From sequence record PP496440.1: 64,000 nt of DNA. One strand, 5' to 3'. Below the pieces are notes generated by a model. It saw only the letters and a list, made by a program, of their open reading frames with translations. It did no database searches and was not told the origin of the DNA. Positions 1 to 64,000 of the stretch are shown here, in pieces. The position numbers were made by a program, and so were the translations under genes. How positions within the stretch are numbered: the first letter of the stretch is position 1; every line of letters starts with the position of its first letter.

Positions 1-243
1 CTTGTGCGACGGATTGAGAACGCCACGGGCCGCTACGTCGTCGATGGTTGACGAAGAGTACATAACGGTGCAGTGCAGCTCAGACATCGGCATCACGTCC
101 GGCTCACGATCTTGGCCGTACTTGCTCAGGGTCATCAACATCTTGGCGAGGGTCAGCTTGGAATCCGGGTGGATCTTGACATCCACGTAAGAACCTTCCT
201 TGATCAACGACCGGGCCGTCTCCATTACCTTAACTGTTTTCAT
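1..243 (-). CDS. 5' part (81 aa, runs off left edge) of a 2H-phosphoesterase resembling T4 gp57B/Acb1 anti-CBASS nuclease
   Basis: Hand translation from ATG at 243 (overlapping the end of the upstream gene): MKTVKVMETARSLIKEGSYVDVKIHPDSKLTLAKMLMTLSKYGQDREPDVMPMSELHCTVMYSS... It has the first HxT motif (LHCTVMYS) preceded by a GxYV strand, as in Acb1/gp57B. Not in the ORF track because it is truncated. Confidence 0.55.
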   Translation of the reverse strand, partial: MKTVKVMETARSLIKEGSYVDVKIHPDSKLTLAKMLMTLSKYGQDREPDVMPMSELHCTVMYSSSTIDDVAARGVLNPSHK

Positions 244-736
244 TGGTGAACCCCTCGAGTGGGAATATCGTAGCCGTGGACTTGTCAGGGTTGACCTGAA
301 TACTCGCCGGGTTGACTTTCAGATACTGCTTCAAGATCTTTTCGATCCGCAGCAAGTCAACGTCCTCTCCTTCCTTTTTCTCTACCCACGGCAGCATCAC
401 GTAGGAGTACAGAGCGGGGTTGATCAGGACTACGTTGAAGAATGCAGTGATGGCGTGGATCAAGGTGTTGCCATCATGTTTGGTACTGGTCGGGTCTCCT
501 TCCTTACTCCGGAGGATCACCCGAGGCTGGATAGTGTCGTAGGTGATAATCACCCCGAAACTGTCCGCAAGATTCGCTGGCACATTAACGCCTGCCGGGG
601 CGCCGCGTGTCCAGAACGTAACGCGTGACTTGGTTCCGTCTGGGCGGTGGATTGTTGCCTTGGTGCAGTATTCCGAGGAAGTCCACAAGACCGGATAGGT
701 CGGGAGGATATCCACCTGGGGGATAGACTTTATCAT
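230..736 (-). CDS. hypothetical protein (168 aa)
   Basis: ORF 230..784; ATG at 736 preceded by GAGG is the likelier start. Confidence 0.6.
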   Translation of the reverse strand: MIKSIPQVDILPTYPVLWTSSEYCTKATIHRPDGTKSRVTFWTRGAPAGVNVPANLADSFGVIITYDTIQPRVILRSKEGDPTSTKHDGNTLIHAITAFFNVVLINPALYSYVMLPWVEKKEGEDVDLLRIEKILKQYLKVNPASIQVNPDKSTATIFPLEGFTNENS

Positions 737-780
737 GGTTGCCTCTAAGCCAACGGGGCCTTTCGACCCCGTGCCATTGT

Positions 781-1944
781 TCACTGGGGAACCAGAGGAC
801 TCAGTTTGGTCATGGTTTCCGACAGCTCTTTCAGGACGAATGCACGCTTGTCCTCCGGCAACTTCTTCATGCTGGATTGAAGCGAGGCGATCACCGCGAT
901 TGCCATCCCCAGTTCTTCCTGATACCGGCCCGTCCGGCCTTGGCGTGCACCGGACGTTTCGGTCTCGCCGTCGTCCACAATCAGACGTTCACCACAACGC
1001 TTACACCACCGAGAGTCATCAGCGTTGTTCGCACCGCAGCGTGGACACTCGATCTCGTCGTCTTTAGGCGGGCCATCCAAGTCATCGCCTTCTTCTTCGA
1101 GTTCCTCATCGGTCATCCGTGCCGGGGCGTCGGGATCCTCTTCGCTTTCCGGTTCCGCCGAGTCTTCATCCTCCGTGGTTTCATCTTCGGCGTCGGGATC
1201 CTCTTCAGGATCAACTTCAGCCTCCGGGTCTTCCTCGGTTTCGGTGTCCGCTTCCGGATCATCCTCTTCCATTTCGGCGTCCGGATCCTCTTCTTCGGTG
1301 GACGCTTCATCCTCGTCCGGTACTTCCGTTTCCTCTTCCTTCGCCTTTTTGTTCTTGGCTTTGGTCAGATTCTTGGAAGCTTCCTGCTCTTCATCAGTCG
1401 GGCGGAACGTAGGATCTTCCGCATCGTCGGTGAGGTCAGGAACGTCGGTGTCCATTGCGATTGGACGTTCCACGAAGAACGGGGAGTCCTCGGAGTTGCC
1501 GTAGGACCGCCCGTACCATGGGCTGGCCTCGTCGAGGATGTCCGGGATAAGCGACAGCTCGATCTCGCCCGTGCCTTTCAGGTTACCCCGTGCACGACCA
1601 ATGATACCCACGCCAGACTTGGTTGGGCGGAAGCTCTGAACCGAACCCGTGTCATCCAAGACTACAGAGGTCATGTCAGCGGCAACCCGAGTAACCGTGC
1701 CGAGGTAGAATTCGGGGTTGGCCCAAGACTTGCCCATGTTGACCAGCACACGCTCACCTTTGTTATAGCGAACGTAGTAGCCAACCTCCATGTGACGAAT
1801 GGATGCCGCCAGCGTATGCACCTTGGTCCAGAAGCTCTTTCTCTCCTTGACCGGCACCTTGACGGCGGCGGTTACTTTGTATTGCGTCGAGACGCGATCC
1901 AGCGCTTGGCGGAAGGCCGCGTCCGAGGGATTGGCCATGGTCAT
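781..1944 (-). CDS. acidic low-complexity protein with C-terminal double zinc ribbon
   Basis: 387 aa; ~90-residue Asp/Glu tract followed by CPRCGANNADDSRWCKRCG. Confidence 0.7.
   Translation of the reverse strand: MTMANPSDAAFRQALDRVSTQYKVTAAVKVPVKERKSFWTKVHTLAASIRHMEVGYYVRYNKGERVLVNMGKSWANPEFYLGTVTRVAADMTSVVLDDTGSVQSFRPTKSGVGIIGRARGNLKGTGEIELSLIPDILDEASPWYGRSYGNSEDSPFFVERPIAMDTDVPDLTDDAEDPTFRPTDEEQEASKNLTKAKNKKAKEEETEVPDEDEASTEEEDPDAEMEEDDPEADTETEEDPEAEVDPEEDPDAEDETTEDEDSAEPESEEDPDAPARMTDEELEEEGDDLDGPPKDDEIECPRCGANNADDSRWCKRCGERLIVDDGETETSGARQGRTGRYQEELGMAIAVIASLQSSMKKLPEDKRAFVLKELSETMTKLSPLVPQ
1110..1335 (-). repeat. degenerate coding tandem repeats (EEDP[D/E]A-like units)
   Basis: Recurrent GGCGTC[C/G]GGATCCTCTTC-type units on the + strand, encoding repeated EEDPDA/EEDPEA. 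Confidence 0.6.
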
Positions 1945-1945
1945 C

Positions 1946-2776
1946 TTAAGCCACCGTCTGTTCGCTCAGCTGGTTATCCAGGTCCATGTAGAACTGGGGG
2001 TTGGCCTTGCAGAGTTCGCTGTAGTATTCCACAACGTCGCCCGATTGATCTTCAACCGGCATCGGGATGTTAGCCAGTGAATCTGCACCAGCCAGTTGCA
2101 CGACGGAGATCAGCTGACCCCGGTGCACGGACTCGGTTTGCATGGTGTCAGTCGAGTAGATCGTGTCGGCGGTGACCACGTAGCCGTAGTTAACCGAATC
2201 GGTCTCGGTGGAGAAGAACGAAGCGTATACGGCGTTACGTGGATCAGGCATAACGTCGAGCAGGGGCATAACATCCGCCACGTGCTTGGCGCCTCGGTCT
2301 TCTACCGCAGCCATGCTGACCAGATCGGCCAGTTGGTGGTTGGACGCACGGGACAAGGTGTGAGCACCCGATTCGGCGATGGTCAGGTCCCACAGGGTGT
2401 GGTCCACGTTGTCCATCATCACGTTACCCGCCATCTCGCGATAACGAGCGGTCTCAGCGTTGGTGCCGATCTCATCCTTGTTGATGCCACGAATCTCGCG
2501 GTTCAGGGCGAGGAAGCCGCTGACTTCGATGGCCGAAGAGTGGGCACCGCGACCGATCACGGTGAAAGACTCGGTGACCGGGCTGATGCGATTGTCGAAA
2601 GCCTTGGCGATGGCTACGCGAGCCTCTTCAACGGACTTCGGTGCCTTGCTGAACTTGCCGACGACGCGAGCCGTGGAATCGTTGATCACCAGAGCACTGG
2701 TCACACTGAAAACTGGAGCCATACCAGTCTTCATCTTAACGTGGTCGGTGACTTTATTCATATCAAGACGTGCCAT
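1946..2776 (-). CDS. putative virion structural protein
   Basis: 276 aa, SD (GGAG), phage codon usage, in structural module; no family recognised. Confidence 0.5.
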   Translation of the reverse strand: MARLDMNKVTDHVKMKTGMAPVFSVTSALVINDSTARVVGKFSKAPKSVEEARVAIAKAFDNRISPVTESFTVIGRGAHSSAIEVSGFLALNREIRGINKDEIGTNAETARYREMAGNVMMDNVDHTLWDLTIAESGAHTLSRASNHQLADLVSMAAVEDRGAKHVADVMPLLDVMPDPRNAVYASFFSTETDSVNYGYVVTADTIYSTDTMQTESVHRGQLISVVQLAGADSLANIPMPVEDQSGDVVEYYSELCKANPQFYMDLDNQLSEQTVA

Positions 2777-2795
2777 TTGTGTATCTCCTAGGGAG

Positions 2796-3518
2796 TTATC
2801 GAGGGAAGTTGTTCAGTCGGGAATCCAGAGCGCCCCAGTAGGAACTCAAGGGACCAGCAGATACACCGGTTGCGCCGGGCACATGCTTGCGCCGACCTTT
2901 ACCGTTGCCACCCGCCTCACTACCGTCACCGTTGGTAATCCCTACCCGGTTCAAATAGGTCTTGATGCTCTCGACGTTCGCTTGAATGTAATCCATCACA
3001 CTCTGATCCTGCGACTCGAGGTATTGCGTCATGTCCATGGTCAACTGGACCGCCGCGCCTTGGTAATCGAACTGGGTTCGACCTTCGTCCATGTACATCG
3101 TTCTCAGGGCTATGTGCTCCGCGTACTTGATCCACAAAGCGTAGATAGCGCCTTGAGCATTGATCATCGAGAACCCAGTAGGAATGACCGCACCGTTGAA
3201 CATGTCCCGGCCTGCTTTGAGGCAGTTCAGGTAATCCTCATCGGTGAACGCCAAGTCATCCAGACGAAGCTTGCTATTGATCCGATTGGTGAACTGTCTC
3301 AGCTCATCTATCGCCGTCAACATCGACGGATTGATCATATACAGTCTCTGTGTACTGTAATTAGTACTGCCTTGCTGCTTGTACACCACCTGATAGGGCT
3401 CGAAGTTGGGCAGCAGGGTATTGGCGGGCAGCACAGCTGACACCTTACCGTTTGCCGCGACATCGGCCACCAGTGACGACCTCAGCAAGTTGTCGAAGTA
3501 AACCTCGATGCTGATCAT
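2796..3518 (-). CDS. putative head-tail adaptor/neck protein
   Basis: 240 aa, helical C-terminal half, positioned among neck genes; function inferred from context. Confidence 0.35.
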   Translation of the reverse strand: MISIEVYFDNLLRSSLVADVAANGKVSAVLPANTLLPNFEPYQVVYKQQGSTNYSTQRLYMINPSMLTAIDELRQFTNRINSKLRLDDLAFTDEDYLNCLKAGRDMFNGAVIPTGFSMINAQGAIYALWIKYAEHIALRTMYMDEGRTQFDYQGAAVQLTMDMTQYLESQDQSVMDYIQANVESIKTYLNRVGITNGDGSEAGGNGKGRRKHVPGATGVSAGPLSSYWGALDSRLNNFPR

Positions 3519-4669
3519 ACGGGAAACTCCGGAAGTGCCGTGGTCAGTTCTATCACCTTGACCGGAGTGAGTGGTTGCACCTCCTGACCGGATAGTGGCG
3601 GACTCTCAATCGTCAGATACGCTTCGGCGAAAGGCCCTAGCGGATAGGCGGTGAAGTACAGCGGCAGGTTGAACTCCGAGCTGGCCGACCCAATGACCAC
3701 GGAGAACATCTGATCAGTGAAGTCGATGCCCGCGTGCCCGGAACCACCTGGAGTGTTACGCAAGTGCACACCAAGGGTGTAGGGTTCGACCAGTCCTTGT
3801 CCAGCAGAGTCCAGTACGGTCACCTTGAGCACTTCGTCACCCGGCGATAGCTTGCCGAAAGATACGGACAAGTAGCGTGGCACCTCTTCGTCCTCATGGG
3901 GCTGTCGAGCAATCAGGCGGGTTCGTTCATCCGGGATACCCGTACCTACCGGTGCCTTGAATGTGAGCATCGCATGATCTACAATGCCGCTGGTGCCCGG
4001 CGAACTTAGGTCAATGTTCTGACTTGGGAGGACCAAGGTGGTCGTGAGTTTGAACGCCGGAATGGTCACGCTGCCTTGGATCGACTCGATGTATCCCGGG
4101 TCTACTGATACGTCCCCGGCCACGACGGGCGGCAACTGTCTGGCGGTGTAGTTCAGGACAAGATCCTTAGCGTACACCTGGGACAGTGCCAGCGTCAACT
4201 GGAACGGTTGGCCTCGAATGACTTCCTGAGATGCAGGAGCAATGACCCGCAGGTTGGTAGTATTGGCGTCTTGATCAGTAGCGAACGCCAGCGTGGTGGA
4301 CAGCTCCACGTCTTGGTTGAACAATGCCACCAGTACAGAAGAACCACCCTGTTCCAAATCGACGGTCACCTGAATATCGGTGGATCCATCTTCATCGATG
4401 CCGACTAGTTCGTCCTTTAGGAAGAAATCAATCGTCAGCGAGTCATAGCTGGTGTCTGGCACCACGATGTTGGCCGTCACCTTGACCCGGTAACGGTTAC
4501 CCGAGGGAAGCTTCTTGACAGACGTTACCAGTGCCGGTTCTTCCCCGGCTAGCAATGCTCCAACCTCGTCGCTCACCGCGTAGTGCACGTGTAGGCCGTC
4601 GCTGGGTTGCTTGTCGATCAGGAAGGTATAACTGAGGGGGACCGTATCCCCAACGGTGTAGGTTGTCAT
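3515..4669 (-). CDS. beta-strand-rich (Ig-like) virion protein
   Basis: 384 aa, alternating hydrophobic beta-strand pattern, Thr/Val rich; 4-bp overlaps with both neighbours. Confidence 0.45.
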   Translation of the reverse strand: MTTYTVGDTVPLSYTFLIDKQPSDGLHVHYAVSDEVGALLAGEEPALVTSVKKLPSGNRYRVKVTANIVVPDTSYDSLTIDFFLKDELVGIDEDGSTDIQVTVDLEQGGSSVLVALFNQDVELSTTLAFATDQDANTTNLRVIAPASQEVIRGQPFQLTLALSQVYAKDLVLNYTARQLPPVVAGDVSVDPGYIESIQGSVTIPAFKLTTTLVLPSQNIDLSSPGTSGIVDHAMLTFKAPVGTGIPDERTRLIARQPHEDEEVPRYLSVSFGKLSPGDEVLKVTVLDSAGQGLVEPYTLGVHLRNTPGGSGHAGIDFTDQMFSVVIGSASSEFNLPLYFTAYPLGPFAEAYLTIESPPLSGQEVQPLTPVKVIELTTALPEFPV

Positions 4670-5103
4670 TGGCCTGACTCCGGTAAAGCGAAGACGATTG
4701 GAACCTCATGTTCCTCGGACAGGTCATTCAACGAGTAACGCACCAGCTCCTTTAGCCAGCGATAGGTCTTGCCGTTGAAGTACCGGTATCGGCCTTCGAT
4801 CAGGGTGGGTGTGTAATCGGAATTCAGGTCAGCGATGATGGTGTCCGTCATGTCGCCGTTATCTTCCCGCACTTGCCGTACTAGAATGCTGTGCAGAACC
4901 CACACGTTGTTACTGTTCTTGTTGTCCCCCAGTAGGACTAACTCATCTGTGGGTAGTGCCATCCCCTGCGCCAGATAAGTGGACACTGGGGCATGCGTGG
5001 GGGATTTGGTAAACGTCTGGCCGGGTAACCCGAACGACAAGGTTGTCGTTAAACGCCTCAAGTACTGGGGGCGGGTCAGCGGCTGCGGGGCGATCTTGAT
5101 CAT
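4666..5103 (-). CDS. hypothetical virion-module protein (145 aa)
   Basis: Start MIKIAPQP at 5103 by ATGA coupling to the upstream stop; the track's extension to 5469 overlaps the next gene. Confidence 0.6.
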   Translation of the reverse strand: MIKIAPQPLTRPQYLRRLTTTLSFGLPGQTFTKSPTHAPVSTYLAQGMALPTDELVLLGDNKNSNNVWVLHSILVRQVREDNGDMTDTIIADLNSDYTPTLIEGRYRYFNGKTYRWLKELVRYSLNDLSEEHEVPIVFALPESGQ

Positions 5104-5855
5104 ACTAAATCGTACCTCGACAGTTGATGAACCACCGACGCACCGATGCTGTTCAGGTTGATACGATCCCCCGGATGGAATGCGCCTGCGTGAGTGTACA
5201 CGGGCAACAGGTTGAGCCATGCGTGGCCCATCTCCGGCACATACGTCAACACCAGTACTACCTGATTGAACGTGTGCGTACCGGAAGCCTCTTCGGGGAA
5301 GTTGATCTGATAGAACATGGTGAAGCGCGTGTGGTTGCGATTGTTCAGCAGGTGATCCACGCTGCCGTCCACACTGATTGAGGTGAAGTGCTGGTTCAGA
5401 TACCCGAGTACTTCCTCGTTCAATCTGGCCAGCTCCGCGTTTTCCTCGTTCAGCAGATTGGTGTAGCAATCGGCGATGGTGTCGATGATGTGTTTGCGCG
5501 TTGCACGCAATCCCTTCTCGATAGTTTCCACCACCTTCTCATTGTCGAGGCCAGTGTACACGGAGTTCTCGGGAAGATGCTTGCGAACGTGGTTACGCAG
5601 CTGGGTCAGCAAGGTGAACGCGGATGTCATCGAGGCCAGTTGAATGAACGCGGCATCGGTGTTGTGCGTTGAACCTTCATCCAGCGTAGAGTCAATCACC
5701 TGGGTGTTGTGCCCCGGTTCCTCCACGTACGCCTGCAGCAGCGGATTGATTACGTCTTTGGTGATCGGATACTTCAACAACCCCTCAACCACGCCCAGTG
5801 CTTCGGGCAAGGTACGGATATTGCCGATGCTCTCCATATCTACATGCTTAGTCAT
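5100..5855 (-). CDS. hypothetical virion-module protein (251 aa)
   Basis: Clean ORF, coupled to neighbours. Confidence 0.6.
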   Translation of the reverse strand: MTKHVDMESIGNIRTLPEALGVVEGLLKYPITKDVINPLLQAYVEEPGHNTQVIDSTLDEGSTHNTDAAFIQLASMTSAFTLLTQLRNHVRKHLPENSVYTGLDNEKVVETIEKGLRATRKHIIDTIADCYTNLLNEENAELARLNEEVLGYLNQHFTSISVDGSVDHLLNNRNHTRFTMFYQINFPEEASGTHTFNQVVLVLTYVPEMGHAWLNLLPVYTHAGAFHPGDRINLNSIGASVVHQLSRYDLV

Positions 5856-5856
5856 A

Positions 5857-7023
5857 TCACAGGATTCCGTTGAACACTTCCTGAGGTTGGATCAACCGGG
5901 CCGTCAGCTCGATGAAGATCACGGTATCCCCTTTGGAGTTGAGCTGGGGACGAGAGCTGGTTACGTACCACACTCTGTTGTATTTGAAGTCCCGGATCAG
6001 CGAGTGCTTGCCGATGTTCGAGACGTAAGAAGGAACGCTAACCTCGATGTCCGGGCTGTCGTCACCGGTGAGAGATTTGCTGAACGTCGCCACGTCAACC
6101 TGCGGGAAGTCGATACGGACCCGCACGCCTTGGCAGTCGAAGTTGGCTTCGAAGTGCGTGAACTCTTCGTCGCATGTTACCCGGAGGATGTGGGGAAGAC
6201 CATCTGCCAAGTCGGCCAGTGATGCCACGGGGGTTGTCACGTCTGTAACCACGGTTGCCAAGGTGAAGCCCTTGATCTCCTCCGTATTGTTCATCAGACG
6301 ATAGCTGAACAGGTTGCCGCCTTTCGGCACGATCATGTTGAAGTCCACGTAACCACCGTCAACATCTGTCGAAGCCAGCGCGAAAGAGTAAGGGCTGGCA
6401 ATGGTGTTGACGCGGAAGTCCGACATTCCTACCTGATCACCCACGGTAAGCAGTAGGTGATACCCGCGATAGATCGAATAACCTTTGATGTAGCCCGTGC
6501 TCAGGCAAACGCCGCACGTGTTACCACCTGACTCAAGGAAGTCGTCACCCATGAACTCTTCATCGAACCGAAGTTCATCGTCGTCATCGATGTCAGTCTC
6601 GTCTTCATCCGTGAGCGGATCATCTACTACCATGGTTTGATCGAAGTCAACATCCCCTGCGCGGAACGACTTGCGCCTTTTCAGGTCGTTAGCGGAGCCC
6701 CGGCCAACGGGTTCCACTGCTCTGGACTCAAGTTCCTCTTCTTCCTTGTCCAGTTCGTCGGCGTTGTTGAAGAAGTTGTTGAGCTGATCGTTGCTCAGGT
6801 TGCCCTTCTTGTCCAGCAGTGGGGCACCTGATTGGCACGTGCACCGGCGACCGGCACGGATGAACGGATAGAGGATAGCGTCGATGCCAGATGCCTCAAT
6901 GGCAATGTCCGTCTCCTTCCGTTTACGCTCTTCATAGTAGGCCACGCCTTGTTCCACGGGTGTCCGTAATCGTTGATTTCGGGCAGTGGAGACTTGCCGG
7001 GGCGAGGGTGTGTATCTAGGCAT
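5857..7023 (-). CDS. putative head-closure/neck protein with split Zn finger
   Basis: RRCTCQ ... CGVCLSTGYIKGY signature as in large-myovirus head-completion proteins, interrupted by an acidic insert; C-terminal beta-strand region. Confidence 0.5.
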   Translation of the reverse strand: MPRYTPSPRQVSTARNQRLRTPVEQGVAYYEERKRKETDIAIEASGIDAILYPFIRAGRRCTCQSGAPLLDKKGNLSNDQLNNFFNNADELDKEEEELESRAVEPVGRGSANDLKRRKSFRAGDVDFDQTMVVDDPLTDEDETDIDDDDELRFDEEFMGDDFLESGGNTCGVCLSTGYIKGYSIYRGYHLLLTVGDQVGMSDFRVNTIASPYSFALASTDVDGGYVDFNMIVPKGGNLFSYRLMNNTEEIKGFTLATVVTDVTTPVASLADLADGLPHILRVTCDEEFTHFEANFDCQGVRVRIDFPQVDVATFSKSLTGDDSPDIEVSVPSYVSNIGKHSLIRDFKYNRVWYVTSSRPQLNSKGDTVIFIELTARLIQPQEVFNGIL

Positions 7024-7148
7024 GAAAACCTCACACTAATTACATACATACCGGAAAATCAACGGTAAATGATGGGTATAACGTCATATTCCGAATTAGC
7101 ATCTTTTGTCCGGTTTCCTTACTACTCAAAAATCTAGGATCGGTCACT

Positions 7149-7889
7149 ATGCACAGTAAAATAACGGAGGTTTATTCGCTAGGATTTGACCCCGGAAAGA
7201 ACAACTTTGCTTGGACCTTCACGCTGACTACCAACGTCGGCGGCAAGCTGGTGCCAGAGATCCTTGAAATGGGATACGTCCTCAGTCCTTTGAAGAACCT
7301 GACCGAAGACAACCTGATGGAAGGCACCGAGCATTTCTTCTTCGACATGCGTATCCTCCTGCTCATGCTACTGCAGAAGTATGGCCGCATCGATATCGTC
7401 GTAGCGGAACGGTTTCAGGCTCGCGGCCAGAAGACCGGCACTACCAGTGAGGTGGTCAGCATGATGATCGGCTTACTGATCCGCTGCATCCGAGAGTGTC
7501 ACATCAGTCCAGATGTTCGGTTGGTTATTGCCAGCAGCTGGAAGAACAGTTACAACCGCTGCCTAGATGACAAGGAAGCTTTGCGTACTGCATACAAGCT
7601 GTGCCGTGCTGAGGCTCATGAACTCGACGCTAGCTTTATCTCCCTGTACGGAGCCAACAAGGTAATACAGCGATCCCTTGAATCATCTGGGTCCAAACGA
7701 ATCGTAGCGTCTACCGCCCCGAACGTGTTCAAGCATTTCGTCAGTGAGGTAGCCCGCGACTTGTGGCTGTCCATCGTGGAATGCAAGACCGGGGGCCAAT
7801 TGGTTAACCGAAAGGCCAAGCGCAAATATCACGCTGAGGCACCGAATGAGCAAAGCCGAAAGAAGGCCGCAAGCCATAGTCCAGCTTGA
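7149..7889 (+). CDS. RuvC-like Holliday junction resolvase (RNase H fold)
   Basis: LGFDPGKNNFAW (catalytic D, strand 1), VVAERFQ (E), HELDA (D). Confidence 0.7.
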   Translation: MHSKITEVYSLGFDPGKNNFAWTFTLTTNVGGKLVPEILEMGYVLSPLKNLTEDNLMEGTEHFFFDMRILLLMLLQKYGRIDIVVAERFQARGQKTGTTSEVVSMMIGLLIRCIRECHISPDVRLVIASSWKNSYNRCLDDKEALRTAYKLCRAEAHELDASFISLYGANKVIQRSLESSGSKRIVASTAPNVFKHFVSEVARDLWLSIVECKTGGQLVNRKAKRKYHAEAPNEQSRKKAASHSPA

Positions 7890-8280
7890 TCAGGAACATG
7901 CCGTCCGAGATAGCATTCCTGAGAAGCTGGCTGTACAACGCCGACTGGAAGGTGAGTTCCGCATCACCCACATCCTGATCCTTGACCGGTACCTGGAGTG
8001 GTTGAAGGATCGAAACCTTCCAGTGTATTCCGATGAAGATCTACGTCCACTGGATAATCTGTTCCACGAATACCCGTTCAACGGTGGGCACTTCCCCCAG
8101 AACTATAGCCTATTAATCGCAGCGTTCAGTAGAGAGTACTGGCGCTTGTTCGTAGCAGAAACCGACATCGAAGCTGACCTGACTTCGGTGCTGGGGATAC
8201 CGCCGAGATTGTTTCAGCAACTCAGCACGCTCAGGTTACAGCTAGTCCGCAGATACCACACTCCGACTCACCGCAAATGA
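7846..8280 (+). CDS. hypothetical protein (144 aa)
   Basis: ORF between resolvase and next gene, overlapping both. Confidence 0.5.
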   Translation: MSKAERRPQAIVQLDQEHAVRDSIPEKLAVQRRLEGEFRITHILILDRYLEWLKDRNLPVYSDEDLRPLDNLFHEYPFNGGHFPQNYSLLIAAFSREYWRLFVAETDIEADLTSVLGIPPRLFQQLSTLRLQLVRRYHTPTHRK

Positions 8281-8288
8281 GGTTGACC

Positions 8289-8963
8289 ATGAAATTTGTA
8301 CCTAAAGCCATTGAACACCGCGACATCGATCCCACCGCACGAGAGTTGTGGGTTCTCAATACCACCAAGAAGCCAGCTTCAGGCGACGTGTTCTTCACCG
8401 TGCCGCGTATCCGGGGTAACGGTATGGACGACGTGCAGGTGATCAAGAGCTGGGCACCGCAGAACCTGTGTGAACAAGCGTCCGCCGGTCAGCTCATGGA
8501 CTCCACCGAGTTCCGTAAGATGATGACCTACGGGAACATCATCGTCATCAGCCCGGAAGACGCACAGAAGATCATCAGCAAGCGGCCCGCCGAGTTTCAG
8601 GAAGAAGTCAAGCGCATCCTGAACCGTCGTCAGCGTCAGATCGACGTACAAGATGCAGGGAGCCGTGTAGCCGAGCCTGCGTACACCAGCGGCCACGATC
8701 ACATCAACGTGCAAGCTGCCGATGACCTGGACATGAAAGTTCAGAGCCTGATGCAGCCGATGGAAGAAGGGGACACAATCAGCGCCGAGGAAGAGACGCG
8801 ACTGATCAACACCCTGCGCACCATGGAAGACGATGATGAGCTGGGTCCGGTTGAGACCAAGTTCATTCAGCGCATCGCCAAGAAGGCGGGCAAGAAGAAA
8901 CTCCTGCGCTACATCAACGAAGTAATTCGTCAGAGCGTTGACGACGAAGAAGACGATGACTGA
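8289..8963 (+). CDS. hypothetical protein with acidic C-terminus
   Basis: ATG at 8289 after GAGG; strong phage codon usage; followed by terminator. Confidence 0.65.
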   Translation: MKFVPKAIEHRDIDPTARELWVLNTTKKPASGDVFFTVPRIRGNGMDDVQVIKSWAPQNLCEQASAGQLMDSTEFRKMMTYGNIIVISPEDAQKIISKRPAEFQEEVKRILNRRQRQIDVQDAGSRVAEPAYTSGHDHINVQAADDLDMKVQSLMQPMEEGDTISAEEETRLINTLRTMEDDDELGPVETKFIQRIAKKAGKKKLLRYINEVIRQSVDDEEDDD

Positions 8964-8978
8964 TACGCAGCAGTAGAC

Positions 8979-9010
8979 AAAAGCCCCAGCTCTTATGCTG
9001 GGGCTTTTTC
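8979..9010. terminator. bidirectional intrinsic terminator
   Basis: AAAAGCCCCAGC-loop-GCTGGGGCTTTTT between convergent genes. Confidence 0.8.
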
Positions 9011-9150
9011 ACCTCGGTACTCCGGGATTTCCGGCTAGGATCACGACCGCACAGGATCGCGCAGGCGCCACGATGCCCCATGGACCGCCACACTGACCAA
9101 TGAAACCATGGAAAATCCAGCCTGCAGCAGCTGGCGCGGATTCCGCCCAC

Positions 9151-9187
9151 AAAAAAGCCCCGTCCAATACCGGCACGGGGCTTTTTC
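9151..9187. terminator. intrinsic terminator downstream of tail tube gene
   Basis: AAAAAAGCCCCG...CGGGGCTTTTT. Confidence 0.75.
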
Positions 9188-9210
9188 ACCTCACTACGTT
9201 ACCGGTTGCC

Positions 9211-9726
9211 TTACAGCGGCGATTCGGTGAACGTGTCGATAGAGAGGGTGAGCGAAGGACGAACGATGTCCGAGTTCTCACCATCCAGCTGACCACCTGC
9301 AGGATCGTAATCCTCCAAGAAGCAACCTTTGATGATGTACACGTACACCGGGATATCCTGACGGTTCTTACGAACCAACTGGAAGATCGCCTTCACATCA
9401 GCGTTGCGCGCTTGAACACCGTTCTGGATGTTGAAGCACTGTTGACGCCACTGAGCAAGCGCCTGGAGGAAGCGATAATCCGCAGTCTCCGCAGCGATCA
9501 TGTTCAGGTTGGGAGTAGCCGCCATGATGCCTGGCTGGCGGATACGAATACCGCGAATCCAGACATCGGTGGTTTGCCCTGCGTCGGTTTTGGGAACGTC
9601 GGTAGCCAGCAGCCGAATGTTCAGGTCGGTAGGCATGTCAACACCTACCGGGGACTTGAGGCAAGTCAAGTCCCATTTGTGCATGGGGGCGAAGTCCCCC
9701 AACGCATTGATCTGTTCATATTGCAT
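9211..9726 (-). CDS. tail tube protein
   Basis: 171 aa immediately downstream of the sheath gene; typical size and beta-rich pattern, C-terminal ...IVRPSLTLSIDTF. Confidence 0.75.
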   Translation of the reverse strand: MQYEQINALGDFAPMHKWDLTCLKSPVGVDMPTDLNIRLLATDVPKTDAGQTTDVWIRGIRIRQPGIMAATPNLNMIAAETADYRFLQALAQWRQQCFNIQNGVQARNADVKAIFQLVRKNRQDIPVYVYIIKGCFLEDYDPAGGQLDGENSDIVRPSLTLSIDTFTESPL

Positions 9727-9738
9727 GGTCAGCCCTCC

Positions 9739-12582
9739 TTACACGCGGCCGAAAGCATCGTCGAAAGACATGCCGTAGCGGGTAACGACAGTCTTGAATC
9801 GGATGAACTCGGCATCGAGGGTTGGCTTGACGAACAGCCACACGTTGATAACCTGATTCTCGATATCGTTGTCGCCGTTGTTGGACGTGTCGCAGACGGT
9901 GAAGTAATCGTACACACCTTTCCGCGCTTTGATCCCGTCCATGTAATCGTCGATCAGGACCTTGATCTCGTTCCGCACTTCCGGCGTGTTCAGTTCGAAC
10001 ACGTAATCTTCGAGTGCTTCCTTGATGGCAGGTTCGATCACGATCAGCAACAGCCGAACGTTCAGACTGCGAGTTGCGGATTGAGTTGGGGACAGCGTCC
10101 GTTGACCCCAGACCACGATGCCTTTCCCTTTGGCGAACCAAATCGGGTTGACCTCGATGTCGTAGAGGAAGTCCATCTCCCCTTCGGTGAAGCGGATCAG
10201 CGTGTCGAGTACGTTCAGAACACCACGACGGAAACCGGCTGGTGGATACCAGAGCTCGGAGTTCGCGCCAGTCTTGCTGATCACCGCGCCGACGAAACCA
10301 TCCGGCGACACGTAGATGTCGCGGTTGTTGTACTTGTCAGTAACCTTGACGTGCGGTGCATACAGCGCAGCGTACGAAGTGTTCGCGTTCAGAACCGACT
10401 GGCGGTAGTTCGCGATCTGATTCAAGTAGTCCGAAGACGATTCCGCAGCGTACGGGCAAGACAGGATAGCTACGCAGTCCATGCGCTGCTCTGCCAGTGC
10501 GATCAGTGCCTTGGCATACGATGCCGTAGCGCGGCCACCATCCAGAAGGAGGGTGATTGGCAGACCTTGCAGCTTGCCCAACGCCTTGATCATATCGGAG
10601 TCGGTCACCGCAGTGCCGTCATCGCCGCCGCCTACGTAGATACCGTAAGGAGCGGAGCCGTCGTCTTTGGTGACAAGGGAAGCATCACCTGCGTCCACGG
10701 TGAACGTGATGGTCACCTTGGCAGCGGCAGCAGTAACGGTATCTACTGTCGCAACGCTGTCGTACGAAGCGGCACCCAGCAGGGCAGCAACCTCGGCAGC
10801 GGTATCCGCGCTGTACGGAATGGTAACCTTGACGCCAGCCAGCTCAACAACCTCGTCGTTGCCGGAAGTGTTACCCGACAGAACGATAAAGGATTGTTGC
10901 TCTGCTACTGCGTCCACGCCTGCCACGAAGCGGCGGACAATGGAGCAAGACGTGGTGCTGATCGACGAAGGGGCGGTCTTTACCGGCAGGTTAGCGTCGT
11001 GGGCAGTGGTCTTGTAGGTGACCAGTACCTTGGCACCATCAGCGGCTACTGAGGCGAAGTCTGCTACAGTGCTGTAGTTGCTGTTCGCGATGGATGCAGC
11101 AACGTCTGCCAAGTTGGTGCTGGCAGCAGTAACCTGAGTGACGACACCGTTCAGAGTGAAGTCTTCGACCGCGCCCGAGTTGTTAGCGGCGTTGACGTTG
11201 AACGACACGATCTTGGGTTTCTCAGCCTGCGGTGCCACGTACGGCTGGGTTACAGCAGGTGCGCCGAAAGTGGTGGTGTTGCCACCTGGGTTGGTCAGGC
11301 TGGTAGCCGCGTTCTCCGCAGCCACTTTGTACGTCACCTTGACCGTGGTGTTGTTGACCACAGACACGGACTGGATCAGCGTGTCAGCAGCATACGACGC
11401 CGAGGCAATCGCAGCAGCTACCGCAGCAGCAGTGGTCGCGGCCAGAGGCACGGTGACCGTGGTGCTACCCAGAGTGAACTGTTCGTCCGCACCCGAGCTG
11501 TTGCCCGAGTTGACCAAGAAGGTCCACGTCTTACCAACACCTTGAACCGCAGGGGCGTAAGCCTGAACCACAGTGAAGCCGCTGGTACGAACACTCTCTG
11601 GCTTGCCAACGGTGAACGTCGCTACCGAGGCCGCGCTCTCTTTCATGGTCAGGGTGACCACGGCGCCGGAAGCCTCGACACGATCCACTGCCGGAATGTT
11701 GTCCCACTCTGGCGACGTAGCAATGACCGAAGCCAATGCAGACGTGGTAGTGGCATTCGCCGGGACGTCGATGTTGATGGTCTGGCCAGCGCCGGTGACC
11801 TTCAGCTTTAGCACTTGACCCGTGCTGTTACCAGATTGCACGGTGAACGACTGTTGTTGAACAGTCGCAGCCTTGCTGGCAACGAAGTCGCGGGTTTGAG
11901 TCAGGTCGCCGAACGACACCGTGGTAACCTTGGTGTTTTTCGGGAACAGCTTCTCGTCCGCGATTGGGTTGGAGACCCAACGGATGTAAGCCGACGACTG
12001 CAGAGCGGTTTCGACGTACATCGATTGGCCCAGGCCGTTGACCGCGCCTTGCAAGCGGGACACCTCGAACGACTCGACCAGCGCGCCGTAGAAGTACACA
12101 CGAATGCGGAACGGGTTGTACGAAGCAGTCTGCTTGGTGATACGGTCGATGATCACCGAGATGTTCGACGACCACACACCGGGGCTCGACGCGTAGATCA
12201 AACCAGCGTCATCCGCAGTGAACGGATACGACTCTGGGTCGTCCAGATCTTGGCTCGGAACGCGAACGTCCTGATCCGAAGTGGAGACCGGGATGATCAA
12301 GCCGCCAGCTAGCGTCTGAGAACCGGCGCGGATTACCCACAGCTTGTTGGAAGCCTGAAGGAATGTCGCGGCGGAATACATGGCCAGGTCGGCACCAATA
12401 CGGATACTGGAGTTCTCCGTATAACTTTGAATCAGATCCTGCTCGGAAGTCGTCAACTTCGCTTCTTCCTGCGACCCTCGCGGGGCACCTGGAAGTACGA
12501 TTGCGCCGTAGACACCCGGCGAACTCGCAACCGAAGTCGCGAGATTGATTTCCGAGAGGGTTACCTTTGCTGCACCACTCAT
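9739..12582 (-). CDS. contractile tail sheath protein with large repeat insertion
   Basis: Conserved sheath C-terminus: WYPPAGFRRGVL, VNPI, VVWGQRTL, NVRLLL, YVFELN, VKPT; N-terminal VTLSEINL..SPGVY. Confidence 0.92.
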   Translation of the reverse strand: MSGAAKVTLSEINLATSVASSPGVYGAIVLPGAPRGSQEEAKLTTSEQDLIQSYTENSSIRIGADLAMYSAATFLQASNKLWVIRAGSQTLAGGLIIPVSTSDQDVRVPSQDLDDPESYPFTADDAGLIYASSPGVWSSNISVIIDRITKQTASYNPFRIRVYFYGALVESFEVSRLQGAVNGLGQSMYVETALQSSAYIRWVSNPIADEKLFPKNTKVTTVSFGDLTQTRDFVASKAATVQQQSFTVQSGNSTGQVLKLKVTGAGQTINIDVPANATTTSALASVIATSPEWDNIPAVDRVEASGAVVTLTMKESAASVATFTVGKPESVRTSGFTVVQAYAPAVQGVGKTWTFLVNSGNSSGADEQFTLGSTTVTVPLAATTAAAVAAAIASASYAADTLIQSVSVVNNTTVKVTYKVAAENAATSLTNPGGNTTTFGAPAVTQPYVAPQAEKPKIVSFNVNAANNSGAVEDFTLNGVVTQVTAASTNLADVAASIANSNYSTVADFASVAADGAKVLVTYKTTAHDANLPVKTAPSSISTTSCSIVRRFVAGVDAVAEQQSFIVLSGNTSGNDEVVELAGVKVTIPYSADTAAEVAALLGAASYDSVATVDTVTAAAAKVTITFTVDAGDASLVTKDDGSAPYGIYVGGGDDGTAVTDSDMIKALGKLQGLPITLLLDGGRATASYAKALIALAEQRMDCVAILSCPYAAESSSDYLNQIANYRQSVLNANTSYAALYAPHVKVTDKYNNRDIYVSPDGFVGAVISKTGANSELWYPPAGFRRGVLNVLDTLIRFTEGEMDFLYDIEVNPIWFAKGKGIVVWGQRTLSPTQSATRSLNVRLLLIVIEPAIKEALEDYVFELNTPEVRNEIKVLIDDYMDGIKARKGVYDYFTVCDTSNNGDNDIENQVINVWLFVKPTLDAEFIRFKTVVTRYGMSFDDAFGRV
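10690..11860 (-). repeat. four ~100-aa tandem repeat domains inserted in the sheath
   Basis: QSFTVQSGNSTG / WTFLVNSGNSSG / VSFNVNAANNSG / QSFIVLSGNTSG; each is followed by a T..A(A/E/D)VAAxI-type helix and a V-T/K-V-T-Y/F strand. Confidence 0.75.
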
Positions 12583-12603
12583 AGTGATTCCCTCGATGGA
12601 GTG

Positions 12604-12789
12604 TTAAGCCTGGACTTGTTCAGTAACCTTGCCCGGCAACGGGTAGGTCAACTGATCACGATCCAGACGTTTCAGGACGCCGAGCGGCGGCAGGGTAACG
12701 GAATCTTTTCCCTCTGGACCATAGGCCAGCTGGATGGGGTGCTTCGCCGTCGAATACAGATTGACGTAAACTTTTTCTTGATCAGACAT
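12604..12789 (-). CDS. small virion-module protein (61 aa)
   Basis: SD AGGAG, sits between the tail completion-like gene and the sheath. Confidence 0.6.
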   Translation of the reverse strand: MSDQEKVYVNLYSTAKHPIQLAYGPEGKDSVTLPPLGVLKRLDRDQLTYPLPGKVTEQVQA

Positions 12790-12807
12790 CACATCGTCTC
12801 CTAACCG

Positions 12808-13494
12808 TTATGGCGTCGGGGTCAGATCTATTTCCTTGCGGAACAGTACCTCGCCCTTACCGTTTTCACCTTCATCAAGCTGGGCAACGAAGATAATCTT
12901 CGAGCTGTTCTTGAGCTTCGTGTCGTACTTGCCCCCATCACTGGAGACATAACCGTGGACAGTGATGTCTACGTTGAACACGAACGCCGATACGTCCTGA
13001 CCCGCCTTCGACTTGGGAGGCAATGTCAGTTCACCACCGACTTGAGACTCAATCGTGAACGGGATACCTCGGTACTCCAGCGTGAAATCCAGCAGGCTGA
13101 AATGCTGCATGAACTTCGCGTCACTGATGAACTTTAGCGCCTTCAGGTAATCGTCGGTAGCGAACTCCAGAACCATACCCATTGTAACCGGGATGATACT
13201 GATTGCGTACTCTCGATCCCCCTCGTTGATGGCAAAGCGATTAACAATCCCTCGCGCTGTCACATTGGGGCGGTGTCGATTGGAATCACCTACGGTGCCG
13301 TAAGTCAGATAAGCGAAAGGGAACGTGGGTGCCTTTTCCCTTTTCTGAACGAACACATCGTAAGCTTCTTCCCGCGTTCGAATCATGACGCTGCCTTTAG
13401 CTAGGTCCAGCCCTTCTTCGACACGACGGCATACACCCGCCAAGACGAACACCTCGATGGGCTTGATCCTTGTACTTGCTGAAGACTTAGCCAT
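12808..13494 (-). CDS. putative tail completion/terminator protein
   Basis: Start MAKSSAS at 13494 after GAGG; position between capsid and sheath; beta-rich with PTFPFAYL motif. Confidence 0.45.
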   Translation of the reverse strand: MAKSSASTRIKPIEVFVLAGVCRRVEEGLDLAKGSVMIRTREEAYDVFVQKREKAPTFPFAYLTYGTVGDSNRHRPNVTARGIVNRFAINEGDREYAISIIPVTMGMVLEFATDDYLKALKFISDAKFMQHFSLLDFTLEYRGIPFTIESQVGGELTLPPKSKAGQDVSAFVFNVDITVHGYVSSDGGKYDTKLKNSSKIIFVAQLDEGENGKGEVLFRKEIDLTPTP

Positions 13495-13504
13495 TTTATA
13501 CCTC

Positions 13505-13542
13505 GAAAAAAGGGTGGGTGGGCGGTAACACCCACCCACCCT
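13505..13542 (-). terminator. intrinsic terminator after major capsid gene
   Basis: Perfect 12-bp stem AGGGTGGGTGGG/CCCACCCACCCT with a U-tract on the minus strand. Confidence 0.8.
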
Positions 13543-13563
13543 ATATCACCTGACGTGCTGTGG

Positions 13564-14652
13564 TTACTGGCGGATAGCCTTGGTCACAGTGCGAGAGTTG
13601 ATGATGGACATCGCGGTCAGCTGGCTCATGGTCCAACCACGACCTGGGAAGCGCTCGGTGGTCTCGTCGATAGGGCGAGCCTCGATGCCATCACGGTCGG
13701 AGTACACACCATGGTTCTCTGGCGAGGAAACCACGTACATCTCGCCACGGCCCAGCACCTTGTGCTGCGAATGACGGAACTGGTCAGTGATCACTTCCAG
13801 GCCGTACACGTTGCCGATGTTGCCGGTTTGAATCAGCTCTTCGGCGTACGAGGTGGCGTTGAAAGTGTTGACCCAGCTTTCTTCGCTGATGATGTCGGTC
13901 AGGATGTCCGACGAGATCAACCAGAATGCCGCTGGCAGGCCCCACTGGGTGATGTTACTCACCATGTTGGCCAGAGCGCGGGTGGTCACTTGACCGGCGA
14001 GGATGGTCTGCTCGTTGGCTACGCCGACCGACGCATCGGCCAGACGTTTCCACAGGCGGTCTTCCGCAACCATGAACGCTTCCAGCGTGGAGATGTACGT
14101 ACGGTCGAGCAGAGTGGCCGGGCCGCGAGCCAGGTCTTTCTGTTCGATGTACGGACGCGCTTGGAGGTAAAACTCTTGCGGGTAGTACACGTTGTCGCGA
14201 ACCAGGTGGGTCGCAACTTGGGCAGGACCAGTCGAGAGGACAGCGACGGACTGCTTCATGTCCACGGTGACTTTCGGCTCTTGGCCTTGTTCCAGTTCCA
14301 TGCGTTGCAGCAGACGACGTGCGAAGCCGTCACGGTTGCCGGTCACTTGCATCTCGGCGGCGAACACTTCGCCCAGTGCAACCAGCTCTTCCTTGCTGGC
14401 GAATGCGGCTTCAACCATCTCACGCTTGCGAGCGGCAGCAGCCGAAGCAGTTTCAACCTGCTTCTCGGTGGTCAGCTGGTGGCCGCTCTTGGCCGCAGCT
14501 GCGAGGGTCTGGAGCATGCCGAACAGCTCTTTGTTCGAACTGGCGTTGAACTCGCCGTTCTGGCCAACCAGCTTACCGCCGCCTGCCATGGACAGTTCGG
14601 TGATGATGCTCGGACGGCTGACGGACAGCCCTTTAAGTTGCAATGCTTTCAT
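13564..14652 (-). CDS. major capsid protein (HK97-like fold)
   Basis: 362 aa, extreme codon bias, own terminator; late motifs GNIGNVYGLEVITD and VLGRGEMYVVSSPENHG typical of capsid P-domain; context. Confidence 0.8.
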   Translation of the reverse strand: MKALQLKGLSVSRPSIITELSMAGGGKLVGQNGEFNASSNKELFGMLQTLAAAAKSGHQLTTEKQVETASAAAARKREMVEAAFASKEELVALGEVFAAEMQVTGNRDGFARRLLQRMELEQGQEPKVTVDMKQSVAVLSTGPAQVATHLVRDNVYYPQEFYLQARPYIEQKDLARGPATLLDRTYISTLEAFMVAEDRLWKRLADASVGVANEQTILAGQVTTRALANMVSNITQWGLPAAFWLISSDILTDIISEESWVNTFNATSYAEELIQTGNIGNVYGLEVITDQFRHSQHKVLGRGEMYVVSSPENHGVYSDRDGIEARPIDETTERFPGRGWTMSQLTAMSIINSRTVTKAIRQ

Positions 14653-14715
14653 GAGGTTTTAATCCTGTGCAGGAAAATCAGAAGACCTTGTCTGTATTGA
14701 TAAGGCTAACTAGCC

Positions 14716-15423
14716 TTACAGCAGGACCAGTTTCAGGAACGGATAGCCTTCATCCGGGCCTTTCAGAACAGCGACGCCTTGCAGCACGGTGCCGTTGCCA
14801 CCGCTGGTGAACAGGCCGTTCGCGCCGAGGGTGACCACGGTCTCAGGGGACCAGTCAACGTTGGTGTCGAATTCGGAAGTCGCCAGTTCGCCTTTGGTAA
14901 TGGCGGTGGTAATCCCGAGGAAAGCAGCGGCGGTGCGACCGGCAGACTGTTCGCCTTGCAGCGAAGCAGCTTCTACGACGGTCGGGGTGTAGCGATAGCC
15001 AGCCTGAATCGCTTGGTCTTTCTGTGCAGCGTTCAGCGTGACGGTCTTGCCGTCCGAAGCGAGGCTGAACTTGCCAGCGGTGGCAGCATCACCAGCGGCC
15101 AGAGTGGTCTTGGTGCCGTTGGCAGCAGTAGCTACCAGACGCAGCGAACCGGCGTCGGCGACAGCCTTGTCCAGCACCAGAGTAGTGCTGTTACGGTTGG
15201 CTTCGAAACCTTGCAGCTTCGGCAGGAAGTCCGGGAACTGGGTCTGGTTGATGTTGATGCCGAAGAAGCGCTCACCGGCAACACCAGTGGAGGGCTTGAC
15301 TGCCAACTCACCGTCAGCGCCGGTAGTGATAACCAGAGCGCAACCTTCGTTGGTCAATTCGATCCCTTCCGCCACTTGGACAGGTTGGGATTCGCGCAGA
15401 TGAACGACGTCGAAACTGAGCAT
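14716..15423 (-). CDS. putative head decoration/cement protein
   Basis: 235 aa, Ala/Thr/Gly rich, directly upstream of MCP, highly biased codons. Confidence 0.5.
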   Translation of the reverse strand: MLSFDVVHLRESQPVQVAEGIELTNEGCALVITTGADGELAVKPSTGVAGERFFGININQTQFPDFLPKLQGFEANRNSTTLVLDKAVADAGSLRLVATAANGTKTTLAAGDAATAGKFSLASDGKTVTLNAAQKDQAIQAGYRYTPTVVEAASLQGEQSAGRTAAAFLGITTAITKGELATSEFDTNVDWSPETVVTLGANGLFTSGGNGTVLQGVAVLKGPDEGYPFLKLVLL

Positions 15424-15484
15424 GGTACGTTCCTCAAAGGAAGGATAGATAAAAACGGATGACTGTCTCGGGTTGAATCAACCC

Positions 15485-17014
15485 TTAACTGATGCGGAAC
15501 AGTCCGCCTTGAGCGAGTTCACGCACACGCGAGTTACCCTTCTGAACAGGTTCATTCAGGAAGGAAGCGGTGGTTACCTGGCGCAACGGGGTCTCGAGTT
15601 GGGTTTCCAACTGCGCAGTAGAAGCCTGACGGCCATTGCTGCGAGTCGAGGAACCTACCGGAGTAGTGGACGCGATGGTTTCCGCCAGATCATTCAGGCT
15701 GCTCGGGTCACGGGCTGCCAGTGTCTGAGCCAGCGCGAGGACGTTTTGGTTATGTTCGTCTTCGGTTTCGGCCAAAGCGCTCTCAACCATGGCTTGCGCG
15801 TTCTGTACACCAGCGGTGGTCAGATCGGCAATCAGGCGTTCCTTCACTTTGTGTGGGGTGTTGCGGAAGAACCCACGGGTCATACCAGCTGTCGCCAGCT
15901 GAAGGCCATGCAGCAGTCGTTCGGTCTGATCGCCAACGGTGTCGGCGACTTCGGCGGCAGCGACAGCCTTAGCCTTTTCTTGCACGAATGCCATCGCCAT
16001 CGCGGCAGGGGCCTTGAAGCTGTTACGCTGGAAGCCGTAGCTAGCCAGAGTTGCGTCCAAGCCGTCCTTGTTGAACGTCTGGGCGATTGCTTCCATGTAA
16101 GCTGGCTCGCCGAAGATATCGGCGTTGGCGGTTTCTGCGGTCTTGTGCAGGACAGCCACGGTCTGATCGTTGACGTTAGCCAAGATCTTGCCGTTCAGCG
16201 GGATGAATTCAGCAGTCGCATTTTCACTCAGGCCAACCGAGGACAGCGCTTCGAGAACGTCGATGTTCATATCTTCGGGCTCGTCACATTGGTCGGGGTT
16301 CTGCGTGGACTGGATGACTTCGGCTTCTTCAACCGGTTCGTCGTCCGACTCCTCTTCTTCCTCGTCGTCAGCTTCGGCGGACGCAACCACCGGCTTCTGC
16401 TTCGGCATGATGATCATCGGATTGTCCTCGGCGGAAGCTTCTTCCTCCAAGTCCTCGTCAGACTCATTCGATTCGTCGTCTTCCAGTTCTTCGTCGTCGG
16501 CGCTGGTGTCGTCATCGCTTAGATCCGAATCGTCTTCCGACTCTTCTTCATCATCGGCGCTGGCTTCTTCGGCGGGTTGATCGCCGTCCCATGCCCAATC
16601 GGCGTTCGCGTCTTCTTCGTCGGTAGCAGTGGTATCATCCTCTGCACCTGCGAGAGTTACGCTGGGGTTCAGTACCATCCCCGTACCGCATTCAACACAG
16701 CAGATCTCTACGTGGCCTTCTTTGTTCACCGGCATTTGCGCCAGCTCTTCATCGAACATCACGTTAGCCACGGTGCACTGACGGCACTGCGCGCTGGTAA
16801 GGCTATCTTCTTCCGACTGGTTAAAGACGGAAGCAGTGATTGCCTCAGCACGCTGTTTCATGGCTGGACTGCCGCAGTGACCGCAGAACGGATCGCACCC
16901 CGCCAACGCTACCGTTTCCTCTTTGCAGTGACCGCACTGGTATGAAGCCAGTACAGCCTGCTTAAGGCTACGCATGGTTGGGGCGTGAGAAGCGATCATG
17001 GTGAGCTTCGGCAT
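15485..17014 (-). CDS. putative prohead scaffold protein with N-terminal Zn fingers and acidic linker
   Basis: Start MPKLT at 17014 after GAGGAG; CGHC, CDPFCGHC, CRQC, CCVEC motifs; long D/E tract; helical C-terminus; first gene of the head operon. Confidence 0.5.
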   Translation of the reverse strand: MPKLTMIASHAPTMRSLKQAVLASYQCGHCKEETVALAGCDPFCGHCGSPAMKQRAEAITASVFNQSEEDSLTSAQCRQCTVANVMFDEELAQMPVNKEGHVEICCVECGTGMVLNPSVTLAGAEDDTTATDEEDANADWAWDGDQPAEEASADDEEESEDDSDLSDDDTSADDEELEDDESNESDEDLEEEASAEDNPMIIMPKQKPVVASAEADDEEEEESDDEPVEEAEVIQSTQNPDQCDEPEDMNIDVLEALSSVGLSENATAEFIPLNGKILANVNDQTVAVLHKTAETANADIFGEPAYMEAIAQTFNKDGLDATLASYGFQRNSFKAPAAMAMAFVQEKAKAVAAAEVADTVGDQTERLLHGLQLATAGMTRGFFRNTPHKVKERLIADLTTAGVQNAQAMVESALAETEDEHNQNVLALAQTLAARDPSSLNDLAETIASTTPVGSSTRSNGRQASTAQLETQLETPLRQVTTASFLNEPVQKGNSRVRELAQGGLFRIS

Positions 17015-17341
17015 GCGAAGTGCTCCTCTTGCTGTCAATGGGCTGCTACACACTATAAGCATGAGCAGATCTTCGAGCAGGCCACCTCGACGGCCCCTGC
17101 TACGGTAAACTCGGATTCACCCCTCCACGCGTATATAACGTTTTGGGAACAATTCAAATTACATACGACCAGAGTGCCATGGTGTCCATACCTGCGTCAA
17201 AACGCCCGTTTGCCATCATGTCGGGATATGCCCAGCCATATGAGTGCTAAGTCATTGATTACCTTGACAATTTATTAGGGGGTATGTGGCCCCCTAATTC
17301 ATGGAAATTCAGGTATTTTGGCTATATCTGCGTCAAAGTGC

Positions 17342-17370
17342 TTGACAAACGCTGCCAGGCCCTGTATACT
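17342..17370 (+). promoter_or_regulatory. sigma70-type promoter
   Basis: TTGACA-N17-TATACT. Confidence 0.8.
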
Positions 17371-17433
17371 GCACGGGCGAGCTACTATTCCAGCCCGCTA
17401 CGTCCATGCCCACCGGGGCACGAAGGAACCAAC

Positions 17434-17910
17434 ATGAAGAGCATGATTCGCCGCAAAGATGGGTTTTACACGGAGTTGTTGGCCGGTGCTAAAGACCCTG
17501 TCGCCCTTTCCAAGACTGCATTCAACCGTGGACTGACCCGGATCGTTGCATCTATTACGAGCAGTGTTAAGCTGCGGTACGTAGTAGATTCCGAAACCGG
17601 TGATGCGGAATACCGGGTGAGAGTGAAGTTTCAGAAAAGCCAGTTGACCCGCAAGGGTACTCCGGCTATCAAGGTGGGACGGGTACTGGTTCCTGTTGAT
17701 CTCGACAGCATTGCAGTACATTGCACGTGTCAGGACTTTCGATTCACCTGGTACACCTATTTGAAGAACTCTGGGCACGCTGCCGGTTGGTTCAAGCAGG
17801 TGGAGTTGAAAGGATCTGGCCGCACTCGGGAAGCTGACCACGCAGGTTGCTGCAAACACGTCGCCGGTGTACTGGCAATGGTTGAGCAGAACGTTATCGT
17901 CAAGCTGTGA
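17434..17910 (+). CDS. SWIM zinc-finger protein
   Basis: VHCTCQDF ... CCKHV (CxC-xn-CxH); start MKSMIRR after GAAGGA. Confidence 0.75.
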   Translation: MKSMIRRKDGFYTELLAGAKDPVALSKTAFNRGLTRIVASITSSVKLRYVVDSETGDAEYRVRVKFQKSQLTRKGTPAIKVGRVLVPVDLDSIAVHCTCQDFRFTWYTYLKNSGHAAGWFKQVELKGSGRTREADHAGCCKHVAGVLAMVEQNVIVKL

Positions 17911-17945
17911 CCCAGATGCAGTGAGTGTTACATGATAGAGAAAAT

Positions 17946-17980
17946 AAAACCCCACCGGTTCGCGCCGTGTGGGGTTTTTT
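17946..17980. terminator. bidirectional intrinsic terminator
   Basis: AAAACCCCAC...GTGGGGTTTTTT between convergent genes. Confidence 0.8.
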
Positions 17981-17997
17981 ATGTCTGAAATTCAATC

Positions 17998-20784
17998 TTA
18001 GGTAAAGTCTTTCTGTGCCAGCACCAGTGGAACGCCGACAGTATCCAGTGCTATCTGTGTGAACTCCTTCAATTCTGATCTGGTAAGCTTCCGGCTCAGC
18101 ATCACCCCATCGTGCTCTTGTGCTACCACGATGTCTTTGTGTCGCATGTTGAACTCTATCATCACCGCTTGCTCCATACCGCAGGTGATGAAGTGCAGCA
18201 GCTTCGACTTCTCCTTTTGTGTCGTCCACCCATTCAGCATCTTGTCAGTATAGAAGAAGGCCACTGACCCCAGCGCATTGCGAACGCTCACTGCACTGGC
18301 GGTAGCATTGTCTGGATCAAGCCCAGCGTCCTTGATTGATCTGGACAGCGACTTGTACAGGAAGTAGTTATGCTTGGCGATCAGGTCTCGATTGACCGGC
18401 AGCTTGACGTGTTCAGTTACCTTGTAGTCCGGGTGTGCAAGGATCATGCTGGGCAGTGCCTGCATCGTCCTGATCACGGGGAAGATCAACCGGTTGGTGG
18501 TGTAGATCAAAGCGATTGCCAGCTCCATCATCTTAATCTTGAGGGCTTGCACGTGGCTCTCATTCAACTCCAGTTCAATCGGTGCAACCAGACCACGGAT
18601 CAGTTTGTCTATGGTGTCGGGCACCACGGAAGATTTCAGGATGGACTCATGCGATGTCTTGAGGCTGGACCCGTACATGACAGAGAGGAACATCAGCTTA
18701 CAGACTCCGTCGATAACCCGGATGAACTCCTTCTCCTTGCGCCACGTCTGGCCGAGCGTTTCCCCCGCGCTTTTCCATACCTGATGCAGCGCCAGTCGGT
18801 CATTCCATCTTGACTCACTTCCAGACCACTTCGGTGCTCCGTATACCCCAGCTCTCCATGGGTTCCGTACCATGACCAGCGCCGACTCCAGCAGGCCTTT
18901 GAATCCGGAGTCTTCCATCTCAGTCAGCACATGATCCGTCCACGTCTTGGATTCGTACATGCCGAAGATGGTCAACGCGCTGTCCACGTCCCGGTCCGTG
19001 AGAAACACCTTCCCGTATTCGTCTATCGTCTCGATCAGTTCCTTGCGATACCTCTTAACCAGCCCACCGATCAACATCGGGTGGCAAGACTTGACATCGT
19101 AGTTGACGTATCCACTCTTGGTGAGGATCACCTGCTTGAGTTGGTTGGGCAGCGAACCAAAGCCCACCGGGGAGTTTATCCGGGGCGAGCGCAAGGTGGT
19201 GAAGTGATGTGCACGGTGCATGACGATCTGGTTGTGGCGGTCGCTGCTCCCTTGCTGGCAACCCAAGTTCTCCGGGTTGATCATGCGGGCCAGCGTGCGG
19301 AAGGCCCCGGAGGATATAGCGTCACCTGAGGTGTGGTGCATCCAGCTCAGCTCCGCAAGCAGGTCATTGACGGGTAGGCGTACGCTCTTGGTGGACAGCA
19401 TGCGGATGTAGGCTTTTACGTTGACCGGGACAACGGGCCGGGTCGAAAGGTTTATGTTGTCGCTGATCTCCTTGTACGTCGGGTTGTTCACCACGCAAGA
19501 CTGAACCATTGAAACCCGGCGTAACATCGTGCACGCCTTGATCGGCACGTTCTTATCATGGAACATGTACAGCTTGCCCGGCTGGCCGGTCAGGTTATCG
19601 TTCGCCACCAGAGACTCACCGTAGGGCAGCTGAGAACTGAATACCATAACAGCCTGCCCTCGTTCCGCGAACGCGTAGATCGCATTGGGCAGTACCCGGT
19701 TGCTACCCTTCAGATTGGTTAGCCAGCGGCCCAGCGGTTTCACGTCACGAGGCCGGCCCATCAAACGCCCATGTAGGTAGGCGTCAACCTTATCCATGTA
19801 CGAGTCAACGAACTGCGTGACCACGGGACCAGGTTCGAACGTGAATGTCTTGTGCTTCCAGTAGTCTGCCTCCGTGGTCACGGCCATCAGCCCCATGGTC
19901 TCCAGCACAGCGCGCACGGTGTCCCAGTGATACGTCATCTGACCTTTCTTCGATCCTTCGATGTTCCGCCAGTTGATCAGATTGTTGAACCGTTTTTCAC
20001 CTTGATGCGAGCCGAGCCCGTAGCCTTCCTTGACCTGATCCTTCTTGATCGCGAACTGGGTATCGTGGCTATGATCCAGATCAACGTGCAGGAACCGGGA
20101 AACAGACCGAGCGTGGTTCAGTTCCATGGGGAACGCCAGCTTGTTGGTCAGGTCCTTGGGGTTGAACGCAGGGTTCCATTGAAAGCCGTCCTTGGAGGTT
20201 CCCTTGTGCACGGCGGACACTAGATGCCGGGCCATTGAGTCGCGGGAGTCGAAGTGGCCTTTGTCGTTCACCTTATCCAGCAGCATGGGATATGCCACGA
20301 CAAGGCGGGCGATCAGGAAGGCGAAGCAGTAGGCAGCAGACGGGCCGGGCGCACAGTTGCGCTCCGCCATCTTCTGGAGGAAGGTTTCGTACTGATCAAG
20401 TATGAAGTAGCCCAGACCGGGGGTGACGGCTACCGGCAGGCCAACGACGCGGCTGTCCAGCCAGCTCTTGCCACTGGGGTACAGGTTGTGCTTGGGGTTC
20501 AGCGAAGGTTCAACCACCATCATCCGCACATAGGGGACGTAGGACTGCACCCATTCAACGTTGGATTGATCTTTAGCTTCGGGGAAGTCACGGGTTACCT
20601 TTCCCACTTTGGCAATGAGATCAGTATTGAAGCGCCCTACATCCTTTACCTCAGGGGCCAGTGCGGGGTTTAGTCGAGCCGTAGCCTTGATGATGGGTAC
20701 TTGGTCATACACGGGATACAAGTCTAGGGGCTTGGACAGTATGCCTGCATATTCCTTTTCCGAGAGTGGGGTGTAATCAGCCAT
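17998..20784 (-). CDS. superfamily-A-related polymerase (TV-Pol-like) with long uncharacterised N-terminus
   Basis: Motif A-like YDVKSCHP, motif B-like CKLMFLSVMYG, motif C-like QEHDGVML in correct order in the C-terminal half; no exonuclease motifs seen. Confidence 0.6.
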   Translation of the reverse strand: MADYTPLSEKEYAGILSKPLDLYPVYDQVPIIKATARLNPALAPEVKDVGRFNTDLIAKVGKVTRDFPEAKDQSNVEWVQSYVPYVRMMVVEPSLNPKHNLYPSGKSWLDSRVVGLPVAVTPGLGYFILDQYETFLQKMAERNCAPGPSAAYCFAFLIARLVVAYPMLLDKVNDKGHFDSRDSMARHLVSAVHKGTSKDGFQWNPAFNPKDLTNKLAFPMELNHARSVSRFLHVDLDHSHDTQFAIKKDQVKEGYGLGSHQGEKRFNNLINWRNIEGSKKGQMTYHWDTVRAVLETMGLMAVTTEADYWKHKTFTFEPGPVVTQFVDSYMDKVDAYLHGRLMGRPRDVKPLGRWLTNLKGSNRVLPNAIYAFAERGQAVMVFSSQLPYGESLVANDNLTGQPGKLYMFHDKNVPIKACTMLRRVSMVQSCVVNNPTYKEISDNINLSTRPVVPVNVKAYIRMLSTKSVRLPVNDLLAELSWMHHTSGDAISSGAFRTLARMINPENLGCQQGSSDRHNQIVMHRAHHFTTLRSPRINSPVGFGSLPNQLKQVILTKSGYVNYDVKSCHPMLIGGLVKRYRKELIETIDEYGKVFLTDRDVDSALTIFGMYESKTWTDHVLTEMEDSGFKGLLESALVMVRNPWRAGVYGAPKWSGSESRWNDRLALHQVWKSAGETLGQTWRKEKEFIRVIDGVCKLMFLSVMYGSSLKTSHESILKSSVVPDTIDKLIRGLVAPIELELNESHVQALKIKMMELAIALIYTTNRLIFPVIRTMQALPSMILAHPDYKVTEHVKLPVNRDLIAKHNYFLYKSLSRSIKDAGLDPDNATASAVSVRNALGSVAFFYTDKMLNGWTTQKEKSKLLHFITCGMEQAVMIEFNMRHKDIVVAQEHDGVMLSRKLTRSELKEFTQIALDTVGVPLVLAQKDFT

Positions 20785-21600
20785 TGGATAGCTCGCGTAT
20801 TACCGGAGTGAATGGAATTGAGCGTTATCAGCCCATTTACCAGACTATATACAGAGTATCTTATGGGGGTTAAAAAGGACCATCTTGCAATTATTTGGGT
20901 CATTAATTCCCTTCCAGACCATAAACCTCTATCTGTGGATACGGGGGTAGTTAGCCCTAGATACATCCCTATTACCTGTGTATATTGCCCATGTAGACTC
21001 TATTCCCCTATCGGGAAGTATAACCTCGAAAAAGGTTCCTAGCTTGCATGGGCTGGCCCACCCACCCCCGTGGCCCACCCGACCGCCCGGTTAAGGCCAT
21101 ACCTAGGGATTCCTTTCTCCCAGAGGGACCCCCAGCCGCCCATCCTTCCCCTGCTCCTCCCTTTCCTTCATCATCTACACCCACCCAGCTATTGACTTAC
21201 CATCTAGTGATCCTCCTTCCTCCAGCTTCTACATAGGCAGTTAGCTTCCCCATGCCTCTAAGCTCCTCCGCTTCATCATGCACTTATGCTCTGTAGTACT
21301 GATTCCCCACATGCCCGTGACTTATGCTCTGGTGTCAGTATTCCCAGCCTCCCAGGTGAAAGGGTGTCCATGCGCTGGGGAGTTGTCCGGGGAATAGCGC
21401 CCGTGGATAGGGCTTCCAGGCGTGCGATACGGGGAGTTTTCCGGGTATGGATGAGTCAGTATGGCGGGGAATGGGGATCGAAGCGCCTGCGAGCTTGTAG
21501 GAGCCCGTGGTTATTGGCTGGATACACGGGGCGGGGCGTGGGTTTCCTGCGGAGGTGAAAAAGCCCGCACGGCTTGGGACCGATACGGGCTCTGGTATTA
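20785..21600. other. long non-coding region: AT-rich block, then C-rich/G-rich skew switch with G4 motifs; candidate replication origin
   Basis: No ORF with phage codon usage; AT-rich ~20800-21040, C-rich + strand ~21050-21340, G-rich + strand ~21360-21560. Confidence 0.4.
21559..21591 (-). terminator. intrinsic terminator of early-gene block
   Basis: On the minus strand AGCCCGT...GCGGGCTTTTTCACCT. Confidence 0.65.
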
Positions 21601-21792
21601 CTTGACGTACTCGGGATGCCTCACTTGTGGGTGACACACGAAGTCAACGGCCTGCACTGGTAAGATGAGTGGCACCGTGCCCTTGTACTTGCGGATCAGC
21701 TGGGTGTATATCTCACCGTCCCACTTGCCCAGCTCGTTCACCTGACTAACTCTCTCATCTATAGAGAGCCTGATTGCCGCTGACCAGCAGTC

Positions 21793-21888
21793 TTACTTGG
21801 CAATGGGTCCGTCGAACGTCTGGATCGGCGTGTAGCCGTTGTGCAACGCGGTGTAGACCGCGAGCATCAGGAAGTAGCCCGTGTTCAT
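21793..21888 (-). CDS. small hydrophobic peptide (31 aa)
   Basis: MNTGYFLMLAVYTALHNGYTPIQTFDGPIAK, ATGA-coupled to the upstream gene; below track cut-off. Confidence 0.4.
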   Translation of the reverse strand: MNTGYFLMLAVYTALHNGYTPIQTFDGPIAK

Positions 21889-22382
21889 TTGAGTATCTCG
21901 ATAGGTGGCTTCTCAGCATCGAGACTCGGGTGGGGCTTCGGTGCTGCCGTCTGTGTGCTGCCCCTCCGCTGGCTCAGGATGATCTCGTACAGCTCGCCGC
22001 CCGGTTTCAACGTGTCGGGGTTCTCAGTGTGCAGCACCGCGATCAGATCCATGATGTCCGTGTTGTGTCCCAGTTCCGCCGACGGGATCATCTGGAATTC
22101 CTGACTCACGCCGGGGATCGGATCTTGCGGTCGGTACAGCGCGACCACCCTGCCTTTGCCCGGCTCGGCGCCCAGCTTGCTACCGTCTCGTCCCACCCAC
22201 ATCTCACGGGAGCCCGGCACACTAGCTGGCACGTATTCGATAGAACCTTCAGGGTAATGCGCGGAGAACGTGGCAACGAACCACCGCGAACTGCCCTTGT
22301 AGCAGCGGAACGGTTTGGTCTCTCTGGCGTGACGGGTCAGTGGGTTGTTCATAGGCGTAGAGTGTTCGACGATCAGTGACAT
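21885..22382 (-). CDS. hypothetical early protein (165 aa)
   Basis: Conserved leader plus GAGGAA SD. Confidence 0.65.
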   Translation of the reverse strand: MSLIVEHSTPMNNPLTRHARETKPFRCYKGSSRWFVATFSAHYPEGSIEYVPASVPGSREMWVGRDGSKLGAEPGKGRVVALYRPQDPIPGVSQEFQMIPSAELGHNTDIMDLIAVLHTENPDTLKPGGELYEIILSQRRGSTQTAAPKPHPSLDAEKPPIEILK

Positions 22383-22416
22383 GGTGTATTCCTCTTCGGG
22401 GTAGTGGGGGCTGCGG

Positions 22417-22743
22417 TTAGTCGTTGAATTCTTTGGGATCGAAGCCGTGCCGTTCGCACCAATCTCGGCGCTCCACGCTCAAGTCGCGGCCCTGATCTTT
22501 TTGCAATGCGCCCCGGCGGACCCACTCGACCAGGTCCCCCATACGCTCCCAGCGCTGGAAGCCTTGGTAGAAGTCCTCCAGATCCGCGGTGTTGTCCTTG
22601 ATCAGTTGCGCGATGTGGACGGAAGGAGATGTCAGCGTCATCAGCTCGGCGTGGTCTTTCGCGAACTGGGCCAGCTTGTCGCCCACCCACTTGTCAGCTT
22701 TGATCTGCAATTCGGTTGGGCCAAGTTCTGCTTCGTCGATCAT
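22417..22743 (-). CDS. hypothetical early protein (108 aa)
   Basis: GAGGAA SD, phage codon usage. Confidence 0.65.
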   Translation of the reverse strand: MIDEAELGPTELQIKADKWVGDKLAQFAKDHAELMTLTSPSVHIAQLIKDNTADLEDFYQGFQRWERMGDLVEWVRRGALQKDQGRDLSVERRDWCERHGFDPKEFND

Positions 22744-22755
22744 GGTGTGTTCCTC

Positions 22756-23292
22756 TTAGTATTTCTTGATGTTCTGGCGTGCGGATGTGAGTGGTTCGTA
22801 CGGCGGTGTCTCAAACCACGATACCGGATTTCCGCGTTGCAGCCCCTGCGACCACCCGGCATAGAAGTCTTCCTTAACCGAGGACTGGCGGCGGTTGGTG
22901 ATCTCAATGCGTCCGGTTGTCATCAGAGTCTTGATGTCCACGAAACCCGCACGCTCAACCTCGATGTCAACTTTGCTCCAGTGCTCTTTCGTCTTGGCGA
23001 AGTCGGACACGGCTTTCGGCTTGAACAGTTTCTTGTCGGTGAAGTACACAGCGGGGTTGTTGATCTTTCCCAGTTTCCTGTCGGCTTTGCGGGTTTGGTA
23101 CACGGCCTCTCTAACTACGCTGCCGATATCTGCTGCACCAATACGTGCACCCAGACATTGCCATACGGTCGGGGAGAAACACACGCGCAGCGTCTCGGCG
23201 CATTCATCGTGATTCCTCCCGGATGGCACCTTGGCTTTCAGGGTGACGTGCTTGCCAATGTCTTTTTCAGACACGTGATAAAAGCGTGGCAT
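22756..23292 (-). CDS. hypothetical early protein (178 aa)
   Basis: AAGGAG SD; RFYHVS...RVCFSPTVWQCL pattern is faintly ADP-ribosyltransferase-like, unconfirmed. Confidence 0.6.
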   Translation of the reverse strand: MPRFYHVSEKDIGKHVTLKAKVPSGRNHDECAETLRVCFSPTVWQCLGARIGAADIGSVVREAVYQTRKADRKLGKINNPAVYFTDKKLFKPKAVSDFAKTKEHWSKVDIEVERAGFVDIKTLMTTGRIEITNRRQSSVKEDFYAGWSQGLQRGNPVSWFETPPYEPLTSARQNIKKY

Positions 23293-23301
23293 GGGGACTC
23301 C

Positions 23302-23526
23302 TTACTCTTGGCGCAGTTTAGCGTTGAGTGTGGCGGTCCCTCTGCTGAGGATTTTCACTCGATCAACGTGGTCTAGACCTTGCTCCACCCGACTGAGTGA
23401 CTTGGGGTCTATGTCGATCAGGGTCGCTAACTGGCCGGAGCTTACGCCAGCCTTGATACGCAGCGCACGCAGTGCAGCACCATGGGCAATCTGACGCATG
23501 CGGGCTGGGGTTTGGATAGATGGCAT
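23302..23526 (-). CDS. XRE/Cro-type helix-turn-helix protein
   Basis: GAALRALRIKAGVSSGQLATLIDIDPKSLSRVEQG. Confidence 0.8.
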   Translation of the reverse strand: MPSIQTPARMRQIAHGAALRALRIKAGVSSGQLATLIDIDPKSLSRVEQGLDHVDRVKILSRGTATLNAKLRQE

Positions 23527-23575
23527 ATTGCATTCCTCTTGGGATAGTGGTGCGCCGTCCGTGGCGCGTTGTCGC

Positions 23576-23737
23576 TTAGTTGATGGCCGGGAATTCGATC
23601 AGCAAATCCTTCACCTCTTGCACCGACAGCGGCAAGCCGGTGATGGGGTGAACTCTCTCGTCCCGGATGATGTCGCGCAGCCGCTGGCGCTGCTCACGGG
23701 GCGATTGGGCCTTACTGGGGGTTTTGCGTGCTGGCAT
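23576..23737 (-). CDS. small early protein (53 aa)
   Basis: MPARKTPSKAQSPREQRQRLRDIIRDERVHPITGLPLSVQEVKDLLIEFPAIN; first gene after a sigma70 promoter, with conserved leader; not in track. Confidence 0.6.
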   Translation of the reverse strand: MPARKTPSKAQSPREQRQRLRDIIRDERVHPITGLPLSVQEVKDLLIEFPAIN

Positions 23738-23784
23738 GGTGGGGCTTCCTATTGGACAGTGGGGCGGCAGCGTGCCGCACGTGC

Positions 23785-23814
23785 ATGATATCAGAGGGGA
23801 ACCATGGGTGTCAA
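23785..23814 (-). promoter_or_regulatory. sigma70-type promoter (extended -10)
   Basis: TTGACA-N18-TATCAT with TGn. Confidence 0.7.
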
Positions 23815-23835
23815 CACCCGACCGACGCAGGTGAA

Positions 23836-23868
23836 AAAGCCCACGCAGCGGTTAGGCAGGTGGGCTTT
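23836..23868 (-). terminator. intrinsic terminator with CCTAACCG loop
   Basis: AAAGCCCAC...CCTAACCG...GTGGGCTTTTTCACCT on the minus strand. Confidence 0.7.
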
Positions 23869-23870
23869 GG

Positions 23871-24161
23871 TCAAACTAATCTCAATACCGGCTTGGGTTT
23901 TTCACCTAAATCAACGGACGCGTGCAGTTCCAGATCAAGTGCGAGCCGTATCACGTCTGAGTAGGGTTCACGAGAATGCGCCCAAACGTCTGGCAGTGTC
24001 GTACGATAGATGTGGACAATCGTGTGAAGCTCTTCCTTGGCGTGAACACCTGCCCGCATCAACTGAGTAACCCGTGCACGCACCTTGGGTGTGATCCACG
24101 TGATCAGATCCTCATACGTTCCGGTCCAGATCATCACCTGATGATTAACGCGCTTCGCCAC
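23871..24161 (-). CDS. hypothetical protein (96 aa)
   Basis: ORF in coupled minus-strand run. Confidence 0.55.
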   Translation of the reverse strand: MAKRVNHQVMIWTGTYEDLITWITPKVRARVTQLMRAGVHAKEELHTIVHIYRTTLPDVWAHSREPYSDVIRLALDLELHASVDLGEKPKPVLRLV

Positions 24162-24486
24162 TGGACACCTCTTTGTTGGTCAGTACCCAGCCGATGCTCA
24201 GGACCAGACGTGGCCCATGGCAAAGAACTCGGTGTCGGTTGATGTCCGGTCGGAACAAGTTGAAGCGCCCCTTGATCTTGGCTTCGGGACATTGGAATGA
24301 GGACGTTGACCCCTTGAGCACGATGTTCAGACGCCAGTGCCGCTTGCCCTCTACAGGATCAACATGCCACGCGATGCCTTGCTTGTCCATGTACCGGATA
24401 AGATAGCAGTCACCTGAACGCCATTGGAACAGCAGCATCTTGCGGTACTGCCCGGCCCGACCTTGAACCCACGTGAACCATTTCAT
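24145..24486 (-). CDS. hypothetical protein (113 aa), possibly cupin-like
   Basis: WHVDP...WRLNIVL...FRPD...HRV pattern suggests a double-stranded beta-helix; weak. Confidence 0.5.
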   Translation of the reverse strand: MKWFTWVQGRAGQYRKMLLFQWRSGDCYLIRYMDKQGIAWHVDPVEGKRHWRLNIVLKGSTSSFQCPEAKIKGRFNLFRPDINRHRVLCHGPRLVLSIGWVLTNKEVSSGEAR

Positions 24487-24815
24487 TTTGAAGACTCCGC
24501 CAGTGGCTTCCCTGATACAACAAACCAGAATCCGCTTTCCTCATCCACTTCGAACTCAGTCAGCGTGCCTTTGCTATTGGTCAGTAGAGAGACTCTACGA
24601 ATAAGGTTAGTACGATCGAAGAACACCTTAAGATAAGGCCCGTTATTGTCCGTGATCAACATAGGCCTGTCATAGTCGAACGGGATTATCACACCTGAAA
24701 GGGCGGAGCCTACATGAAGAGGGTAATGCTCAGGACCTTTATAGTCCTCGGGAGGATTGGTAGTTTCTTCAGGTACGTAGTAACCGAATCTACCTTTAAC
24801 TACCTTGATTGACAT
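24483..24815 (-). CDS. hypothetical protein (110 aa)
   Basis: Start MSIKVV at 24815 after GGAGG. Confidence 0.5.
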   Translation of the reverse strand: MSIKVVKGRFGYYVPEETTNPPEDYKGPEHYPLHVGSALSGVIIPFDYDRPMLITDNNGPYLKVFFDRTNLIRRVSLLTNSKGTLTEFEVDEESGFWFVVSGKPLAESSK

Positions 24816-25134
24816 TACCGCCTCCGGATACTGACTCGATGGCAATTATCTCGGCACCTATGAGCAGGCTCTTCAGCCATTCCTCACCACGCTCGTCTCC
24901 GTCTTCTACCCGAGTGTCTCCCATCATAATGAATGGGCAGTCGTTGTGCACCTCGAGCCGGTCGTAGACTATACCCACGGCAGAATCGATGACATCCCAG
25001 CCAGTACAATTGCCGCCGATCTTCACTTCCATGACAGCGCGGAGCAACCCACATGCGAAGGTAAGCTGTACGGTCTGGAGGCAATTGCCCATAGTGTAGA
25101 ACTTACCCATCTGTTCGTGATCATAGTTCAACAT
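24796..25134 (-). CDS. hypothetical protein (112 aa)
   Basis: Start MLNYDH at 25134 by TAATG coupling to the GNAT stop. Confidence 0.55.
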   Translation of the reverse strand: MLNYDHEQMGKFYTMGNCLQTVQLTFACGLLRAVMEVKIGGNCTGWDVIDSAVGIVYDRLEVHNDCPFIMMGDTRVEDGDERGEEWLKSLLIGAEIIAIESVSGGGNVNQGS

Positions 25135-25958
25135 TAGTCTGTCCTCTTGATGTTGCCGGGTAGGGTGTAGGACCACGGCTTGACGTAATCTGCCGGGCGG
25201 GTGTAGCCTATCAGGTCGGTACCTTCGTACGGGCCGTGCTTCCACGGATCGGTAATCTCTGCGCGTTCAAACCCGATGGACTCGTACAGCTTGATCGCAC
25301 CTTCGTTGTCCGGATCCACGTTGAGATGGTGTGGCAGTCCTTGGGTCAGTTCCCAAGACAGCAGGAAGTCCAGCATGCCGCTGGCGACACCGCGACGGCG
25401 GTAGTCTGGATCAACACTGATCTCCTTGACGAAGCACGCATCCACCTTCTCGCTGTCCTCGTCTTCCTTGAACATCACAACGTCCATCAGTCCGACGACC
25501 TTGTTGTGCGCGGTAACTGATACCCGTATCTCTTCCTGATCCGGTATATCACCGCTCCAGCCATTCCATCTGGCCATGGTCACGGTGTACAGATTGTGTT
25601 GCCCGTCGTGCTTGGGACTGTGCACCTGATGCAGTGCCCGTGCATTCTTCAACTCCATCTTGTCGCCGGGCTTGATGACCGGGAATTCCAGATGCTTGAT
25701 TTCCTTTTCAAGCATGATACCAATCTCGGAGTCTTTCGCTTTCTTGTCTTTGATGGTGGCTCGGTACACTGTGTCTGTGTCCGTGTTGTAAACATCCACC
25801 TTATCCGTCATCACCGTAATAGACGGCACAGCGGACCAGATGTACTCTTTGCAATGAGCTTTATCCGGGAATGCGAAGCCAACGGACTCGCCGTCTACAA
25901 TGACCAGCCACGGGCAATGGCCGGGATGCGGAAACCGAAGGATCTTTTGTGTGGGCAT
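25134..25958 (-). CDS. GNAT (RimI-like) acetyltransferase with N-terminal extension
   Basis: ISVDPDYRRRGVASGML (acetyl-CoA motif A) and NVDPDNEGAIKLYESIGF (motif B). Confidence 0.85.
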   Translation of the reverse strand: MPTQKILRFPHPGHCPWLVIVDGESVGFAFPDKAHCKEYIWSAVPSITVMTDKVDVYNTDTDTVYRATIKDKKAKDSEIGIMLEKEIKHLEFPVIKPGDKMELKNARALHQVHSPKHDGQHNLYTVTMARWNGWSGDIPDQEEIRVSVTAHNKVVGLMDVVMFKEDEDSEKVDACFVKEISVDPDYRRRGVASGMLDFLLSWELTQGLPHHLNVDPDNEGAIKLYESIGFERAEITDPWKHGPYEGTDLIGYTRPADYVKPWSYTLPGNIKRTD

Positions 25959-25963
25959 GACAC

Positions 25964-26296
25964 TTACCTCGAAGGGGCAGGGGATTTGATTGGTGTCACC
26001 AGCTTAAGACCGGGCGAACTGGCATTCAGACGTGGGACCGGGTTGATGGTCATCTTGGTCAACGGTGTCAATCCCAGCACACGGACTACTTCTTCCGGCA
26101 GCTCGGCACGCGTCCACACAACTACGTCTGGAGACACAGTGGACATCACGTAGATGGGCAAGTCATTGATCGCCCGTGCTTCCACTCGGTGCACGGTCTT
26201 CAGCCGGTCCAGTGCTTCCTTGGTCAGAAAGGTGGTGAGTGACTCGACGCTACCCATCCAGGTCATGATGGGGATGTTGCGACTAGTAGAATTCAT
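25964..26296 (-). CDS. hypothetical protein (110 aa)
   Basis: Coupled ORF. Confidence 0.5.
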   Translation of the reverse strand: MNSTSRNIPIMTWMGSVESLTTFLTKEALDRLKTVHRVEARAINDLPIYVMSTVSPDVVVWTRAELPEEVVRVLGLTPLTKMTINPVPRLNASSPGLKLVTPIKSPAPSR

Positions 26297-26502
26297 TGTT
26301 CAATCCCTTGATCGAGTGGGGTTTCAAGTCTGGAGATAACCGAGTTCAACCAGATGATGCGGTTGTTGTAGCGCTGTTTCAGACGGCCTACCGGTGGATT
26401 ATTCCCTTGCAGCACCCCGCACATTCTTTGCAGCTCAAGGCGAAGGGAAGCAATAGCCTGCTCGACGTGATTGCGGTCAGGATTAGAGTTCTCAGTGCTC
26501 AT
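26293..26502 (-). CDS. hypothetical coiled-coil protein (69 aa)
   Basis: AAAGGA SD; heptad pattern. Confidence 0.5.
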   Translation of the reverse strand: MSTENSNPDRNHVEQAIASLRLELQRMCGVLQGNNPPVGRLKQRYNNRIIWLNSVISRLETPLDQGIEQ

Positions 26503-26516
26503 GTATCTTTCCTTTA

Positions 26517-26858
26517 TTACGGTTGGGTCAATGCAGATTCAAGTTTCTTGTAGCATGCTGCGACGATTCCTCTGGACATGCGGTCAGCCGCCCAAGAGTT
26601 TTGTAGCAGCAAGTGACTGTAGTGGAACAGATCACCTTGGAGCAACAAGTCGGACAGTTCCATCCGGTTAGCCAGATGAATAGAATAGTCCTCGTCTGCC
26701 AGATCTGCCACCTTCGGACCCCACGTGGCAATCACAGCATCGAGATTGGTTGGAACGACGGCCAGTGTCAGCACCGTCTCTCCCTTCACAACACGCAGCC
26801 CCGCCAGCGTCTTGCTCACATACCGTTCAATGGTGATGCTCATATCAGATGTCCGCAA
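26517..26858 (-). CDS. hypothetical protein (113 aa)
   Basis: Coupled ORF. Confidence 0.5.
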   Translation of the reverse strand: MRTSDMSITIERYVSKTLAGLRVVKGETVLTLAVVPTNLDAVIATWGPKVADLADEDYSIHLANRMELSDLLLQGDLFHYSHLLLQNSWAADRMSRGIVAACYKKLESALTQP

Positions 26859-27483
26859 TGATCTTCAGGATGAACGAACGTGCTGCTTCGTTCAGTGTCT
26901 CGATACCCTCCAGTGCTTTCTTCTTGGCTGGCTTATACGGTGACAGACGTTGCTCGTCTACGTGTTCTATTGCACCGTCATAGTCGAAGTCGATGAACTC
27001 TGCTGACAGCAACCAATAGGCGCACGCACGAGACGCAGCGAAGTGGAACTCCAAGAGTCCAGCGGGGTATTCTCTCATAACACCCTGACCCTCATCATCG
27101 TGAAGACAGTACAGGGTGTTGTAATCTTTGGGGCCGCCAGTGGTGAACTGGTAAGTGCGTTCGCCGATGTCCATCTTCTCGAACTCAGCAAAGTCTGCTT
27201 CGTTGAACGGCCAGTCAACAGCCTCGATGGATTGAACGACGCCACCAATCGTCCAGGTGTAGGTGATTATTGGCGAGTCACCCATCTTATTTATGCTGCC
27301 CTTGGAAACGGTCAGGACAGATACGTCTGGGTGCTGCATGGTCAGGAACAGGTTGCCGGTTTGCACATGAGATGGAACAAGTCCGATCTGCATGGCACGC
27401 TGATATTCGTGGCGGCAGTCCAACCTGATGTGCAGTTTCGGTTTGGGTTTGCTTACGGTTGACCTGGATAACTTTGTGGGCAT
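26845..27483 (-). CDS. hypothetical early protein (212 aa)
   Basis: First gene after a sigma70 promoter, conserved leader plus GAGGAA. Confidence 0.65.
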   Translation of the reverse strand: MPTKLSRSTVSKPKPKLHIRLDCRHEYQRAMQIGLVPSHVQTGNLFLTMQHPDVSVLTVSKGSINKMGDSPIITYTWTIGGVVQSIEAVDWPFNEADFAEFEKMDIGERTYQFTTGGPKDYNTLYCLHDDEGQGVMREYPAGLLEFHFAASRACAYWLLSAEFIDFDYDGAIEHVDEQRLSPYKPAKKKALEGIETLNEAARSFILKIIADI

Positions 27484-27535
27484 GGTGTCTTCCTCATTGG
27501 GTCAGTGGGCGGCGGCTTAGTGGCGCCGTGCTACC

Positions 27536-27564
27536 AGTATGGACTCATTTACCCAGCCTGTCAA
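27536..27564 (-). promoter_or_regulatory. sigma70-type promoter
   Basis: TTGACA-N17-CATACT, with GTAAAT in the spacer. Confidence 0.75.
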
Positions 27565-27571
27565 GCCCAAC

Positions 27572-27605
27572 AAAAAAGCCCACCGCCGGTTAGGGTCAGT
27601 GGGCT
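27572..27605 (-). terminator. intrinsic terminator with CCTAACCG loop, after RNase H gene
   Basis: AGCCCAC...CCTAACCG...GTGGG followed by a U-tract on the minus strand. Confidence 0.7.
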
Positions 27606-27609
27606 CAGG

Positions 27610-28272
27610 TCAAAACAAACTGTTCTTCGGTACACGTTGCGTCAATGCCTGCAATTCATCAAACGTAAATTGGAACCATTCATGATCTCCGGATACCAGA
27701 CTATCCGTGGGCTTGGCCTTCTTAGCCTGCTTCAAGATCAGCTTTCGCTGTTCCCCGGCCAGCACGTCTGCCCGCTCATTTCCCACGTTGCCTTTGTGAC
27801 CTCTTACCCATGACACCTTGGCGTTGGTTTTCTCTTTCAACGCTTTGGCGCATAACCACAAATCGAAGTTGGCGACTGCTTCCCCGTTAGCCTTGAGTCC
27901 ACCTCGACGCATCCAGCCATCCAGATGCTCGGTGAATCCCTTCTGCACGTATTGGCTGTCGGTGATCACCTGAACGGGTCGTGGCACTTGCCCGAAGATC
28001 TGTCGGTGCAACATGTTGTAGCGGAAGGCGTCAGCCATGGCTGCGATAACACCTGACAGTTCCATGCGTGAGATCGTGGTGTCGTTGTATCCGGCGGCAC
28101 GGTGACTGACCTCCAGTACATTGGTCAGGTCATTGAACTGTGCACGCAGTGGAGAGAACACGGAGGCATTCAGATCCACCATGCGGACAGCAGCCCAACC
28201 GCCGATACGATCTTTCGATCCGCAAGACCCATCGGTGTAGTACGTCAACGGTATGTTCTTCTTGCCACGCAT
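27610..28272 (-). CDS. rnhA: ribonuclease HI
   Basis: YYTDGSC, TTISRMELSGVI, ITDSQYV, ANFDLW, WVRGHKGNVGNERADVLA. Confidence 0.95.
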   Translation of the reverse strand: MRGKKNIPLTYYTDGSCGSKDRIGGWAAVRMVDLNASVFSPLRAQFNDLTNVLEVSHRAAGYNDTTISRMELSGVIAAMADAFRYNMLHRQIFGQVPRPVQVITDSQYVQKGFTEHLDGWMRRGGLKANGEAVANFDLWLCAKALKEKTNAKVSWVRGHKGNVGNERADVLAGEQRKLILKQAKKAKPTDSLVSGDHEWFQFTFDELQALTQRVPKNSLF

Positions 28273-28281
28273 GGTAGGACC

Positions 28282-29016
28282 TTACTTGGTGATTATCTTG
28301 TAGGTGAACAACGCATCGGACAAGATGCGGTGAACCCTGTCGGCTTTGGTTACGAACAGGTCGGAAATAGCTTCCGCGTTGAGTGCGGGGTCGATCTGCC
28401 GAACGGCGCCGTCACCCATTACGTAGCCTTGATCCTGATCGCGAGTGCGTTCCTTGTCTTTCAGGATCGACAGGTGTATTGTGCTGCCGTACCGGAACAT
28501 GATCTGTGCACGTCCGTGTGTGGTGCTCTGGATACGATCAACGCTGTCCACTACCACCTGGCCGTACGTTTGTGCAGCTTCCATGACGTGGGCGATCATC
28601 GGAGACGCATAACCGGGAGTGCACGCATAGCTAGAACATTTCTGCCCCAAGGTATGTTTCAGTGGATTGAACAACTGGAGGACTGGCACGGTCTTGCTCA
28701 TCGAGTGTAGACCGTTGTGGACATCAGTCTTGTCCGCCATCACATGCCAGTTGCGCAGGAAAATCTGGCTACTGGAATGGACAAGATACGGTAGTCGCAT
28801 CAAGTCCTCCATCTGATCCACGAACAGGTGAATATCTATGAGGAACTTGTTCTCAATCTTAGTCCACCGACCGGGATTGGTACGCTCGATCTCGAGGAAC
28901 CCGGTTAGGGTCAGGGCCTCTAGGATTACACCCTTGGCAAGCAGTGCGTCCCGGTCGGTCAGGTTGAACAAGGATTCGGAATGATCCCTGTCGGTGATTA
29001 AGGTAATGTAATTCAT
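28282..29016 (-). CDS. hypothetical protein (244 aa)
   Basis: Clean ORF in operon. Confidence 0.6.
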   Translation of the reverse strand: MNYITLITDRDHSESLFNLTDRDALLAKGVILEALTLTGFLEIERTNPGRWTKIENKFLIDIHLFVDQMEDLMRLPYLVHSSSQIFLRNWHVMADKTDVHNGLHSMSKTVPVLQLFNPLKHTLGQKCSSYACTPGYASPMIAHVMEAAQTYGQVVVDSVDRIQSTTHGRAQIMFRYGSTIHLSILKDKERTRDQDQGYVMGDGAVRQIDPALNAEAISDLFVTKADRVHRILSDALFTYKIITK

Positions 29017-29034
29017 GGTAGGGTACCTGGGTGC

Positions 29035-29343
29035 TTACAACTTCTGGGGGCTGACAGTGACAACGCGGATGTCGGCCACGCCCGCACTTATCTGCAGCTC
29101 GACTTTGATGAACAGGCTCTTGTCTTCGTTGGCATAGTAGAAGACCCCGTTGGTGCGCTTGAGGAAGAACTTGCCTTTGTTTTCACTGCGGTACACAGTG
29201 AAGTCTTCCATGTTGTCTTTCTTGAACCGGGTGTAGATCATCTCACTAGTGATCTTGGCGACGGCTTTGGTGCCGAGGTCATCCAAGTCCCACTTGATGC
29301 CTACACCGGCGGACTGTTGCACGAAACTTGCGAGGGTAGTCAT
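29035..29343 (-). CDS. hypothetical protein (102 aa)
   Basis: Start MTTLASF at 29343 after GGAG. Confidence 0.6.
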   Translation of the reverse strand: MTTLASFVQQSAGVGIKWDLDDLGTKAVAKITSEMIYTRFKKDNMEDFTVYRSENKGKFFLKRTNGVFYYANEDKSLFIKVELQISAGVADIRVVTVSPQKL

Positions 29344-29375
29344 TTGGTCTCCAATGGATCTTGGTTGGGAAGTGG

Positions 29376-29528
29376 TTAGCGAACCAACATCCACAGGCAT
29401 GTTGAAAAGCTGAAGGTATCTCGGCATTCAGCCCACGTGAAGTACTCCCAGGTGAAGGCGGCGATGATGATCACGGCAATTGCGAGTAACCCGAGATTAG
29501 TATTTAGCGCGGTACCTTTCTTACTCAT
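29376..29528 (-). CDS. small membrane protein (50 aa)
   Basis: MSKKGTALNTNLGLLAIAVIIIAAFTWEYFTWAECRDTFSFSTCLWMLVR; one TM helix, ATGA-coupled; not in track. Confidence 0.55.
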   Translation of the reverse strand: MSKKGTALNTNLGLLAIAVIIIAAFTWEYFTWAECRDTFSFSTCLWMLVR

Positions 29529-29731
29529 GGTTGACTCTCCACGCATTGGTTGAATGTTTCCTTACCTGTGTATTGAATGGCGGACCTTCCCTTGTTCTTA
29601 ACAATGCGCTGCATTGCCTTGTCGATGGCTCGGTTGAAGAGTGCATAGGTTATACGCTGCCTCATCTCGGCCCGCAACTTGGGAGTGGCCCGCACAGGTA
29701 GTGTCAACGTGTATCTGTCTGCCAGTTTCAT
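29525..29731 (-). CDS. hypothetical basic protein (68 aa)
   Basis: Coupled ORF. Confidence 0.5.
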   Translation of the reverse strand: MKLADRYTLTLPVRATPKLRAEMRQRITYALFNRAIDKAMQRIVKNKGRSAIQYTGKETFNQCVESQP

Positions 29732-29946
29732 GGTCTATTTCCAGTCATGGGCGTGACCCCAAGATAACGACCGAGTGCCGGGATGAACAATGGGCAAGCG
29801 CTGACACAGACCCAAGCAACGGACATGGGAAGTGATACCTCGTTTAGCATCTGCCAACCACATGCGAACAGGATGATCAGGCTGAGTATTGCGTAGTACG
29901 CGGACCAGATGATCAACCACCAAGCCTTACGGGACACGTTCTTCAT
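29728..29946 (-). CDS. small membrane protein with two TM segments (72 aa)
   Basis: Start MKNVSRK coupled to the helicase stop; two hydrophobic stretches. Confidence 0.55.
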   Translation of the reverse strand: MKNVSRKAWWLIIWSAYYAILSLIILFACGWQMLNEVSLPMSVAWVCVSACPLFIPALGRYLGVTPMTGNRP

Positions 29947-31550
29947 TTGTTCCACTCCTTGCGAGCCTTCAATTGGGCCTCGGTAGGGGCCACCCGGAAC
30001 CGTGTGTTCTGGGGTGACAAGTTCTTGAGCAGTGTGGTGGTCACGCATTCGTGCGGCGTGATATGCAGCAGCAGGTCACTGGCTCGGGTGTACGAAACGT
30101 ATTGCACGTGGGGTAGCTGACCGTCTTCACAGTCGAACCAGTCATCGATCACCGCAACCCGTTCGCTCTCCATACCCTTCGCACCCCATGAGGTGTTCAG
30201 CTCCACACCTTTGCCGTGGTCGTTGGCAATGATCTTGGTGATGAACGTCTTCACTTCGGCGGCGCTACCCAGGTCCCAGTTGGTGACGATGTACAGCGCA
30301 GCGTCTGCGGCATCCTTGATCAGCGGCTCCTTGGCCTCCTTGCGCAAATCATCCAAGGCCTTAACGAAGTCAAGAGTGGACTTGCGGCCACAGCGCATGG
30401 CGACACCGATCACTTGTTCCAGCACCTTGGCTTTCTTGAAGGTAACCTCCAGCCCCCGATCCATGTACTCCAGTGCGATACGGATCAGATGCTTGTTGCG
30501 AGCGCTGACCACACGTTGCACGTCGAACTTTATCATGCTCTTGATACGGTACGGATCCTTCTTGGTGTGCGCCGTCAGCATCTTGACTTGCCCACCTTCG
30601 GCGAATGCTTCAAGCGGCACATTGGGGAAGCGACCTTTGACGAACTCAACGATCTTAGACTTAGACCGGTACGTGGTGGTCGAAGGTAGTCGCTTGGCGT
30701 TGAACTCCTTGAACATGTCAGCCATGCCCGCACTCAACCCGCCTCGGAACGCATAGATGGCCTGCCATGGATCACCGACGAAGACGAACAACATGCCCGG
30801 CTTCAATCGGCGGAATAGGCGAAGCGTGTCGTGCTGCACAAGGTTGAAGTCTTGGAACTCATCGACGAACAACACGTCCGGCAGGATCTTCGCCAGCTTG
30901 GCGTACTGCGTGCGTATAAAGCTGTTGGCCAGAACCATGCGGCTCATATCGTTGAAGTCTACCGACGACGTGGTCTCGTCACTGGCTTCCAACGCTTCAC
31001 AGATTTCAGGAAGCAGCGGCACCACCTTCTCATGCGGAATCAGGAAGCGATACTTGCCGGTGATCAGTTCCCTGATCTGCTTCTCGTTGCTGTAGGGGAT
31101 ACCCAATTCACGGATGCGCTCTCCGTGCCAGCGGATGTCCTTGTTCTTCCGGGGTCCATCTTGGGGGAACAGCGCATCCACCACCTGGAACCACTTGTCG
31201 AACATGATCGGTACGGCCTTGGAACCCGTCAAGGTCTTGAACAACTCCAAACCATAGCTGTGCATGGTGGAACTGGAGACTGCCCGATCCTTAATACGCT
31301 GATCGAACACCTTGGCGTTGTCCGTGTTGAACACGATGGCGCGCATGGTCAGCTTCGGGCACTCTTTACGAATGCGGCGGATAGTCTCGATGATCAGGGT
31401 GGTCTTACCCGATCCGGCACCGGCATCGATACCCACTGCGTCTTGTGGCTTGCCGGTGTACAAGTCTTTAGGCATCGACTTGGCTTTCTTCAAGATCTCG
31501 TTGAAGATGTCATTCTGTTGCTTGGACCAAACTCTTTCAGTAGTGGACAT
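29943..31550 (-). CDS. UvrD/Rep-like superfamily 1 DNA helicase
   Basis: AGAGSGKTT (Walker A), FVDEFQD (Walker B), VGDPWQAIYAFRG, TTYRS, AKGMES, YVSYTRA. Confidence 0.92.
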   Translation of the reverse strand: MSTTERVWSKQQNDIFNEILKKAKSMPKDLYTGKPQDAVGIDAGAGSGKTTLIIETIRRIRKECPKLTMRAIVFNTDNAKVFDQRIKDRAVSSSTMHSYGLELFKTLTGSKAVPIMFDKWFQVVDALFPQDGPRKNKDIRWHGERIRELGIPYSNEKQIRELITGKYRFLIPHEKVVPLLPEICEALEASDETTSSVDFNDMSRMVLANSFIRTQYAKLAKILPDVLFVDEFQDFNLVQHDTLRLFRRLKPGMLFVFVGDPWQAIYAFRGGLSAGMADMFKEFNAKRLPSTTTYRSKSKIVEFVKGRFPNVPLEAFAEGGQVKMLTAHTKKDPYRIKSMIKFDVQRVVSARNKHLIRIALEYMDRGLEVTFKKAKVLEQVIGVAMRCGRKSTLDFVKALDDLRKEAKEPLIKDAADAALYIVTNWDLGSAAEVKTFITKIIANDHGKGVELNTSWGAKGMESERVAVIDDWFDCEDGQLPHVQYVSYTRASDLLLHITPHECVTTTLLKNLSPQNTRFRVAPTEAQLKARKEWNK

Positions 31551-31677
31551 TGGTTTACCTTAACGCTTCACGGTTTCCATCCATTTACACGAGGCCTATG
31601 CGCGTGGGGTAAATGAGCGTATAGCAATCGAATGCGTGGAATTAGCCCTTAACGGCGTCCCCACTAGTGGAGAACAC

Positions 31678-33156
31678 ATGAAATCTGTAGCCGTTGACTA
31701 CCAAAAGATAGCCAAGGAATGCCAGTGCACCGAGCTGCCTTCCAAGGTAAGAGTTACTCGTGCACGGGTCTATCCAAACTTGAGGACGTGCCTACTCTTC
31801 CTCAAGTACGATGCCAAAGGTGAACTGGTACAAGCCGAGATCACTGCGCCGTACGACACGTCCACTGAGCCAAAGGTGAGGGTGCTCAAACATCCTGACA
31901 AGAAGTCAGACTTCCTTTCATTATATAGGGCGCTGATCCGCCACCAGATCATACCCGAGTCTATTCCGAAGAAAGGTAACGGGATTGCACCAACGCTGGA
32001 GGTCATCGGCACACTGGTTAGCCTGCTGCCGGAACGGGATGTCGAAACCTTCCGAACCCTTACCCCGGCCATCCAGACTGGCAGCGTTATGTACGTCCCT
32101 CTGGTTACGTCCCGGCCAATGCCCATGGTGCAACACTGGATACCTGTTGACCAGCATTCAGAGCTGGGCATGATCGAGCTGGTCGATACGGATAGCAAGC
32201 CTTTCCTGAATCAGTGGGTCAACAGGTTGAGCAACACCGCCACCGGTTATGTGATCTACACCCCGGAAGGCTCACACGGTCAGGAACTCGCCTGCTTCCG
32301 GGTGCCCAATGTACAAGGGGAGGAACTGTGTGTGGTCAAGAAGGTTGACTTCACCCTGACTGTTGCTCGCACACTCAAGCCGGTACTGACTGTATCCACC
32401 AAGAGTACTCGGGCAGTGTCCCGCATTCCCCTACCCCACTATCTGATGCTGCGCAATCACCACATCAAGGTGGGCACGGTTATTTCCCTGCGTCGTAACG
32501 ACCGAGGTGGGTTGGTGTACCATGAGACGGTGGCCGAGGAAGGCATGACGCCCCTGCCGCTGTGTCCACACTGCCACAGTGGTTCTGTGCTGCGAGGTAG
32601 TAGCAATGACGTGTACTGCAATAACGATTCATGCCGAGGCCTAGCCATCGTGCGACTTCGTTATGTCTTGAACAACAAGCTGGACGTCAAGTACCTGAGC
32701 GACAATAAGGTAACGGCGCTGATCAATGACAAGCAGGACCTGTTCAGCTTGCTTAAGACACCGACGCACCAGTTACGGCATAGACCTGGCTTTGGTGCAC
32801 GTACCGTGGACGCACTGGAGGAGAAGCTTAACACTATTGCCGGTCTTCCACTGCACACACTGGCCGAGATGTCCTGCGCTTTCTACAACGTGGGCGTGCC
32901 CCCACTGGATGAGATGGTGTTCAAGAAGATCTTTTCCGTTATGTCGATTGACTACCTGAAAGCGCTGCCGTCTACCGGCAAGATGTACAGTCAGCTGCTC
33001 GACATCGAAGGTATCCGCAACAACCGCGCAGTGGCTTTCCTTGCTGGCTGGCCTGCATTTCAACAGTGGATGATAGACCTGAACGCTGCCCTACAGTCTC
33101 GCAGCGCAATCTCCACCACGGTAAATAGCCCAAAACAAATTCGAGGTGTTAAATGA
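31678..33156 (+). CDS. NAD-dependent DNA ligase (LigA) paralogue, catalytically degenerate
   Basis: Adenylation-domain remnant (YPNLRT in place of xxKxDG), OB domain, C4 Zn finger CPHC...CNNDSC, HhH motifs; no BRCT; start MKSVAV after GGAG. Confidence 0.75.
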   Translation: MKSVAVDYQKIAKECQCTELPSKVRVTRARVYPNLRTCLLFLKYDAKGELVQAEITAPYDTSTEPKVRVLKHPDKKSDFLSLYRALIRHQIIPESIPKKGNGIAPTLEVIGTLVSLLPERDVETFRTLTPAIQTGSVMYVPLVTSRPMPMVQHWIPVDQHSELGMIELVDTDSKPFLNQWVNRLSNTATGYVIYTPEGSHGQELACFRVPNVQGEELCVVKKVDFTLTVARTLKPVLTVSTKSTRAVSRIPLPHYLMLRNHHIKVGTVISLRRNDRGGLVYHETVAEEGMTPLPLCPHCHSGSVLRGSSNDVYCNNDSCRGLAIVRLRYVLNNKLDVKYLSDNKVTALINDKQDLFSLLKTPTHQLRHRPGFGARTVDALEEKLNTIAGLPLHTLAEMSCAFYNVGVPPLDEMVFKKIFSVMSIDYLKALPSTGKMYSQLLDIEGIRNNRAVAFLAGWPAFQQWMIDLNAALQSRSAISTTVNSPKQIRGVK

Positions 33157-33917
33157 ACGTTCAAAACAGAACTCGTATCGCTGTGCTTGTCGGCGGCGGT
33201 CTGGACTCCCACGCCTACATGGTGTTGAAAGCCGACCAGCCACAGACGGACTTCATTCATGTGGACTACGGCCAGCGGGTTGCAGTAGCCGAGAGAAACG
33301 CCGTGTTGCAAATGGCTGAGAAGCTGGGCATTGCCCGCAGTCGCGTGTACACGCTGATCTGCAACAAGAAGAATCACATGCGCAAGGTCAATGACGGTGT
33401 GGGTGTGTTGTTTGGCACCGGCCCGGTCGAGATGGACAATGCGTTTGTTAAGGGGCGTAACCTGTTCCTGATTCAGAAGGCCATCGAGCTGGGCTACGGT
33501 CACGTGCACTTGACGCTGACCCAAGAGCGTGGCCGGATGTTCCCCGATGCCGATCTGGCATTCGTCCAGCTGGTTGACAACCTGATGCACCGCAGTTATG
33601 ACGTGAGGGTATCCGCCCCCTACATCATGGAAGACAAGCATCGGGTGATGTTCAAGGCGTATCGGCATTGCCCCGAGTTCCTCGATATGTCTTTCACGTG
33701 CTGGGTAGGTCCTTATGTGGAATGTGGCACGTGCCCGCACTGCGTCAAGAAGGAAAAGATTCGAGCCGAGATGATCGTTGAGAAAGCCGACTACGATCTC
33801 AACAAGGATGAACGTGAGGCGCAGTGGAAGCAAGTCAAGGCAGGCTACGGCGACGCGTTGAAGCCCGCTGAGACCATCAACGCGACGGTATCTGTTGCTA
33901 AGGGGGAATTTAAATGA
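33153..33917 (+). CDS. queC: QueC-like PP-loop ATPase A (7-cyano-7-deazaguanine synthase family)
   Basis: VGGGLDS, DYGQR, GRN, FPD, SFTCW...CGTCPHC Zn site. Confidence 0.75.
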   Translation: MNVQNRTRIAVLVGGGLDSHAYMVLKADQPQTDFIHVDYGQRVAVAERNAVLQMAEKLGIARSRVYTLICNKKNHMRKVNDGVGVLFGTGPVEMDNAFVKGRNLFLIQKAIELGYGHVHLTLTQERGRMFPDADLAFVQLVDNLMHRSYDVRVSAPYIMEDKHRVMFKAYRHCPEFLDMSFTCWVGPYVECGTCPHCVKKEKIRAEMIVEKADYDLNKDEREAQWKQVKAGYGDALKPAETINATVSVAKGEFK

Positions 33918-34636
33918 ACAAGTTCTTAGGTTGGTTCAAGCGTCTGCTGGATAAGAAACAAAAGTCAGTCACGATGACGTTGACCGACGCCGAAGGTAAG
34001 TTGGTCACCATTCACATACCGCAAGGTGCGGGTGTCGAATACACGCTCTCGAAGTCGGGCACCCACTTGAACATCTCAGTTAAAGACGACGTGTTCATGT
34101 TGCGCACGAATGGCGCAGGAGGCAACGGAGGTGGCGGTGGCCGTGGAAGTTCCAAACCCGGTCTCAACGGTGGCCCCGGCCATACACCTATCCCCCGGTC
34201 CCCAAGCTTCACGGGCGCTGGTACGCCGAACTACGGTCACGCAGGCGACCCGCCTGTTGGTGCTCAAGCTTCGTTCCCTATCGGCGCCCGAGCAACTGTT
34301 TCTGGTGGTGGGCGCGTTGGTGGCCTGTCAGGTGGAAGCGCAAACGGCACAATGGCTGGTGGTGGAGATGGCTTAGTTCCCTCTCCAATCCGTAGCTCTG
34401 ATCGAGCTTACCTGATTAGAGGTTTGTATTACGTCATCACGACGAAGAAGATAACGGGAGAGCAATACCCGATCCATGAGCTTCTGCATTGGGGTAAGAA
34501 GTCAATCGAACTCATGGGCAAGTTCTCCACCGTCCGAGACGCTATCGACGAACTCAAATTGAAGACGGGTATCCCATTCGAAGACCTGACGGACTATCAG
34601 GTTGATTCCCTTCCCAAACGACTGTGCAAGCCTTGA
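33914..34636 (+). CDS. Gly-rich protein with N-terminal amphipathic helix
   Basis: MNKFLGWFKRLL start; central ~90-aa Gly/Ser/Pro-rich segment; 4-bp overlap with QueC-A. Confidence 0.55.
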   Translation: MNKFLGWFKRLLDKKQKSVTMTLTDAEGKLVTIHIPQGAGVEYTLSKSGTHLNISVKDDVFMLRTNGAGGNGGGGGRGSSKPGLNGGPGHTPIPRSPSFTGAGTPNYGHAGDPPVGAQASFPIGARATVSGGGRVGGLSGGSANGTMAGGGDGLVPSPIRSSDRAYLIRGLYYVITTKKITGEQYPIHELLHWGKKSIELMGKFSTVRDAIDELKLKTGIPFEDLTDYQVDSLPKRLCKP

Positions 34637-34674
34637 TCGGGTAAATGGCCCGTAACTAATCCGGAGACACCAGC

Positions 34675-35493
34675 ATGACCACTGCGCCCCCAAAGATTAT
34701 CGTTGCATTCAGCGCCGGTACAGATTCAACTACAGCGGCCTACTACTATCGCAAGCTCGGCTATCAGGTAACGCTGGCCGTGTTCGATGACGGCGCATGC
34801 AACGATCCACTTGGCCCTCTGTACGATCCGAACAAGCCGAAGGACTTGACCAACTTCTCGGATGAGTTCTACGATTACGTACGGATTCACCAAGAGCACA
34901 CGGAAGGCCATCTTCAGTTCGACTTCGTGGAGATTCGTTATCCGCAACTCGCATTGCTGGAAGCCAACAAGACAGCCAAGCCCGGTCGGGACAATGCAGC
35001 AGCAGCAGAGGCTGACGGCTTGGGCTTCTGGGTCGGCTTCAAGGGCCTGATGGCAATGTTGCTGATGAGCCACGGCGCCGCCAATGGTTACGAGGCAGTA
35101 GTCTTCGGCCACATGCCGTACAACAACCATTACGAAGATGAGCTGCCCCAGAACTTCGAGCTGCTGCGTCAGTACATGGTTACGGCCTATGGCAGCCGAG
35201 TGGAAATTCCTCAGATCTACCACCCATTCTATCGACCGAATTTCGATACCAAGGAAAAGGTTATTGAGCTGGCGCAGGCAATCGGCGTGCCCTTGCGAGA
35301 TACCTATTCGTGCCGCCGAGGTGAAGTAGAAACCCGAGGTATCCTCCTGCCACTTCTGCGTGGCGGTAACTCCAACTACGTGAGCCCCACCTACCGTTGG
35401 AAGCATTGTGGTACGTGTGAGAACTGTGTCGAACGCAAGCGAGCCTTCGCGGCGCTGGGCATGAAAGATCCTGCCCCTTATATGGAACATTGA
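34675..35493 (+). CDS. queC: QueC-like PP-loop ATPase B
   Basis: FSAGTDST, TKEKVIELAQAIGVPLRDTYSC, HCGTCENCVERKRAF...DP..Y (typical QueC C-terminus). Confidence 0.8.
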   Translation: MTTAPPKIIVAFSAGTDSTTAAYYYRKLGYQVTLAVFDDGACNDPLGPLYDPNKPKDLTNFSDEFYDYVRIHQEHTEGHLQFDFVEIRYPQLALLEANKTAKPGRDNAAAAEADGLGFWVGFKGLMAMLLMSHGAANGYEAVVFGHMPYNNHYEDELPQNFELLRQYMVTAYGSRVEIPQIYHPFYRPNFDTKEKVIELAQAIGVPLRDTYSCRRGEVETRGILLPLLRGGNSNYVSPTYRWKHCGTCENCVERKRAFAALGMKDPAPYMEH

Positions 35494-35494
35494 T

Positions 35495-36511
35495 ATGGCC
35501 CTTTCAATCTGGCCGCTGACCGAAGGTGAACTCGGTCAGGGCCTCGTCAACGAACTGAATCGTACCAGCAAGGCGCTGGTGAACCGGAGTATGTGGTCTT
35601 TGCCATTGCTCCGGCGTTTGTTTTATCGGCGCACCGAGATTGGTGTCCCGGAGCTACTCCACGTCTGTACCAGCATTCATCGGGGCAAGACTTACTTCTG
35701 CCTGTTGGTGAACTTCCGAGATGTGGTGATGGGCAACCCCGAGCAATACGGATGGGACCTAGCTGGCCGGTGGTTGTTCTACGATGTGGATCTGCTGGAT
35801 ACCCCGGAGTTTAAACAGGTAAACGCGGCTATTCGTAAGGTGGCTACGGTCAACACGGTTACCTACGGTCAAGCATTCGTTCCGGATGAAGGTGGTATGG
35901 GGGAGGAGCACTGGATCAAGAAACTGAAAGGTAACTACCGCCCCCACATCTTCGGCGAAAAGTCAAAACAGGTTATCGTCAGTCAGACCTGCGGACACGC
36001 GGCTACTCACGTTCTGACCGAGGCAGTGATGTCATTCGGTATCCAGCGCGCTGAGAGATTTCTCGCGGAAGGTCAGTCGGATGTCATGCCGGAGTTGTAT
36101 GACCTACCCATGCAGCTAGCCGGTCTAGGCTCGATCCCTGGAACCCGGATTGGCACCGTGTCGCTCACCTGCCGGGATACCCGTGCGCTGATCGGTACCC
36201 TGTCGTTCTACGTTGTGGCAGGCTTGGGTCACAGTGATATCTTGTATATGCACGAGATGCTGATTGATCCGGATCCGAAGTGGAAGCCTCTATCGGTGGC
36301 CGTCAACTTGCACATTCAGGCAATCATGTATGTGCGCTATCTAAACAGCCGATCTGATCGGGCTTCGGACTTGGTTATCAACCTCGGATTCAACTTGGAC
36401 GAGAAGTACAACACATACAAAGAGGTGTTCCGTCCGAACAAGTCCGAAATGGAAATCTATACCGGCATGCACACCGAGCCCGGCGTCCCACTGTCCTGTT
36501 TCAAGGGGTAA
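35495..36511 (+). CDS. FemABX/ATE-like GNAT-fold transferase A
   Basis: C-terminal DPDPKWKPLSVAVNLHIQAI...INLGFN...YKEVFRP matches the ATE1/Bpt pattern (DP...SLG...I...YLG...YK..YRP). Confidence 0.55.
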   Translation: MALSIWPLTEGELGQGLVNELNRTSKALVNRSMWSLPLLRRLFYRRTEIGVPELLHVCTSIHRGKTYFCLLVNFRDVVMGNPEQYGWDLAGRWLFYDVDLLDTPEFKQVNAAIRKVATVNTVTYGQAFVPDEGGMGEEHWIKKLKGNYRPHIFGEKSKQVIVSQTCGHAATHVLTEAVMSFGIQRAERFLAEGQSDVMPELYDLPMQLAGLGSIPGTRIGTVSLTCRDTRALIGTLSFYVVAGLGHSDILYMHEMLIDPDPKWKPLSVAVNLHIQAIMYVRYLNSRSDRASDLVINLGFNLDEKYNTYKEVFRPNKSEMEIYTGMHTEPGVPLSCFKG

Positions 36512-36514
36512 GAC

Positions 36515-37516
36515 ATGTACACTCCGTATTCCCAAAACAGTCTGATGCAATCGATCCCGTTGGATGACCAAGGTACATTCGCCCATCCGCCGTATACGAT
36601 GGAAGGAGAGTTAACCGACGTGTGGACGAATCCAAACCTATATGGGTTCGTCAGCCTGTTGAACGGCCAGAGCAATAGCCGGGCCTATCGAGACTGGATG
36701 ACCACCCACAATCTTCCAGCCCTGTTCCTCGGTCCGCACCATGAAGACAACTTCTGGTTTGAATTCAGCACTGGTCTTGTCCCCAACTGCACGCTGGACT
36801 ACAACGAGATCAACGTCCAAGGCAACCTGCAGGACTTCCTTGGGAGATTGACGTCATCTCGCCGTCGCTCCGTGCTCAAGGCAAAAGAAACGGATACGAC
36901 GATCCACAAGGCAGGCTCGGTAGCCAACTTCAACCTGTATCATCCGGTAGAGGGTAGGCTGTATAGTCTGACCGTGATTCACGAACGCCGGGTGATGAAA
37001 GACATTTCAGAGTTTATCGAATCTAAACTCTGGAGTATGAAGCATACGCCTACTGACCTCACGTACGGTGCATTCACCACCCTGATGGATTACATCCGGT
37101 TGAAGCAGCGAGATGACACGCCGCTGGGCCACCGGTTGCGCAACGTACAGCTCTTGGTTATCCGAGATGAACGCTCCGGGTTTATCGTGTCGGTACACCT
37201 GGTGGCGATCAACACGTTGAAAGATGATTCCATGAACCCCACCAAGACGTACATGCACTCCTTTGCGCGCATCACTGTTCTCCCTGCACGTATCGCCTTA
37301 CTTGCGTTGATCAAGTCGGTTCAAGAGTTAAACGTCACCAGTCAGTATGCGTCCCGTGCACTGGCGAAGATTGACTATCTTGACGTGAGCAACGTGGTGC
37401 TGTCCGAGCGAGAGCAGTACAAGTCGGACTTCTTCACCGGCAAATGCCAAGTGCGTGCGTGGGCATCCCCGGCGCTGCTGGAACGACAGTTACCTTTCGT
37501 TACGCCGATCCCGTAA
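36515..37516 (+). CDS. FemABX/ATE-like GNAT-fold transferase B
   Basis: LQDFLGRLTSSRRRSVLKA (Acetyltransf_6-type helix) and YLD...QYKSDFF. Confidence 0.5.
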   Translation: MYTPYSQNSLMQSIPLDDQGTFAHPPYTMEGELTDVWTNPNLYGFVSLLNGQSNSRAYRDWMTTHNLPALFLGPHHEDNFWFEFSTGLVPNCTLDYNEINVQGNLQDFLGRLTSSRRRSVLKAKETDTTIHKAGSVANFNLYHPVEGRLYSLTVIHERRVMKDISEFIESKLWSMKHTPTDLTYGAFTTLMDYIRLKQRDDTPLGHRLRNVQLLVIRDERSGFIVSVHLVAINTLKDDSMNPTKTYMHSFARITVLPARIALLALIKSVQELNVTSQYASRALAKIDYLDVSNVVLSEREQYKSDFFTGKCQVRAWASPALLERQLPFVTPIP

Positions 37517-37570
37517 CTCTGTAAATGATGGGAACAGCCCCACCATCACTTCATCTCTAGGGTAGTTCCC

Positions 37571-38623
37571 ATGCAAGACTTCGATAAGATAATGATCGAT
37601 AGTAGTTTGACATCCAATCTGGTGTACGCAGGGTTGGGTAACTTGATCACGCCCCGCGCACTTGACCTGCTGATCGAACATCAGGCTGCACTGGAAAACG
37701 TATACGCCAATCTGGAAACGGCCTATCAGATTACCCCACCCTTCCCTTGTGAAGCTGCATTCAATTCCCCTGACAAAGATCCTGTGCTGGTCGCCGACTA
37801 TCTGAATGCTACTCCCGCCATCCGTTGCGGAGAGCTGGCTGGATTCGAGGCAAAGCCCGGCAGTTACTACCACGCCCCCGCTGCTGGCATTTGCCCGGAA
37901 CATCGCATCGATGTACGAGGTATGTCTTTGCGTGAGTTCGACCACTATCTGGTTGAGCGTAAGGAGGTGTCACGGATCACTACCAATCTGGTGGCCGACA
38001 AGTTCCGCTGTGAGACGCATGTGTACAAAGTGGATGAAGATCATATCCTGATCCATGACGCCGAACGAGTTGGGATCAGCCAGACGGACTTCCGCCGCAT
38101 GTGGGCGCAGACCCGCCGCCGGGAAATCGCTGAAAACTATCTGCAGTACATGCCCATCGAAGATTCCGCCAAGGATGATCAGGTGGTGCGACTGATCAAC
38201 GAAGACGTAGCACGGGTGTTCGCCCAGAACGTCGACTACGACCGCATGATTCCGCCCGAGCTGATCTTCGATGGTCAGGGCAAGCCGGTGCTGACCGTGC
38301 TGAAAGATTGCAACGCCAAGGTATTGGGCATTGGTGTGTACGTCATCTACAAGTCAGCTGACCCAGAGCATGACAGCGAACTGCACTGGCGTGGCGCTTT
38401 CTACGATCACGAAGATCCTCGCGTAGCATCCATGGGCATTGAACACGCTCTGGTTGCCAGCGCACTGCACACAGCGTACGCCTGCAACGCGGTCCTCTAT
38501 CTGACCAAGGCACCTAAGTCCGTGTGCGACGCATGGAAGACGGAAGTGCACCAAGGTTACGGTCTGGTCCGTAATGCGATGCCGGAACTGTCTGACACCC
38601 CTTACATTCTGGCTATCCAGTAA
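37571..38623 (+). CDS. FemABX/ATE-like GNAT-fold transferase C
   Basis: VLGIGVYVIY...AFYDHEDPRVASMGIEHALV...LYLT...CDAWKT, ATE-C-like spacing. Confidence 0.45.
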   Translation: MQDFDKIMIDSSLTSNLVYAGLGNLITPRALDLLIEHQAALENVYANLETAYQITPPFPCEAAFNSPDKDPVLVADYLNATPAIRCGELAGFEAKPGSYYHAPAAGICPEHRIDVRGMSLREFDHYLVERKEVSRITTNLVADKFRCETHVYKVDEDHILIHDAERVGISQTDFRRMWAQTRRREIAENYLQYMPIEDSAKDDQVVRLINEDVARVFAQNVDYDRMIPPELIFDGQGKPVLTVLKDCNAKVLGIGVYVIYKSADPEHDSELHWRGAFYDHEDPRVASMGIEHALVASALHTAYACNAVLYLTKAPKSVCDAWKTEVHQGYGLVRNAMPELSDTPYILAIQ

Positions 38624-38656
38624 ATAGCCGGTAACTCCATCCATTGAGGTACTTCC

Positions 38657-40741
38657 ATGAAATCCGTGAACCCCATCTTCAAGCACGTTCCCCAGTTCGA
38701 CTGGCCTGTCATCCCGCGTGCACAGTGGGAAGAGATCATCAAAGGCAAAGAGCATGTGATGTTCGACTCCTTCTCGCAGCTCGCTCAGGTGCTGGCTATC
38801 CCGGTGAGCAGTTACCAGTTCTACTTCGAAGATGGGTCCACGTTGTTCGCCGGTCCCGAAGCAACCTTCACCGCCGCGCCGTACCCGCTGTATCAGGACC
38901 TTGAATTCGTCCTGACCCCTGACGAGACGTTGGTGCCGGGTCTTGCACTGGATACCAAACCGTGGGGCCTGTACACCGACGAATGGGTGGACAACTACGA
39001 AGGTGCGGACAAGGAAGACATCGGCAACAAGACCGGGTTCGAATTCATTCCGCTGTCGGACGCCTTGAAACTGGTGGTCCTCAACACGGAGACCATGCAG
39101 CTCCAGTACACTGCAATCGAGAGCTTCACGTACGACGGCGTGACTTACGTATACCTGCTGGCTGATGGCGTGTGCTGGGTACTGGCGGGCAAGTCAGGTG
39201 GTCTGGTTGCCAGCGAGCATGACAAAGGTGCGGCGTTCATCATGGTGTCCCATCCCGAGTTCGCCGGGTGCAGCGTAGACAACATGTATCCAAGTGAGTT
39301 CGGTGAAGCGGAAGCGACGTTCTACGTTCAAGACGAGGAACACAACTACCTGGACGCGGCTAACCGCATCTTCGAAGAAGCCAAGGACGTAGGCGCGGGC
39401 ACATTCCTGACCATTGAGACCGGGGATGGACTGCCGACCGCGCTGGCGTACAACCTGCGGTACAGTGATGTGGCCCACGTTAACCTGCCGATGCACAACA
39501 TCCACCAGTTCACTTCTCTGCACGTACGACTGGGTGAGACTCCTAACTTTTCCGAGGCCCCGGAAGCGTGCCGCATGAAAGAGGTTATGGAGTATCTGGC
39601 GGACCCTGAGTCCCCGGTAGATCATTACTGGTCGGCCATCATGGTACTGGAGAAGAACTTCCCCGGTTTCGCCGACGCCCTGAAAGACTCCAGTGTCCCG
39701 ACCCGTGACATCGTGCACTCCAAACAGGCGTTCAGCTTGGAGATCGATCGCCAGTTCGGCAAGGAAGTGGCAAGCAAGATCGGGCTGAACACTGGCGTAT
39801 TCGCTCAAGTGAAAGACCGTGATGAATGGCTGGTACGCAAACACGAGTTCCCTACCGATAAGGTGGCCGTCAAGTACAACACCAAACACTTCATCGGAAT
39901 CTTCGATAAGGACGAGGTATCGAATTCCATCAACATGTGGCTGGCCGGTCAACCCGGAGAGTCGCTGATGATCGAAGAGTACTTCGGTGAGGGCAATCAG
40001 GAATTCAACCTGTGCTATGTGATCAACGAAGAGTTCGTGCAGCCGACGCTGTTCCTGTGCGAAGTCAACAAGATCCTAGGTAATGACACCGGCGGCAAAG
40101 GTGGCAACACGCTGGCCTGCCATGATGCTCGTATTAACAAGTACCCTGAGTTCTTCGAGCCGGTCAATGCTGCGCTTGCTAACCTGCATGAGCACGTGGA
40201 AGGTGTGAAGGGCTGGGTTGACCTGAGCTTCATGGTCCGCGACGGAATCCCTTACTTCACAGAGTGGTGCATTCGAATTGGCTGCTCCAACAACGCCACC
40301 ATCGTGCGCCAGATGGAGACCCCGCTCGACGTTCTGCTGACCAACGTGGTTAACAAGGTGCATACCGAGCTGTCTTGGAAGCACTCCATGTCTGTCAGCG
40401 TGGACATCTACAGCATGCCGCTGTCCGCAGGCAATGATGCCAACATGCAGTTCACCGAGTCGCTGACCACGCCGGTCGAGATGGTGTCCCCGCTCAATCT
40501 GGAACTGGCGGCGGAGAGTTTCTTCGACCCGATTGATTCGGCCTGGAACGCGGTGTACGACGGCTACATTGTCGAGGCGTACAACCGATATGGCACCGTC
40601 TCGGGGTATTCCACCAACTGGAACTTCGCCTGCAATGCGGCGTACAATCACTTGAAAGATCAGTCGGTGTTGTACGGGGCATACCGCGAAGCGCCTGCCC
40701 ACCACGACCCACTGACTCTGTTCCCTTTCCTCAAGGCGTAA
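38657..40741 (+). CDS. two-domain protein with C-terminal PurD (GARS)-like ATP-grasp ligase
   Basis: LEIDRQFGKEVASKIGLNT, VAVK, LMIEEYFGEGNQEF, NKILGNDTGGKGG, MVRDGIPYFTEWCIRIG parallel PurD motifs; N-terminal ~290 aa unrecognised. Confidence 0.7.
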   Translation: MKSVNPIFKHVPQFDWPVIPRAQWEEIIKGKEHVMFDSFSQLAQVLAIPVSSYQFYFEDGSTLFAGPEATFTAAPYPLYQDLEFVLTPDETLVPGLALDTKPWGLYTDEWVDNYEGADKEDIGNKTGFEFIPLSDALKLVVLNTETMQLQYTAIESFTYDGVTYVYLLADGVCWVLAGKSGGLVASEHDKGAAFIMVSHPEFAGCSVDNMYPSEFGEAEATFYVQDEEHNYLDAANRIFEEAKDVGAGTFLTIETGDGLPTALAYNLRYSDVAHVNLPMHNIHQFTSLHVRLGETPNFSEAPEACRMKEVMEYLADPESPVDHYWSAIMVLEKNFPGFADALKDSSVPTRDIVHSKQAFSLEIDRQFGKEVASKIGLNTGVFAQVKDRDEWLVRKHEFPTDKVAVKYNTKHFIGIFDKDEVSNSINMWLAGQPGESLMIEEYFGEGNQEFNLCYVINEEFVQPTLFLCEVNKILGNDTGGKGGNTLACHDARINKYPEFFEPVNAALANLHEHVEGVKGWVDLSFMVRDGIPYFTEWCIRIGCSNNATIVRQMETPLDVLLTNVVNKVHTELSWKHSMSVSVDIYSMPLSAGNDANMQFTESLTTPVEMVSPLNLELAAESFFDPIDSAWNAVYDGYIVEAYNRYGTVSGYSTNWNFACNAAYNHLKDQSVLYGAYREAPAHHDPLTLFPFLKA

Positions 40742-40744
40742 TCC

Positions 40745-41908
40745 ATGAGCACTCCATTCCAAGAGTTCACCCTAGAAGGGTGGATTCGCTACATGAGAGA
40801 TGAAAGCATCATCTGGCGCGCGTACGCTGATGGTCATCCGGATAAGGTCGAGTTCAGCCCGGAGTGGCGTGACGAGATGTATCGGTTGATGGTGCAGTTC
40901 AAAGATCTGCTGCCGATGTCGTTTTCCAATCCGGTGTACGGCTTCACTGAAGGTTGGCTGGAAGGGCTCGGACTCCAGCCCTTTTATGGCGATGATCCGT
41001 TCAATCCGATGGTGCAACCGCTTAGCCACCCTCTGGTGCATGTGGGGCTTCCGTTTACTCTGAGCGAGCTGACGGCGGGCGTATGGGACTGTCAGTCCCT
41101 GAGCGCTCACCTGGAGCGTCCGCTGCTGGTCGATACATTCGAACCGATCCCAGTGCCATCTATTAGCCTGGACGCTTACAAAGCCGTCCTGACCGTACGG
41201 GACCGGGAAGAGATCGTGATGAGTGCGGGAACCCCGGTGAACTACTTCCTCTGGTTGAATAGTCCGATCACCGAACTCAAAGACGACTTCGACGTTTATC
41301 TGGCCAGCCTGACCAAGAAGCGCCGCTACAAAGTGAAGCAGGCACTGGCGACAGTGGGCACCGAAGAGAACCCGGCTATCAGCGTCAGTACTGGATCTCG
41401 TTTCGGCGAAGGGTTGTTGTCCGATCAGGTGAACAGCATCCTCGCGACTTTCGAAGATCCGGTGGACATCGAGTGCATGCTTCTTCAGCTGCTGTTCGGG
41501 GTGGCAACCTGCAATACCCATCCGCATCTTGTCGATCTGGTTTGTGCAGACCATCAGTTGGGGATCTTCATCAGGCGCAACGGCCACACGATGAATTTCC
41601 TCTACAACCGTGACCCGGACAACCGCGCTGACTCAGGCATCAACCTGCTGACCCAGTACGTGCGCCATCTGCACATGAACCGCCCGGAAGGTGTGATGTA
41701 CGTGGACCCGACATGTCGATATCGGCCTGACGAGGACAGTATGAACACCTACAAGCGGGTGATCACCAACGAGAACCGGTATCACCCAATGCCGTTCGTC
41801 TCGGCTGACCCTGCGCATATCGAAGGTGTGATTACCCCGGCGTTCATTGCAGGTCATTGGCAGATGTCGGCGTCCAATGGCCCGGCCAATCCTGAGATGA
41901 TGGAGTAA
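40745..41908 (+). CDS. FemABX/ATE-like GNAT-fold transferase D
   Basis: FDVYLASLTKKRRYKVKQAL, DSGINLLTQYV...YVDP...TYKR. Confidence 0.55.
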   Translation: MSTPFQEFTLEGWIRYMRDESIIWRAYADGHPDKVEFSPEWRDEMYRLMVQFKDLLPMSFSNPVYGFTEGWLEGLGLQPFYGDDPFNPMVQPLSHPLVHVGLPFTLSELTAGVWDCQSLSAHLERPLLVDTFEPIPVPSISLDAYKAVLTVRDREEIVMSAGTPVNYFLWLNSPITELKDDFDVYLASLTKKRRYKVKQALATVGTEENPAISVSTGSRFGEGLLSDQVNSILATFEDPVDIECMLLQLLFGVATCNTHPHLVDLVCADHQLGIFIRRNGHTMNFLYNRDPDNRADSGINLLTQYVRHLHMNRPEGVMYVDPTCRYRPDEDSMNTYKRVITNENRYHPMPFVSADPAHIEGVITPAFIAGHWQMSASNGPANPEMME

Positions 41909-41910
41909 CC

Positions 41911-42858
41911 ATGGCAAAGCACAAGGTCAAAAGGTTGGAAATCAACCACATCTACGACTTCTACCCGTTGTATCAGGTGATGTACGGGCGTGGCATGGAG
42001 ACCAAAGCGTTCGAGGTCTCCAAGTTCGCCAAGATGGTGCTGGACTTCGAAGCATCAACCAGTACTCGCCGGAAGTGGGACGTGCTGGAACCTTTCAGCG
42101 GTATCAGCGAGCATGAACACTTCTTCGCTGCTACTGGCCTGAACATCGAGCACTACACCGGCATGGACATCGTGGTTCCAGATGGGGCCAAAAACGTCAT
42201 TCAAGGTGACATCATCACCGACACCCTTCCGTTTCACGTCAACGCGGTGTTCGCCTTCTACTACAGCTTGCAGAATGTACGGGACGCCAAGACTGGCATG
42301 CACACGCGGGAAAAGCTGGTGGAGTTCTTCGACAACATCCTCGGCCATCTGCAAGTCAATGCGAACAAGAGCCGTATGCCCGCAGTGTTCGCTTTCCACC
42401 TTGACCAGCCTGAAGACCCTAATTACTATCTGACGTCCCGTGCCGACGTTGGAGGTGAACAGTCATGGACCGCACCCGCGTGTGGTCTGCTGGGGCAGTG
42501 GGTCAAGTGCAAGCCTACTGATACTCTGGAAGTGAAGTGCAATCTGGACACCTGGTACAACCGTGTGCAGTGCACCGCGTACGATCAGGCGGAGGATATC
42601 CAGATTCTGGTAAATGGGCGAGTAGTGGCTACCGTTGAGATCGAACAGCCGTTCACCCATCGGGTCTGGACCGAGCATGAGGTGATCGATATCCTGCGGG
42701 GTCTGGACTACAATCTGCACTTCCACATGTACAACGGCACCATCTCCAATTACGACTTCTTGATGACCCGTTTGGAAGACAAGCCCGTTCCCGGCGATGA
42801 AGAGGCTAATACTAATCAGATGACAACTGATATGCTGGTTGTCGTTAATCCGAGGTAA
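41911..42858 (+). CDS. class I SAM-dependent methyltransferase-like protein 1
   Basis: DVLEPFSG (motif I variant), TGMDI, VIQGDI, NAVFAFYYSL. Confidence 0.6.
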   Translation: MAKHKVKRLEINHIYDFYPLYQVMYGRGMETKAFEVSKFAKMVLDFEASTSTRRKWDVLEPFSGISEHEHFFAATGLNIEHYTGMDIVVPDGAKNVIQGDIITDTLPFHVNAVFAFYYSLQNVRDAKTGMHTREKLVEFFDNILGHLQVNANKSRMPAVFAFHLDQPEDPNYYLTSRADVGGEQSWTAPACGLLGQWVKCKPTDTLEVKCNLDTWYNRVQCTAYDQAEDIQILVNGRVVATVEIEQPFTHRVWTEHEVIDILRGLDYNLHFHMYNGTISNYDFLMTRLEDKPVPGDEEANTNQMTTDMLVVVNPR

Positions 42859-42860
42859 GA

Positions 42861-43778
42861 ATGGCTAAGCCCAAGATCCCTACACGAACCATCCCCACGT
42901 TGTACCAAGACTGGGGATTGTACAGCGCCATCTGCGAACTGCCGCAGGAGACGATGCTGATGATGTCGCGCTTCGTGGCAGACCGGACTATAGAGCATGC
43001 TAATAGGCATGACATAGATCGTGTGTCGATCATGGAACCTTTCAGTGGTCCTATCCCGTATTACGAACCTGATATCGACAGTTTCCTTACTAGAGCTGGC
43101 ATAGGTTTAGACACGTATGATCATGTGGAATACCTAGATCACGGTGAGCTGACCAAAAAGAACAATATCATCATCGGGGACATCACCACCATAGATCTTA
43201 AGCAAAAGTACGATGTCATCTACGGTAGTTACGGTAGCTTGGCCTGCCTGTTGCTGGATCAGACGCATAACAAAGCGTACGAGAAATCTCACGCGGCGTT
43301 GGTCAACATTCGCGAGCACCTGAAACCCGGCGGCATCTTCGTGCTAAACGCCAATGGGTCAAGCGAGAGTCTGCTGAATAACCTGTTGAACTCTGATGAG
43401 CCGGATCAAGAGATTCGCGTCCGTCCGGGATCGCAGTTAGGTAAGGCGTTCCGAATCAAACCAGACAGTAACGCGCTGCTTCGCTTCACCTATCATGTGG
43501 AGTACGACCGGCGCACCACCTGCACCATGTGCCACTACAGCGATATGGTGCTGTCTGTAAATGGAGTTGACATCCAGCGCTGGGAGGTGGAATCCCCGAC
43601 GTATCTTGCGCCGCTGGATGAACCCGAACTAATTCGAATGGCAGGTATGGCTGGTTTCAATCTGGACAACACTGAGTTCTACGGATTGGACACCACCGGT
43701 TATCCTGCCTTCTTCAAAATGGATACGGTCTGCGACGGGTCATGGTCACCCGCCGAGTTCGTAGTCTTTCGCACCTAA
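42861..43778 (+). CDS. class I SAM-dependent methyltransferase 2 (N-methyltransferase-like)
   Basis: IMEPFSG, IIGDITTIDLKQKYDVI, GSL, REHLKPGGIFVLN. Confidence 0.8.
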   Translation: MAKPKIPTRTIPTLYQDWGLYSAICELPQETMLMMSRFVADRTIEHANRHDIDRVSIMEPFSGPIPYYEPDIDSFLTRAGIGLDTYDHVEYLDHGELTKKNNIIIGDITTIDLKQKYDVIYGSYGSLACLLLDQTHNKAYEKSHAALVNIREHLKPGGIFVLNANGSSESLLNNLLNSDEPDQEIRVRPGSQLGKAFRIKPDSNALLRFTYHVEYDRRTTCTMCHYSDMVLSVNGVDIQRWEVESPTYLAPLDEPELIRMAGMAGFNLDNTEFYGLDTTGYPAFFKMDTVCDGSWSPAEFVVFRT

Positions 43779-43788
43779 CGAGGTTCCT

Positions 43789-44994
43789 ATGAGCGTTATC
43801 ATCCCCACCGTAGCGATGGAGAGTGGTCAGCCAGACATGATCATTCCGGGTTGTGCGACACCTACCCCGGTCAAGTCTTCCAAGAAGCTGTACGAACGTG
43901 AAGACTTGATGGCGTACGACAGCGAGTCGGAGCATTGGCAGAAGCAGCTGGCCCGCCGCTACGCTCACCATGGTGAGATGGTCGGTGTGTTGAACAACGT
44001 CGAGGTGGTGCCGGAAGCCACCTATCAGAACTTCGACATGAAGATCACCCCGTACACCGCGCAGTTGATGGACCAGAACGACCCCAACTGCCCGATCCGT
44101 CTGCAGTACATGCCGACCAACAAAGAGCTGGAGTCGATTCAGCGTGAAGAGACCATGCACAACGAGCTGGGCGAGGAAGAGGACACCATCCCCGGTACCT
44201 CGGTCGTGCACCGCTACCCGCGTCGCGTCTTGTTCCTGACCACTACCCAATGCGCCAGCTTCTGCCGTTACTGCACCCGTGCACGCATCGTCTCCCACGG
44301 CGGCGAAGCGGCGATCACCAAGAAGCACCTTGACGCCAGCATCGACTACATCGCTGGGAACAAGGACATCGAAGACGTGCTGCTGTCCGGCGGTGACCCG
44401 TTCATCCTGCCAGACAACAAGCTCGACGAGATTCTCGGTCGTATCCGCGCCGAGGCACCTCACGTTCGCTTCCTGCGTATCGGTAGCCGACTGCCGGTAC
44501 AGATGCCGACCCGTATCACTCCAGAGCTGTGCGAGATTCTGGAACGCCACAACGTCAACATGGTCAACATCCATGTGAACCATCCGAAAGAAGTGACCCC
44601 TCTGCTGGCCTCCCGGATGAAGATGTTGCGCAAAGCGGGAGTCATGCTGGGCAATCAGGCGGTCCTGCTGAAAGGCGTGAACGACTCCATCGAGGTGATG
44701 ACCGAGCTGTGCTTGCGCATGGTCGAGATGGGTGTGCGTCCGTACTACGTCTACTCCAACGATCCGGTGGCCCAGGCCGCACACTTCACCGTGTCGCTGA
44801 AAGAGATGCTGAATATCAACGAGGGTATGCGTGGCTTCCTGTCTGGCCCGGCTATGCCAACCTTCGTGGTAGACGGCGTGGGTGGCTTGGGCAAGATGCC
44901 GGTGCAGAAAGAGTACGTCGGCTTCGATAAGAACGGCGGTATCTTCGCCCAGAACTTCGAAGGGAAAACGGCCCGCATGCCCCATCTGGAATAA
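43789..44994 (+). CDS. kamA: lysine 2,3-aminomutase (KamA family radical SAM/PLP enzyme)
   Basis: HRYPRRVL, CASFCRYCTR (CxxxCxxC), LSGGDP, RIGSR, HVNHPKE, NQAVLLKGVND, RPYY, FVVDGVGGLGKMP (PLP Lys), NFEG. Confidence 0.93.
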   Translation: MSVIIPTVAMESGQPDMIIPGCATPTPVKSSKKLYEREDLMAYDSESEHWQKQLARRYAHHGEMVGVLNNVEVVPEATYQNFDMKITPYTAQLMDQNDPNCPIRLQYMPTNKELESIQREETMHNELGEEEDTIPGTSVVHRYPRRVLFLTTTQCASFCRYCTRARIVSHGGEAAITKKHLDASIDYIAGNKDIEDVLLSGGDPFILPDNKLDEILGRIRAEAPHVRFLRIGSRLPVQMPTRITPELCEILERHNVNMVNIHVNHPKEVTPLLASRMKMLRKAGVMLGNQAVLLKGVNDSIEVMTELCLRMVEMGVRPYYVYSNDPVAQAAHFTVSLKEMLNINEGMRGFLSGPAMPTFVVDGVGGLGKMPVQKEYVGFDKNGGIFAQNFEGKTARMPHLE

Positions 44995-45145
44995 GCGTTC
45001 CCAGACACTCCCTAGTTCCATTGTACAAGCTTCAAATGCCCCATTTGCGCTAGGTCCTGTAAATGGGGTTGCTTATCAGCGTTGCAATGTGTTACGCTGG
45101 ATTGGACCCATTTTATTCCGATAACCGAAACCCCGAGGTATCACC

Positions 45146-45577
45146 ATGAGCTTCACAGTAACCGTAGCTGCACAGACCATCGCTGCCCCTGAGTCGCTGG
45201 GTAGCCCGAAAGGCATCAGCGTCCTCGAAGCCAACGAAGGCTTTGCTGTCATCGAATTCCAACGTCCTCGCGCCTCGAAGCGTGACCAGATTGCCGTCCC
45301 TCGCGTCCAGATCCTTTCCCTGAGCCACGGCAGCGCCGACGGCGACAGCGGTTACCTGATCGCTCAAGGCATGGCCGGTGTGGCCGACGAATTCGAAGCC
45401 GCAAGCTTCACCATCGAAGGCAACGTTGCCACGTTCGTGACCGCTGAAGGCGCCACTATCGAAACCGACGCACGTCTGACCCGTATCCTCGCTTACGGCG
45501 TGGAAGAGGGCGAAAACAGCCTGCTGGGTAAGCCGGAAAAGAAAGTAAAACCGAAAGCAAGCACCAAGAAGAAGTAA
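45146..45577 (+). CDS. hypothetical highly expressed protein with Lys-rich tail (143 aa)
   Basis: GAGG SD, strongly biased codons, own terminator. Confidence 0.7.
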   Translation: MSFTVTVAAQTIAAPESLGSPKGISVLEANEGFAVIEFQRPRASKRDQIAVPRVQILSLSHGSADGDSGYLIAQGMAGVADEFEAASFTIEGNVATFVTAEGATIETDARLTRILAYGVEEGENSLLGKPEKKVKPKASTKKK

Positions 45578-45606
45578 TCAACACGGCCCGCGCCGGTTGA
45601 ACTAAG

Positions 45607-45638
45607 AAAAAGCCCCTTCCGTTTGGTTGGGGCTTTTT
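45607..45638 (+). terminator. intrinsic terminator
   Basis: AAAAAGCCCC...GGGGCTTTTT. Confidence 0.8.
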
Positions 45639-45657
45639 CGTTATACCGAGGTGTCCC

Positions 45658-45978
45658 ATGGCTAAAGACAGATTCCTGATCTACTCCAAAAACTGCTTAG
45701 GGTGTAAACACCTCGTTGATGGAGCCAAGAAGACCTACACTGCGTGTCACTACAGTGAAGGCAACGAACGCTGCCCCGCGCAGTACGTCCAGATTATTAC
45801 GGGTGTGGATATCCATGCCTTGGCTACTGAGTTGGCAGACGCCATCAGGGCTAACAATTCCAAGAAGTACGATCGGGTGAATGCCAAGATCGGTAAATTG
45901 GACACTGTGATTGCCAGTAGTGTGAAGCTGGCCGCAGACAACCTAATAGCAGGGGCCGGTGATGGCGAAGGTAAATAG
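45658..45978 (+). CDS. hypothetical Cys-containing protein (106 aa)
   Basis: GAGG SD; CLGCKH...CH...C; overlaps the topoisomerase start. Confidence 0.6.
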   Translation: MAKDRFLIYSKNCLGCKHLVDGAKKTYTACHYSEGNERCPAQYVQIITGVDIHALATELADAIRANNSKKYDRVNAKIGKLDTVIASSVKLAADNLIAGAGDGEGK

Positions 45979-47932
45979 TAAGCAGGAAGGTTACAGCGCC
46001 GACAGCGTTCGGGCATTGACCGGTCTGGAAGTAATCCGCAACAACATCTCTATGTACATCGGGTCCACTGACTCTGACGCACTGTTCACTCTGGCTCGCG
46101 AACCGTTGGATAACGCGGTGGATGAGGCGCTGGCTGGTCGTAACGATGAAGTGTTCTTCCGTGCACACGGCACATGGAAAGGTTCAGCGTTCACGCCGAC
46201 CGTCATGCTGATCGCAGACAACGGCACCGGCATCCCGATTGAGAAGCCGAAGGGTGAGACGCGTTCCGCACTGGAGATCGTGACCAGTCACGTGCACGGT
46301 GGCGGCAAGTTCAAAGACGCAGGCGCATACGCTGCATCGATTGGTACGCACGGCGTTGGTATCAAGGCAACCAACGCCCTGTCCTCCTCGTTCTCGGCGT
46401 ACACGTTCCGCAACAAGAAGTGGCACGTGATTCACTACAAAGATTCCAAGTTGGTCAAGCCGCCAGCGGAAGCCAGCGCACTAGAACTGAAGTCGCTGTG
46501 GGGTGAGCTGGGTGAGACCCGGAAGCGCGGCACCGTCATTCGCTTCTCTCCAGACTACAGCTTCTTCGACAAGGGCTCGTTCCTGTCCATTGCGGACCTG
46601 ACCCACTGGTTCGAGCTGCGCGCCTACTTCAACTCAGGCATCAAGTTCCGCATGGAGTATTCCCAGTCCAAGAAGGAAGACTTCAAGGTACTGGAGTTCT
46701 ACCACGATGATGGTCTGAACGACTACATGAAGATGCGCTTGAAGGAACTCAAGTGTGAGCTGATGACCGACAACCACTTCTCGGTCCACACGCCGCATCT
46801 TGACGTGATCCTCGCATTCAGTGACGCCGATGGCTGCAAGGTGGACAGCTACACCAACACCATGTACAACTCTGTAGGCGGCAACCACCAGCGCTCCACG
46901 TTCAACATGATCTCCGACGCGCTGGCGCCGTACGCAGGCAAGCACGACTTCCACAAGGACGACATTCGGGAAGGTGTGGTCGGCCTGATCAACTTCAAGA
47001 TCGACACGCCGAAGTTCGCCAGTCAGACCAAGGAACGTTTGGCTGACCCCCGCTTTGAGATCCTGTGCACCGAGGAACTGGAGCAAGCACTCGCCAAGTT
47101 CTTCAAGAAGAACAAGGAGCTGGCACAGCAACTCTGTGAGCGTGCGGCTCGACTGCGTAGTCTCAAGGAGCAGTTCAGCCTGACCAAGAAGGCAGCTGGC
47201 GCCCTCAAGAAGATGCGCACTGGTTCCAACCTCCTGCCGGGTAAGCTGACCGAGGTGAAGGAATGCCCGGTAGCTGAACGTGAACTGTTCACAGTGGAAG
47301 GTGACTCCGCTGCAGGTACTGCCAAGTCCGCCCGGATGAAGAGCCCGTATCGCTATCAGGAGACGTTGGCCCTCAAGGGTAAGATCCTGAACGTGATCAA
47401 GGAAGTCCAGAAGGGTAAGGGTGACGCTATCTGGGATTCCGTGGAGGTGCAGTGCATCTTGGTGTCCATGGGCTACAAGCCGGAATCCAAAGATCCTCTC
47501 AAGGACTTGCGCATCGGCAAGTTCATCATCATGGCAGACGCCGACGATGACGGTGCCCACATCGCCATGCTGCAGATCGCCCTGATCGCCAAGTTCTTGC
47601 CCGCCATGTTCGACATGGGCATGGTGTACATCGCTGACCTGCCGAAGCGCATGGTGACAATCAAGGAGAAGGGTCGGGACAAGATGTACTTCGGCAACAC
47701 GGTCGATGAAATCCAAAAGCAGATCCCTCATATCAAGAACCCACCTATAGTGTACCTGAAAGGGCTGGGTGAGATGAGTGAAAACGCTTTGCGTGAGACG
47801 GCGTTCGACCCGGCCACCCGCAAGCTGATAAAGATCATGCCCGCGTCTGCCAGTGAACTGCTGGACATCGACCGACTCATGGGCGTAGATACGAGCGAGC
47901 GTAAGCGCTTGCTGGGCATCGAGTCGGAATAA
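45962..47932 (+). CDS. gyrB: type IIA DNA topoisomerase ATPase/TOPRIM subunit (GyrB/ParE-like)
   Basis: MYIGS, EPLDNAVDE, DNGTGIP, GGKF, GTHGVG, EGDSA, LKGKILNV, DADDDGAHI, YLKGLGEM. Confidence 0.93.
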   Translation: MAKVNSKQEGYSADSVRALTGLEVIRNNISMYIGSTDSDALFTLAREPLDNAVDEALAGRNDEVFFRAHGTWKGSAFTPTVMLIADNGTGIPIEKPKGETRSALEIVTSHVHGGGKFKDAGAYAASIGTHGVGIKATNALSSSFSAYTFRNKKWHVIHYKDSKLVKPPAEASALELKSLWGELGETRKRGTVIRFSPDYSFFDKGSFLSIADLTHWFELRAYFNSGIKFRMEYSQSKKEDFKVLEFYHDDGLNDYMKMRLKELKCELMTDNHFSVHTPHLDVILAFSDADGCKVDSYTNTMYNSVGGNHQRSTFNMISDALAPYAGKHDFHKDDIREGVVGLINFKIDTPKFASQTKERLADPRFEILCTEELEQALAKFFKKNKELAQQLCERAARLRSLKEQFSLTKKAAGALKKMRTGSNLLPGKLTEVKECPVAERELFTVEGDSAAGTAKSARMKSPYRYQETLALKGKILNVIKEVQKGKGDAIWDSVEVQCILVSMGYKPESKDPLKDLRIGKFIIMADADDDGAHIAMLQIALIAKFLPAMFDMGMVYIADLPKRMVTIKEKGRDKMYFGNTVDEIQKQIPHIKNPPIVYLKGLGEMSENALRETAFDPATRKLIKIMPASASELLDIDRLMGVDTSERKRLLGIESE

Positions 47933-48017
47933 TCCGCCCCATTGCATACCCCGATCCGTTGCGCCCCGCCTGGAGCGTTATACGCGGTCGGGTAAATGCG
48001 GGGTAGTGAGGTGAGTC

Positions 48018-48233
48018 ATGCGCAATACAACGATGAAGTCGGTCAAGTGCACGACGTGCAAAGGTGAGGGATTCACGGTGGACACGTCTCGGTCCAAAGG
48101 ATCGATGGATGAACAGATCAACAAGTGCTACACGTGCAAAGGTGAGAAAGTAGTAATCGTCAAGATTGTTGATCCGTCCCCGGAAGATCAAGTCAATCCG
48201 TACGCTGCCCTATACGAACAGGATAAGAAGTAA
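48018..48233 (+). CDS. small DnaJ-type zinc-finger protein
   Basis: CTTCKGEG and CYTCKGEK (CxxCxGxG/K repeats). Confidence 0.65.
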   Translation: MRNTTMKSVKCTTCKGEGFTVDTSRSKGSMDEQINKCYTCKGEKVVIVKIVDPSPEDQVNPYAALYEQDKK

Positions 48234-49741
48234 TGGCGAAGGTAATCAGCAAAACGAAACTGGCCAAGGCTAAAAGTGGTATCGCGGCTGACCTGAACAT
48301 TCGGGAAGTACCTCTTCTGGAATGGTCCATTGATGCCTACATCGGCACGTACGCCACTATGACGTTGGCAGACCGAGCCATCCCGGACATGTACGATGGC
48401 CTGATGCCGTCCGAGCGTCGAGCCATCTGGGCTGCTCACGTAGTAGGGGCTACCCCGGACAAGAAGTTCATGAAGTCGGCCCGTGTGGTAGGTGACATGA
48501 TCGGTAAGTTCCACCCCCACGGTGATACCTCAGCGTACGGCACCGTGGTTAAGAGCGTGAAGCACGTGAGCAATCCGTACTTCCTCGGCCAAGGTAACTG
48601 GGGTACGTTCGAAGATCCGAAGGGTTTCGCAGCAATGCGATACACCGAGACGAAGTTGTCCAAGTACGCCATGCAGGTGTTGCTGGACAGTGATTACCTC
48701 GCGGTCACCGAGATGATCCCCAACTATGACGGATCGCTGGAAGAACCCTTCATCCTGCCCGCACTGCTCCCCAACCTGCTGCTCAATGGTTCCTATGGTG
48801 TGGCGACAGGTGCCACCACCTACTGCCCCTCATTTGAAGCGGAAGGCGTAATCACGCTGATCCAGAAGCTGCTGAAAGGTCGTAAGCTGAAAGCCCGCGA
48901 CTGCATGGCTAGCCTGGTGTTCGACAATCCGTACGGCGGCTACGCGGTCATTGATGAAGACGATGAAGAGAGTACGGAGGAACTGGTCGCCCTATTCGAA
49001 GGTGGGCAAGGCCGGGTCTACTACTCTTGCGATTACGAGCTGCTGGAAGATGAGCATGCCGCGTACATCCGAGGCTTCGTCCCCTATCAGTCGATCCTCA
49101 AGGGTGTTGAGAAGATCGCGGAGGACGAACGGGTCGCCAGCATTATTGATGACTCAGATATTGATGACGATGGAAAAGGGTTCATTGCCTACAAGATCAT
49201 TTTCAAGCGCAGCGTCAGCAAGATGATGTTGCAGGAAGTGGCGGATGATGTTCTGAGTGTCTTCGACAAGATGCAGAACTTCAAGATGAACGTCAACGAA
49301 CGGGCCTGGAACGAGTACGAAGGAAAGGCCGACTGTAAATTCGGGATGATGGGCGTCGTCGGTATCCTCGAGAAGTGGGTCGCATGGCGACTGGCGTTGG
49401 AACAACGCTATCTGGAGTACAAGACCACAAGGCTGGAACAACGTAACTGGTCGCTTGACCTGTTGATCCTCGCGGGCAACTCCATTGACATCATCGCTGC
49501 TGGCCTGAAGCGTGACGACACCGAAGACTACATCAAGTCCAAGTTGAAGATCGATGACGATCAGGTGGCCTACATCCTTGAACGTAAGGTGGCCCAACTC
49601 AAGAAGCTTAATCAGGACAAGTTGAAGGCAGAGCACAAAGCCAACTTGGCCCAGATGAAGCTGAACAAGGAGTGGATCAAGACTCCAGAGGTTCCTGTGG
49701 CGGCACAACTAAAAGACTTCGCCAAGACACTGGCTGAGTAA
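48233..49741 (+). CDS. gyrA: type IIA DNA topoisomerase breakage-reunion subunit (GyrA/ParC-like, no CTD)
   Basis: DRAIPDMYDGL, KSARVVGDMIGKFHPHGD, GQGNWG, AAMRYTE (catalytic Tyr); ends at 502 aa. Confidence 0.92.
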   Translation: MAKVISKTKLAKAKSGIAADLNIREVPLLEWSIDAYIGTYATMTLADRAIPDMYDGLMPSERRAIWAAHVVGATPDKKFMKSARVVGDMIGKFHPHGDTSAYGTVVKSVKHVSNPYFLGQGNWGTFEDPKGFAAMRYTETKLSKYAMQVLLDSDYLAVTEMIPNYDGSLEEPFILPALLPNLLLNGSYGVATGATTYCPSFEAEGVITLIQKLLKGRKLKARDCMASLVFDNPYGGYAVIDEDDEESTEELVALFEGGQGRVYYSCDYELLEDEHAAYIRGFVPYQSILKGVEKIAEDERVASIIDDSDIDDDGKGFIAYKIIFKRSVSKMMLQEVADDVLSVFDKMQNFKMNVNERAWNEYEGKADCKFGMMGVVGILEKWVAWRLALEQRYLEYKTTRLEQRNWSLDLLILAGNSIDIIAAGLKRDDTEDYIKSKLKIDDDQVAYILERKVAQLKKLNQDKLKAEHKANLAQMKLNKEWIKTPEVPVAAQLKDFAKTLAE

Positions 49742-49768
49742 CCCAATCCGAAACATGAGGCACATCCC

Positions 49769-50461
49769 ATGGCGAGCACGATGGGCATTAAAGAAGCACA
49801 AGAGATACTGGGGCTGGAACCGGGCGCTGACCTTGCCGATGTCAAAAAGGCCGTACGCAAGCTGTGTCAGAAGTTCCACCCGGACAAGGAAGGCGGCGAC
49901 CCTGAGATGTTCCGGCGTGTACGGGAAGCTGGGGAGGTGCTGGAAGAAATTCTGGCGGATCACGACATCATCCCGAACGAGGAATATCTGGACGCGCTCA
50001 ACTACGTCATCACCATGCTCGGCCAGAAGTACGTGGCGGCTGAGATGAACGGGATGAATGCCCGGCGTCGTGTCGCGATCAAGATGACCAACGACGTGTT
50101 CAGCTTCCACAACCTGCAGCAAGCGGCTTTCGCAGCGGCAGCACCACCCAGTGCAGAGTCCTACGTGTTGAACGAACTCGAACAAGAGATCAAAGTCAAC
50201 ATCGATGAGTTCGACGCCTCAATCGAACGGCACTCCGTTCAGGGTAAAGGGCTACGAATGCTGATGCAGAACATGCGGGCGCCTAAGATGGCGTACTCCG
50301 TGTGGCAAGACGCTCGGGACTCCTTGGCGCAGGCCATTCGCCAGCAACGCAACAACATCCGCATGGCTAAGCTCAGGTTGCAAGCACTGGAAGAGTTCGA
50401 AGCCATCCAGCACAAGCGTAAGCAGGAAGCCATTCGTCTGGCCCATGGGGTGCGCTCATGA
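49769..50461 (+). CDS. J-domain (DnaJ-like) protein
   Basis: AQEILGL...VKKAVRKLCQKFHPDKEGGDPEMFRRVREAGEVL (HPD motif). Confidence 0.85.
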   Translation: MASTMGIKEAQEILGLEPGADLADVKKAVRKLCQKFHPDKEGGDPEMFRRVREAGEVLEEILADHDIIPNEEYLDALNYVITMLGQKYVAAEMNGMNARRRVAIKMTNDVFSFHNLQQAAFAAAAPPSAESYVLNELEQEIKVNIDEFDASIERHSVQGKGLRMLMQNMRAPKMAYSVWQDARDSLAQAIRQQRNNIRMAKLRLQALEEFEAIQHKRKQEAIRLAHGVRS

Positions 50462-51069
50462 TCTCGGAGCAAATGTTGCACTGGTTGAAGACCTCCGCCC
50501 CGTGGAAGCCCGTGCTGATCGTGGACATCGACGGTGTGATCTTGAACAACGAACATCGCCTGCATCACATCGTGCACACGGTGGACGGCGTTCAGGTGAA
50601 CCGTACGGATGCGGACTGGGAGGCCTTCCATGCCAAAGGCTCCATGGATACGCCGGGCGCGGCAGCAGCGTTCATTGAGGCATCTTACAACACGTTCACC
50701 CCGATCTTCGTTACGGCCCGTGTGGCCTTTGGTGAGCAGCGCAAGCACGTGCACGATATGCTGGTTAAGACGTTGCCCAAGGTCAAGGACATCAACTGGC
50801 GTACAGGTTGCCCGTCCAAGGATGAGATCTTCCCGTTGTTCATGCGCGCGCCCAACGAGAACTGGGACACACAGAAGGTGGGCGGTGGGGACGCCATCGT
50901 GCACCACTCTGATTACAAGCGAGTGGCAATCCAGTGGCTTCGGGCTCAAGGTATAAATCCCATGGCGGGTCTGGATGACTCCCTTACCATTTGCAAGATG
51001 TTCGCGGAGGAAGGCCTCCTGAGCTTGCGAGTTCACAACCACGTAGCAGACGCGGCGCTGATGCGCTGA
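50458..51069 (+). CDS. HAD-family phosphatase resembling the 3'-phosphatase domain of T4 PseT (PNK)
   Basis: IVDIDGV (DxD), IFVTARV, LFMR, YK, GLDD. Confidence 0.75.
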   Translation: MISEQMLHWLKTSAPWKPVLIVDIDGVILNNEHRLHHIVHTVDGVQVNRTDADWEAFHAKGSMDTPGAAAAFIEASYNTFTPIFVTARVAFGEQRKHVHDMLVKTLPKVKDINWRTGCPSKDEIFPLFMRAPNENWDTQKVGGGDAIVHHSDYKRVAIQWLRAQGINPMAGLDDSLTICKMFAEEGLLSLRVHNHVADAALMR

Positions 51070-51079
51070 GGATAAGAAC

Positions 51080-51352
51080 ATGAAGACTGAACAAGAAATG
51101 CAGCGCGCCAAGGTTTCCCACTCGATGGCCGCGCTTCTTAACGATGCCGTCGGTGGATCGATAGGACCTTCGTTGCGTGACCTGGGCAATGCGGTCATGG
51201 GTAAACCGAAACACAAGCGCAAGGTGATGAACCGATCGATCAAGCGGGTCAACGCCATCGTCTCCAAACACGGCGTGTGTCCAAAGGTGCTGGCGCCGGT
51301 CCGCTTCGTGTCGTCCAAGAAGGACGTGTTCAAACTGGCTAAGATCAAATAG
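51080..51352 (+). CDS. hypothetical basic protein (90 aa)
   Basis: SD GAGGA; clean ORF. Confidence 0.55.
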   Translation: MKTEQEMQRAKVSHSMAALLNDAVGGSIGPSLRDLGNAVMGKPKHKRKVMNRSIKRVNAIVSKHGVCPKVLAPVRFVSSKKDVFKLAKIK

Positions 51353-51375
51353 ATCTGCTAATCGAGGGCAAGACC

Positions 51376-51516
51376 ATGAATGACTATCCCGTGTATCCGT
51401 ACCACTCTGCACAGGCCATTGACTTCCGCAAGAACTTCGCAGAGGCGCGTGCCGCTGGACTCCCTGAGTTCACGTGGGAAGGTCGACGCTATACCACCAA
51501 GCGCGCAGACGATTAA
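51376..51516 (+). CDS. 46-aa protein with F..A.ARxxG..xFTWxGxxYTT motif
   Basis: MNDYPVYPYHSAQAIDFRKNFAEARAAGLPEFTWEGRRYTTKRADD; GAGGG SD; not in track. Confidence 0.6.
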   Translation: MNDYPVYPYHSAQAIDFRKNFAEARAAGLPEFTWEGRRYTTKRADD

Positions 51517-51518
51517 AC

Positions 51519-51546
51519 CAATGCCCGGCCTAACCGTCGGGCATTG
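51519..51546 (+). terminator. hairpin with CCTAACCG loop
   Basis: CAATGCCCG-GCCTAACCGT-CGGGCATTG. Confidence 0.6.
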
Positions 51547-51553
51547 TTGCCTG

Positions 51554-51583
51554 TTGACATCCCGCTTCGACGTGTGGCATACT
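51554..51583 (+). promoter_or_regulatory. sigma70-type promoter (extended -10)
   Basis: TTGACA-N18-CATACT with TGn. Confidence 0.7.
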
Positions 51584-51652
51584 GGCACCATGGGGCTACC
51601 ATGGCCCCGGAAATGCTGGACCGACCAGCCACTGTCCTAAGAGGAATGCACC

Positions 51653-52075
51653 ATGTCCAAGCCCGTACCGACCCTGTTCATGAAGGCCCCGTTCGAACTC
51701 ATCTGGGGCAAGCCGGAAGCCGACTACGAACTGCCTGGCTCTCCGTTTGACGGCATCAACGTCAAAGGCAATGACTACGCTGCCAGCGCACAAGATCTGA
51801 TGCTGCTGCACACGATGGTCGATGACTGGGCCTTCGTTCGCTTCACCGTGTTCGGCTTCGAGTTGACTCTGGATCAGATGCTGATGCTTTGCTGGTGGGA
51901 AGACAAGTGCCCGGCACACTGGTCAATGGCAGAGCATGTGGACAATCCCCAGGTTAATACTGCCAGTCATAATGAGGCAACTCTCGCCCAGCGCTGTGCC
52001 CAGATTCTTTCAGTGGCATTGGGTAGCGCGGGAAATTGCATTCTTGATATCGAGTCAAATCCCAGCAAGGTCTAA
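51653..52075 (+). CDS. hypothetical early protein (140 aa)
   Basis: Conserved leader plus GAGGAA. Confidence 0.65.
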   Translation: MSKPVPTLFMKAPFELIWGKPEADYELPGSPFDGINVKGNDYAASAQDLMLLHTMVDDWAFVRFTVFGFELTLDQMLMLCWWEDKCPAHWSMAEHVDNPQVNTASHNEATLAQRCAQILSVALGSAGNCILDIESNPSKV

Positions 52076-52131
52076 TTCACACACGGACCTTTCGGGGTCC
52101 GTTCACTTTCTGTCCCAAAGAGGAATGCAAC

Positions 52132-52485
52132 ATGAGCAGAGCACCCGTCCGCAATAAGGTCTACACGTATGGCGAAATCATCGACGATCTGTTCCTGCGT
52201 GACACCCCGTGTCTGATGGTGTACGTCGGTGATGGGGGTAGCCCGATCAAGAGCTACTATCCCGTCAACTCTGATCTCACTTACGAGGAACTGCGTAAGC
52301 TGCCGGGCTGGGAAGATAGCCGCTGGACGTTCGTTCGTGAGACCAGTGAATGGATTCCAGTCTTCCACTGGGACAATGATCAAGGTAGCCCGACGCAACT
52401 GGTGCAGGTGAACCGTAGTGAGTACTACGATCTGGAGCACACGTCCATGGATCGTCTTATCGTAACACCGAAAGAGGTAGTCTGA
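52132..52485 (+). CDS. hypothetical early protein (117 aa)
   Basis: Partial conserved leader plus GAGGAA. Confidence 0.65.
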   Translation: MSRAPVRNKVYTYGEIIDDLFLRDTPCLMVYVGDGGSPIKSYYPVNSDLTYEELRKLPGWEDSRWTFVRETSEWIPVFHWDNDQGSPTQLVQVNRSEYYDLEHTSMDRLIVTPKEVV

Positions 52486-52486
52486 A

Positions 52487-52951
52487 ATGATCCAGATGGC
52501 ACGTGACATTGACTTTTCCCTTCCGCACTCCAGCTCCAACTCGGTCAATTTTATCTTGCGTGTGGGCAAGATAAAGAACGGTGAGCGTGTGGATTCCTTC
52601 GCGTCAGACGAGTTGAAGCTTACACTCGAATCCACCAATCTAGAAGGGGTGCTTATCAGCCTGTTGGCTAAAGCGTCCAACTTAGAGCTACCTACCGTTG
52701 CGTGGGCCGGACTTGAGTATCTTATCGAGCGTGTCCAGCGGCAGTACGATTATGCTGTTATCGAGAACAGCTTCTACCGAACCATTCAAGGCTCTGATAG
52801 TAAGGGTACGGGTATTCGCCGTAATAAGCAGGTGACCGGCAACCGGGAGTACACGTTGAAAGAGTGGGCAGCGTGCTTCCTCCGGGGCCAAGGTGCCTAC
52901 CCTGAGTACGAGCGTGAGTTCTTGTCGAGCCCTTGCCCACCCCAATTCTGA
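52487..52951 (+). CDS. hypothetical protein (154 aa)
   Basis: Coupled ORF. Confidence 0.55.
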   Translation: MIQMARDIDFSLPHSSSNSVNFILRVGKIKNGERVDSFASDELKLTLESTNLEGVLISLLAKASNLELPTVAWAGLEYLIERVQRQYDYAVIENSFYRTIQGSDSKGTGIRRNKQVTGNREYTLKEWAACFLRGQGAYPEYEREFLSSPCPPQF

Positions 52952-52960
52952 GTAACCGAT

Positions 52961-53455
52961 ATGAAGATCCAACGGATTGAAAAGACCACGATAACTGATC
53001 TGATGCTTCGGGCATTGAGTCAGGGCTTCTTAGTCAACGCGTACCACGACAATAAGAAAAGACCAGTGGTCATGGTGGTGCGTATCCATGAAGACAAGGT
53101 GAAGCTGGTCAGCCATACGACCGGTAAGAAGTACGTCCACATGCTGGCTCAATCTCTTGCCGATGCCCACGCATTGTTCCCCGGAGTTCGTGCCGTAGAC
53201 GAACCAGTGGCAAAGAAAGACCTTACTCCCTTGCTAGTGCAGGCAATGGAACGCGGGTTCCGTATCCATGGAAGCGGGCCAAGAGAGAAGGGAGAGACTA
53301 CTCACTCGGTGATGATCTCAAAGGACACCGACACTGAAATACTGGTGCTGGGCGCAGCCACCGAAGAAGATCACTGTGATGCACTGGAGAAGGTGTTGAA
53401 ACTGGCGCTGGAGCGCTTCGGCCAGGTAGTCCCGATCACCAAAAATAAAGTTTGA
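52961..53455 (+). CDS. hypothetical protein with internal duplication (164 aa)
   Basis: TDLMLRALSQGFLVNA vs TPLLVQAMERGFRIHG; two similar halves. Confidence 0.55.
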   Translation: MKIQRIEKTTITDLMLRALSQGFLVNAYHDNKKRPVVMVVRIHEDKVKLVSHTTGKKYVHMLAQSLADAHALFPGVRAVDEPVAKKDLTPLLVQAMERGFRIHGSGPREKGETTHSVMISKDTDTEILVLGAATEEDHCDALEKVLKLALERFGQVVPITKNKV

Positions 53456-53480
53456 CAGCCAAAACTGGCTCTGATACAAT
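53452..53480 (+). promoter_or_regulatory. sigma70-type promoter
   Basis: TTGACA-N17-TACAAT. Confidence 0.8.
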
Positions 53481-53531
53481 GTATGTGCCGCGCCGTAAAG
53501 CGGCACACTACCCGAAGTGAAAGGAACCGAG

Positions 53532-54434
53532 ATGACCAAAACATTAGCGCTGGCTCCTATGGAGAAAGCAAACCTGATACAGGACGCTGAGTTCGCCGCG
53601 ACCGCCATCAAAGAGTTGCTGACCCTGCTGATCGAGACCACTACTGAGTTGAAGAAAGAGCACGAAGACCCAATGTCTGCGGCCAAAGCTCGGTGTGATG
53701 AGTTGAATAAGACGGTGACCAAGATTGTGTCGTCGCACAACGCCAAGAACCCTGAATTCATGTTGGCTATCGAGTCTGTGACCCGAGTGATCAACCATAC
53801 CGTCTCAATCATGGACTTGACCAAACGTCGAGGATTGAGAGTCGGTAAACCCTATCTCCTAAGCTACAAGAAAGAGCTGGCTGACAAGCTGGTTCAACTC
53901 GTAGACTTTCATCAGTTCTCAAAAGGACTGCCTGTAAAAGGGACGAAAGACGCCTTGTCTGATACCGTGGTAGCACTCGCCGCCGATGCCGACAGCATCG
54001 ATGCAAAGGTGAAAGCTAGCTCGGACAACTCCAAGAACCCTGTGTTCATGATGGAGATGAATATCGTCCCGCCGTTCAACTACTTCTACGTACAACCCCG
54101 CAAGTTCCTGCTCCACAAGCTCGCCTTCGACCGCATCGGCAAAGGTGACAACAGCGACTTCATCGTGCTGAAGAAGCAAAAGGTTCTGGTGGTGGACAAC
54201 GTTGCCGCCGAGAACTACAAGATGGAACCGCTGGAGCTGGCCGCTACGCTGATCGAAGCCATCAATCTGAAACGCCCCGCTGGCACATCAGAGCTGGCGA
54301 TGGTGATGGAAGAGCATGCGTCACTCAAAGGCAGTTCAGGCTACACGTTCTACTGGGTGGTTCCTCTGCCCACGCTTCACGTGCTGCAACCCATAATCGG
54401 CCAAGGTACCCTCGCTTGGGGCTTGGCAGTCTAA
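53532..54434 (+). CDS. hypothetical protein (300 aa)
   Basis: Start MTKTLA after AAGGA; N-terminal coiled coil. Confidence 0.65.
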   Translation: MTKTLALAPMEKANLIQDAEFAATAIKELLTLLIETTTELKKEHEDPMSAAKARCDELNKTVTKIVSSHNAKNPEFMLAIESVTRVINHTVSIMDLTKRRGLRVGKPYLLSYKKELADKLVQLVDFHQFSKGLPVKGTKDALSDTVVALAADADSIDAKVKASSDNSKNPVFMMEMNIVPPFNYFYVQPRKFLLHKLAFDRIGKGDNSDFIVLKKQKVLVVDNVAAENYKMEPLELAATLIEAINLKRPAGTSELAMVMEEHASLKGSSGYTFYWVVPLPTLHVLQPIIGQGTLAWGLAV

Positions 54435-54464
54435 TCCGTTCACCCACCATAAAGAGTAATTGAA

Positions 54465-54941
54465 ATGGCAAAAGGTAAAACCCCGCTGTATCTGAGCTAC
54501 GTTGACACCATCAATGGTCTGCTCAACTCCATCAAGTTCTCCGCAGAACTGCCGGTGCACAAGAAGTCCATCGACCGCTCGGGCCGTAACGTCGAGTGGT
54601 TGCGCAAGGGGATCAAGCGTGGTAAGCTGACCATCCCCGGCGTCGATATCGGCAACGAGTTCTGGAAGTTGGCCCAATTGCTGGAGGTGGAAGCTCCGGT
54701 CTACGGTACTGATGTCGTCCCCGTGATGACCGCAGTTGACCTCGGCAAGAAAGAGAGTGGTGGGTTGAAGCCTGATGAAGTTGCCACCGTCTCGGCAACC
54801 ACGGACCCGTCCAAGTCTGAAGCTCGTATTCCTGCGCATAAGCGTTCGATCAGCAAGAGCCGTCACTTCGCCGAGAACTACGGCACCAATGCAGACGTGA
54901 CGGCCAGCACCAAGACGCTCGACAAGTATGAAACCCGCTAA
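54465..54941 (+). CDS. hypothetical basic protein (158 aa)
   Basis: Clean ORF, phage codon usage. Confidence 0.6.
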   Translation: MAKGKTPLYLSYVDTINGLLNSIKFSAELPVHKKSIDRSGRNVEWLRKGIKRGKLTIPGVDIGNEFWKLAQLLEVEAPVYGTDVVPVMTAVDLGKKESGGLKPDEVATVSATTDPSKSEARIPAHKRSISKSRHFAENYGTNADVTASTKTLDKYETR

Positions 54942-55419
54942 TCTCAAAGCTCTCGGGATCGACACCAAACCCGGAGCGATGAACATTCCAGATGGAAGGT
55001 GCTGGGTGTGCCCGGCGGTAGCGGGGCTGGAAGACCATCACATCATTCCGCGACACTGCGGTGGTGAAGGTGGGCCACAAGTCAGACTGTGCGGCGTGTG
55101 CCATACGTCGATCCACAATCTGGCCAACAACAAGAAAGTGCTGGCGCAAGAGATTGAACCGCTGGAGATCCATGAGTACAACAAGGCTTGGTCCGACGCG
55201 CTGATGTTGCGTAAAGGTCATGCACTGGCGTATGTCATCGCTAAGTCCAACAAGGTGACGAAGGGGGACGCCAACAGGAAGGTTAAGTTCGCCACCACGT
55301 TCGACGGACTCACCAGCAGGCAGTTGAAGCAACTCAAGAAGAGCATGGGCTGCACAAGCCTTGACCAAACAATAGTGACGTTGATAAAACAGGCCCACGG
55401 GCGACTGTTTAGGGGATAG
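54928..55419 (+). CDS. HNH endonuclease with C-terminal ribbon-helix-helix-like segment
   Basis: CWVC...EDHHIIPRHCGG...LCGVCHTSIH. Confidence 0.8.
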   Translation: MKPANLKALGIDTKPGAMNIPDGRCWVCPAVAGLEDHHIIPRHCGGEGGPQVRLCGVCHTSIHNLANNKKVLAQEIEPLEIHEYNKAWSDALMLRKGHALAYVIAKSNKVTKGDANRKVKFATTFDGLTSRQLKQLKKSMGCTSLDQTIVTLIKQAHGRLFRG

Positions 55420-55421
55420 AG

Positions 55422-56345
55422 ATGACCAAAAGTACTTCAGCTAACCAGAAGCAATTGAAAGACGTAGTTAGCTCACCGAAGCCATTCAATACAAAGCTAG
55501 AGCTGTATGTAGAAGATCATTTGTATTTCGATACGAAGAAGCCGTCGATCAAGGCGTCTTTCTCCGAGCTGGGGTTACAGCCGTTCGCCAAGGCACCATC
55601 CAAAGGGTTCATCCCTAATCTGTCCAAGCTGGCCCGCTCCACCAACGGACCCGAACTGTTCCAGCATCTGGGCTCCCTCACCCAGAACCTAGATGCCAGC
55701 CAACTACGGCTGCTGTCCGTGGTGTTCAACAACATGGCGAAGATGGAAGCCCATGGCTTGAATTTCGGCCAGAAGGTTTACGTCAACGTCTCAAGCCCGC
55801 GCATCGAGTTCGTCGAGTGCTACGTCGAGGCCATCGTGATCGGCGTCGAGTCGGAACATCCAGAGTCCCCGGTGTTCCTGAGCGTAGCCTTCGAGAAGAT
55901 GGCGGCAGATGCTCCGATGTGTTGGTCAATGCCCACCAGTTCTTTCCTGACCGAACGCCAGTTCCGGCTGCTGCGTAAGAGGCTGCGTGCGGAAGGCAAG
56001 ACCAGTGTACCGGACAAGATTCGCAAGGAACACTTGTGCTGGGAACGCGAGAACTTCGGTAAGCCGTCGAACCGGTTGTCCGTTGACGAGACTGTTCAAA
56101 CCATCGACACCGTCTCGGAGGACTGGCTCAACAGCAACGTCCTCTCACTGCTCGATCCGTATGTGGATCCGACAGCACTGGAAGAGACCGAAGTGGCCGA
56201 TGTCGAAGTGGTTGAAGAGAAGAAGACGCGAACCCGTGGTCCACGGAATCGTCGTGCAGAAGATAAGCAGACGCTTAGCCAAACTAAGGTCAAGTCGTCT
56301 GGTTCAGTGAAGATGAGCAACAACAGCATCTCCATCGTTCACTGA
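55422..56345 (+). CDS. hypothetical protein (307 aa)
   Basis: Clean ORF. Confidence 0.6.
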   Translation: MTKSTSANQKQLKDVVSSPKPFNTKLELYVEDHLYFDTKKPSIKASFSELGLQPFAKAPSKGFIPNLSKLARSTNGPELFQHLGSLTQNLDASQLRLLSVVFNNMAKMEAHGLNFGQKVYVNVSSPRIEFVECYVEAIVIGVESEHPESPVFLSVAFEKMAADAPMCWSMPTSSFLTERQFRLLRKRLRAEGKTSVPDKIRKEHLCWERENFGKPSNRLSVDETVQTIDTVSEDWLNSNVLSLLDPYVDPTALEETEVADVEVVEEKKTRTRGPRNRRAEDKQTLSQTKVKSSGSVKMSNNSISIVH

Positions 56346-56409
56346 TACCGATCCGCTGTATACCTTAAGTTGCTTATACCTTCAATACAACGAACCGAGA
56401 TTCTGATAC

Positions 56410-57489
56410 ATGAAGATTACAAATGTGCATTCCACCCTACTCAATCTTGGAGTTAACCGATCACTGCTGGAGCAAGCGGTTCAGGTTACATTGAGTGCGT
56501 TGATGCGACTGATCTCAGTTGACGCATACTGTAAGAAGATGAAGAAAGACTTCGGCATCGTGATGAACACTCAAGTGTTCAACGACACCTTCGACAACGG
56601 CTACTATCTGAAACATGTCAAGCTTTATCTGGCGTGGTGTGTCGGCAAGAAGCTGACGGACAGCATCGACATCCGCCGGGCAGGTCGCCAGTTCGAACTG
56701 GACGCCAAAGATCGTCAGCTGGTCAACCTGATGAAACCCGCCGACCGCAAGATGGTACTGAGCAAGATCAATCCGGAAGTCGAACTGTACGCGTCACCCA
56801 AGGTGATGGACATCAAGATTGGTGCGGCCATCGACTCGCTGACAGATCACATCGGCAAGTTCACCAACAAGAAGTTGACCTTCACCACGAAGGGTACTGG
56901 CCGGGATAAGGATGACGTGCACAGTGATCTTCGTATCGCCGCGTTGCGTGCCGCCTACAAGACCTACCCGTTCCAGCTGTGTGACTTGCATCTCATCAAC
57001 TCGATGAAGTCTGCCATCCACAACGTCGGCATCAACCTGATCCAGTCCGCCACGACCAAGAGTCGTCAAGTGATGGTCAAGGAAGATGATGAGTTCATCA
57101 TGCTGCGCGAGAACTTCGACTTCTACGGCAGCCATAACGACGTGGCGTCGGTCGTGAGCAGTTGCGGGCTGGACGGGGGCGCCGCTATGGGCTCAGGCGG
57201 GTGTTCCACCACTGACAGCATTACGTATCAGCAGTTGGTGTCCCAAGTCAAAGGCCGGGCAGCACAGTTCCTCGTAATGCTGGCCGGTCACTACTCGGAA
57301 AGGTTCTCCGCGTACTTGCGACAGATCGGCATCAACAAAGACAATGATGAATGGTCCCAAGCAGTTCTCACCGGTCGGCGCACGTCCATCCAGCGCTACT
57401 GTGAGATCATCGCAGACTATTGCAAAGTCCCCCACGAGATTGCCAACAAACTGCTAGCAGGTTATCGCCAGCAGATGGCCGTAATGTAA
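56410..57489 (+). CDS. putative phage sigma-factor-like protein
   Basis: DKDDVHSDLRIAALRAAYKTYP...SAIHNVGINLIQSATTKSR resembles sigma70 region 2 spacing; weak. Confidence 0.35.
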   Translation: MKITNVHSTLLNLGVNRSLLEQAVQVTLSALMRLISVDAYCKKMKKDFGIVMNTQVFNDTFDNGYYLKHVKLYLAWCVGKKLTDSIDIRRAGRQFELDAKDRQLVNLMKPADRKMVLSKINPEVELYASPKVMDIKIGAAIDSLTDHIGKFTNKKLTFTTKGTGRDKDDVHSDLRIAALRAAYKTYPFQLCDLHLINSMKSAIHNVGINLIQSATTKSRQVMVKEDDEFIMLRENFDFYGSHNDVASVVSSCGLDGGAAMGSGGCSTTDSITYQQLVSQVKGRAAQFLVMLAGHYSERFSAYLRQIGINKDNDEWSQAVLTGRRTSIQRYCEIIADYCKVPHEIANKLLAGYRQQMAVM

Positions 57490-57500
57490 GGAGAGCTGTC

Positions 57501-57716
57501 ATGCCCCGTATCGTAGTCCATCCCTCTGAGAGTCACTGGTTCAGGGGGTTAAAGTTCGCCGAGAAGTTGTATCTAAAAGATGGACTCACTTTAGAAGAAG
57601 TTGAGACGTGTCTGAATATCAACCGACGCGCCCTTCTCCGAGATGAAGAATACCTACGGGGCGTTGATGACTATCTGGGGTATGCCCGTGAGAAGCTCCG
57701 GGCTGTCCATCACTAA
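57501..57716 (+). CDS. small protein, possible HTH (71 aa)
   Basis: Start MPRIVV after AGGAG; LTLEEVETCLNIN. Confidence 0.5.
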   Translation: MPRIVVHPSESHWFRGLKFAEKLYLKDGLTLEEVETCLNINRRALLRDEEYLRGVDDYLGYAREKLRAVHH

Positions 57717-57733
57717 TAAAAGAGGAAACGACC

Positions 57734-57871
57734 ATGCGTCGAGCCCAACGTACATCGCAAGGTTTCAAGAATGGTTCCCACAATCGTAAGATGAAGGACC
57801 ACCGTAAACAACTCAACCAACCTCAGACCGAAGTACCGAAGGTTTGGGAAGCACTGGCGGAACTGGCATGA
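57734..57871 (+). CDS. small basic protein (45 aa)
   Basis: MRRAQRTSQGFKNGSHNRKMKDHRKQ...; GAGGAA SD, ATGA-coupled to the kinase; not in track. Confidence 0.5.
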   Translation: MRRAQRTSQGFKNGSHNRKMKDHRKQLNQPQTEVPKVWEALAELA

Positions 57872-58557
57872 AAGACTACACACTGATCGTAATCTCCGGC
57901 ACGCATCGCACCGGTAAGACCACCATGATGCAGGAGTTCGTCAAACAGAACCCTGAGTTCCAGATACTGCCGTTCACTGTGACCAACATCTGGCACAATG
58001 TGTTCGGCGACCGTCCGTACACCATGGATCTGGAACCCTATGATCGTCTGCTGCTCCAGTTCGGTCTGCTTAATGCGTGGATTATGTGTGTTACAGATCA
58101 CGTTGCCAAAGGTGGAAAGTGGATCGTTGATCGAGGTCCACTTGACTTCGCCACATACATGCGTCTCGGATTGATCGACTGCATGAACCACGATGTCAAT
58201 CTGCAAGCCGAACAGTTCGTGCTCAACTGCATCCAGGCCACGGCGGGGCTTGTCAGTTACGAAATCTTGGTCAGTCCTGTTCTGCACCGGATCAACGGTG
58301 ATATGGTAGAAGATGATGTCACGAAGCTCACCGGCAAGGTGGGGCTGATGAATCAGACGGTGTTCCATTCCATCCTGCGTGACGTGGCCCAAGACACCCT
58401 CCGGTCCAGCATCTGCAGCGGGTACTCGGTCGGGCAACTGATCAACTTGCAAGAGTTGCCTACCGAGATCATTCATCTTGGGGATCGTGTCAATTGGCTG
58501 CGGGAGGTGATCGATGCCAAACAGAAAGGAAAGGCCCGCCTACAGCCAACCCGCTAA
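57868..58557 (+). CDS. P-loop nucleotide kinase (dNMP kinase/NadR-AAA_28-like)
   Basis: ISGTHRTGKTT (Walker A), IVDRGPLD. Confidence 0.75.
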   Translation: MKDYTLIVISGTHRTGKTTMMQEFVKQNPEFQILPFTVTNIWHNVFGDRPYTMDLEPYDRLLLQFGLLNAWIMCVTDHVAKGGKWIVDRGPLDFATYMRLGLIDCMNHDVNLQAEQFVLNCIQATAGLVSYEILVSPVLHRINGDMVEDDVTKLTGKVGLMNQTVFHSILRDVAQDTLRSSICSGYSVGQLINLQELPTEIIHLGDRVNWLREVIDAKQKGKARLQPTR

Positions 58558-60046
58558 GGCGTTCTCCGTCGGCGTACGGTTACTGGGGCGCCTGTGGTGG
58601 GAGCCTGCCAGCGGCAAGCATCGGCGGTTCGCCACGGTCAATCTGCCTCACGCCGCGCTCACGCTGTACATGGCAGATAGTGCGGGTGGTACGCAACTGA
58701 GCGTGACCACTCGTCTGAGCCGCCGCACATCCAAGAAAGATAAGAAGCCCAAGTCCGCATACATCAATCTTGGCCACTATCTCGACTACCAACATGCCAG
58801 CAAGGTAGCGCTCGGGAAGCTCAAAGAGTTTCTCGACAATAATCCGGAGCACTGTGTCATGCCTGAAGTCAACACCGCAACAAAGCTGGACATCACGCTG
58901 GATCAGATGAAGTCGTTACTCGACGCTGCCGGGGTGAAAGAACATACTGCTGACACCCTGTGCCGCGTGTTCATGCCGGTCCCAATCAAAGGTGATCCTA
59001 CCGATGGTCAGTCCAAACTCTCCATTGCGCTGGCAAAGCTGACCGACGACATCGACGCGATCTCCGGGATGTTCGACGCGGCAGAAGGTTTTACCGCCAT
59101 GGACTTCTGTCAGGCGGACGTGGCCTTCCAGAAGTTAATGCGACTGATCAACATCAAACCCCATGACCTGGACTCGGGTGGCGAAGAGATCAGCAAGTCG
59201 ATCAATCGTTTGGTCACCAGCATGTGGCGGTTCAAGATTGATCCGGCACCCTATCTGCTGGAACTGGGTTTGGACCCAGATCAGTCCACTGTGCTTGCCA
59301 TGGAGAAGAAGCTGGTGGAAGTGTACGATGTTGAACCTGAGTTCACGCAGATGATGGAGTCCCAGTTGTCTAAGGCAGACATAGTTCGGGCTAACCAGCT
59401 TCGGTGGGGTTCAACAGACCTGAAACGTTACTTGCGAGACAACGGGTTACATATCCGTATGATCTTTAGCGACCCCGACAAAACCCCCTACGTAAAACGG
59501 TCCGTGTTCGTGTGCGATCTTGATGTCGTCAGCGTGGACGCGTTGGTAGATTCAGGTATTCTTTCGGCTAGTACCACTGAGCCTGATCTCATGTACCGAG
59601 CTTTCAACAGTCAGACGTGGAACCGTAAGCAAGCTCGTTACCTAGTCATCCAGAAAGAGACGTGGGATTTCCTTGATGCCAAAGGGTTAGAGTCCTTGGA
59701 AATTGAGGTAGCAGGATTACAACCGCATGTACTGGAAGGGTATGTTACACCGGAAAATGGAGAGTGGCCGGAAGATGTTGCCAACTATTTGGTAGACCTG
59801 GGATTCCGGAAACACGGGCATGCAGGTAGTGAATGTTACGTCATGCGACAACCATCTGGGATTAGCAAGAACGATTTCATTCGTAATCTGATCGACGCCC
59901 GTGTACTTCGGGTCGACGGTACAGGGCACTATGCCAAAGTACGAGCCTTCACCGACGGTTTCAAGTCGAAGATTTACAAGTCCGACATCGATGAGTATCT
60001 GATCCTCCACGTTGACAACTGGCAGACGTCGTCCACGGCGCGCTGA
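58514..60046 (+). CDS. hypothetical protein (510 aa)
   Basis: Long clean ORF; no family recognised. Confidence 0.6.
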   Translation: MPNRKERPAYSQPAKAFSVGVRLLGRLWWEPASGKHRRFATVNLPHAALTLYMADSAGGTQLSVTTRLSRRTSKKDKKPKSAYINLGHYLDYQHASKVALGKLKEFLDNNPEHCVMPEVNTATKLDITLDQMKSLLDAAGVKEHTADTLCRVFMPVPIKGDPTDGQSKLSIALAKLTDDIDAISGMFDAAEGFTAMDFCQADVAFQKLMRLINIKPHDLDSGGEEISKSINRLVTSMWRFKIDPAPYLLELGLDPDQSTVLAMEKKLVEVYDVEPEFTQMMESQLSKADIVRANQLRWGSTDLKRYLRDNGLHIRMIFSDPDKTPYVKRSVFVCDLDVVSVDALVDSGILSASTTEPDLMYRAFNSQTWNRKQARYLVIQKETWDFLDAKGLESLEIEVAGLQPHVLEGYVTPENGEWPEDVANYLVDLGFRKHGHAGSECYVMRQPSGISKNDFIRNLIDARVLRVDGTGHYAKVRAFTDGFKSKIYKSDIDEYLILHVDNWQTSSTAR

Positions 60047-60058
60047 CCGAGTGACCAA

Positions 60059-60089
60059 GAGCCCTGTGCCAGTACGGACGGGGCTTTTT
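60059..60089 (+). terminator. intrinsic terminator
   Basis: AGCCC...GGGCTTTTT. Confidence 0.65.
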
Positions 60090-60106
60090 GCATCTGAAAA
60101 TAAATG

Positions 60107-60136
60107 TTGCACGCCGTAATGCCCATGTGCTATACT
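60107..60136 (+). promoter_or_regulatory. sigma70-type promoter (extended -10)
   Basis: TTGCAC-N18-TATACT with TGn. Confidence 0.65.
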
Positions 60137-60181
60137 GGAATCACGGGAACTCCCCGCCACTATCCCACTGAGGAAAACGCC

Positions 60182-60445
60182 ATGACTACTACCCAGATGA
60201 AAGCCCCAGCCCGCCCGGTCCAGTATCAGGTCGCTGTCGCCATTTTCATTACGTGCACCGCAATCTCCGTCGTGATCGGTTTGCACCACTTGTTCTGGAT
60301 GATGGTGTTCGGCTTCACCCCGGCAGGTGTGGTTGACTTTTATTCACCGATCATCTTCGGCCATGCCAACGTCACCGCCCCACTCCTGATCGTCACGGCT
60401 CTGGTTGCCGTGTTCACTTGGCAGCTCGTTGACGTGGAGGCTTGA
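60182..60445 (+). CDS. small membrane protein (87 aa)
   Basis: Two hydrophobic segments; conserved leader plus GAGGAA. Confidence 0.65.
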   Translation: MTTTQMKAPARPVQYQVAVAIFITCTAISVVIGLHHLFWMMVFGFTPAGVVDFYSPIIFGHANVTAPLLIVTALVAVFTWQLVDVEA

Positions 60446-60789
60446 TCATGGGCCATCGCAGCAAGTTCCCATCGCTGGACAAGCAGGCCCGTGAACTGGA
60501 AGCCATGCGCAAGTATCTGGGCTTGGGTACATCGGTCGTCACCCCGCTAGTCGAACAGAATCTAGTTCCAGTCACCACCGTCAAGCGGGCAGGTTGGAAC
60601 GTGAGCATGTGGATCATGCCGAAAGATGGATACGTCCCCGAGTTTCTGGAAGTGTTCATCACCCTCATGGACAGACAGCTCGCTTGGGACTCGGCGATTC
60701 AGTCGATCCCTAAGACCCACAAGCTGCACTTCATCGTTGACTGCATCTACGTTTACGAAGTCAAAGAATGGCACCCGGAGAACAACTGA
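60442..60789 (+). CDS. hypothetical protein (115 aa)
   Basis: Coupled ORF. Confidence 0.55.
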   Translation: MIMGHRSKFPSLDKQARELEAMRKYLGLGTSVVTPLVEQNLVPVTTVKRAGWNVSMWIMPKDGYVPEFLEVFITLMDRQLAWDSAIQSIPKTHKLHFIVDCIYVYEVKEWHPENN

Positions 60790-61046
60790 TGAATGCCCAA
60801 GAAAGAGCTGCACCTAAGTTCGTGATCAAGAAAGACGGCAAGTATCACGCCGGTTCTTCTTACGCCACGGGGTACGGCTACCGCAACAGCTGGAGCAAGA
60901 CGATCGAGGGTGCAAGAATCTTCGTCCCGGCGAACTCCCGTGTTAACAGTGACGCCGGTGCGCTTGAGAACATCGCCGCCCGGCTGAAAGGCAAGATAAT
61001 TCAAGTTACCCTCAATGCAGCTAACCGATACGTAGAGGTACTCTGA
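60789..61046 (+). CDS. hypothetical protein (85 aa)
   Basis: TGATG coupling; start MNAQER. Confidence 0.55.
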   Translation: MNAQERAAPKFVIKKDGKYHAGSSYATGYGYRNSWSKTIEGARIFVPANSRVNSDAGALENIAARLKGKIIQVTLNAANRYVEVL

Positions 61047-61047
61047 C

Positions 61048-61476
61048 ATGCAACTGACCAATCAGCAACTGACCGCCCGTGAAAAAGAGTACTGTGTGAA
61101 CCGCTTGAAAGGTTACCGCAATGAGATCAAGACGCTGCGCAACTGGGAGCATCGGGACAAGGTCAAGCGGCCGCATCGCGTCCCTAGTCTTCGTGCACAG
61201 CGCATCAATGACATCCGCCGGGCGGTGTTCTACCGAGGCATCCTGCGCGGCACCGTTGAACTGCCGCTTGCCAATCTGGGCCACAACCGATTCATCACGC
61301 CCGCCGTGCCACTCGGATACACCATCACCCAGAACCGAGACGGCGTGTGGGGATGGGAGTCCGCCACTGCCCCCGAGTCGCATCGCAAGTCTGGCTTCGA
61401 TATGTATCTAGTGGCGCTGATGGATTGCGTCCGGGCACAAGGTCCAACCTACGCGGCTGCTGCCGTATCGTACTAA
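61048..61476 (+). CDS. hypothetical basic protein (142 aa)
   Basis: GAGG SD; followed by terminator. Confidence 0.55.
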   Translation: MQLTNQQLTAREKEYCVNRLKGYRNEIKTLRNWEHRDKVKRPHRVPSLRAQRINDIRRAVFYRGILRGTVELPLANLGHNRFITPAVPLGYTITQNRDGVWGWESATAPESHRKSGFDMYLVALMDCVRAQGPTYAAAAVSY

Positions 61477-61481
61477 CAGAC

Positions 61482-61512
61482 AGCCCATGTGGTTTCGGCC
61501 CATGGGCTTTTT
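61482..61512 (+). terminator. intrinsic terminator
   Basis: AGCCCATG...CATGGGCTTTTT. Confidence 0.75.
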
Positions 61513-61554
61513 CCTCTTTGTAAATAGTCCGTATAAATCAACGAGGTAACTGCT

Positions 61555-62031
61555 ATGAACTCTTTAACCGAACTGCTGACTGCATCCCCGTGGTATCTTA
61601 TGATCCCTGCATGGGTGGTCGTTCTGGCCATTGGATGGGTTGCCATGTGGATCGTCTGGAATGTGGTGCTCCGCTTTCTCAAGTGCTACGCCCGTGGGTT
61701 CAGCTTGGGTCTGATGACTACCTACGTGGCCCTACGTGCCGGGGCTCCAATCCAGTACTTCCTATTCTATCTCTTAGTTGAGACGATCTTCCTTGCTCCG
61801 TTCCATATGATCAAGGATGAGATGTTCTCCAGCATCCATTACTCCAGTGTGACTCTGGCCAACGGCGGCACTTGGTCCGGGACCTTCCAGTGGTACATCC
61901 GTAAGGAGATAACCCGCAAAAGCTGGAACCAATGGGAAGCAGAGATGCTGGAGGAAAAAGCCAAGCGGGCAGAGATCGCTAAGCGTAACCGTGAAGACTA
62001 TCTGCGTGACCCTGACAACTTCGACGTGTGA
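61555..62031 (+). CDS. membrane protein (158 aa)
   Basis: Two to three hydrophobic segments. Confidence 0.65.
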   Translation: MNSLTELLTASPWYLMIPAWVVVLAIGWVAMWIVWNVVLRFLKCYARGFSLGLMTTYVALRAGAPIQYFLFYLLVETIFLAPFHMIKDEMFSSIHYSSVTLANGGTWSGTFQWYIRKEITRKSWNQWEAEMLEEKAKRAEIAKRNREDYLRDPDNFDV

Positions 62032-62040
62032 GATCCCCGA

Positions 62041-62703
62041 GTGAATATATTCTTCGTCCACGCTGATCCTGTTATTGCCGCAAGCATGCTCTGCGACCAG
62101 CATGTGACTAAGATGATAACCGAGTCGATCCAGATGCTGTGCACGGCGCACCGGTTCTTCGGTAACGAAGATATGCCGTACGAATCGATGAACCCGAACC
62201 ATCGGTGCAACATCTGGGTCCGGGAGTCCACTGAGAACTATCGGTGGTTATGGCGGCACGCCCATGCGCTGGCGCTGGTGGCAGCGTCCCGATACGGGGC
62301 TGTACGCTCGCAGGCGGTGACTTTGTTGTCCCGACTGATCGATGCCCCGGCTGGCGTCGAACGTGGCGCCTTGACGATCCCAGCGGCTGCTATTAGTGAG
62401 CCGCCCGGTTCCCCAATCCCACCGGAGTACTTTCAAGCATGGCGGGAGAGTGTGGTGTGCTTCGAATCTGCCGTCGTTGCTTATCGCCAATTCTATGTTC
62501 AACAGAAGTCGGTGTTTGCTCGTTGGTCTGGTTCGGCACCCGCATGGTATATCCAAGGTTTGCGGCAGTACAGACTCATGCACCGACTTCGTGAACGAGA
62601 CCCTAAACGACCGTGGCCGCGAGGCATGACCAAACCTGATACCTCAGTGCAATTTCGGTCGCACCCTACCCTAAGTGATTGGAGGCACTTCCCTAATGAA
62701 TAA
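62041..62703 (+). CDS. denV: pyrimidine-dimer DNA glycosylase (T4 endonuclease V-like family)
   Basis: NIFFVHADPVIAASMLCDQHVTKMITESIQMLC, NHRCNIWVRESTENYRWL. Confidence 0.8.
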   Translation: MNIFFVHADPVIAASMLCDQHVTKMITESIQMLCTAHRFFGNEDMPYESMNPNHRCNIWVRESTENYRWLWRHAHALALVAASRYGAVRSQAVTLLSRLIDAPAGVERGALTIPAAAISEPPGSPIPPEYFQAWRESVVCFESAVVAYRQFYVQQKSVFARWSGSAPAWYIQGLRQYRLMHRLRERDPKRPWPRGMTKPDTSVQFRSHPTLSDWRHFPNE

Positions 62704-62714
62704 GAGGATCTTGT

Positions 62715-62990
62715 ATGACGACCCCATTGACTGACTCTGAACTTCAGATGCTGGTTACGGCTGCACGTGATCAGATGGCTGACGTGATCACCCGACACTT
62801 GCGCACCGTACTGCTGCCCCAGCATACCGGAACAGAGGCGGAACAAGCTCGTATCGTGGCAGAGGATTCCGGGATCGATCTGATCCAACTGGTGTTCCTG
62901 CTGAATGGAGATTCGGCCAAGCTGTCCACGCACAAGCTGCTTGAGATTGCCATCCGCCTGCGGCTGCGCCCCGTGTTCACCCTGACCTGA
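62715..62990 (+). CDS. small HTH-like protein (91 aa)
   Basis: QARIVAEDSGIDLIQL...LSTHKLLEIAIRL; weak XRE-like pattern. Confidence 0.5.
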   Translation: MTTPLTDSELQMLVTAARDQMADVITRHLRTVLLPQHTGTEAEQARIVAEDSGIDLIQLVFLLNGDSAKLSTHKLLEIAIRLRLRPVFTLT

Positions 62991-63004
62991 TCTAGCGTCA
63001 CCCT

Positions 63005-63040
63005 AACCCCGCCCGGCCATTGTGCTGCGCGGGGTTTTCT
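63005..63040 (+). terminator. intrinsic terminator
   Basis: AACCCCGC...GCGGGGTTTTCT. Confidence 0.6.
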
Positions 63041-63096
63041 TGCCTCTAATCGCCTAATTATGGATACACTCAGGTAAGTTTACTAGGAGTTTAATT

Positions 63097-64000
63097 ATGG
63101 CAACCCTTGGATTCAAAAGGACAGTGTCTGCCCCCGTAGGACTGGAACTTTCAGGCAACAAACTCAGTTACACCTGGTATTATCCGGATGAAGATTATAT
63201 CCGGGCTAATTTCCGTAGTCTGCAGGATATCGTGAAGAAAGGTTGGGCAGTTTGTTCCAATGCTGACCTAGTAAACTTCCCTTCGTTCGGGGAACTGGAT
63301 GCGTACCATCCTACCTTGGGTGTATCTACAACACCCGTAGTGTCTATGGTAGAACTTACCACCACCCATCTGGCTGGGGATCATAAGTACCTGCAAGCCG
63401 TCCTGCTAGGTAATATCCCGGTTCTTCTCCTTAGCGATGGCGTGAACTGGCGTAACATCTCGGCCAACAACGCCATTGTCGCCACGGACCCCGGCGGTGA
63501 AGTAACCCCGCCAGCCCCGTTGAACGCACTCAAGATGGCAACCCAGTGGAATGCTATTCACTGGTACGTCGAGACACCTACTGATATCGTTCCAGGTGCA
63601 ACCGAAGCAAGGTACGTGTCCAACATGGTCCACTTCGTCGGCGGCGGCGCCCTGAAGACCATTGCACTGAGTTTCCCTAACTGGTATCTGTACACGGGTG
63701 ACGGTCCGGTTGCTAACGGAGGCAGCGCGTTGCCACTGGACAAGGCAGTTATCGAATACAACAGCATCGTTGTCCCCGTAACCTTCAACGGTGCGCGGTC
63801 GAAGCTGATTCCAGACGGAGCTAGTGACGTAGTGTGCGATGAGATTCCTGCCAGTGCATTCGGCTTGGAAGAGATTCCTAACCTGTCCAAGTTGCTGGTG
63901 CGAACACAGTTCACCTTTGCGGCGGGCGGAAAGATTGTATTCTCGGATCGGAAAGTAAGCGCGGTACCGGGAACTCAGGTAATGGTCGGCAATACGGCCA
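63097..64000 (+). CDS. 5' part (~301 aa, runs off right edge) of a probable virion protein with SGNH/GDSL-hydrolase-associated beta domain
   Basis: Open frame from ATG 63097 (AGGAG SD) to window end; IALSFPNWY...VPVTFNGARSKLIPDGASDVVCDEI resembles the domain preceding SGNH catalytic domains; not in track. Confidence 0.5.
   Translation, partial: MATLGFKRTVSAPVGLELSGNKLSYTWYYPDEDYIRANFRSLQDIVKKGWAVCSNADLVNFPSFGELDAYHPTLGVSTTPVVSMVELTTTHLAGDHKYLQAVLLGNIPVLLLSDGVNWRNISANNAIVATDPGGEVTPPAPLNALKMATQWNAIHWYVETPTDIVPGATEARYVSNMVHFVGGGALKTIALSFPNWYLYTGDGPVANGGSALPLDKAVIEYNSIVVPVTFNGARSKLIPDGASDVVCDEIPASAFGLEEIPNLSKLLVRTQFTFAAGGKIVFSDRKVSAVPGTQVMVGNTA

Follow-up and report, generated by a model that had tools for sequence, protein, structure and literature searches.

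This locus raises the question of what a phage would build with a predicted operon in which a ligase-like gene is followed by QueC-like enzymes, putative aminoacyl transferases, an ATP-grasp protein, methyltransferases, and an aminomutase, and on which acceptor. The 13-kb operon lies at 31678-44994 on the + strand of the window (the whole stretch analyzed, 64,000 nucleotides of PP496440.1), in the genome of the Pseudomonas putida jumbo phage vB_PpuM-KoPa-5, and consists of twelve densely packed genes, here called O1 to O12. With a probability of roughly 0.6, we read it as the amino-acid-decorating half of a 7-deazaguanine DNA-modification system that also involves a TGT/DpdA-family transglycosylase and associated genes located elsewhere in the genome. 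The relevant features are the following.

25134..25958, - strand: KoPa5_00175, GNAT acetyltransferase, 274 aa (Pfam Acetyltransf_1, 1.2e-13)
31678..33156 (or from 31636), + strand: O1, KoPa5_00187, 492 aa, LigA-like OB fold, Cys4 zinc finger, and HhH
33153..33917, + strand: O2, KoPa5_00188, 254 aa, QueC-like PP-loop ATPase (Pfam QueC, 6.9e-19)
33914..34636, + strand: O3, KoPa5_00189, 240 aa, glycine-rich, low-complexity, lineage-specific protein
34675..35493, + strand: O4, KoPa5_00190, 272 aa, divergent QueC-like PP-loop enzyme (Pfam QueC, 2.8e-12)
35495..36511, + strand: O5, KoPa5_00191, 338 aa, probable GNAT/Fem-like partner of O4
36515..37516, + strand: O6, KoPa5_00192, 333 aa, probable distant relative of the O9 family
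37571..38623, + strand: O7, KoPa5_00193, 350 aa, C-terminal Trp-Lys motif as sole Fem/ATE pointer
38657..40741, + strand: O8, KoPa5_00194, 694 aa, N-terminal domain (~1-226) plus PurD-like ATP-grasp amide ligase
40745..41908, + strand: O9, KoPa5_00195, 387 aa, Fem-type double-GNAT transferase by AF2 model and Foldseek
41911..42858, + strand: O10, KoPa5_00196, 315 aa, class I SAM-methyltransferase fold
42861..43778, + strand: O11, KoPa5_00197, 305 aa, paralogue of O10
43789..44994, + strand: O12, KoPa5_00198, 401 aa, KamA-family radical SAM/PLP 2,3-aminomutase
45038-45069, + strand: hairpin 3' of the last gene, 12-bp stem, -18.5 kcal/mol, z -2.75

The twelve same-strand genes and junctions listed in the original prediction are exact in the ORF list, and the same 12 CDS are annotated in GenBank (KoPa5_00187-00198). 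Two junctions are 4-nt overlaps, six are gaps of 1, 3, 3, 2, 2, and 10 nt, and the remaining three gaps measure 38, 54, and 33 nt; GGAG stands 8 nt before the first ATG (31678). Terminator-like or promoter-like signals inside the operon did not rise above chance level. The hairpin, followed by UUGCUUAUC, is a possible operon terminator, although it was missed by a consensus terminator scan. The gene set is retained in 9/9 sister phages (87.5-100% nucleotide identity), and the gene order is preserved in independent metagenomic contigs at protein identities of 24-50%. Since order persists at such divergence, the genes are real and under selection.

Outside the window, the genome encodes GTP cyclohydrolase I (FolE; Pfam, 3.8e-39), QueE (phrog_2076, 2.6e-41), and a TGT/DpdA-family transglycosylase (32.6 bits versus a gathering score of 26.3), all 25-75 kb from the operon; QueD was searched for in the genome and not found. 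The transglycosylase aligns with the archaeosine tRNA-guanine transglycosylase ArcTGT (1iq8; E, 0.0023) via DSGGFQ and CxCxxC, and tblastn detected no similarity to the characterized DpdA3 phages. We assume that it is specific for DNA; the TGT-family proteins have long lysine-rich tails, which are uninformative on DNA versus RNA.

The core module, i.e., the QueC-like pair, the ATP-grasp protein, and O9-like and O10-like proteins, is also present in at least six further lineages of large phages. The ENA metagenomic contig L011 carries Gat-QueC and, consecutively, FolE, DpdA-like, GNAT, PurD-like, and O9-like genes. L017 has a QueE-like gene nearby, followed by O2-like, O4-like, X, O9-like, PurD-like, and O10-like genes; L023 has a helicase followed by O2-like, O4-like, X, PurD-like, O9-like, and O10-like genes; and L018 has Gat-QueC as well as O9-like and PurD-like genes. 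In the Vibrio phages GR7B and GR11A, as in KoPa-5, the operon is flanked by helicase and topoisomerase II genes, and these phages additionally encode TGT, FolE, and a radical SAM gene. The operon is located within a replication gene block in four lineages. A TGT/DpdA-family protein occurs in both isolated-phage lineages (KoPa-5 and Vibrio GR7B/GR11A) and in L011, the other contigs having been examined for it over ~20 kb or less each. Of note, the small protein adjoining the KoPa-5 DpdA-like gene has a homologue that adjoins the O9-like gene in L011. KoPa5_00175, 6 kb upstream of the operon on the opposite strand, shares 41% identity across 54 aa with the GNAT that L011 carries between its DpdA-like and ATP-grasp genes, and in the Vibrio phages a GNAT gene lies immediately 3' of KamA; possibly, KoPa5_00175 is an accessory gene of the operon.

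Because FolE, QueE, and a TGT/DpdA-family protein are present in the genome, and because the module recurs and adjoins such genes in L011, the operon is best read as an elaboration of the known 7-deazaguanine pathway rather than an unrelated system. The earlier view that the cluster does not match that pathway is not supported. We found no paper describing this module.

Neither QueC-like protein is canonical, both scoring below equivalog cut-offs (O2 versus TIGR00364, 6e-17). Set against the QueC signature (PMC13329287), O2 carries GGGLDS, DYGQ(x)5E, KGRN, FPDA, and C(x)7CxxCxxC, the first zinc-site spacing being C(x)7C instead of the canonical C(x)8C; by these motifs, the substrate-pocket residues are mostly retained, as is the zinc site. 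L017, L023, and the Vibrio phages encode orthologues of O2. In O4, SAGTDS and the zinc motif are present, whereas YxQxHxxE, VPxRN, and YPDC are replaced in the alignment by family-specific motifs, indicating a remodeled pocket; it is 50% identical to its L023 orthologue and has a faint QatC match (0.035). O3, between the two, matched nothing in family searches, shows the lowest conservation within the operon (70% identity to Peetri versus 82-92% for the others), and is missing from every other lineage examined. O5 is probably a GNAT/Fem-like partner of O4: in L022 the two are fused into one chain of 492 aa, with a QueC domain at the N terminus (8.8e-14) and an O5-like region at the C terminus, and O5 aligns with the O9 family (hhalign, 30%; E, 5.7e-4) colinearly across 147 columns and ends in a Tyr-Lys motif, although HMM and PDB searches gave no direct match.

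O9, the signature gene of the module, is probably an aminoacyl-tRNA-dependent Fem-type transferase. Its AF2 model (pLDDT, 87.7; pTM, 0.88) has as best Foldseek PDB matches Sbb17/Sba18 (1.8e-7), A-PGS, FemX, and MprF, all aminoacyl-tRNA dependent. Among 82 relatives, five match Pfam Acetyltransf_6 and two FemAB_like, and K337 (80/82) and Y336 (64/82), in the conserved aromatic-Lys motif of the family, and R194 (81/82) are conserved. O6 is probably a distant relative (hhalign, 62%; E, 7.4e-5): it contains LTSSRRRSVLKA and Tyr/Phe-Lys motifs, and its L010 orthologue is matched by the O9-family HMM (1.7e-4, searched against about 100 proteins). O7, with an orthologue at the same position in L010, has an invariant C-terminal Trp-Lys; HMM, PDB, and hhalign searches gave no support for a Fem/ATE-like identity. 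Of the four ATE/Fem-like transferases originally proposed, O9 is thus solid, O6 and O5 are weak, and O7 has the motif only.

In O1, a ~200-aa N-terminal part precedes the OB/Zn/HhH region, to which profile matches with NAD+-dependent DNA ligase structures are limited (8ak4, 7.6e-10; 1v9p; 2owo); residues 295-395 match TIGR00575 (1.1e-6). KxDG, present in the true LigA of the phage, is absent from O1 and its Vibrio-phage homologues, which also lead the operon. O1 is not a ligase; it is probably a DNA-binding subunit. O8 matches TIGR00877 purD at residues 354-586 (7.2e-7) and, more weakly, GARS_A (0.087) and PDB 2xcl (0.039), its ATP-grasp matches staying below curated cut-offs; the Mg-binding E-x-N motif has Cys or Met for Asn (and, read by eye, Thr in L011). 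Full-length relatives form only three clusters among 5.8 billion proteins, while stand-alone relatives of 458-470 aa with GARS_A/GARS_C matches occur in L011, L017, L018, and L023. The O10 AF2 model (pLDDT, 82; pTM, 0.82) is nearest by Foldseek to small-molecule/peptide N-methyltransferases (CypM, 4.7e-9; CalS10; CcbJ; glycine N-methyltransferase), and orthologues occur in L009, L017, L022, and L023. The Foldseek matches reach modest TM-scores (0.37-0.65). O11 shares ILEPFSG with O10 (hhalign, 98.2%; E, 3.5e-14) and weakly matches Pfam Methyltransf_31 (0.03). O12 exceeds the TIGR00238 cut-off (275 bits versus 199) and stays below the equivalog cut-offs of the AblA (2.8e-93), glutamate (2e-90), and arginine (4e-87) aminomutase models; it also matches the EpmB-type model TIGR03821 (7e-67). 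Aligned with 2A5H (2e-79), it retains CxxxCxxC, the GGxGK lysine, and both aspartates corresponding to D293 and D330, and it is 51% identical to the Vibrio-phage gene in the same slot; it is probably a lysine 2,3-aminomutase supplying beta-lysine. Of the original prediction, the ligase-like protein lacking KxDG, the two QueC-family proteins, the PurD-like ATP-grasp protein, the class I methyltransferase fold of O10 and O11, and the KamA-family aminomutase with lysine-type residues are all supported.

Every virus studied to date that has 7-deazaguanine synthesis genes also has a DNA-acting DpdA (PMC10516641), and the QueC-fold enzymes Cap9 and QatC couple 7-carboxy-7-deazaguanine (CDG) to amines other than ammonia (PMC13329287). 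By homology, FolE and QueE of the phage would yield CDG, the host supplying the QueD step, and the transglycosylase would exchange DNA guanine for 7-deazaguanine as in other phages. O2 would adenylate the C7 carboxylate of CDG to form an amide, whose nitrogen would come from ammonia or, directly, from an amino compound; O4 with O5, and O8, would activate further carboxylates for additional amide linkages. O9, and probably O6 and O5, would transfer aminoacyl groups from aminoacyl-tRNA to amines still free on the side chain as it is extended, with beta-lysine from O12 among the building blocks. O10 and O11 may N-methylate remaining amines, and O1 might tether part of the machinery to DNA. The multi-amino-acid, methylated, beta-lysine-containing adduct envisaged earlier is judged reasonable. 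Its acceptor had been left open among DNA, protein, tRNA, and a small molecule; given FolE, QueE, and TGT in the genome and the L011 neighborhood, phage DNA is clearly favored, and the product is most likely a 7-deazaguanine base decorated with amino acids, of an undescribed kind, within the DNA of the phage itself.

It is a point against a DNA base that O9 and O10 are structurally closest to natural-product enzymes. Streptothricin-type pathways obtain beta-lysine from KamA, and toyocamycin-type antibiotics are also made by FolE/QueD/QueE/QueC homologues. The operon might make a free, beta-lysine-containing, N-methylated 7-deazapurine or peptidyl-nucleoside-like compound acting on host translation or defense, as the nearest O9 structures are streptothricin-type synthases (Sbb17/Sba18) bound to streptothrisamine and O1 alone among the operon enzymes has a recognizable nucleic-acid-binding domain. 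We consider this unlikely, given that domain's LigA type, the operon's position in the replication block, the TGT/DpdA-family proteins (in L011 between FolE and the ATP-grasp/O9 pair), and no sign of an exporter, phosphoribosyltransferase, or self-resistance gene in the neighborhoods.

Still less probable is modification of a virion or host protein, by N-terminal deazaguanylation (Cap9/QatC), EF-P-like beta-lysylation, or aminoacyl-tRNA-dependent aminoacylation. QueC-fold enzymes do catalyze protein carboxydeazaguanylation (PMC13329287), and the O4 match to QatC, the feeding of EF-P beta-lysylation by the KamA relative EpmB, and a weak ATE_C match of the L017 X protein (0.0072) point the same way; glycine-rich O3, between two QueC-like genes, could be the substrate. 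However, O3 is missing from the other lineages that carry the module, the module accompanies FolE, QueE, and DpdA genes rather than defense or translation genes, and annotation and Pfam matches of the neighborhoods read revealed no EpmA/PoxA-like partner; O2 retains a small-molecule QueC pocket, though so does Cap9.

To our knowledge, amino-acid adducts of 7-deazaguanine occur in tRNA only, namely, glutamyl-queuosine and the preQ0-lysine intermediate of ArcS/RaSEA in archaeosine synthesis. A comparable aminoacylated base in RNA, e.g., host tRNA, would fit these adducts and the tRNA enzyme ArcTGT as best solved-structure match, but is very improbable, as no credible tRNA genes occur in the phage genome, O1 looks like a module for binding duplex DNA, the lysine-rich tails are neutral, and all phage TGT homologues studied so far act on DNA (PMC10516641).

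In summary, the decorated 7-deazaguanine that we favor would be a bulky, cationic, peptide-like base in virion DNA. If so, the modified DNA would hinder restriction and other DNA-targeting defenses.

We favor a decorated 7-deazaguanine in the phage DNA as the product of this operon, at a probability of roughly 0.6 and on the basis of homology. Its twelve genes (O1-O12) belong to vB_PpuM-KoPa-5, a lytic jumbo myovirus of 201,088 bp that infects Pseudomonas putida and comes from the Estonian CEPEST collection (PMC7616413). The window matches this phage's record (PP496440.1) at 100% identity, and window coordinates are those of the record less 124,000. The ORF listing reproduces the twelve plus-strand genes of the original prediction with every quoted junction exact, and the whole region is present in eight sister phages (cluster G3; 87.5-99.9% identity) with the same 12 annotated genes. 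The features referred to below are as follows.

Window 31678-44994 (+): O1-O12 (KoPa5_00187-00198), with GGAG 8 nt 5' of the ATG at 31678
Window 33914-34636 (+): O3, a glycine-rich low-complexity ORF between the two QueC-like genes, with a 4-nt overlap
Window 45146-45978: two small post-operon genes (products of 143 and 106 aa, the latter containing several cysteines)
Window 20785-21793 (record 144785-145792): about 1 kb without an annotated gene
Window 21282-21307 and 21320-21345: pair of 26-nt direct repeats, 38 nt apart, 77% identity
PP496440.1 80008-81609 (-), or L003:30008-31609 (-) in a stretch outside the window: KoPa5_00103, DpdA-like, annotated from 81378, with the ORF extending to GTG 81609
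L003:29584-30096 (-): small Cys-containing protein with a very weak SWIM-like match, adjoining the DpdA-like gene
PP496440.1 8051-8131: tRNA-Gly(GCC), the sole tRNA call in the genome (ARAGORN), inside the annotated CDS KoPa5_00006 and probably a false positive

Co-transcription of O1-O12 is likely, to judge from the sequence. A UvrD-type helicase gene lies upstream and is transcribed divergently, while downstream a 12-bp hairpin is followed by the two small genes and then by topoisomerase II. Within the operon, promoter-like sites were not above chance and terminator-like sites were below expectation; an Rfam scan of the window returned nothing, preQ1 riboswitch included. Neither small post-operon gene matches a family; both recur in the Vibrio phages at 35-38% identity, likewise positioned ahead of topoisomerase II. 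DNA of G3 jumbo phages is recovered poorly with a standard phage DNA kit and needed other columns (PMC7616413), a hint that fits unusual DNA chemistry as well as many other causes.

Three further genes predicted to act in the pathway to the base lie outside the window. FolE (KoPa5_00235) matches Pfam GTP_cyclohydroI at 3.8e-39 (134 bits; cut-off, 27), and QueE (KoPa5_00231) matches phrog_2076, 'QueE-like radical SAM domain', at 2.6e-41 and Pfam Fer4_12 at 1.6e-6. KoPa5_00103, also outside the window and read as a 533-aa ORF from the upstream GTG, scores 32.6 bits against Pfam TGT (cut-off, 26.3) and aligns with the archaeosine TGT (ArcTGT 1iq8; E, 0.0023) at DSGGFQ, LDIP, the CxCxxC zinc motif, and HN. 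By these matches it belongs to the TGT/DpdA family, with DNA assumed as its substrate; the record labels it a hypothetical protein despite its passing the Pfam TGT threshold. The annotated start is probably too short, because the extra 77 residues are homologous to the N terminus of the DpdA-like protein of contig L011. Both DpdA-like proteins (that of KoPa-5 and L011:6457-8094) end in lysine/arginine-rich tails of ~60-80 residues, which have no counterpart in the ArcTGT match and may serve in nucleic-acid binding or packaging. The small Cys-containing protein beside the KoPa-5 gene has a homologue (40% over 62 aa) adjoining the O9-like gene in L011 (11163-11675) and may be an unrecognised component of the system.

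QueD was not found: neither of the two small ORFs between QueE and FolE matches PTPS/QueD, and no credible ORF in any frame of the KoPa-5 genome carries a CxxxHGH-type motif. At the level of homology, the phage can make 7-carboxy-7-deazaguanine (CDG), with QueD presumably supplied by the host, and has a TGT-family transglycosylase. Among viruses examined to date, the genes for 7-deazaguanine synthesis have always been accompanied by a DpdA that places the base in DNA (PMC10516641). Two genes between QueE and FolE were considered and set aside: KoPa5_00233, a candidate DpdA, is a sliding clamp, and KoPa5_00234 (129 aa, IxxxHVH), a candidate QueD or DpdL, found no support and no PDB match. By tblastn, matches to the DpdA-like protein are confined to a small group of jumbo phages, and jumbo phages of Xanthomonas, Erwinia, Achromobacter, and Burkholderia share it without O8 or KamA.

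The two QueC proteins that had been predicted, O2 and O4, are supported as family members by scores above the Pfam QueC gathering threshold; they fail the NCBIfam equivalog cut-offs, and both are non-canonical. Canonical QueC has an experimentally defined signature of SGGxDS, YxQxHxxE, VPxRN, YPDC, and C(x)8CxxCxxC (PMC13329287). O2 reads GGGLDS, YGQ(x)5E, KGRN, and FPDA, with a zinc site one residue shorter between the first two cysteines, and retains the Tyr-x-Gln, Arg-Asn, and (Phe)Pro-Asp elements together with that site. O4 retains the P-loop and zinc site only and otherwise carries motifs of its own family. The Vibrio phages do have a canonical QueC: their G7_118, suggested by BLAST as an O4 orthologue, proved on alignment to be this protein, and these phages lack a gene of the true O4 type.

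O9 itself found no match in searches of Pfam (FemAB, FemAB_like, and Acetyltransf_6 included), PHROGs, NCBIfam, and PDB sequences, and it was resolved, like the methyltransferase-fold protein O10, only by structure prediction and Foldseek. An exhaustive HMMER search gathered 93 relatives; among 82 relatives, five match Acetyltransf_6 and two match FemAB_like. In an AlphaFold2 model built from the relatives' alignment (pLDDT, 87.7; pTM, 0.88), O9 is predicted to have a double-GNAT fold, the family link being transitive and structural: 7 of the best 10 PDB matches are chains of aminoacyl-tRNA (aa-tRNA)-dependent double-GNAT enzymes (E, 1.8e-7 to 7e-5; TM, 0.35-0.48), and the best neighbours are Sbb17/Sba18 with streptothrisamine, alanyl- and lysyl-phosphatidylglycerol synthases/MprF, and FemX. 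Y336 is conserved in 64/82 relatives and K337 in 80/82. Judged by position and not by superposition, this pair sits where Fem-type enzymes have their catalytic lysine, which follows an aromatic residue in GNAT domain 2 (FemX K305, DhpH-C F328-K329; PMC12945691). O9 shares the predicted double-GNAT fold with the FemABX/GNAT-fold aa-tRNA-dependent transferases (FemX, MprF/aa-PGS, PacB, DhpH, VlmA, and BD-12 Orf11/Sba18; PMC12945691), and its aromatic-Lys pair near the C terminus may correspond to theirs. It differs from them in having no significant Pfam Fem match, in being a phage gene that adjoins 7-deazaguanine genes in other lineages, and in that its use of aa-tRNA is predicted. No transferase of this class is known to have DNA or a nucleobase as its acceptor. 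A bacterial protein that is more distantly related (L024:2512-4160; Acetyltransf_6, 4.6e-4) is encoded next to a small GNAT on a contig that looks chromosomal, with ftsH and ftsK flanking the pair; given this ordinary chromosomal context, neither the O9 family nor the O9 + GNAT pairing is confined to phages.

Four Fem-like transferases had been proposed. O9 stands on a confident model, and O6 weakly and O5 more weakly relate to its family; for O7 nothing was found beyond an aromatic-Lys motif, which lies ~30 residues from the C terminus in O5, O6, and O7. Profile searches of PDB sequences with O9, O10/O11, O7, and O5 gave nothing meaningful, and a first all-against-all hhalign comparison with shallow profiles linked O10 to O11 and O4 to QueC only.

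O8 is a PurD-like ATP-grasp protein behind an extra N-terminal domain of ~226 aa. Its scores are below the curated cut-offs (TIGR00877, 28.4 bits versus 288; GARS_A, 13.1 bits versus 27; PDB 2xcl, E 0.039), and homology to PurD is likely because the matches are consistent in O8 and four stand-alone relatives. By sequence, O8 is not a PurD itself. At the Mg-binding E-x-N motif, 'iEfNaRfGDPE' of PurD faces 'TEW(C/M)xRxGCSNN' in the 2xcl alignment, with the Glu kept and the Asn replaced, and by visual alignment the L011 ATP-grasp has 'LEFTMRYGRPT' at this position. Full-length relatives are extremely rare, amounting to 3 clusters in 5.8 billion proteins; two metagenomic contigs carry one, and in each the genes are ordered as in KoPa-5. 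No relatives emerged from IMG/VR when it was scanned with O8 alone or with the alignment of either O8 or O9; a JGI metagenome scan yielded two short contigs only.

O10 and O11 are paralogues by hhalign. The O10 model (pLDDT, 82) is a class I methyltransferase with a Rossmann-like fold, with 56 PDB matches at E <= 0.001 in Foldseek, the best being SAM-dependent methyltransferases (CypM, 4.7e-9; CalS10 with SAM bound), and its nearest neighbours are amine N-methyltransferases (CypM, CalS10, CcbJ, and glycine N-methyltransferase). Both proteins have a variant motif I glycine loop, (I/V)LE(P/A)F(S/A)G, and sub-threshold Pfam matches. The expected two methyltransferases hold as class I folds, with SAM use predicted from the model.

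The lysine 2,3-aminomutase also held up as a prediction from sequence: O12 passes the KamA subfamily cut-off (TIGR00238, 275.1 bits versus 199.2), and a lysine substrate is predicted from the lysine-type aspartates that it keeps. CASFCRYC (the CxxxCxxC cluster motif) and GGLGK (the PLP lysine) align to 2A5H, and in the same alignment both Asp293 and Asp330 of Clostridium LAM are retained. Ruzicka and Frey are said to have traced lysine specificity in 2007 to these two residues, with Lys and Asn taking their places in glutamate 2,3-aminomutase; in Clostridium LAM the aspartates hold the epsilon-ammonium of lysine. Because O12 is below the equivalog cut-offs of the AblA, Glu, Arg, and EpmB models, its substrate may instead be arginine. 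In its KamA family membership and lysine-type residues, O12 resembles the aminomutase of AblA/AblB (lysine 2,3-aminomutase and beta-lysine acetyltransferase) and EpmB, and in the Vibrio phages a GNAT acetyltransferase gene comes directly after KamA, an arrangement like that of AblA-AblB. O12 is set apart from AblA and EpmB by those cut-offs and by its place in a phage operon with QueC-like genes, as opposed to osmolyte synthesis or EF-P modification. In the KamA-bearing megaphages LR756500 and LR756501, no other operon gene was near KamA.

The description of O1 as a dead ligase was apt. Its similarity to NAD+-dependent ligase structures (8ak4, 7.6e-10) is confined to the OB fold, the Cys4 zinc finger, and the start of HhH, and KxDG, with the lysine of a ligase adenylation domain, is absent from O1 and its Vibrio homologues and present in the phage's real LigA. 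This combination argues that O1 is not a ligase but a ligase-derived DNA-binding protein. O3 evolves faster than its neighbours (identity to phage Peetri, 70% versus 82-92%) and was seen in no other lineage.

Parts of the operon recur elsewhere in the following gene orders, where X is the protein between the O4-like gene and the next module gene.

Vibrio coralliilyticus phages GR7B and GR11A: O1-like, 335-aa gene, canonical QueC, O2-like, 340-aa gene, O9-like, O8-like, KamA (51% identity), GNAT
L011, ENA contig, 238.6 kb: Gat-QueC ... FolE, DpdA-like (31% identical to KoPa5_00103), GNAT, PurD-like ATP-grasp, O9-like
L018, ENA contig, 182.5 kb: Gat-QueC ... O9-like, PurD-like
L017, NCBI assembly contig, 167 kb: QueE-like nearby; O2-like, O4-like, X, O9-like, PurD-like, O10-like
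L023, Logan contig, 22.9 kb: UvrD helicase, O2-like, O4-like (50% identity), X, PurD-like, O9-like, O10-like
L022, Logan contig, 5.6 kb: a single O4-like/O5-like fusion protein, then O8-like, O10-like, O9-like

The shorter Vibrio operon occupies the same place, between helicase and topoisomerase II, in genomes that also have TGT, FolE, and a radical SAM gene. From these contexts, the conserved core consists of a QueC-like pair, a PurD-like ATP-grasp, an O9-like protein, and usually an O10-like protein, and by gene content it occurs in large phages predicted to make 7-deazaguanines. KoPa-5 has the largest version seen, adding O1, O3, O6, O7, O11, and KamA; O1 and KamA are common to KoPa-5 and the Vibrio phages only. 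In the Gat-QueC lineages (L011:724-4728, L018:6335-9859), a GFO/IDH/MocA-type oxidoreductase, a spermidine-synthase-like protein, and a PIG-L-like deacetylase join the module, as does a gene that reads as glycosyltransferase-like and has no family match; these additions suggest other decorations, e.g., sugars or aminopropyl groups. In L017, a family A DNA polymerase bears a fused uracil-DNA glycosylase domain (3901-6825), an architecture that a 2026 paper (PMC13697223) links to phages with T-modified genomes, and this phage may carry more than one DNA modification.

In the pathway that we propose, O2 would activate the CDG carboxylate as QueC does, giving an amide, and QueC-fold enzymes that use amines other than ammonia, namely, Cap9 and QatC, provide a precedent (PMC13329287). 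O4-O5 and the ATP-grasp O8 would form further amide bonds, Fem-type enzymes would move aminoacyl groups from aa-tRNA onto free amines, KamA would provide beta-lysine, O10 and O11 would N-methylate, and O1 would tether the machinery to DNA. The complete picture, in which the DNA carries 7-deazaguanine with a short methylated peptide-like beta-lysine side chain, built in part by Fem-type enzymes from aa-tRNA, and in which the core module is spread through uncultured large phages, is a tentative one and somewhat less likely than not.

Several points weaken the assignment to a DNA base: the QueC-like enzymes are non-canonical, the ATP-grasp is sub-threshold with an altered metal motif, the DNA specificity of the TGT-family protein is assumed, and the operon is physically apart from the DpdA-like, FolE, and QueE genes. 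The same enzymes might instead release a free small molecule, which we consider unlikely. A protein adduct is still less probable, and modification of RNA by the TGT-family protein and its partners seems very improbable.

Among the closest known enzymes, Cap9 (type IV CBASS) and QatC are QueC-fold ligases that join CDG to a protein N terminus (PMC13329287, PMC13639016), and the amide of the CDG carboxylate with a non-ammonia amine is the chemistry proposed for O2 and/or O4. Cap9 and QatC serve in bacterial defence alongside CD-NTase or QatB, whereas O2 and O4 are a phage-encoded pair whose genomic links are to DpdA and to genes of the ATP-grasp, Fem-like, and methyltransferase classes.

For a decorated 7-deazaguanine in DNA, the nearest relatives are the phage systems built on FolE-QueD-QueE-QueC-DpdA with tailoring by Gat-QueC, QueF, DpdM, DpdN, and DpdL, whose products are dPreQ0, dADG, dG+, dPreQ1, mdPreQ1, fdPreQ1, dDG, and dCDG (PMC6884629, PMC10516641). 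KoPa-5 is likewise a large lytic phage with FolE, QueE, QueC-family enzymes, and a TGT/DpdA-family transglycosylase, and with tailoring genes on this common core. The earlier view that the operon matches no known phage DNA-modification pathway must therefore be revised, as the system agrees with the 7-deazaguanine systems in four of five genetic features if the non-canonical QueC-like proteins are counted. It differs in that QueD was not found and in its predicted tailoring set, which comprises KamA, a PurD-like ATP-grasp, one or more Fem-type double-GNAT transferases, a further PP-loop enzyme of remodelled type, and a pair of methyltransferase-fold proteins that neither name nor database match ties to DpdM.

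Thymidine hypermodification, by 5-hmdU kinase, aGPT-Pplase, and PLP and radical SAM enzymes, yields Nalpha-GlyT, 5-NedU, putrescinyl-T, and alpha-dapT (PMC11472151, PMC13458397). There too, as proposed for KoPa-5, a multi-gene phage cluster adds amino acids or amines to a DNA base after replication, but the target is a pyrimidine and the chemistry that of a C5-methyl pyrophosphate, whereas KoPa-5 amides would come by adenylation, acyl-phosphate, or aa-tRNA chemistry. Neither the annotation of the record nor the Pfam/PHROGs matches of the genes scanned name a 5-HMUDK or an aGPT-Pplase. One thymidine hypermodification pathway, that of phage M6, involves a KamA-like radical SAM enzyme.

Full-text literature searches (7-deazaguanine with aminomutase, ATP-grasp, or PurD; the QueC-family survey; these phages by name) returned no description of the module, and a jumbo-phage comparative survey has the plain deazaguanine system only. 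Such tailoring enzymes have, then, not been reported for a 7-deazaguanine pathway. The eight 7-deazaguanine derivatives known in viral DNA all have small C7 substituents, and the module would extend these to amino-acid or peptide-like side chains and would bring into DNA modification three classes of enzyme, namely, a PurD-like ATP-grasp, QueC-fold ligases in remodelled form, and transferases of the Fem type. If confirmed, aa-tRNA-dependent peptide-like decoration of a DNA base would be a step new in kind, marking the first time that DNA modification draws on aminoacyl-tRNA and that a purine in any genome bears a peptide-like decoration. Phage and host are in culture (P. putida PaW85/KT2440), and V. 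coralliilyticus serves as the cultured host of the Vibrio phages. The implications of a bulky, cationic adduct on a purine would extend to nanopore/SMRT base-calling of environmental phages and to enzymatic DNA-labelling tools, and, for the phages themselves, to evasion of restriction and CRISPR and to the defence nucleases and glycosylases that sense modified DNA.
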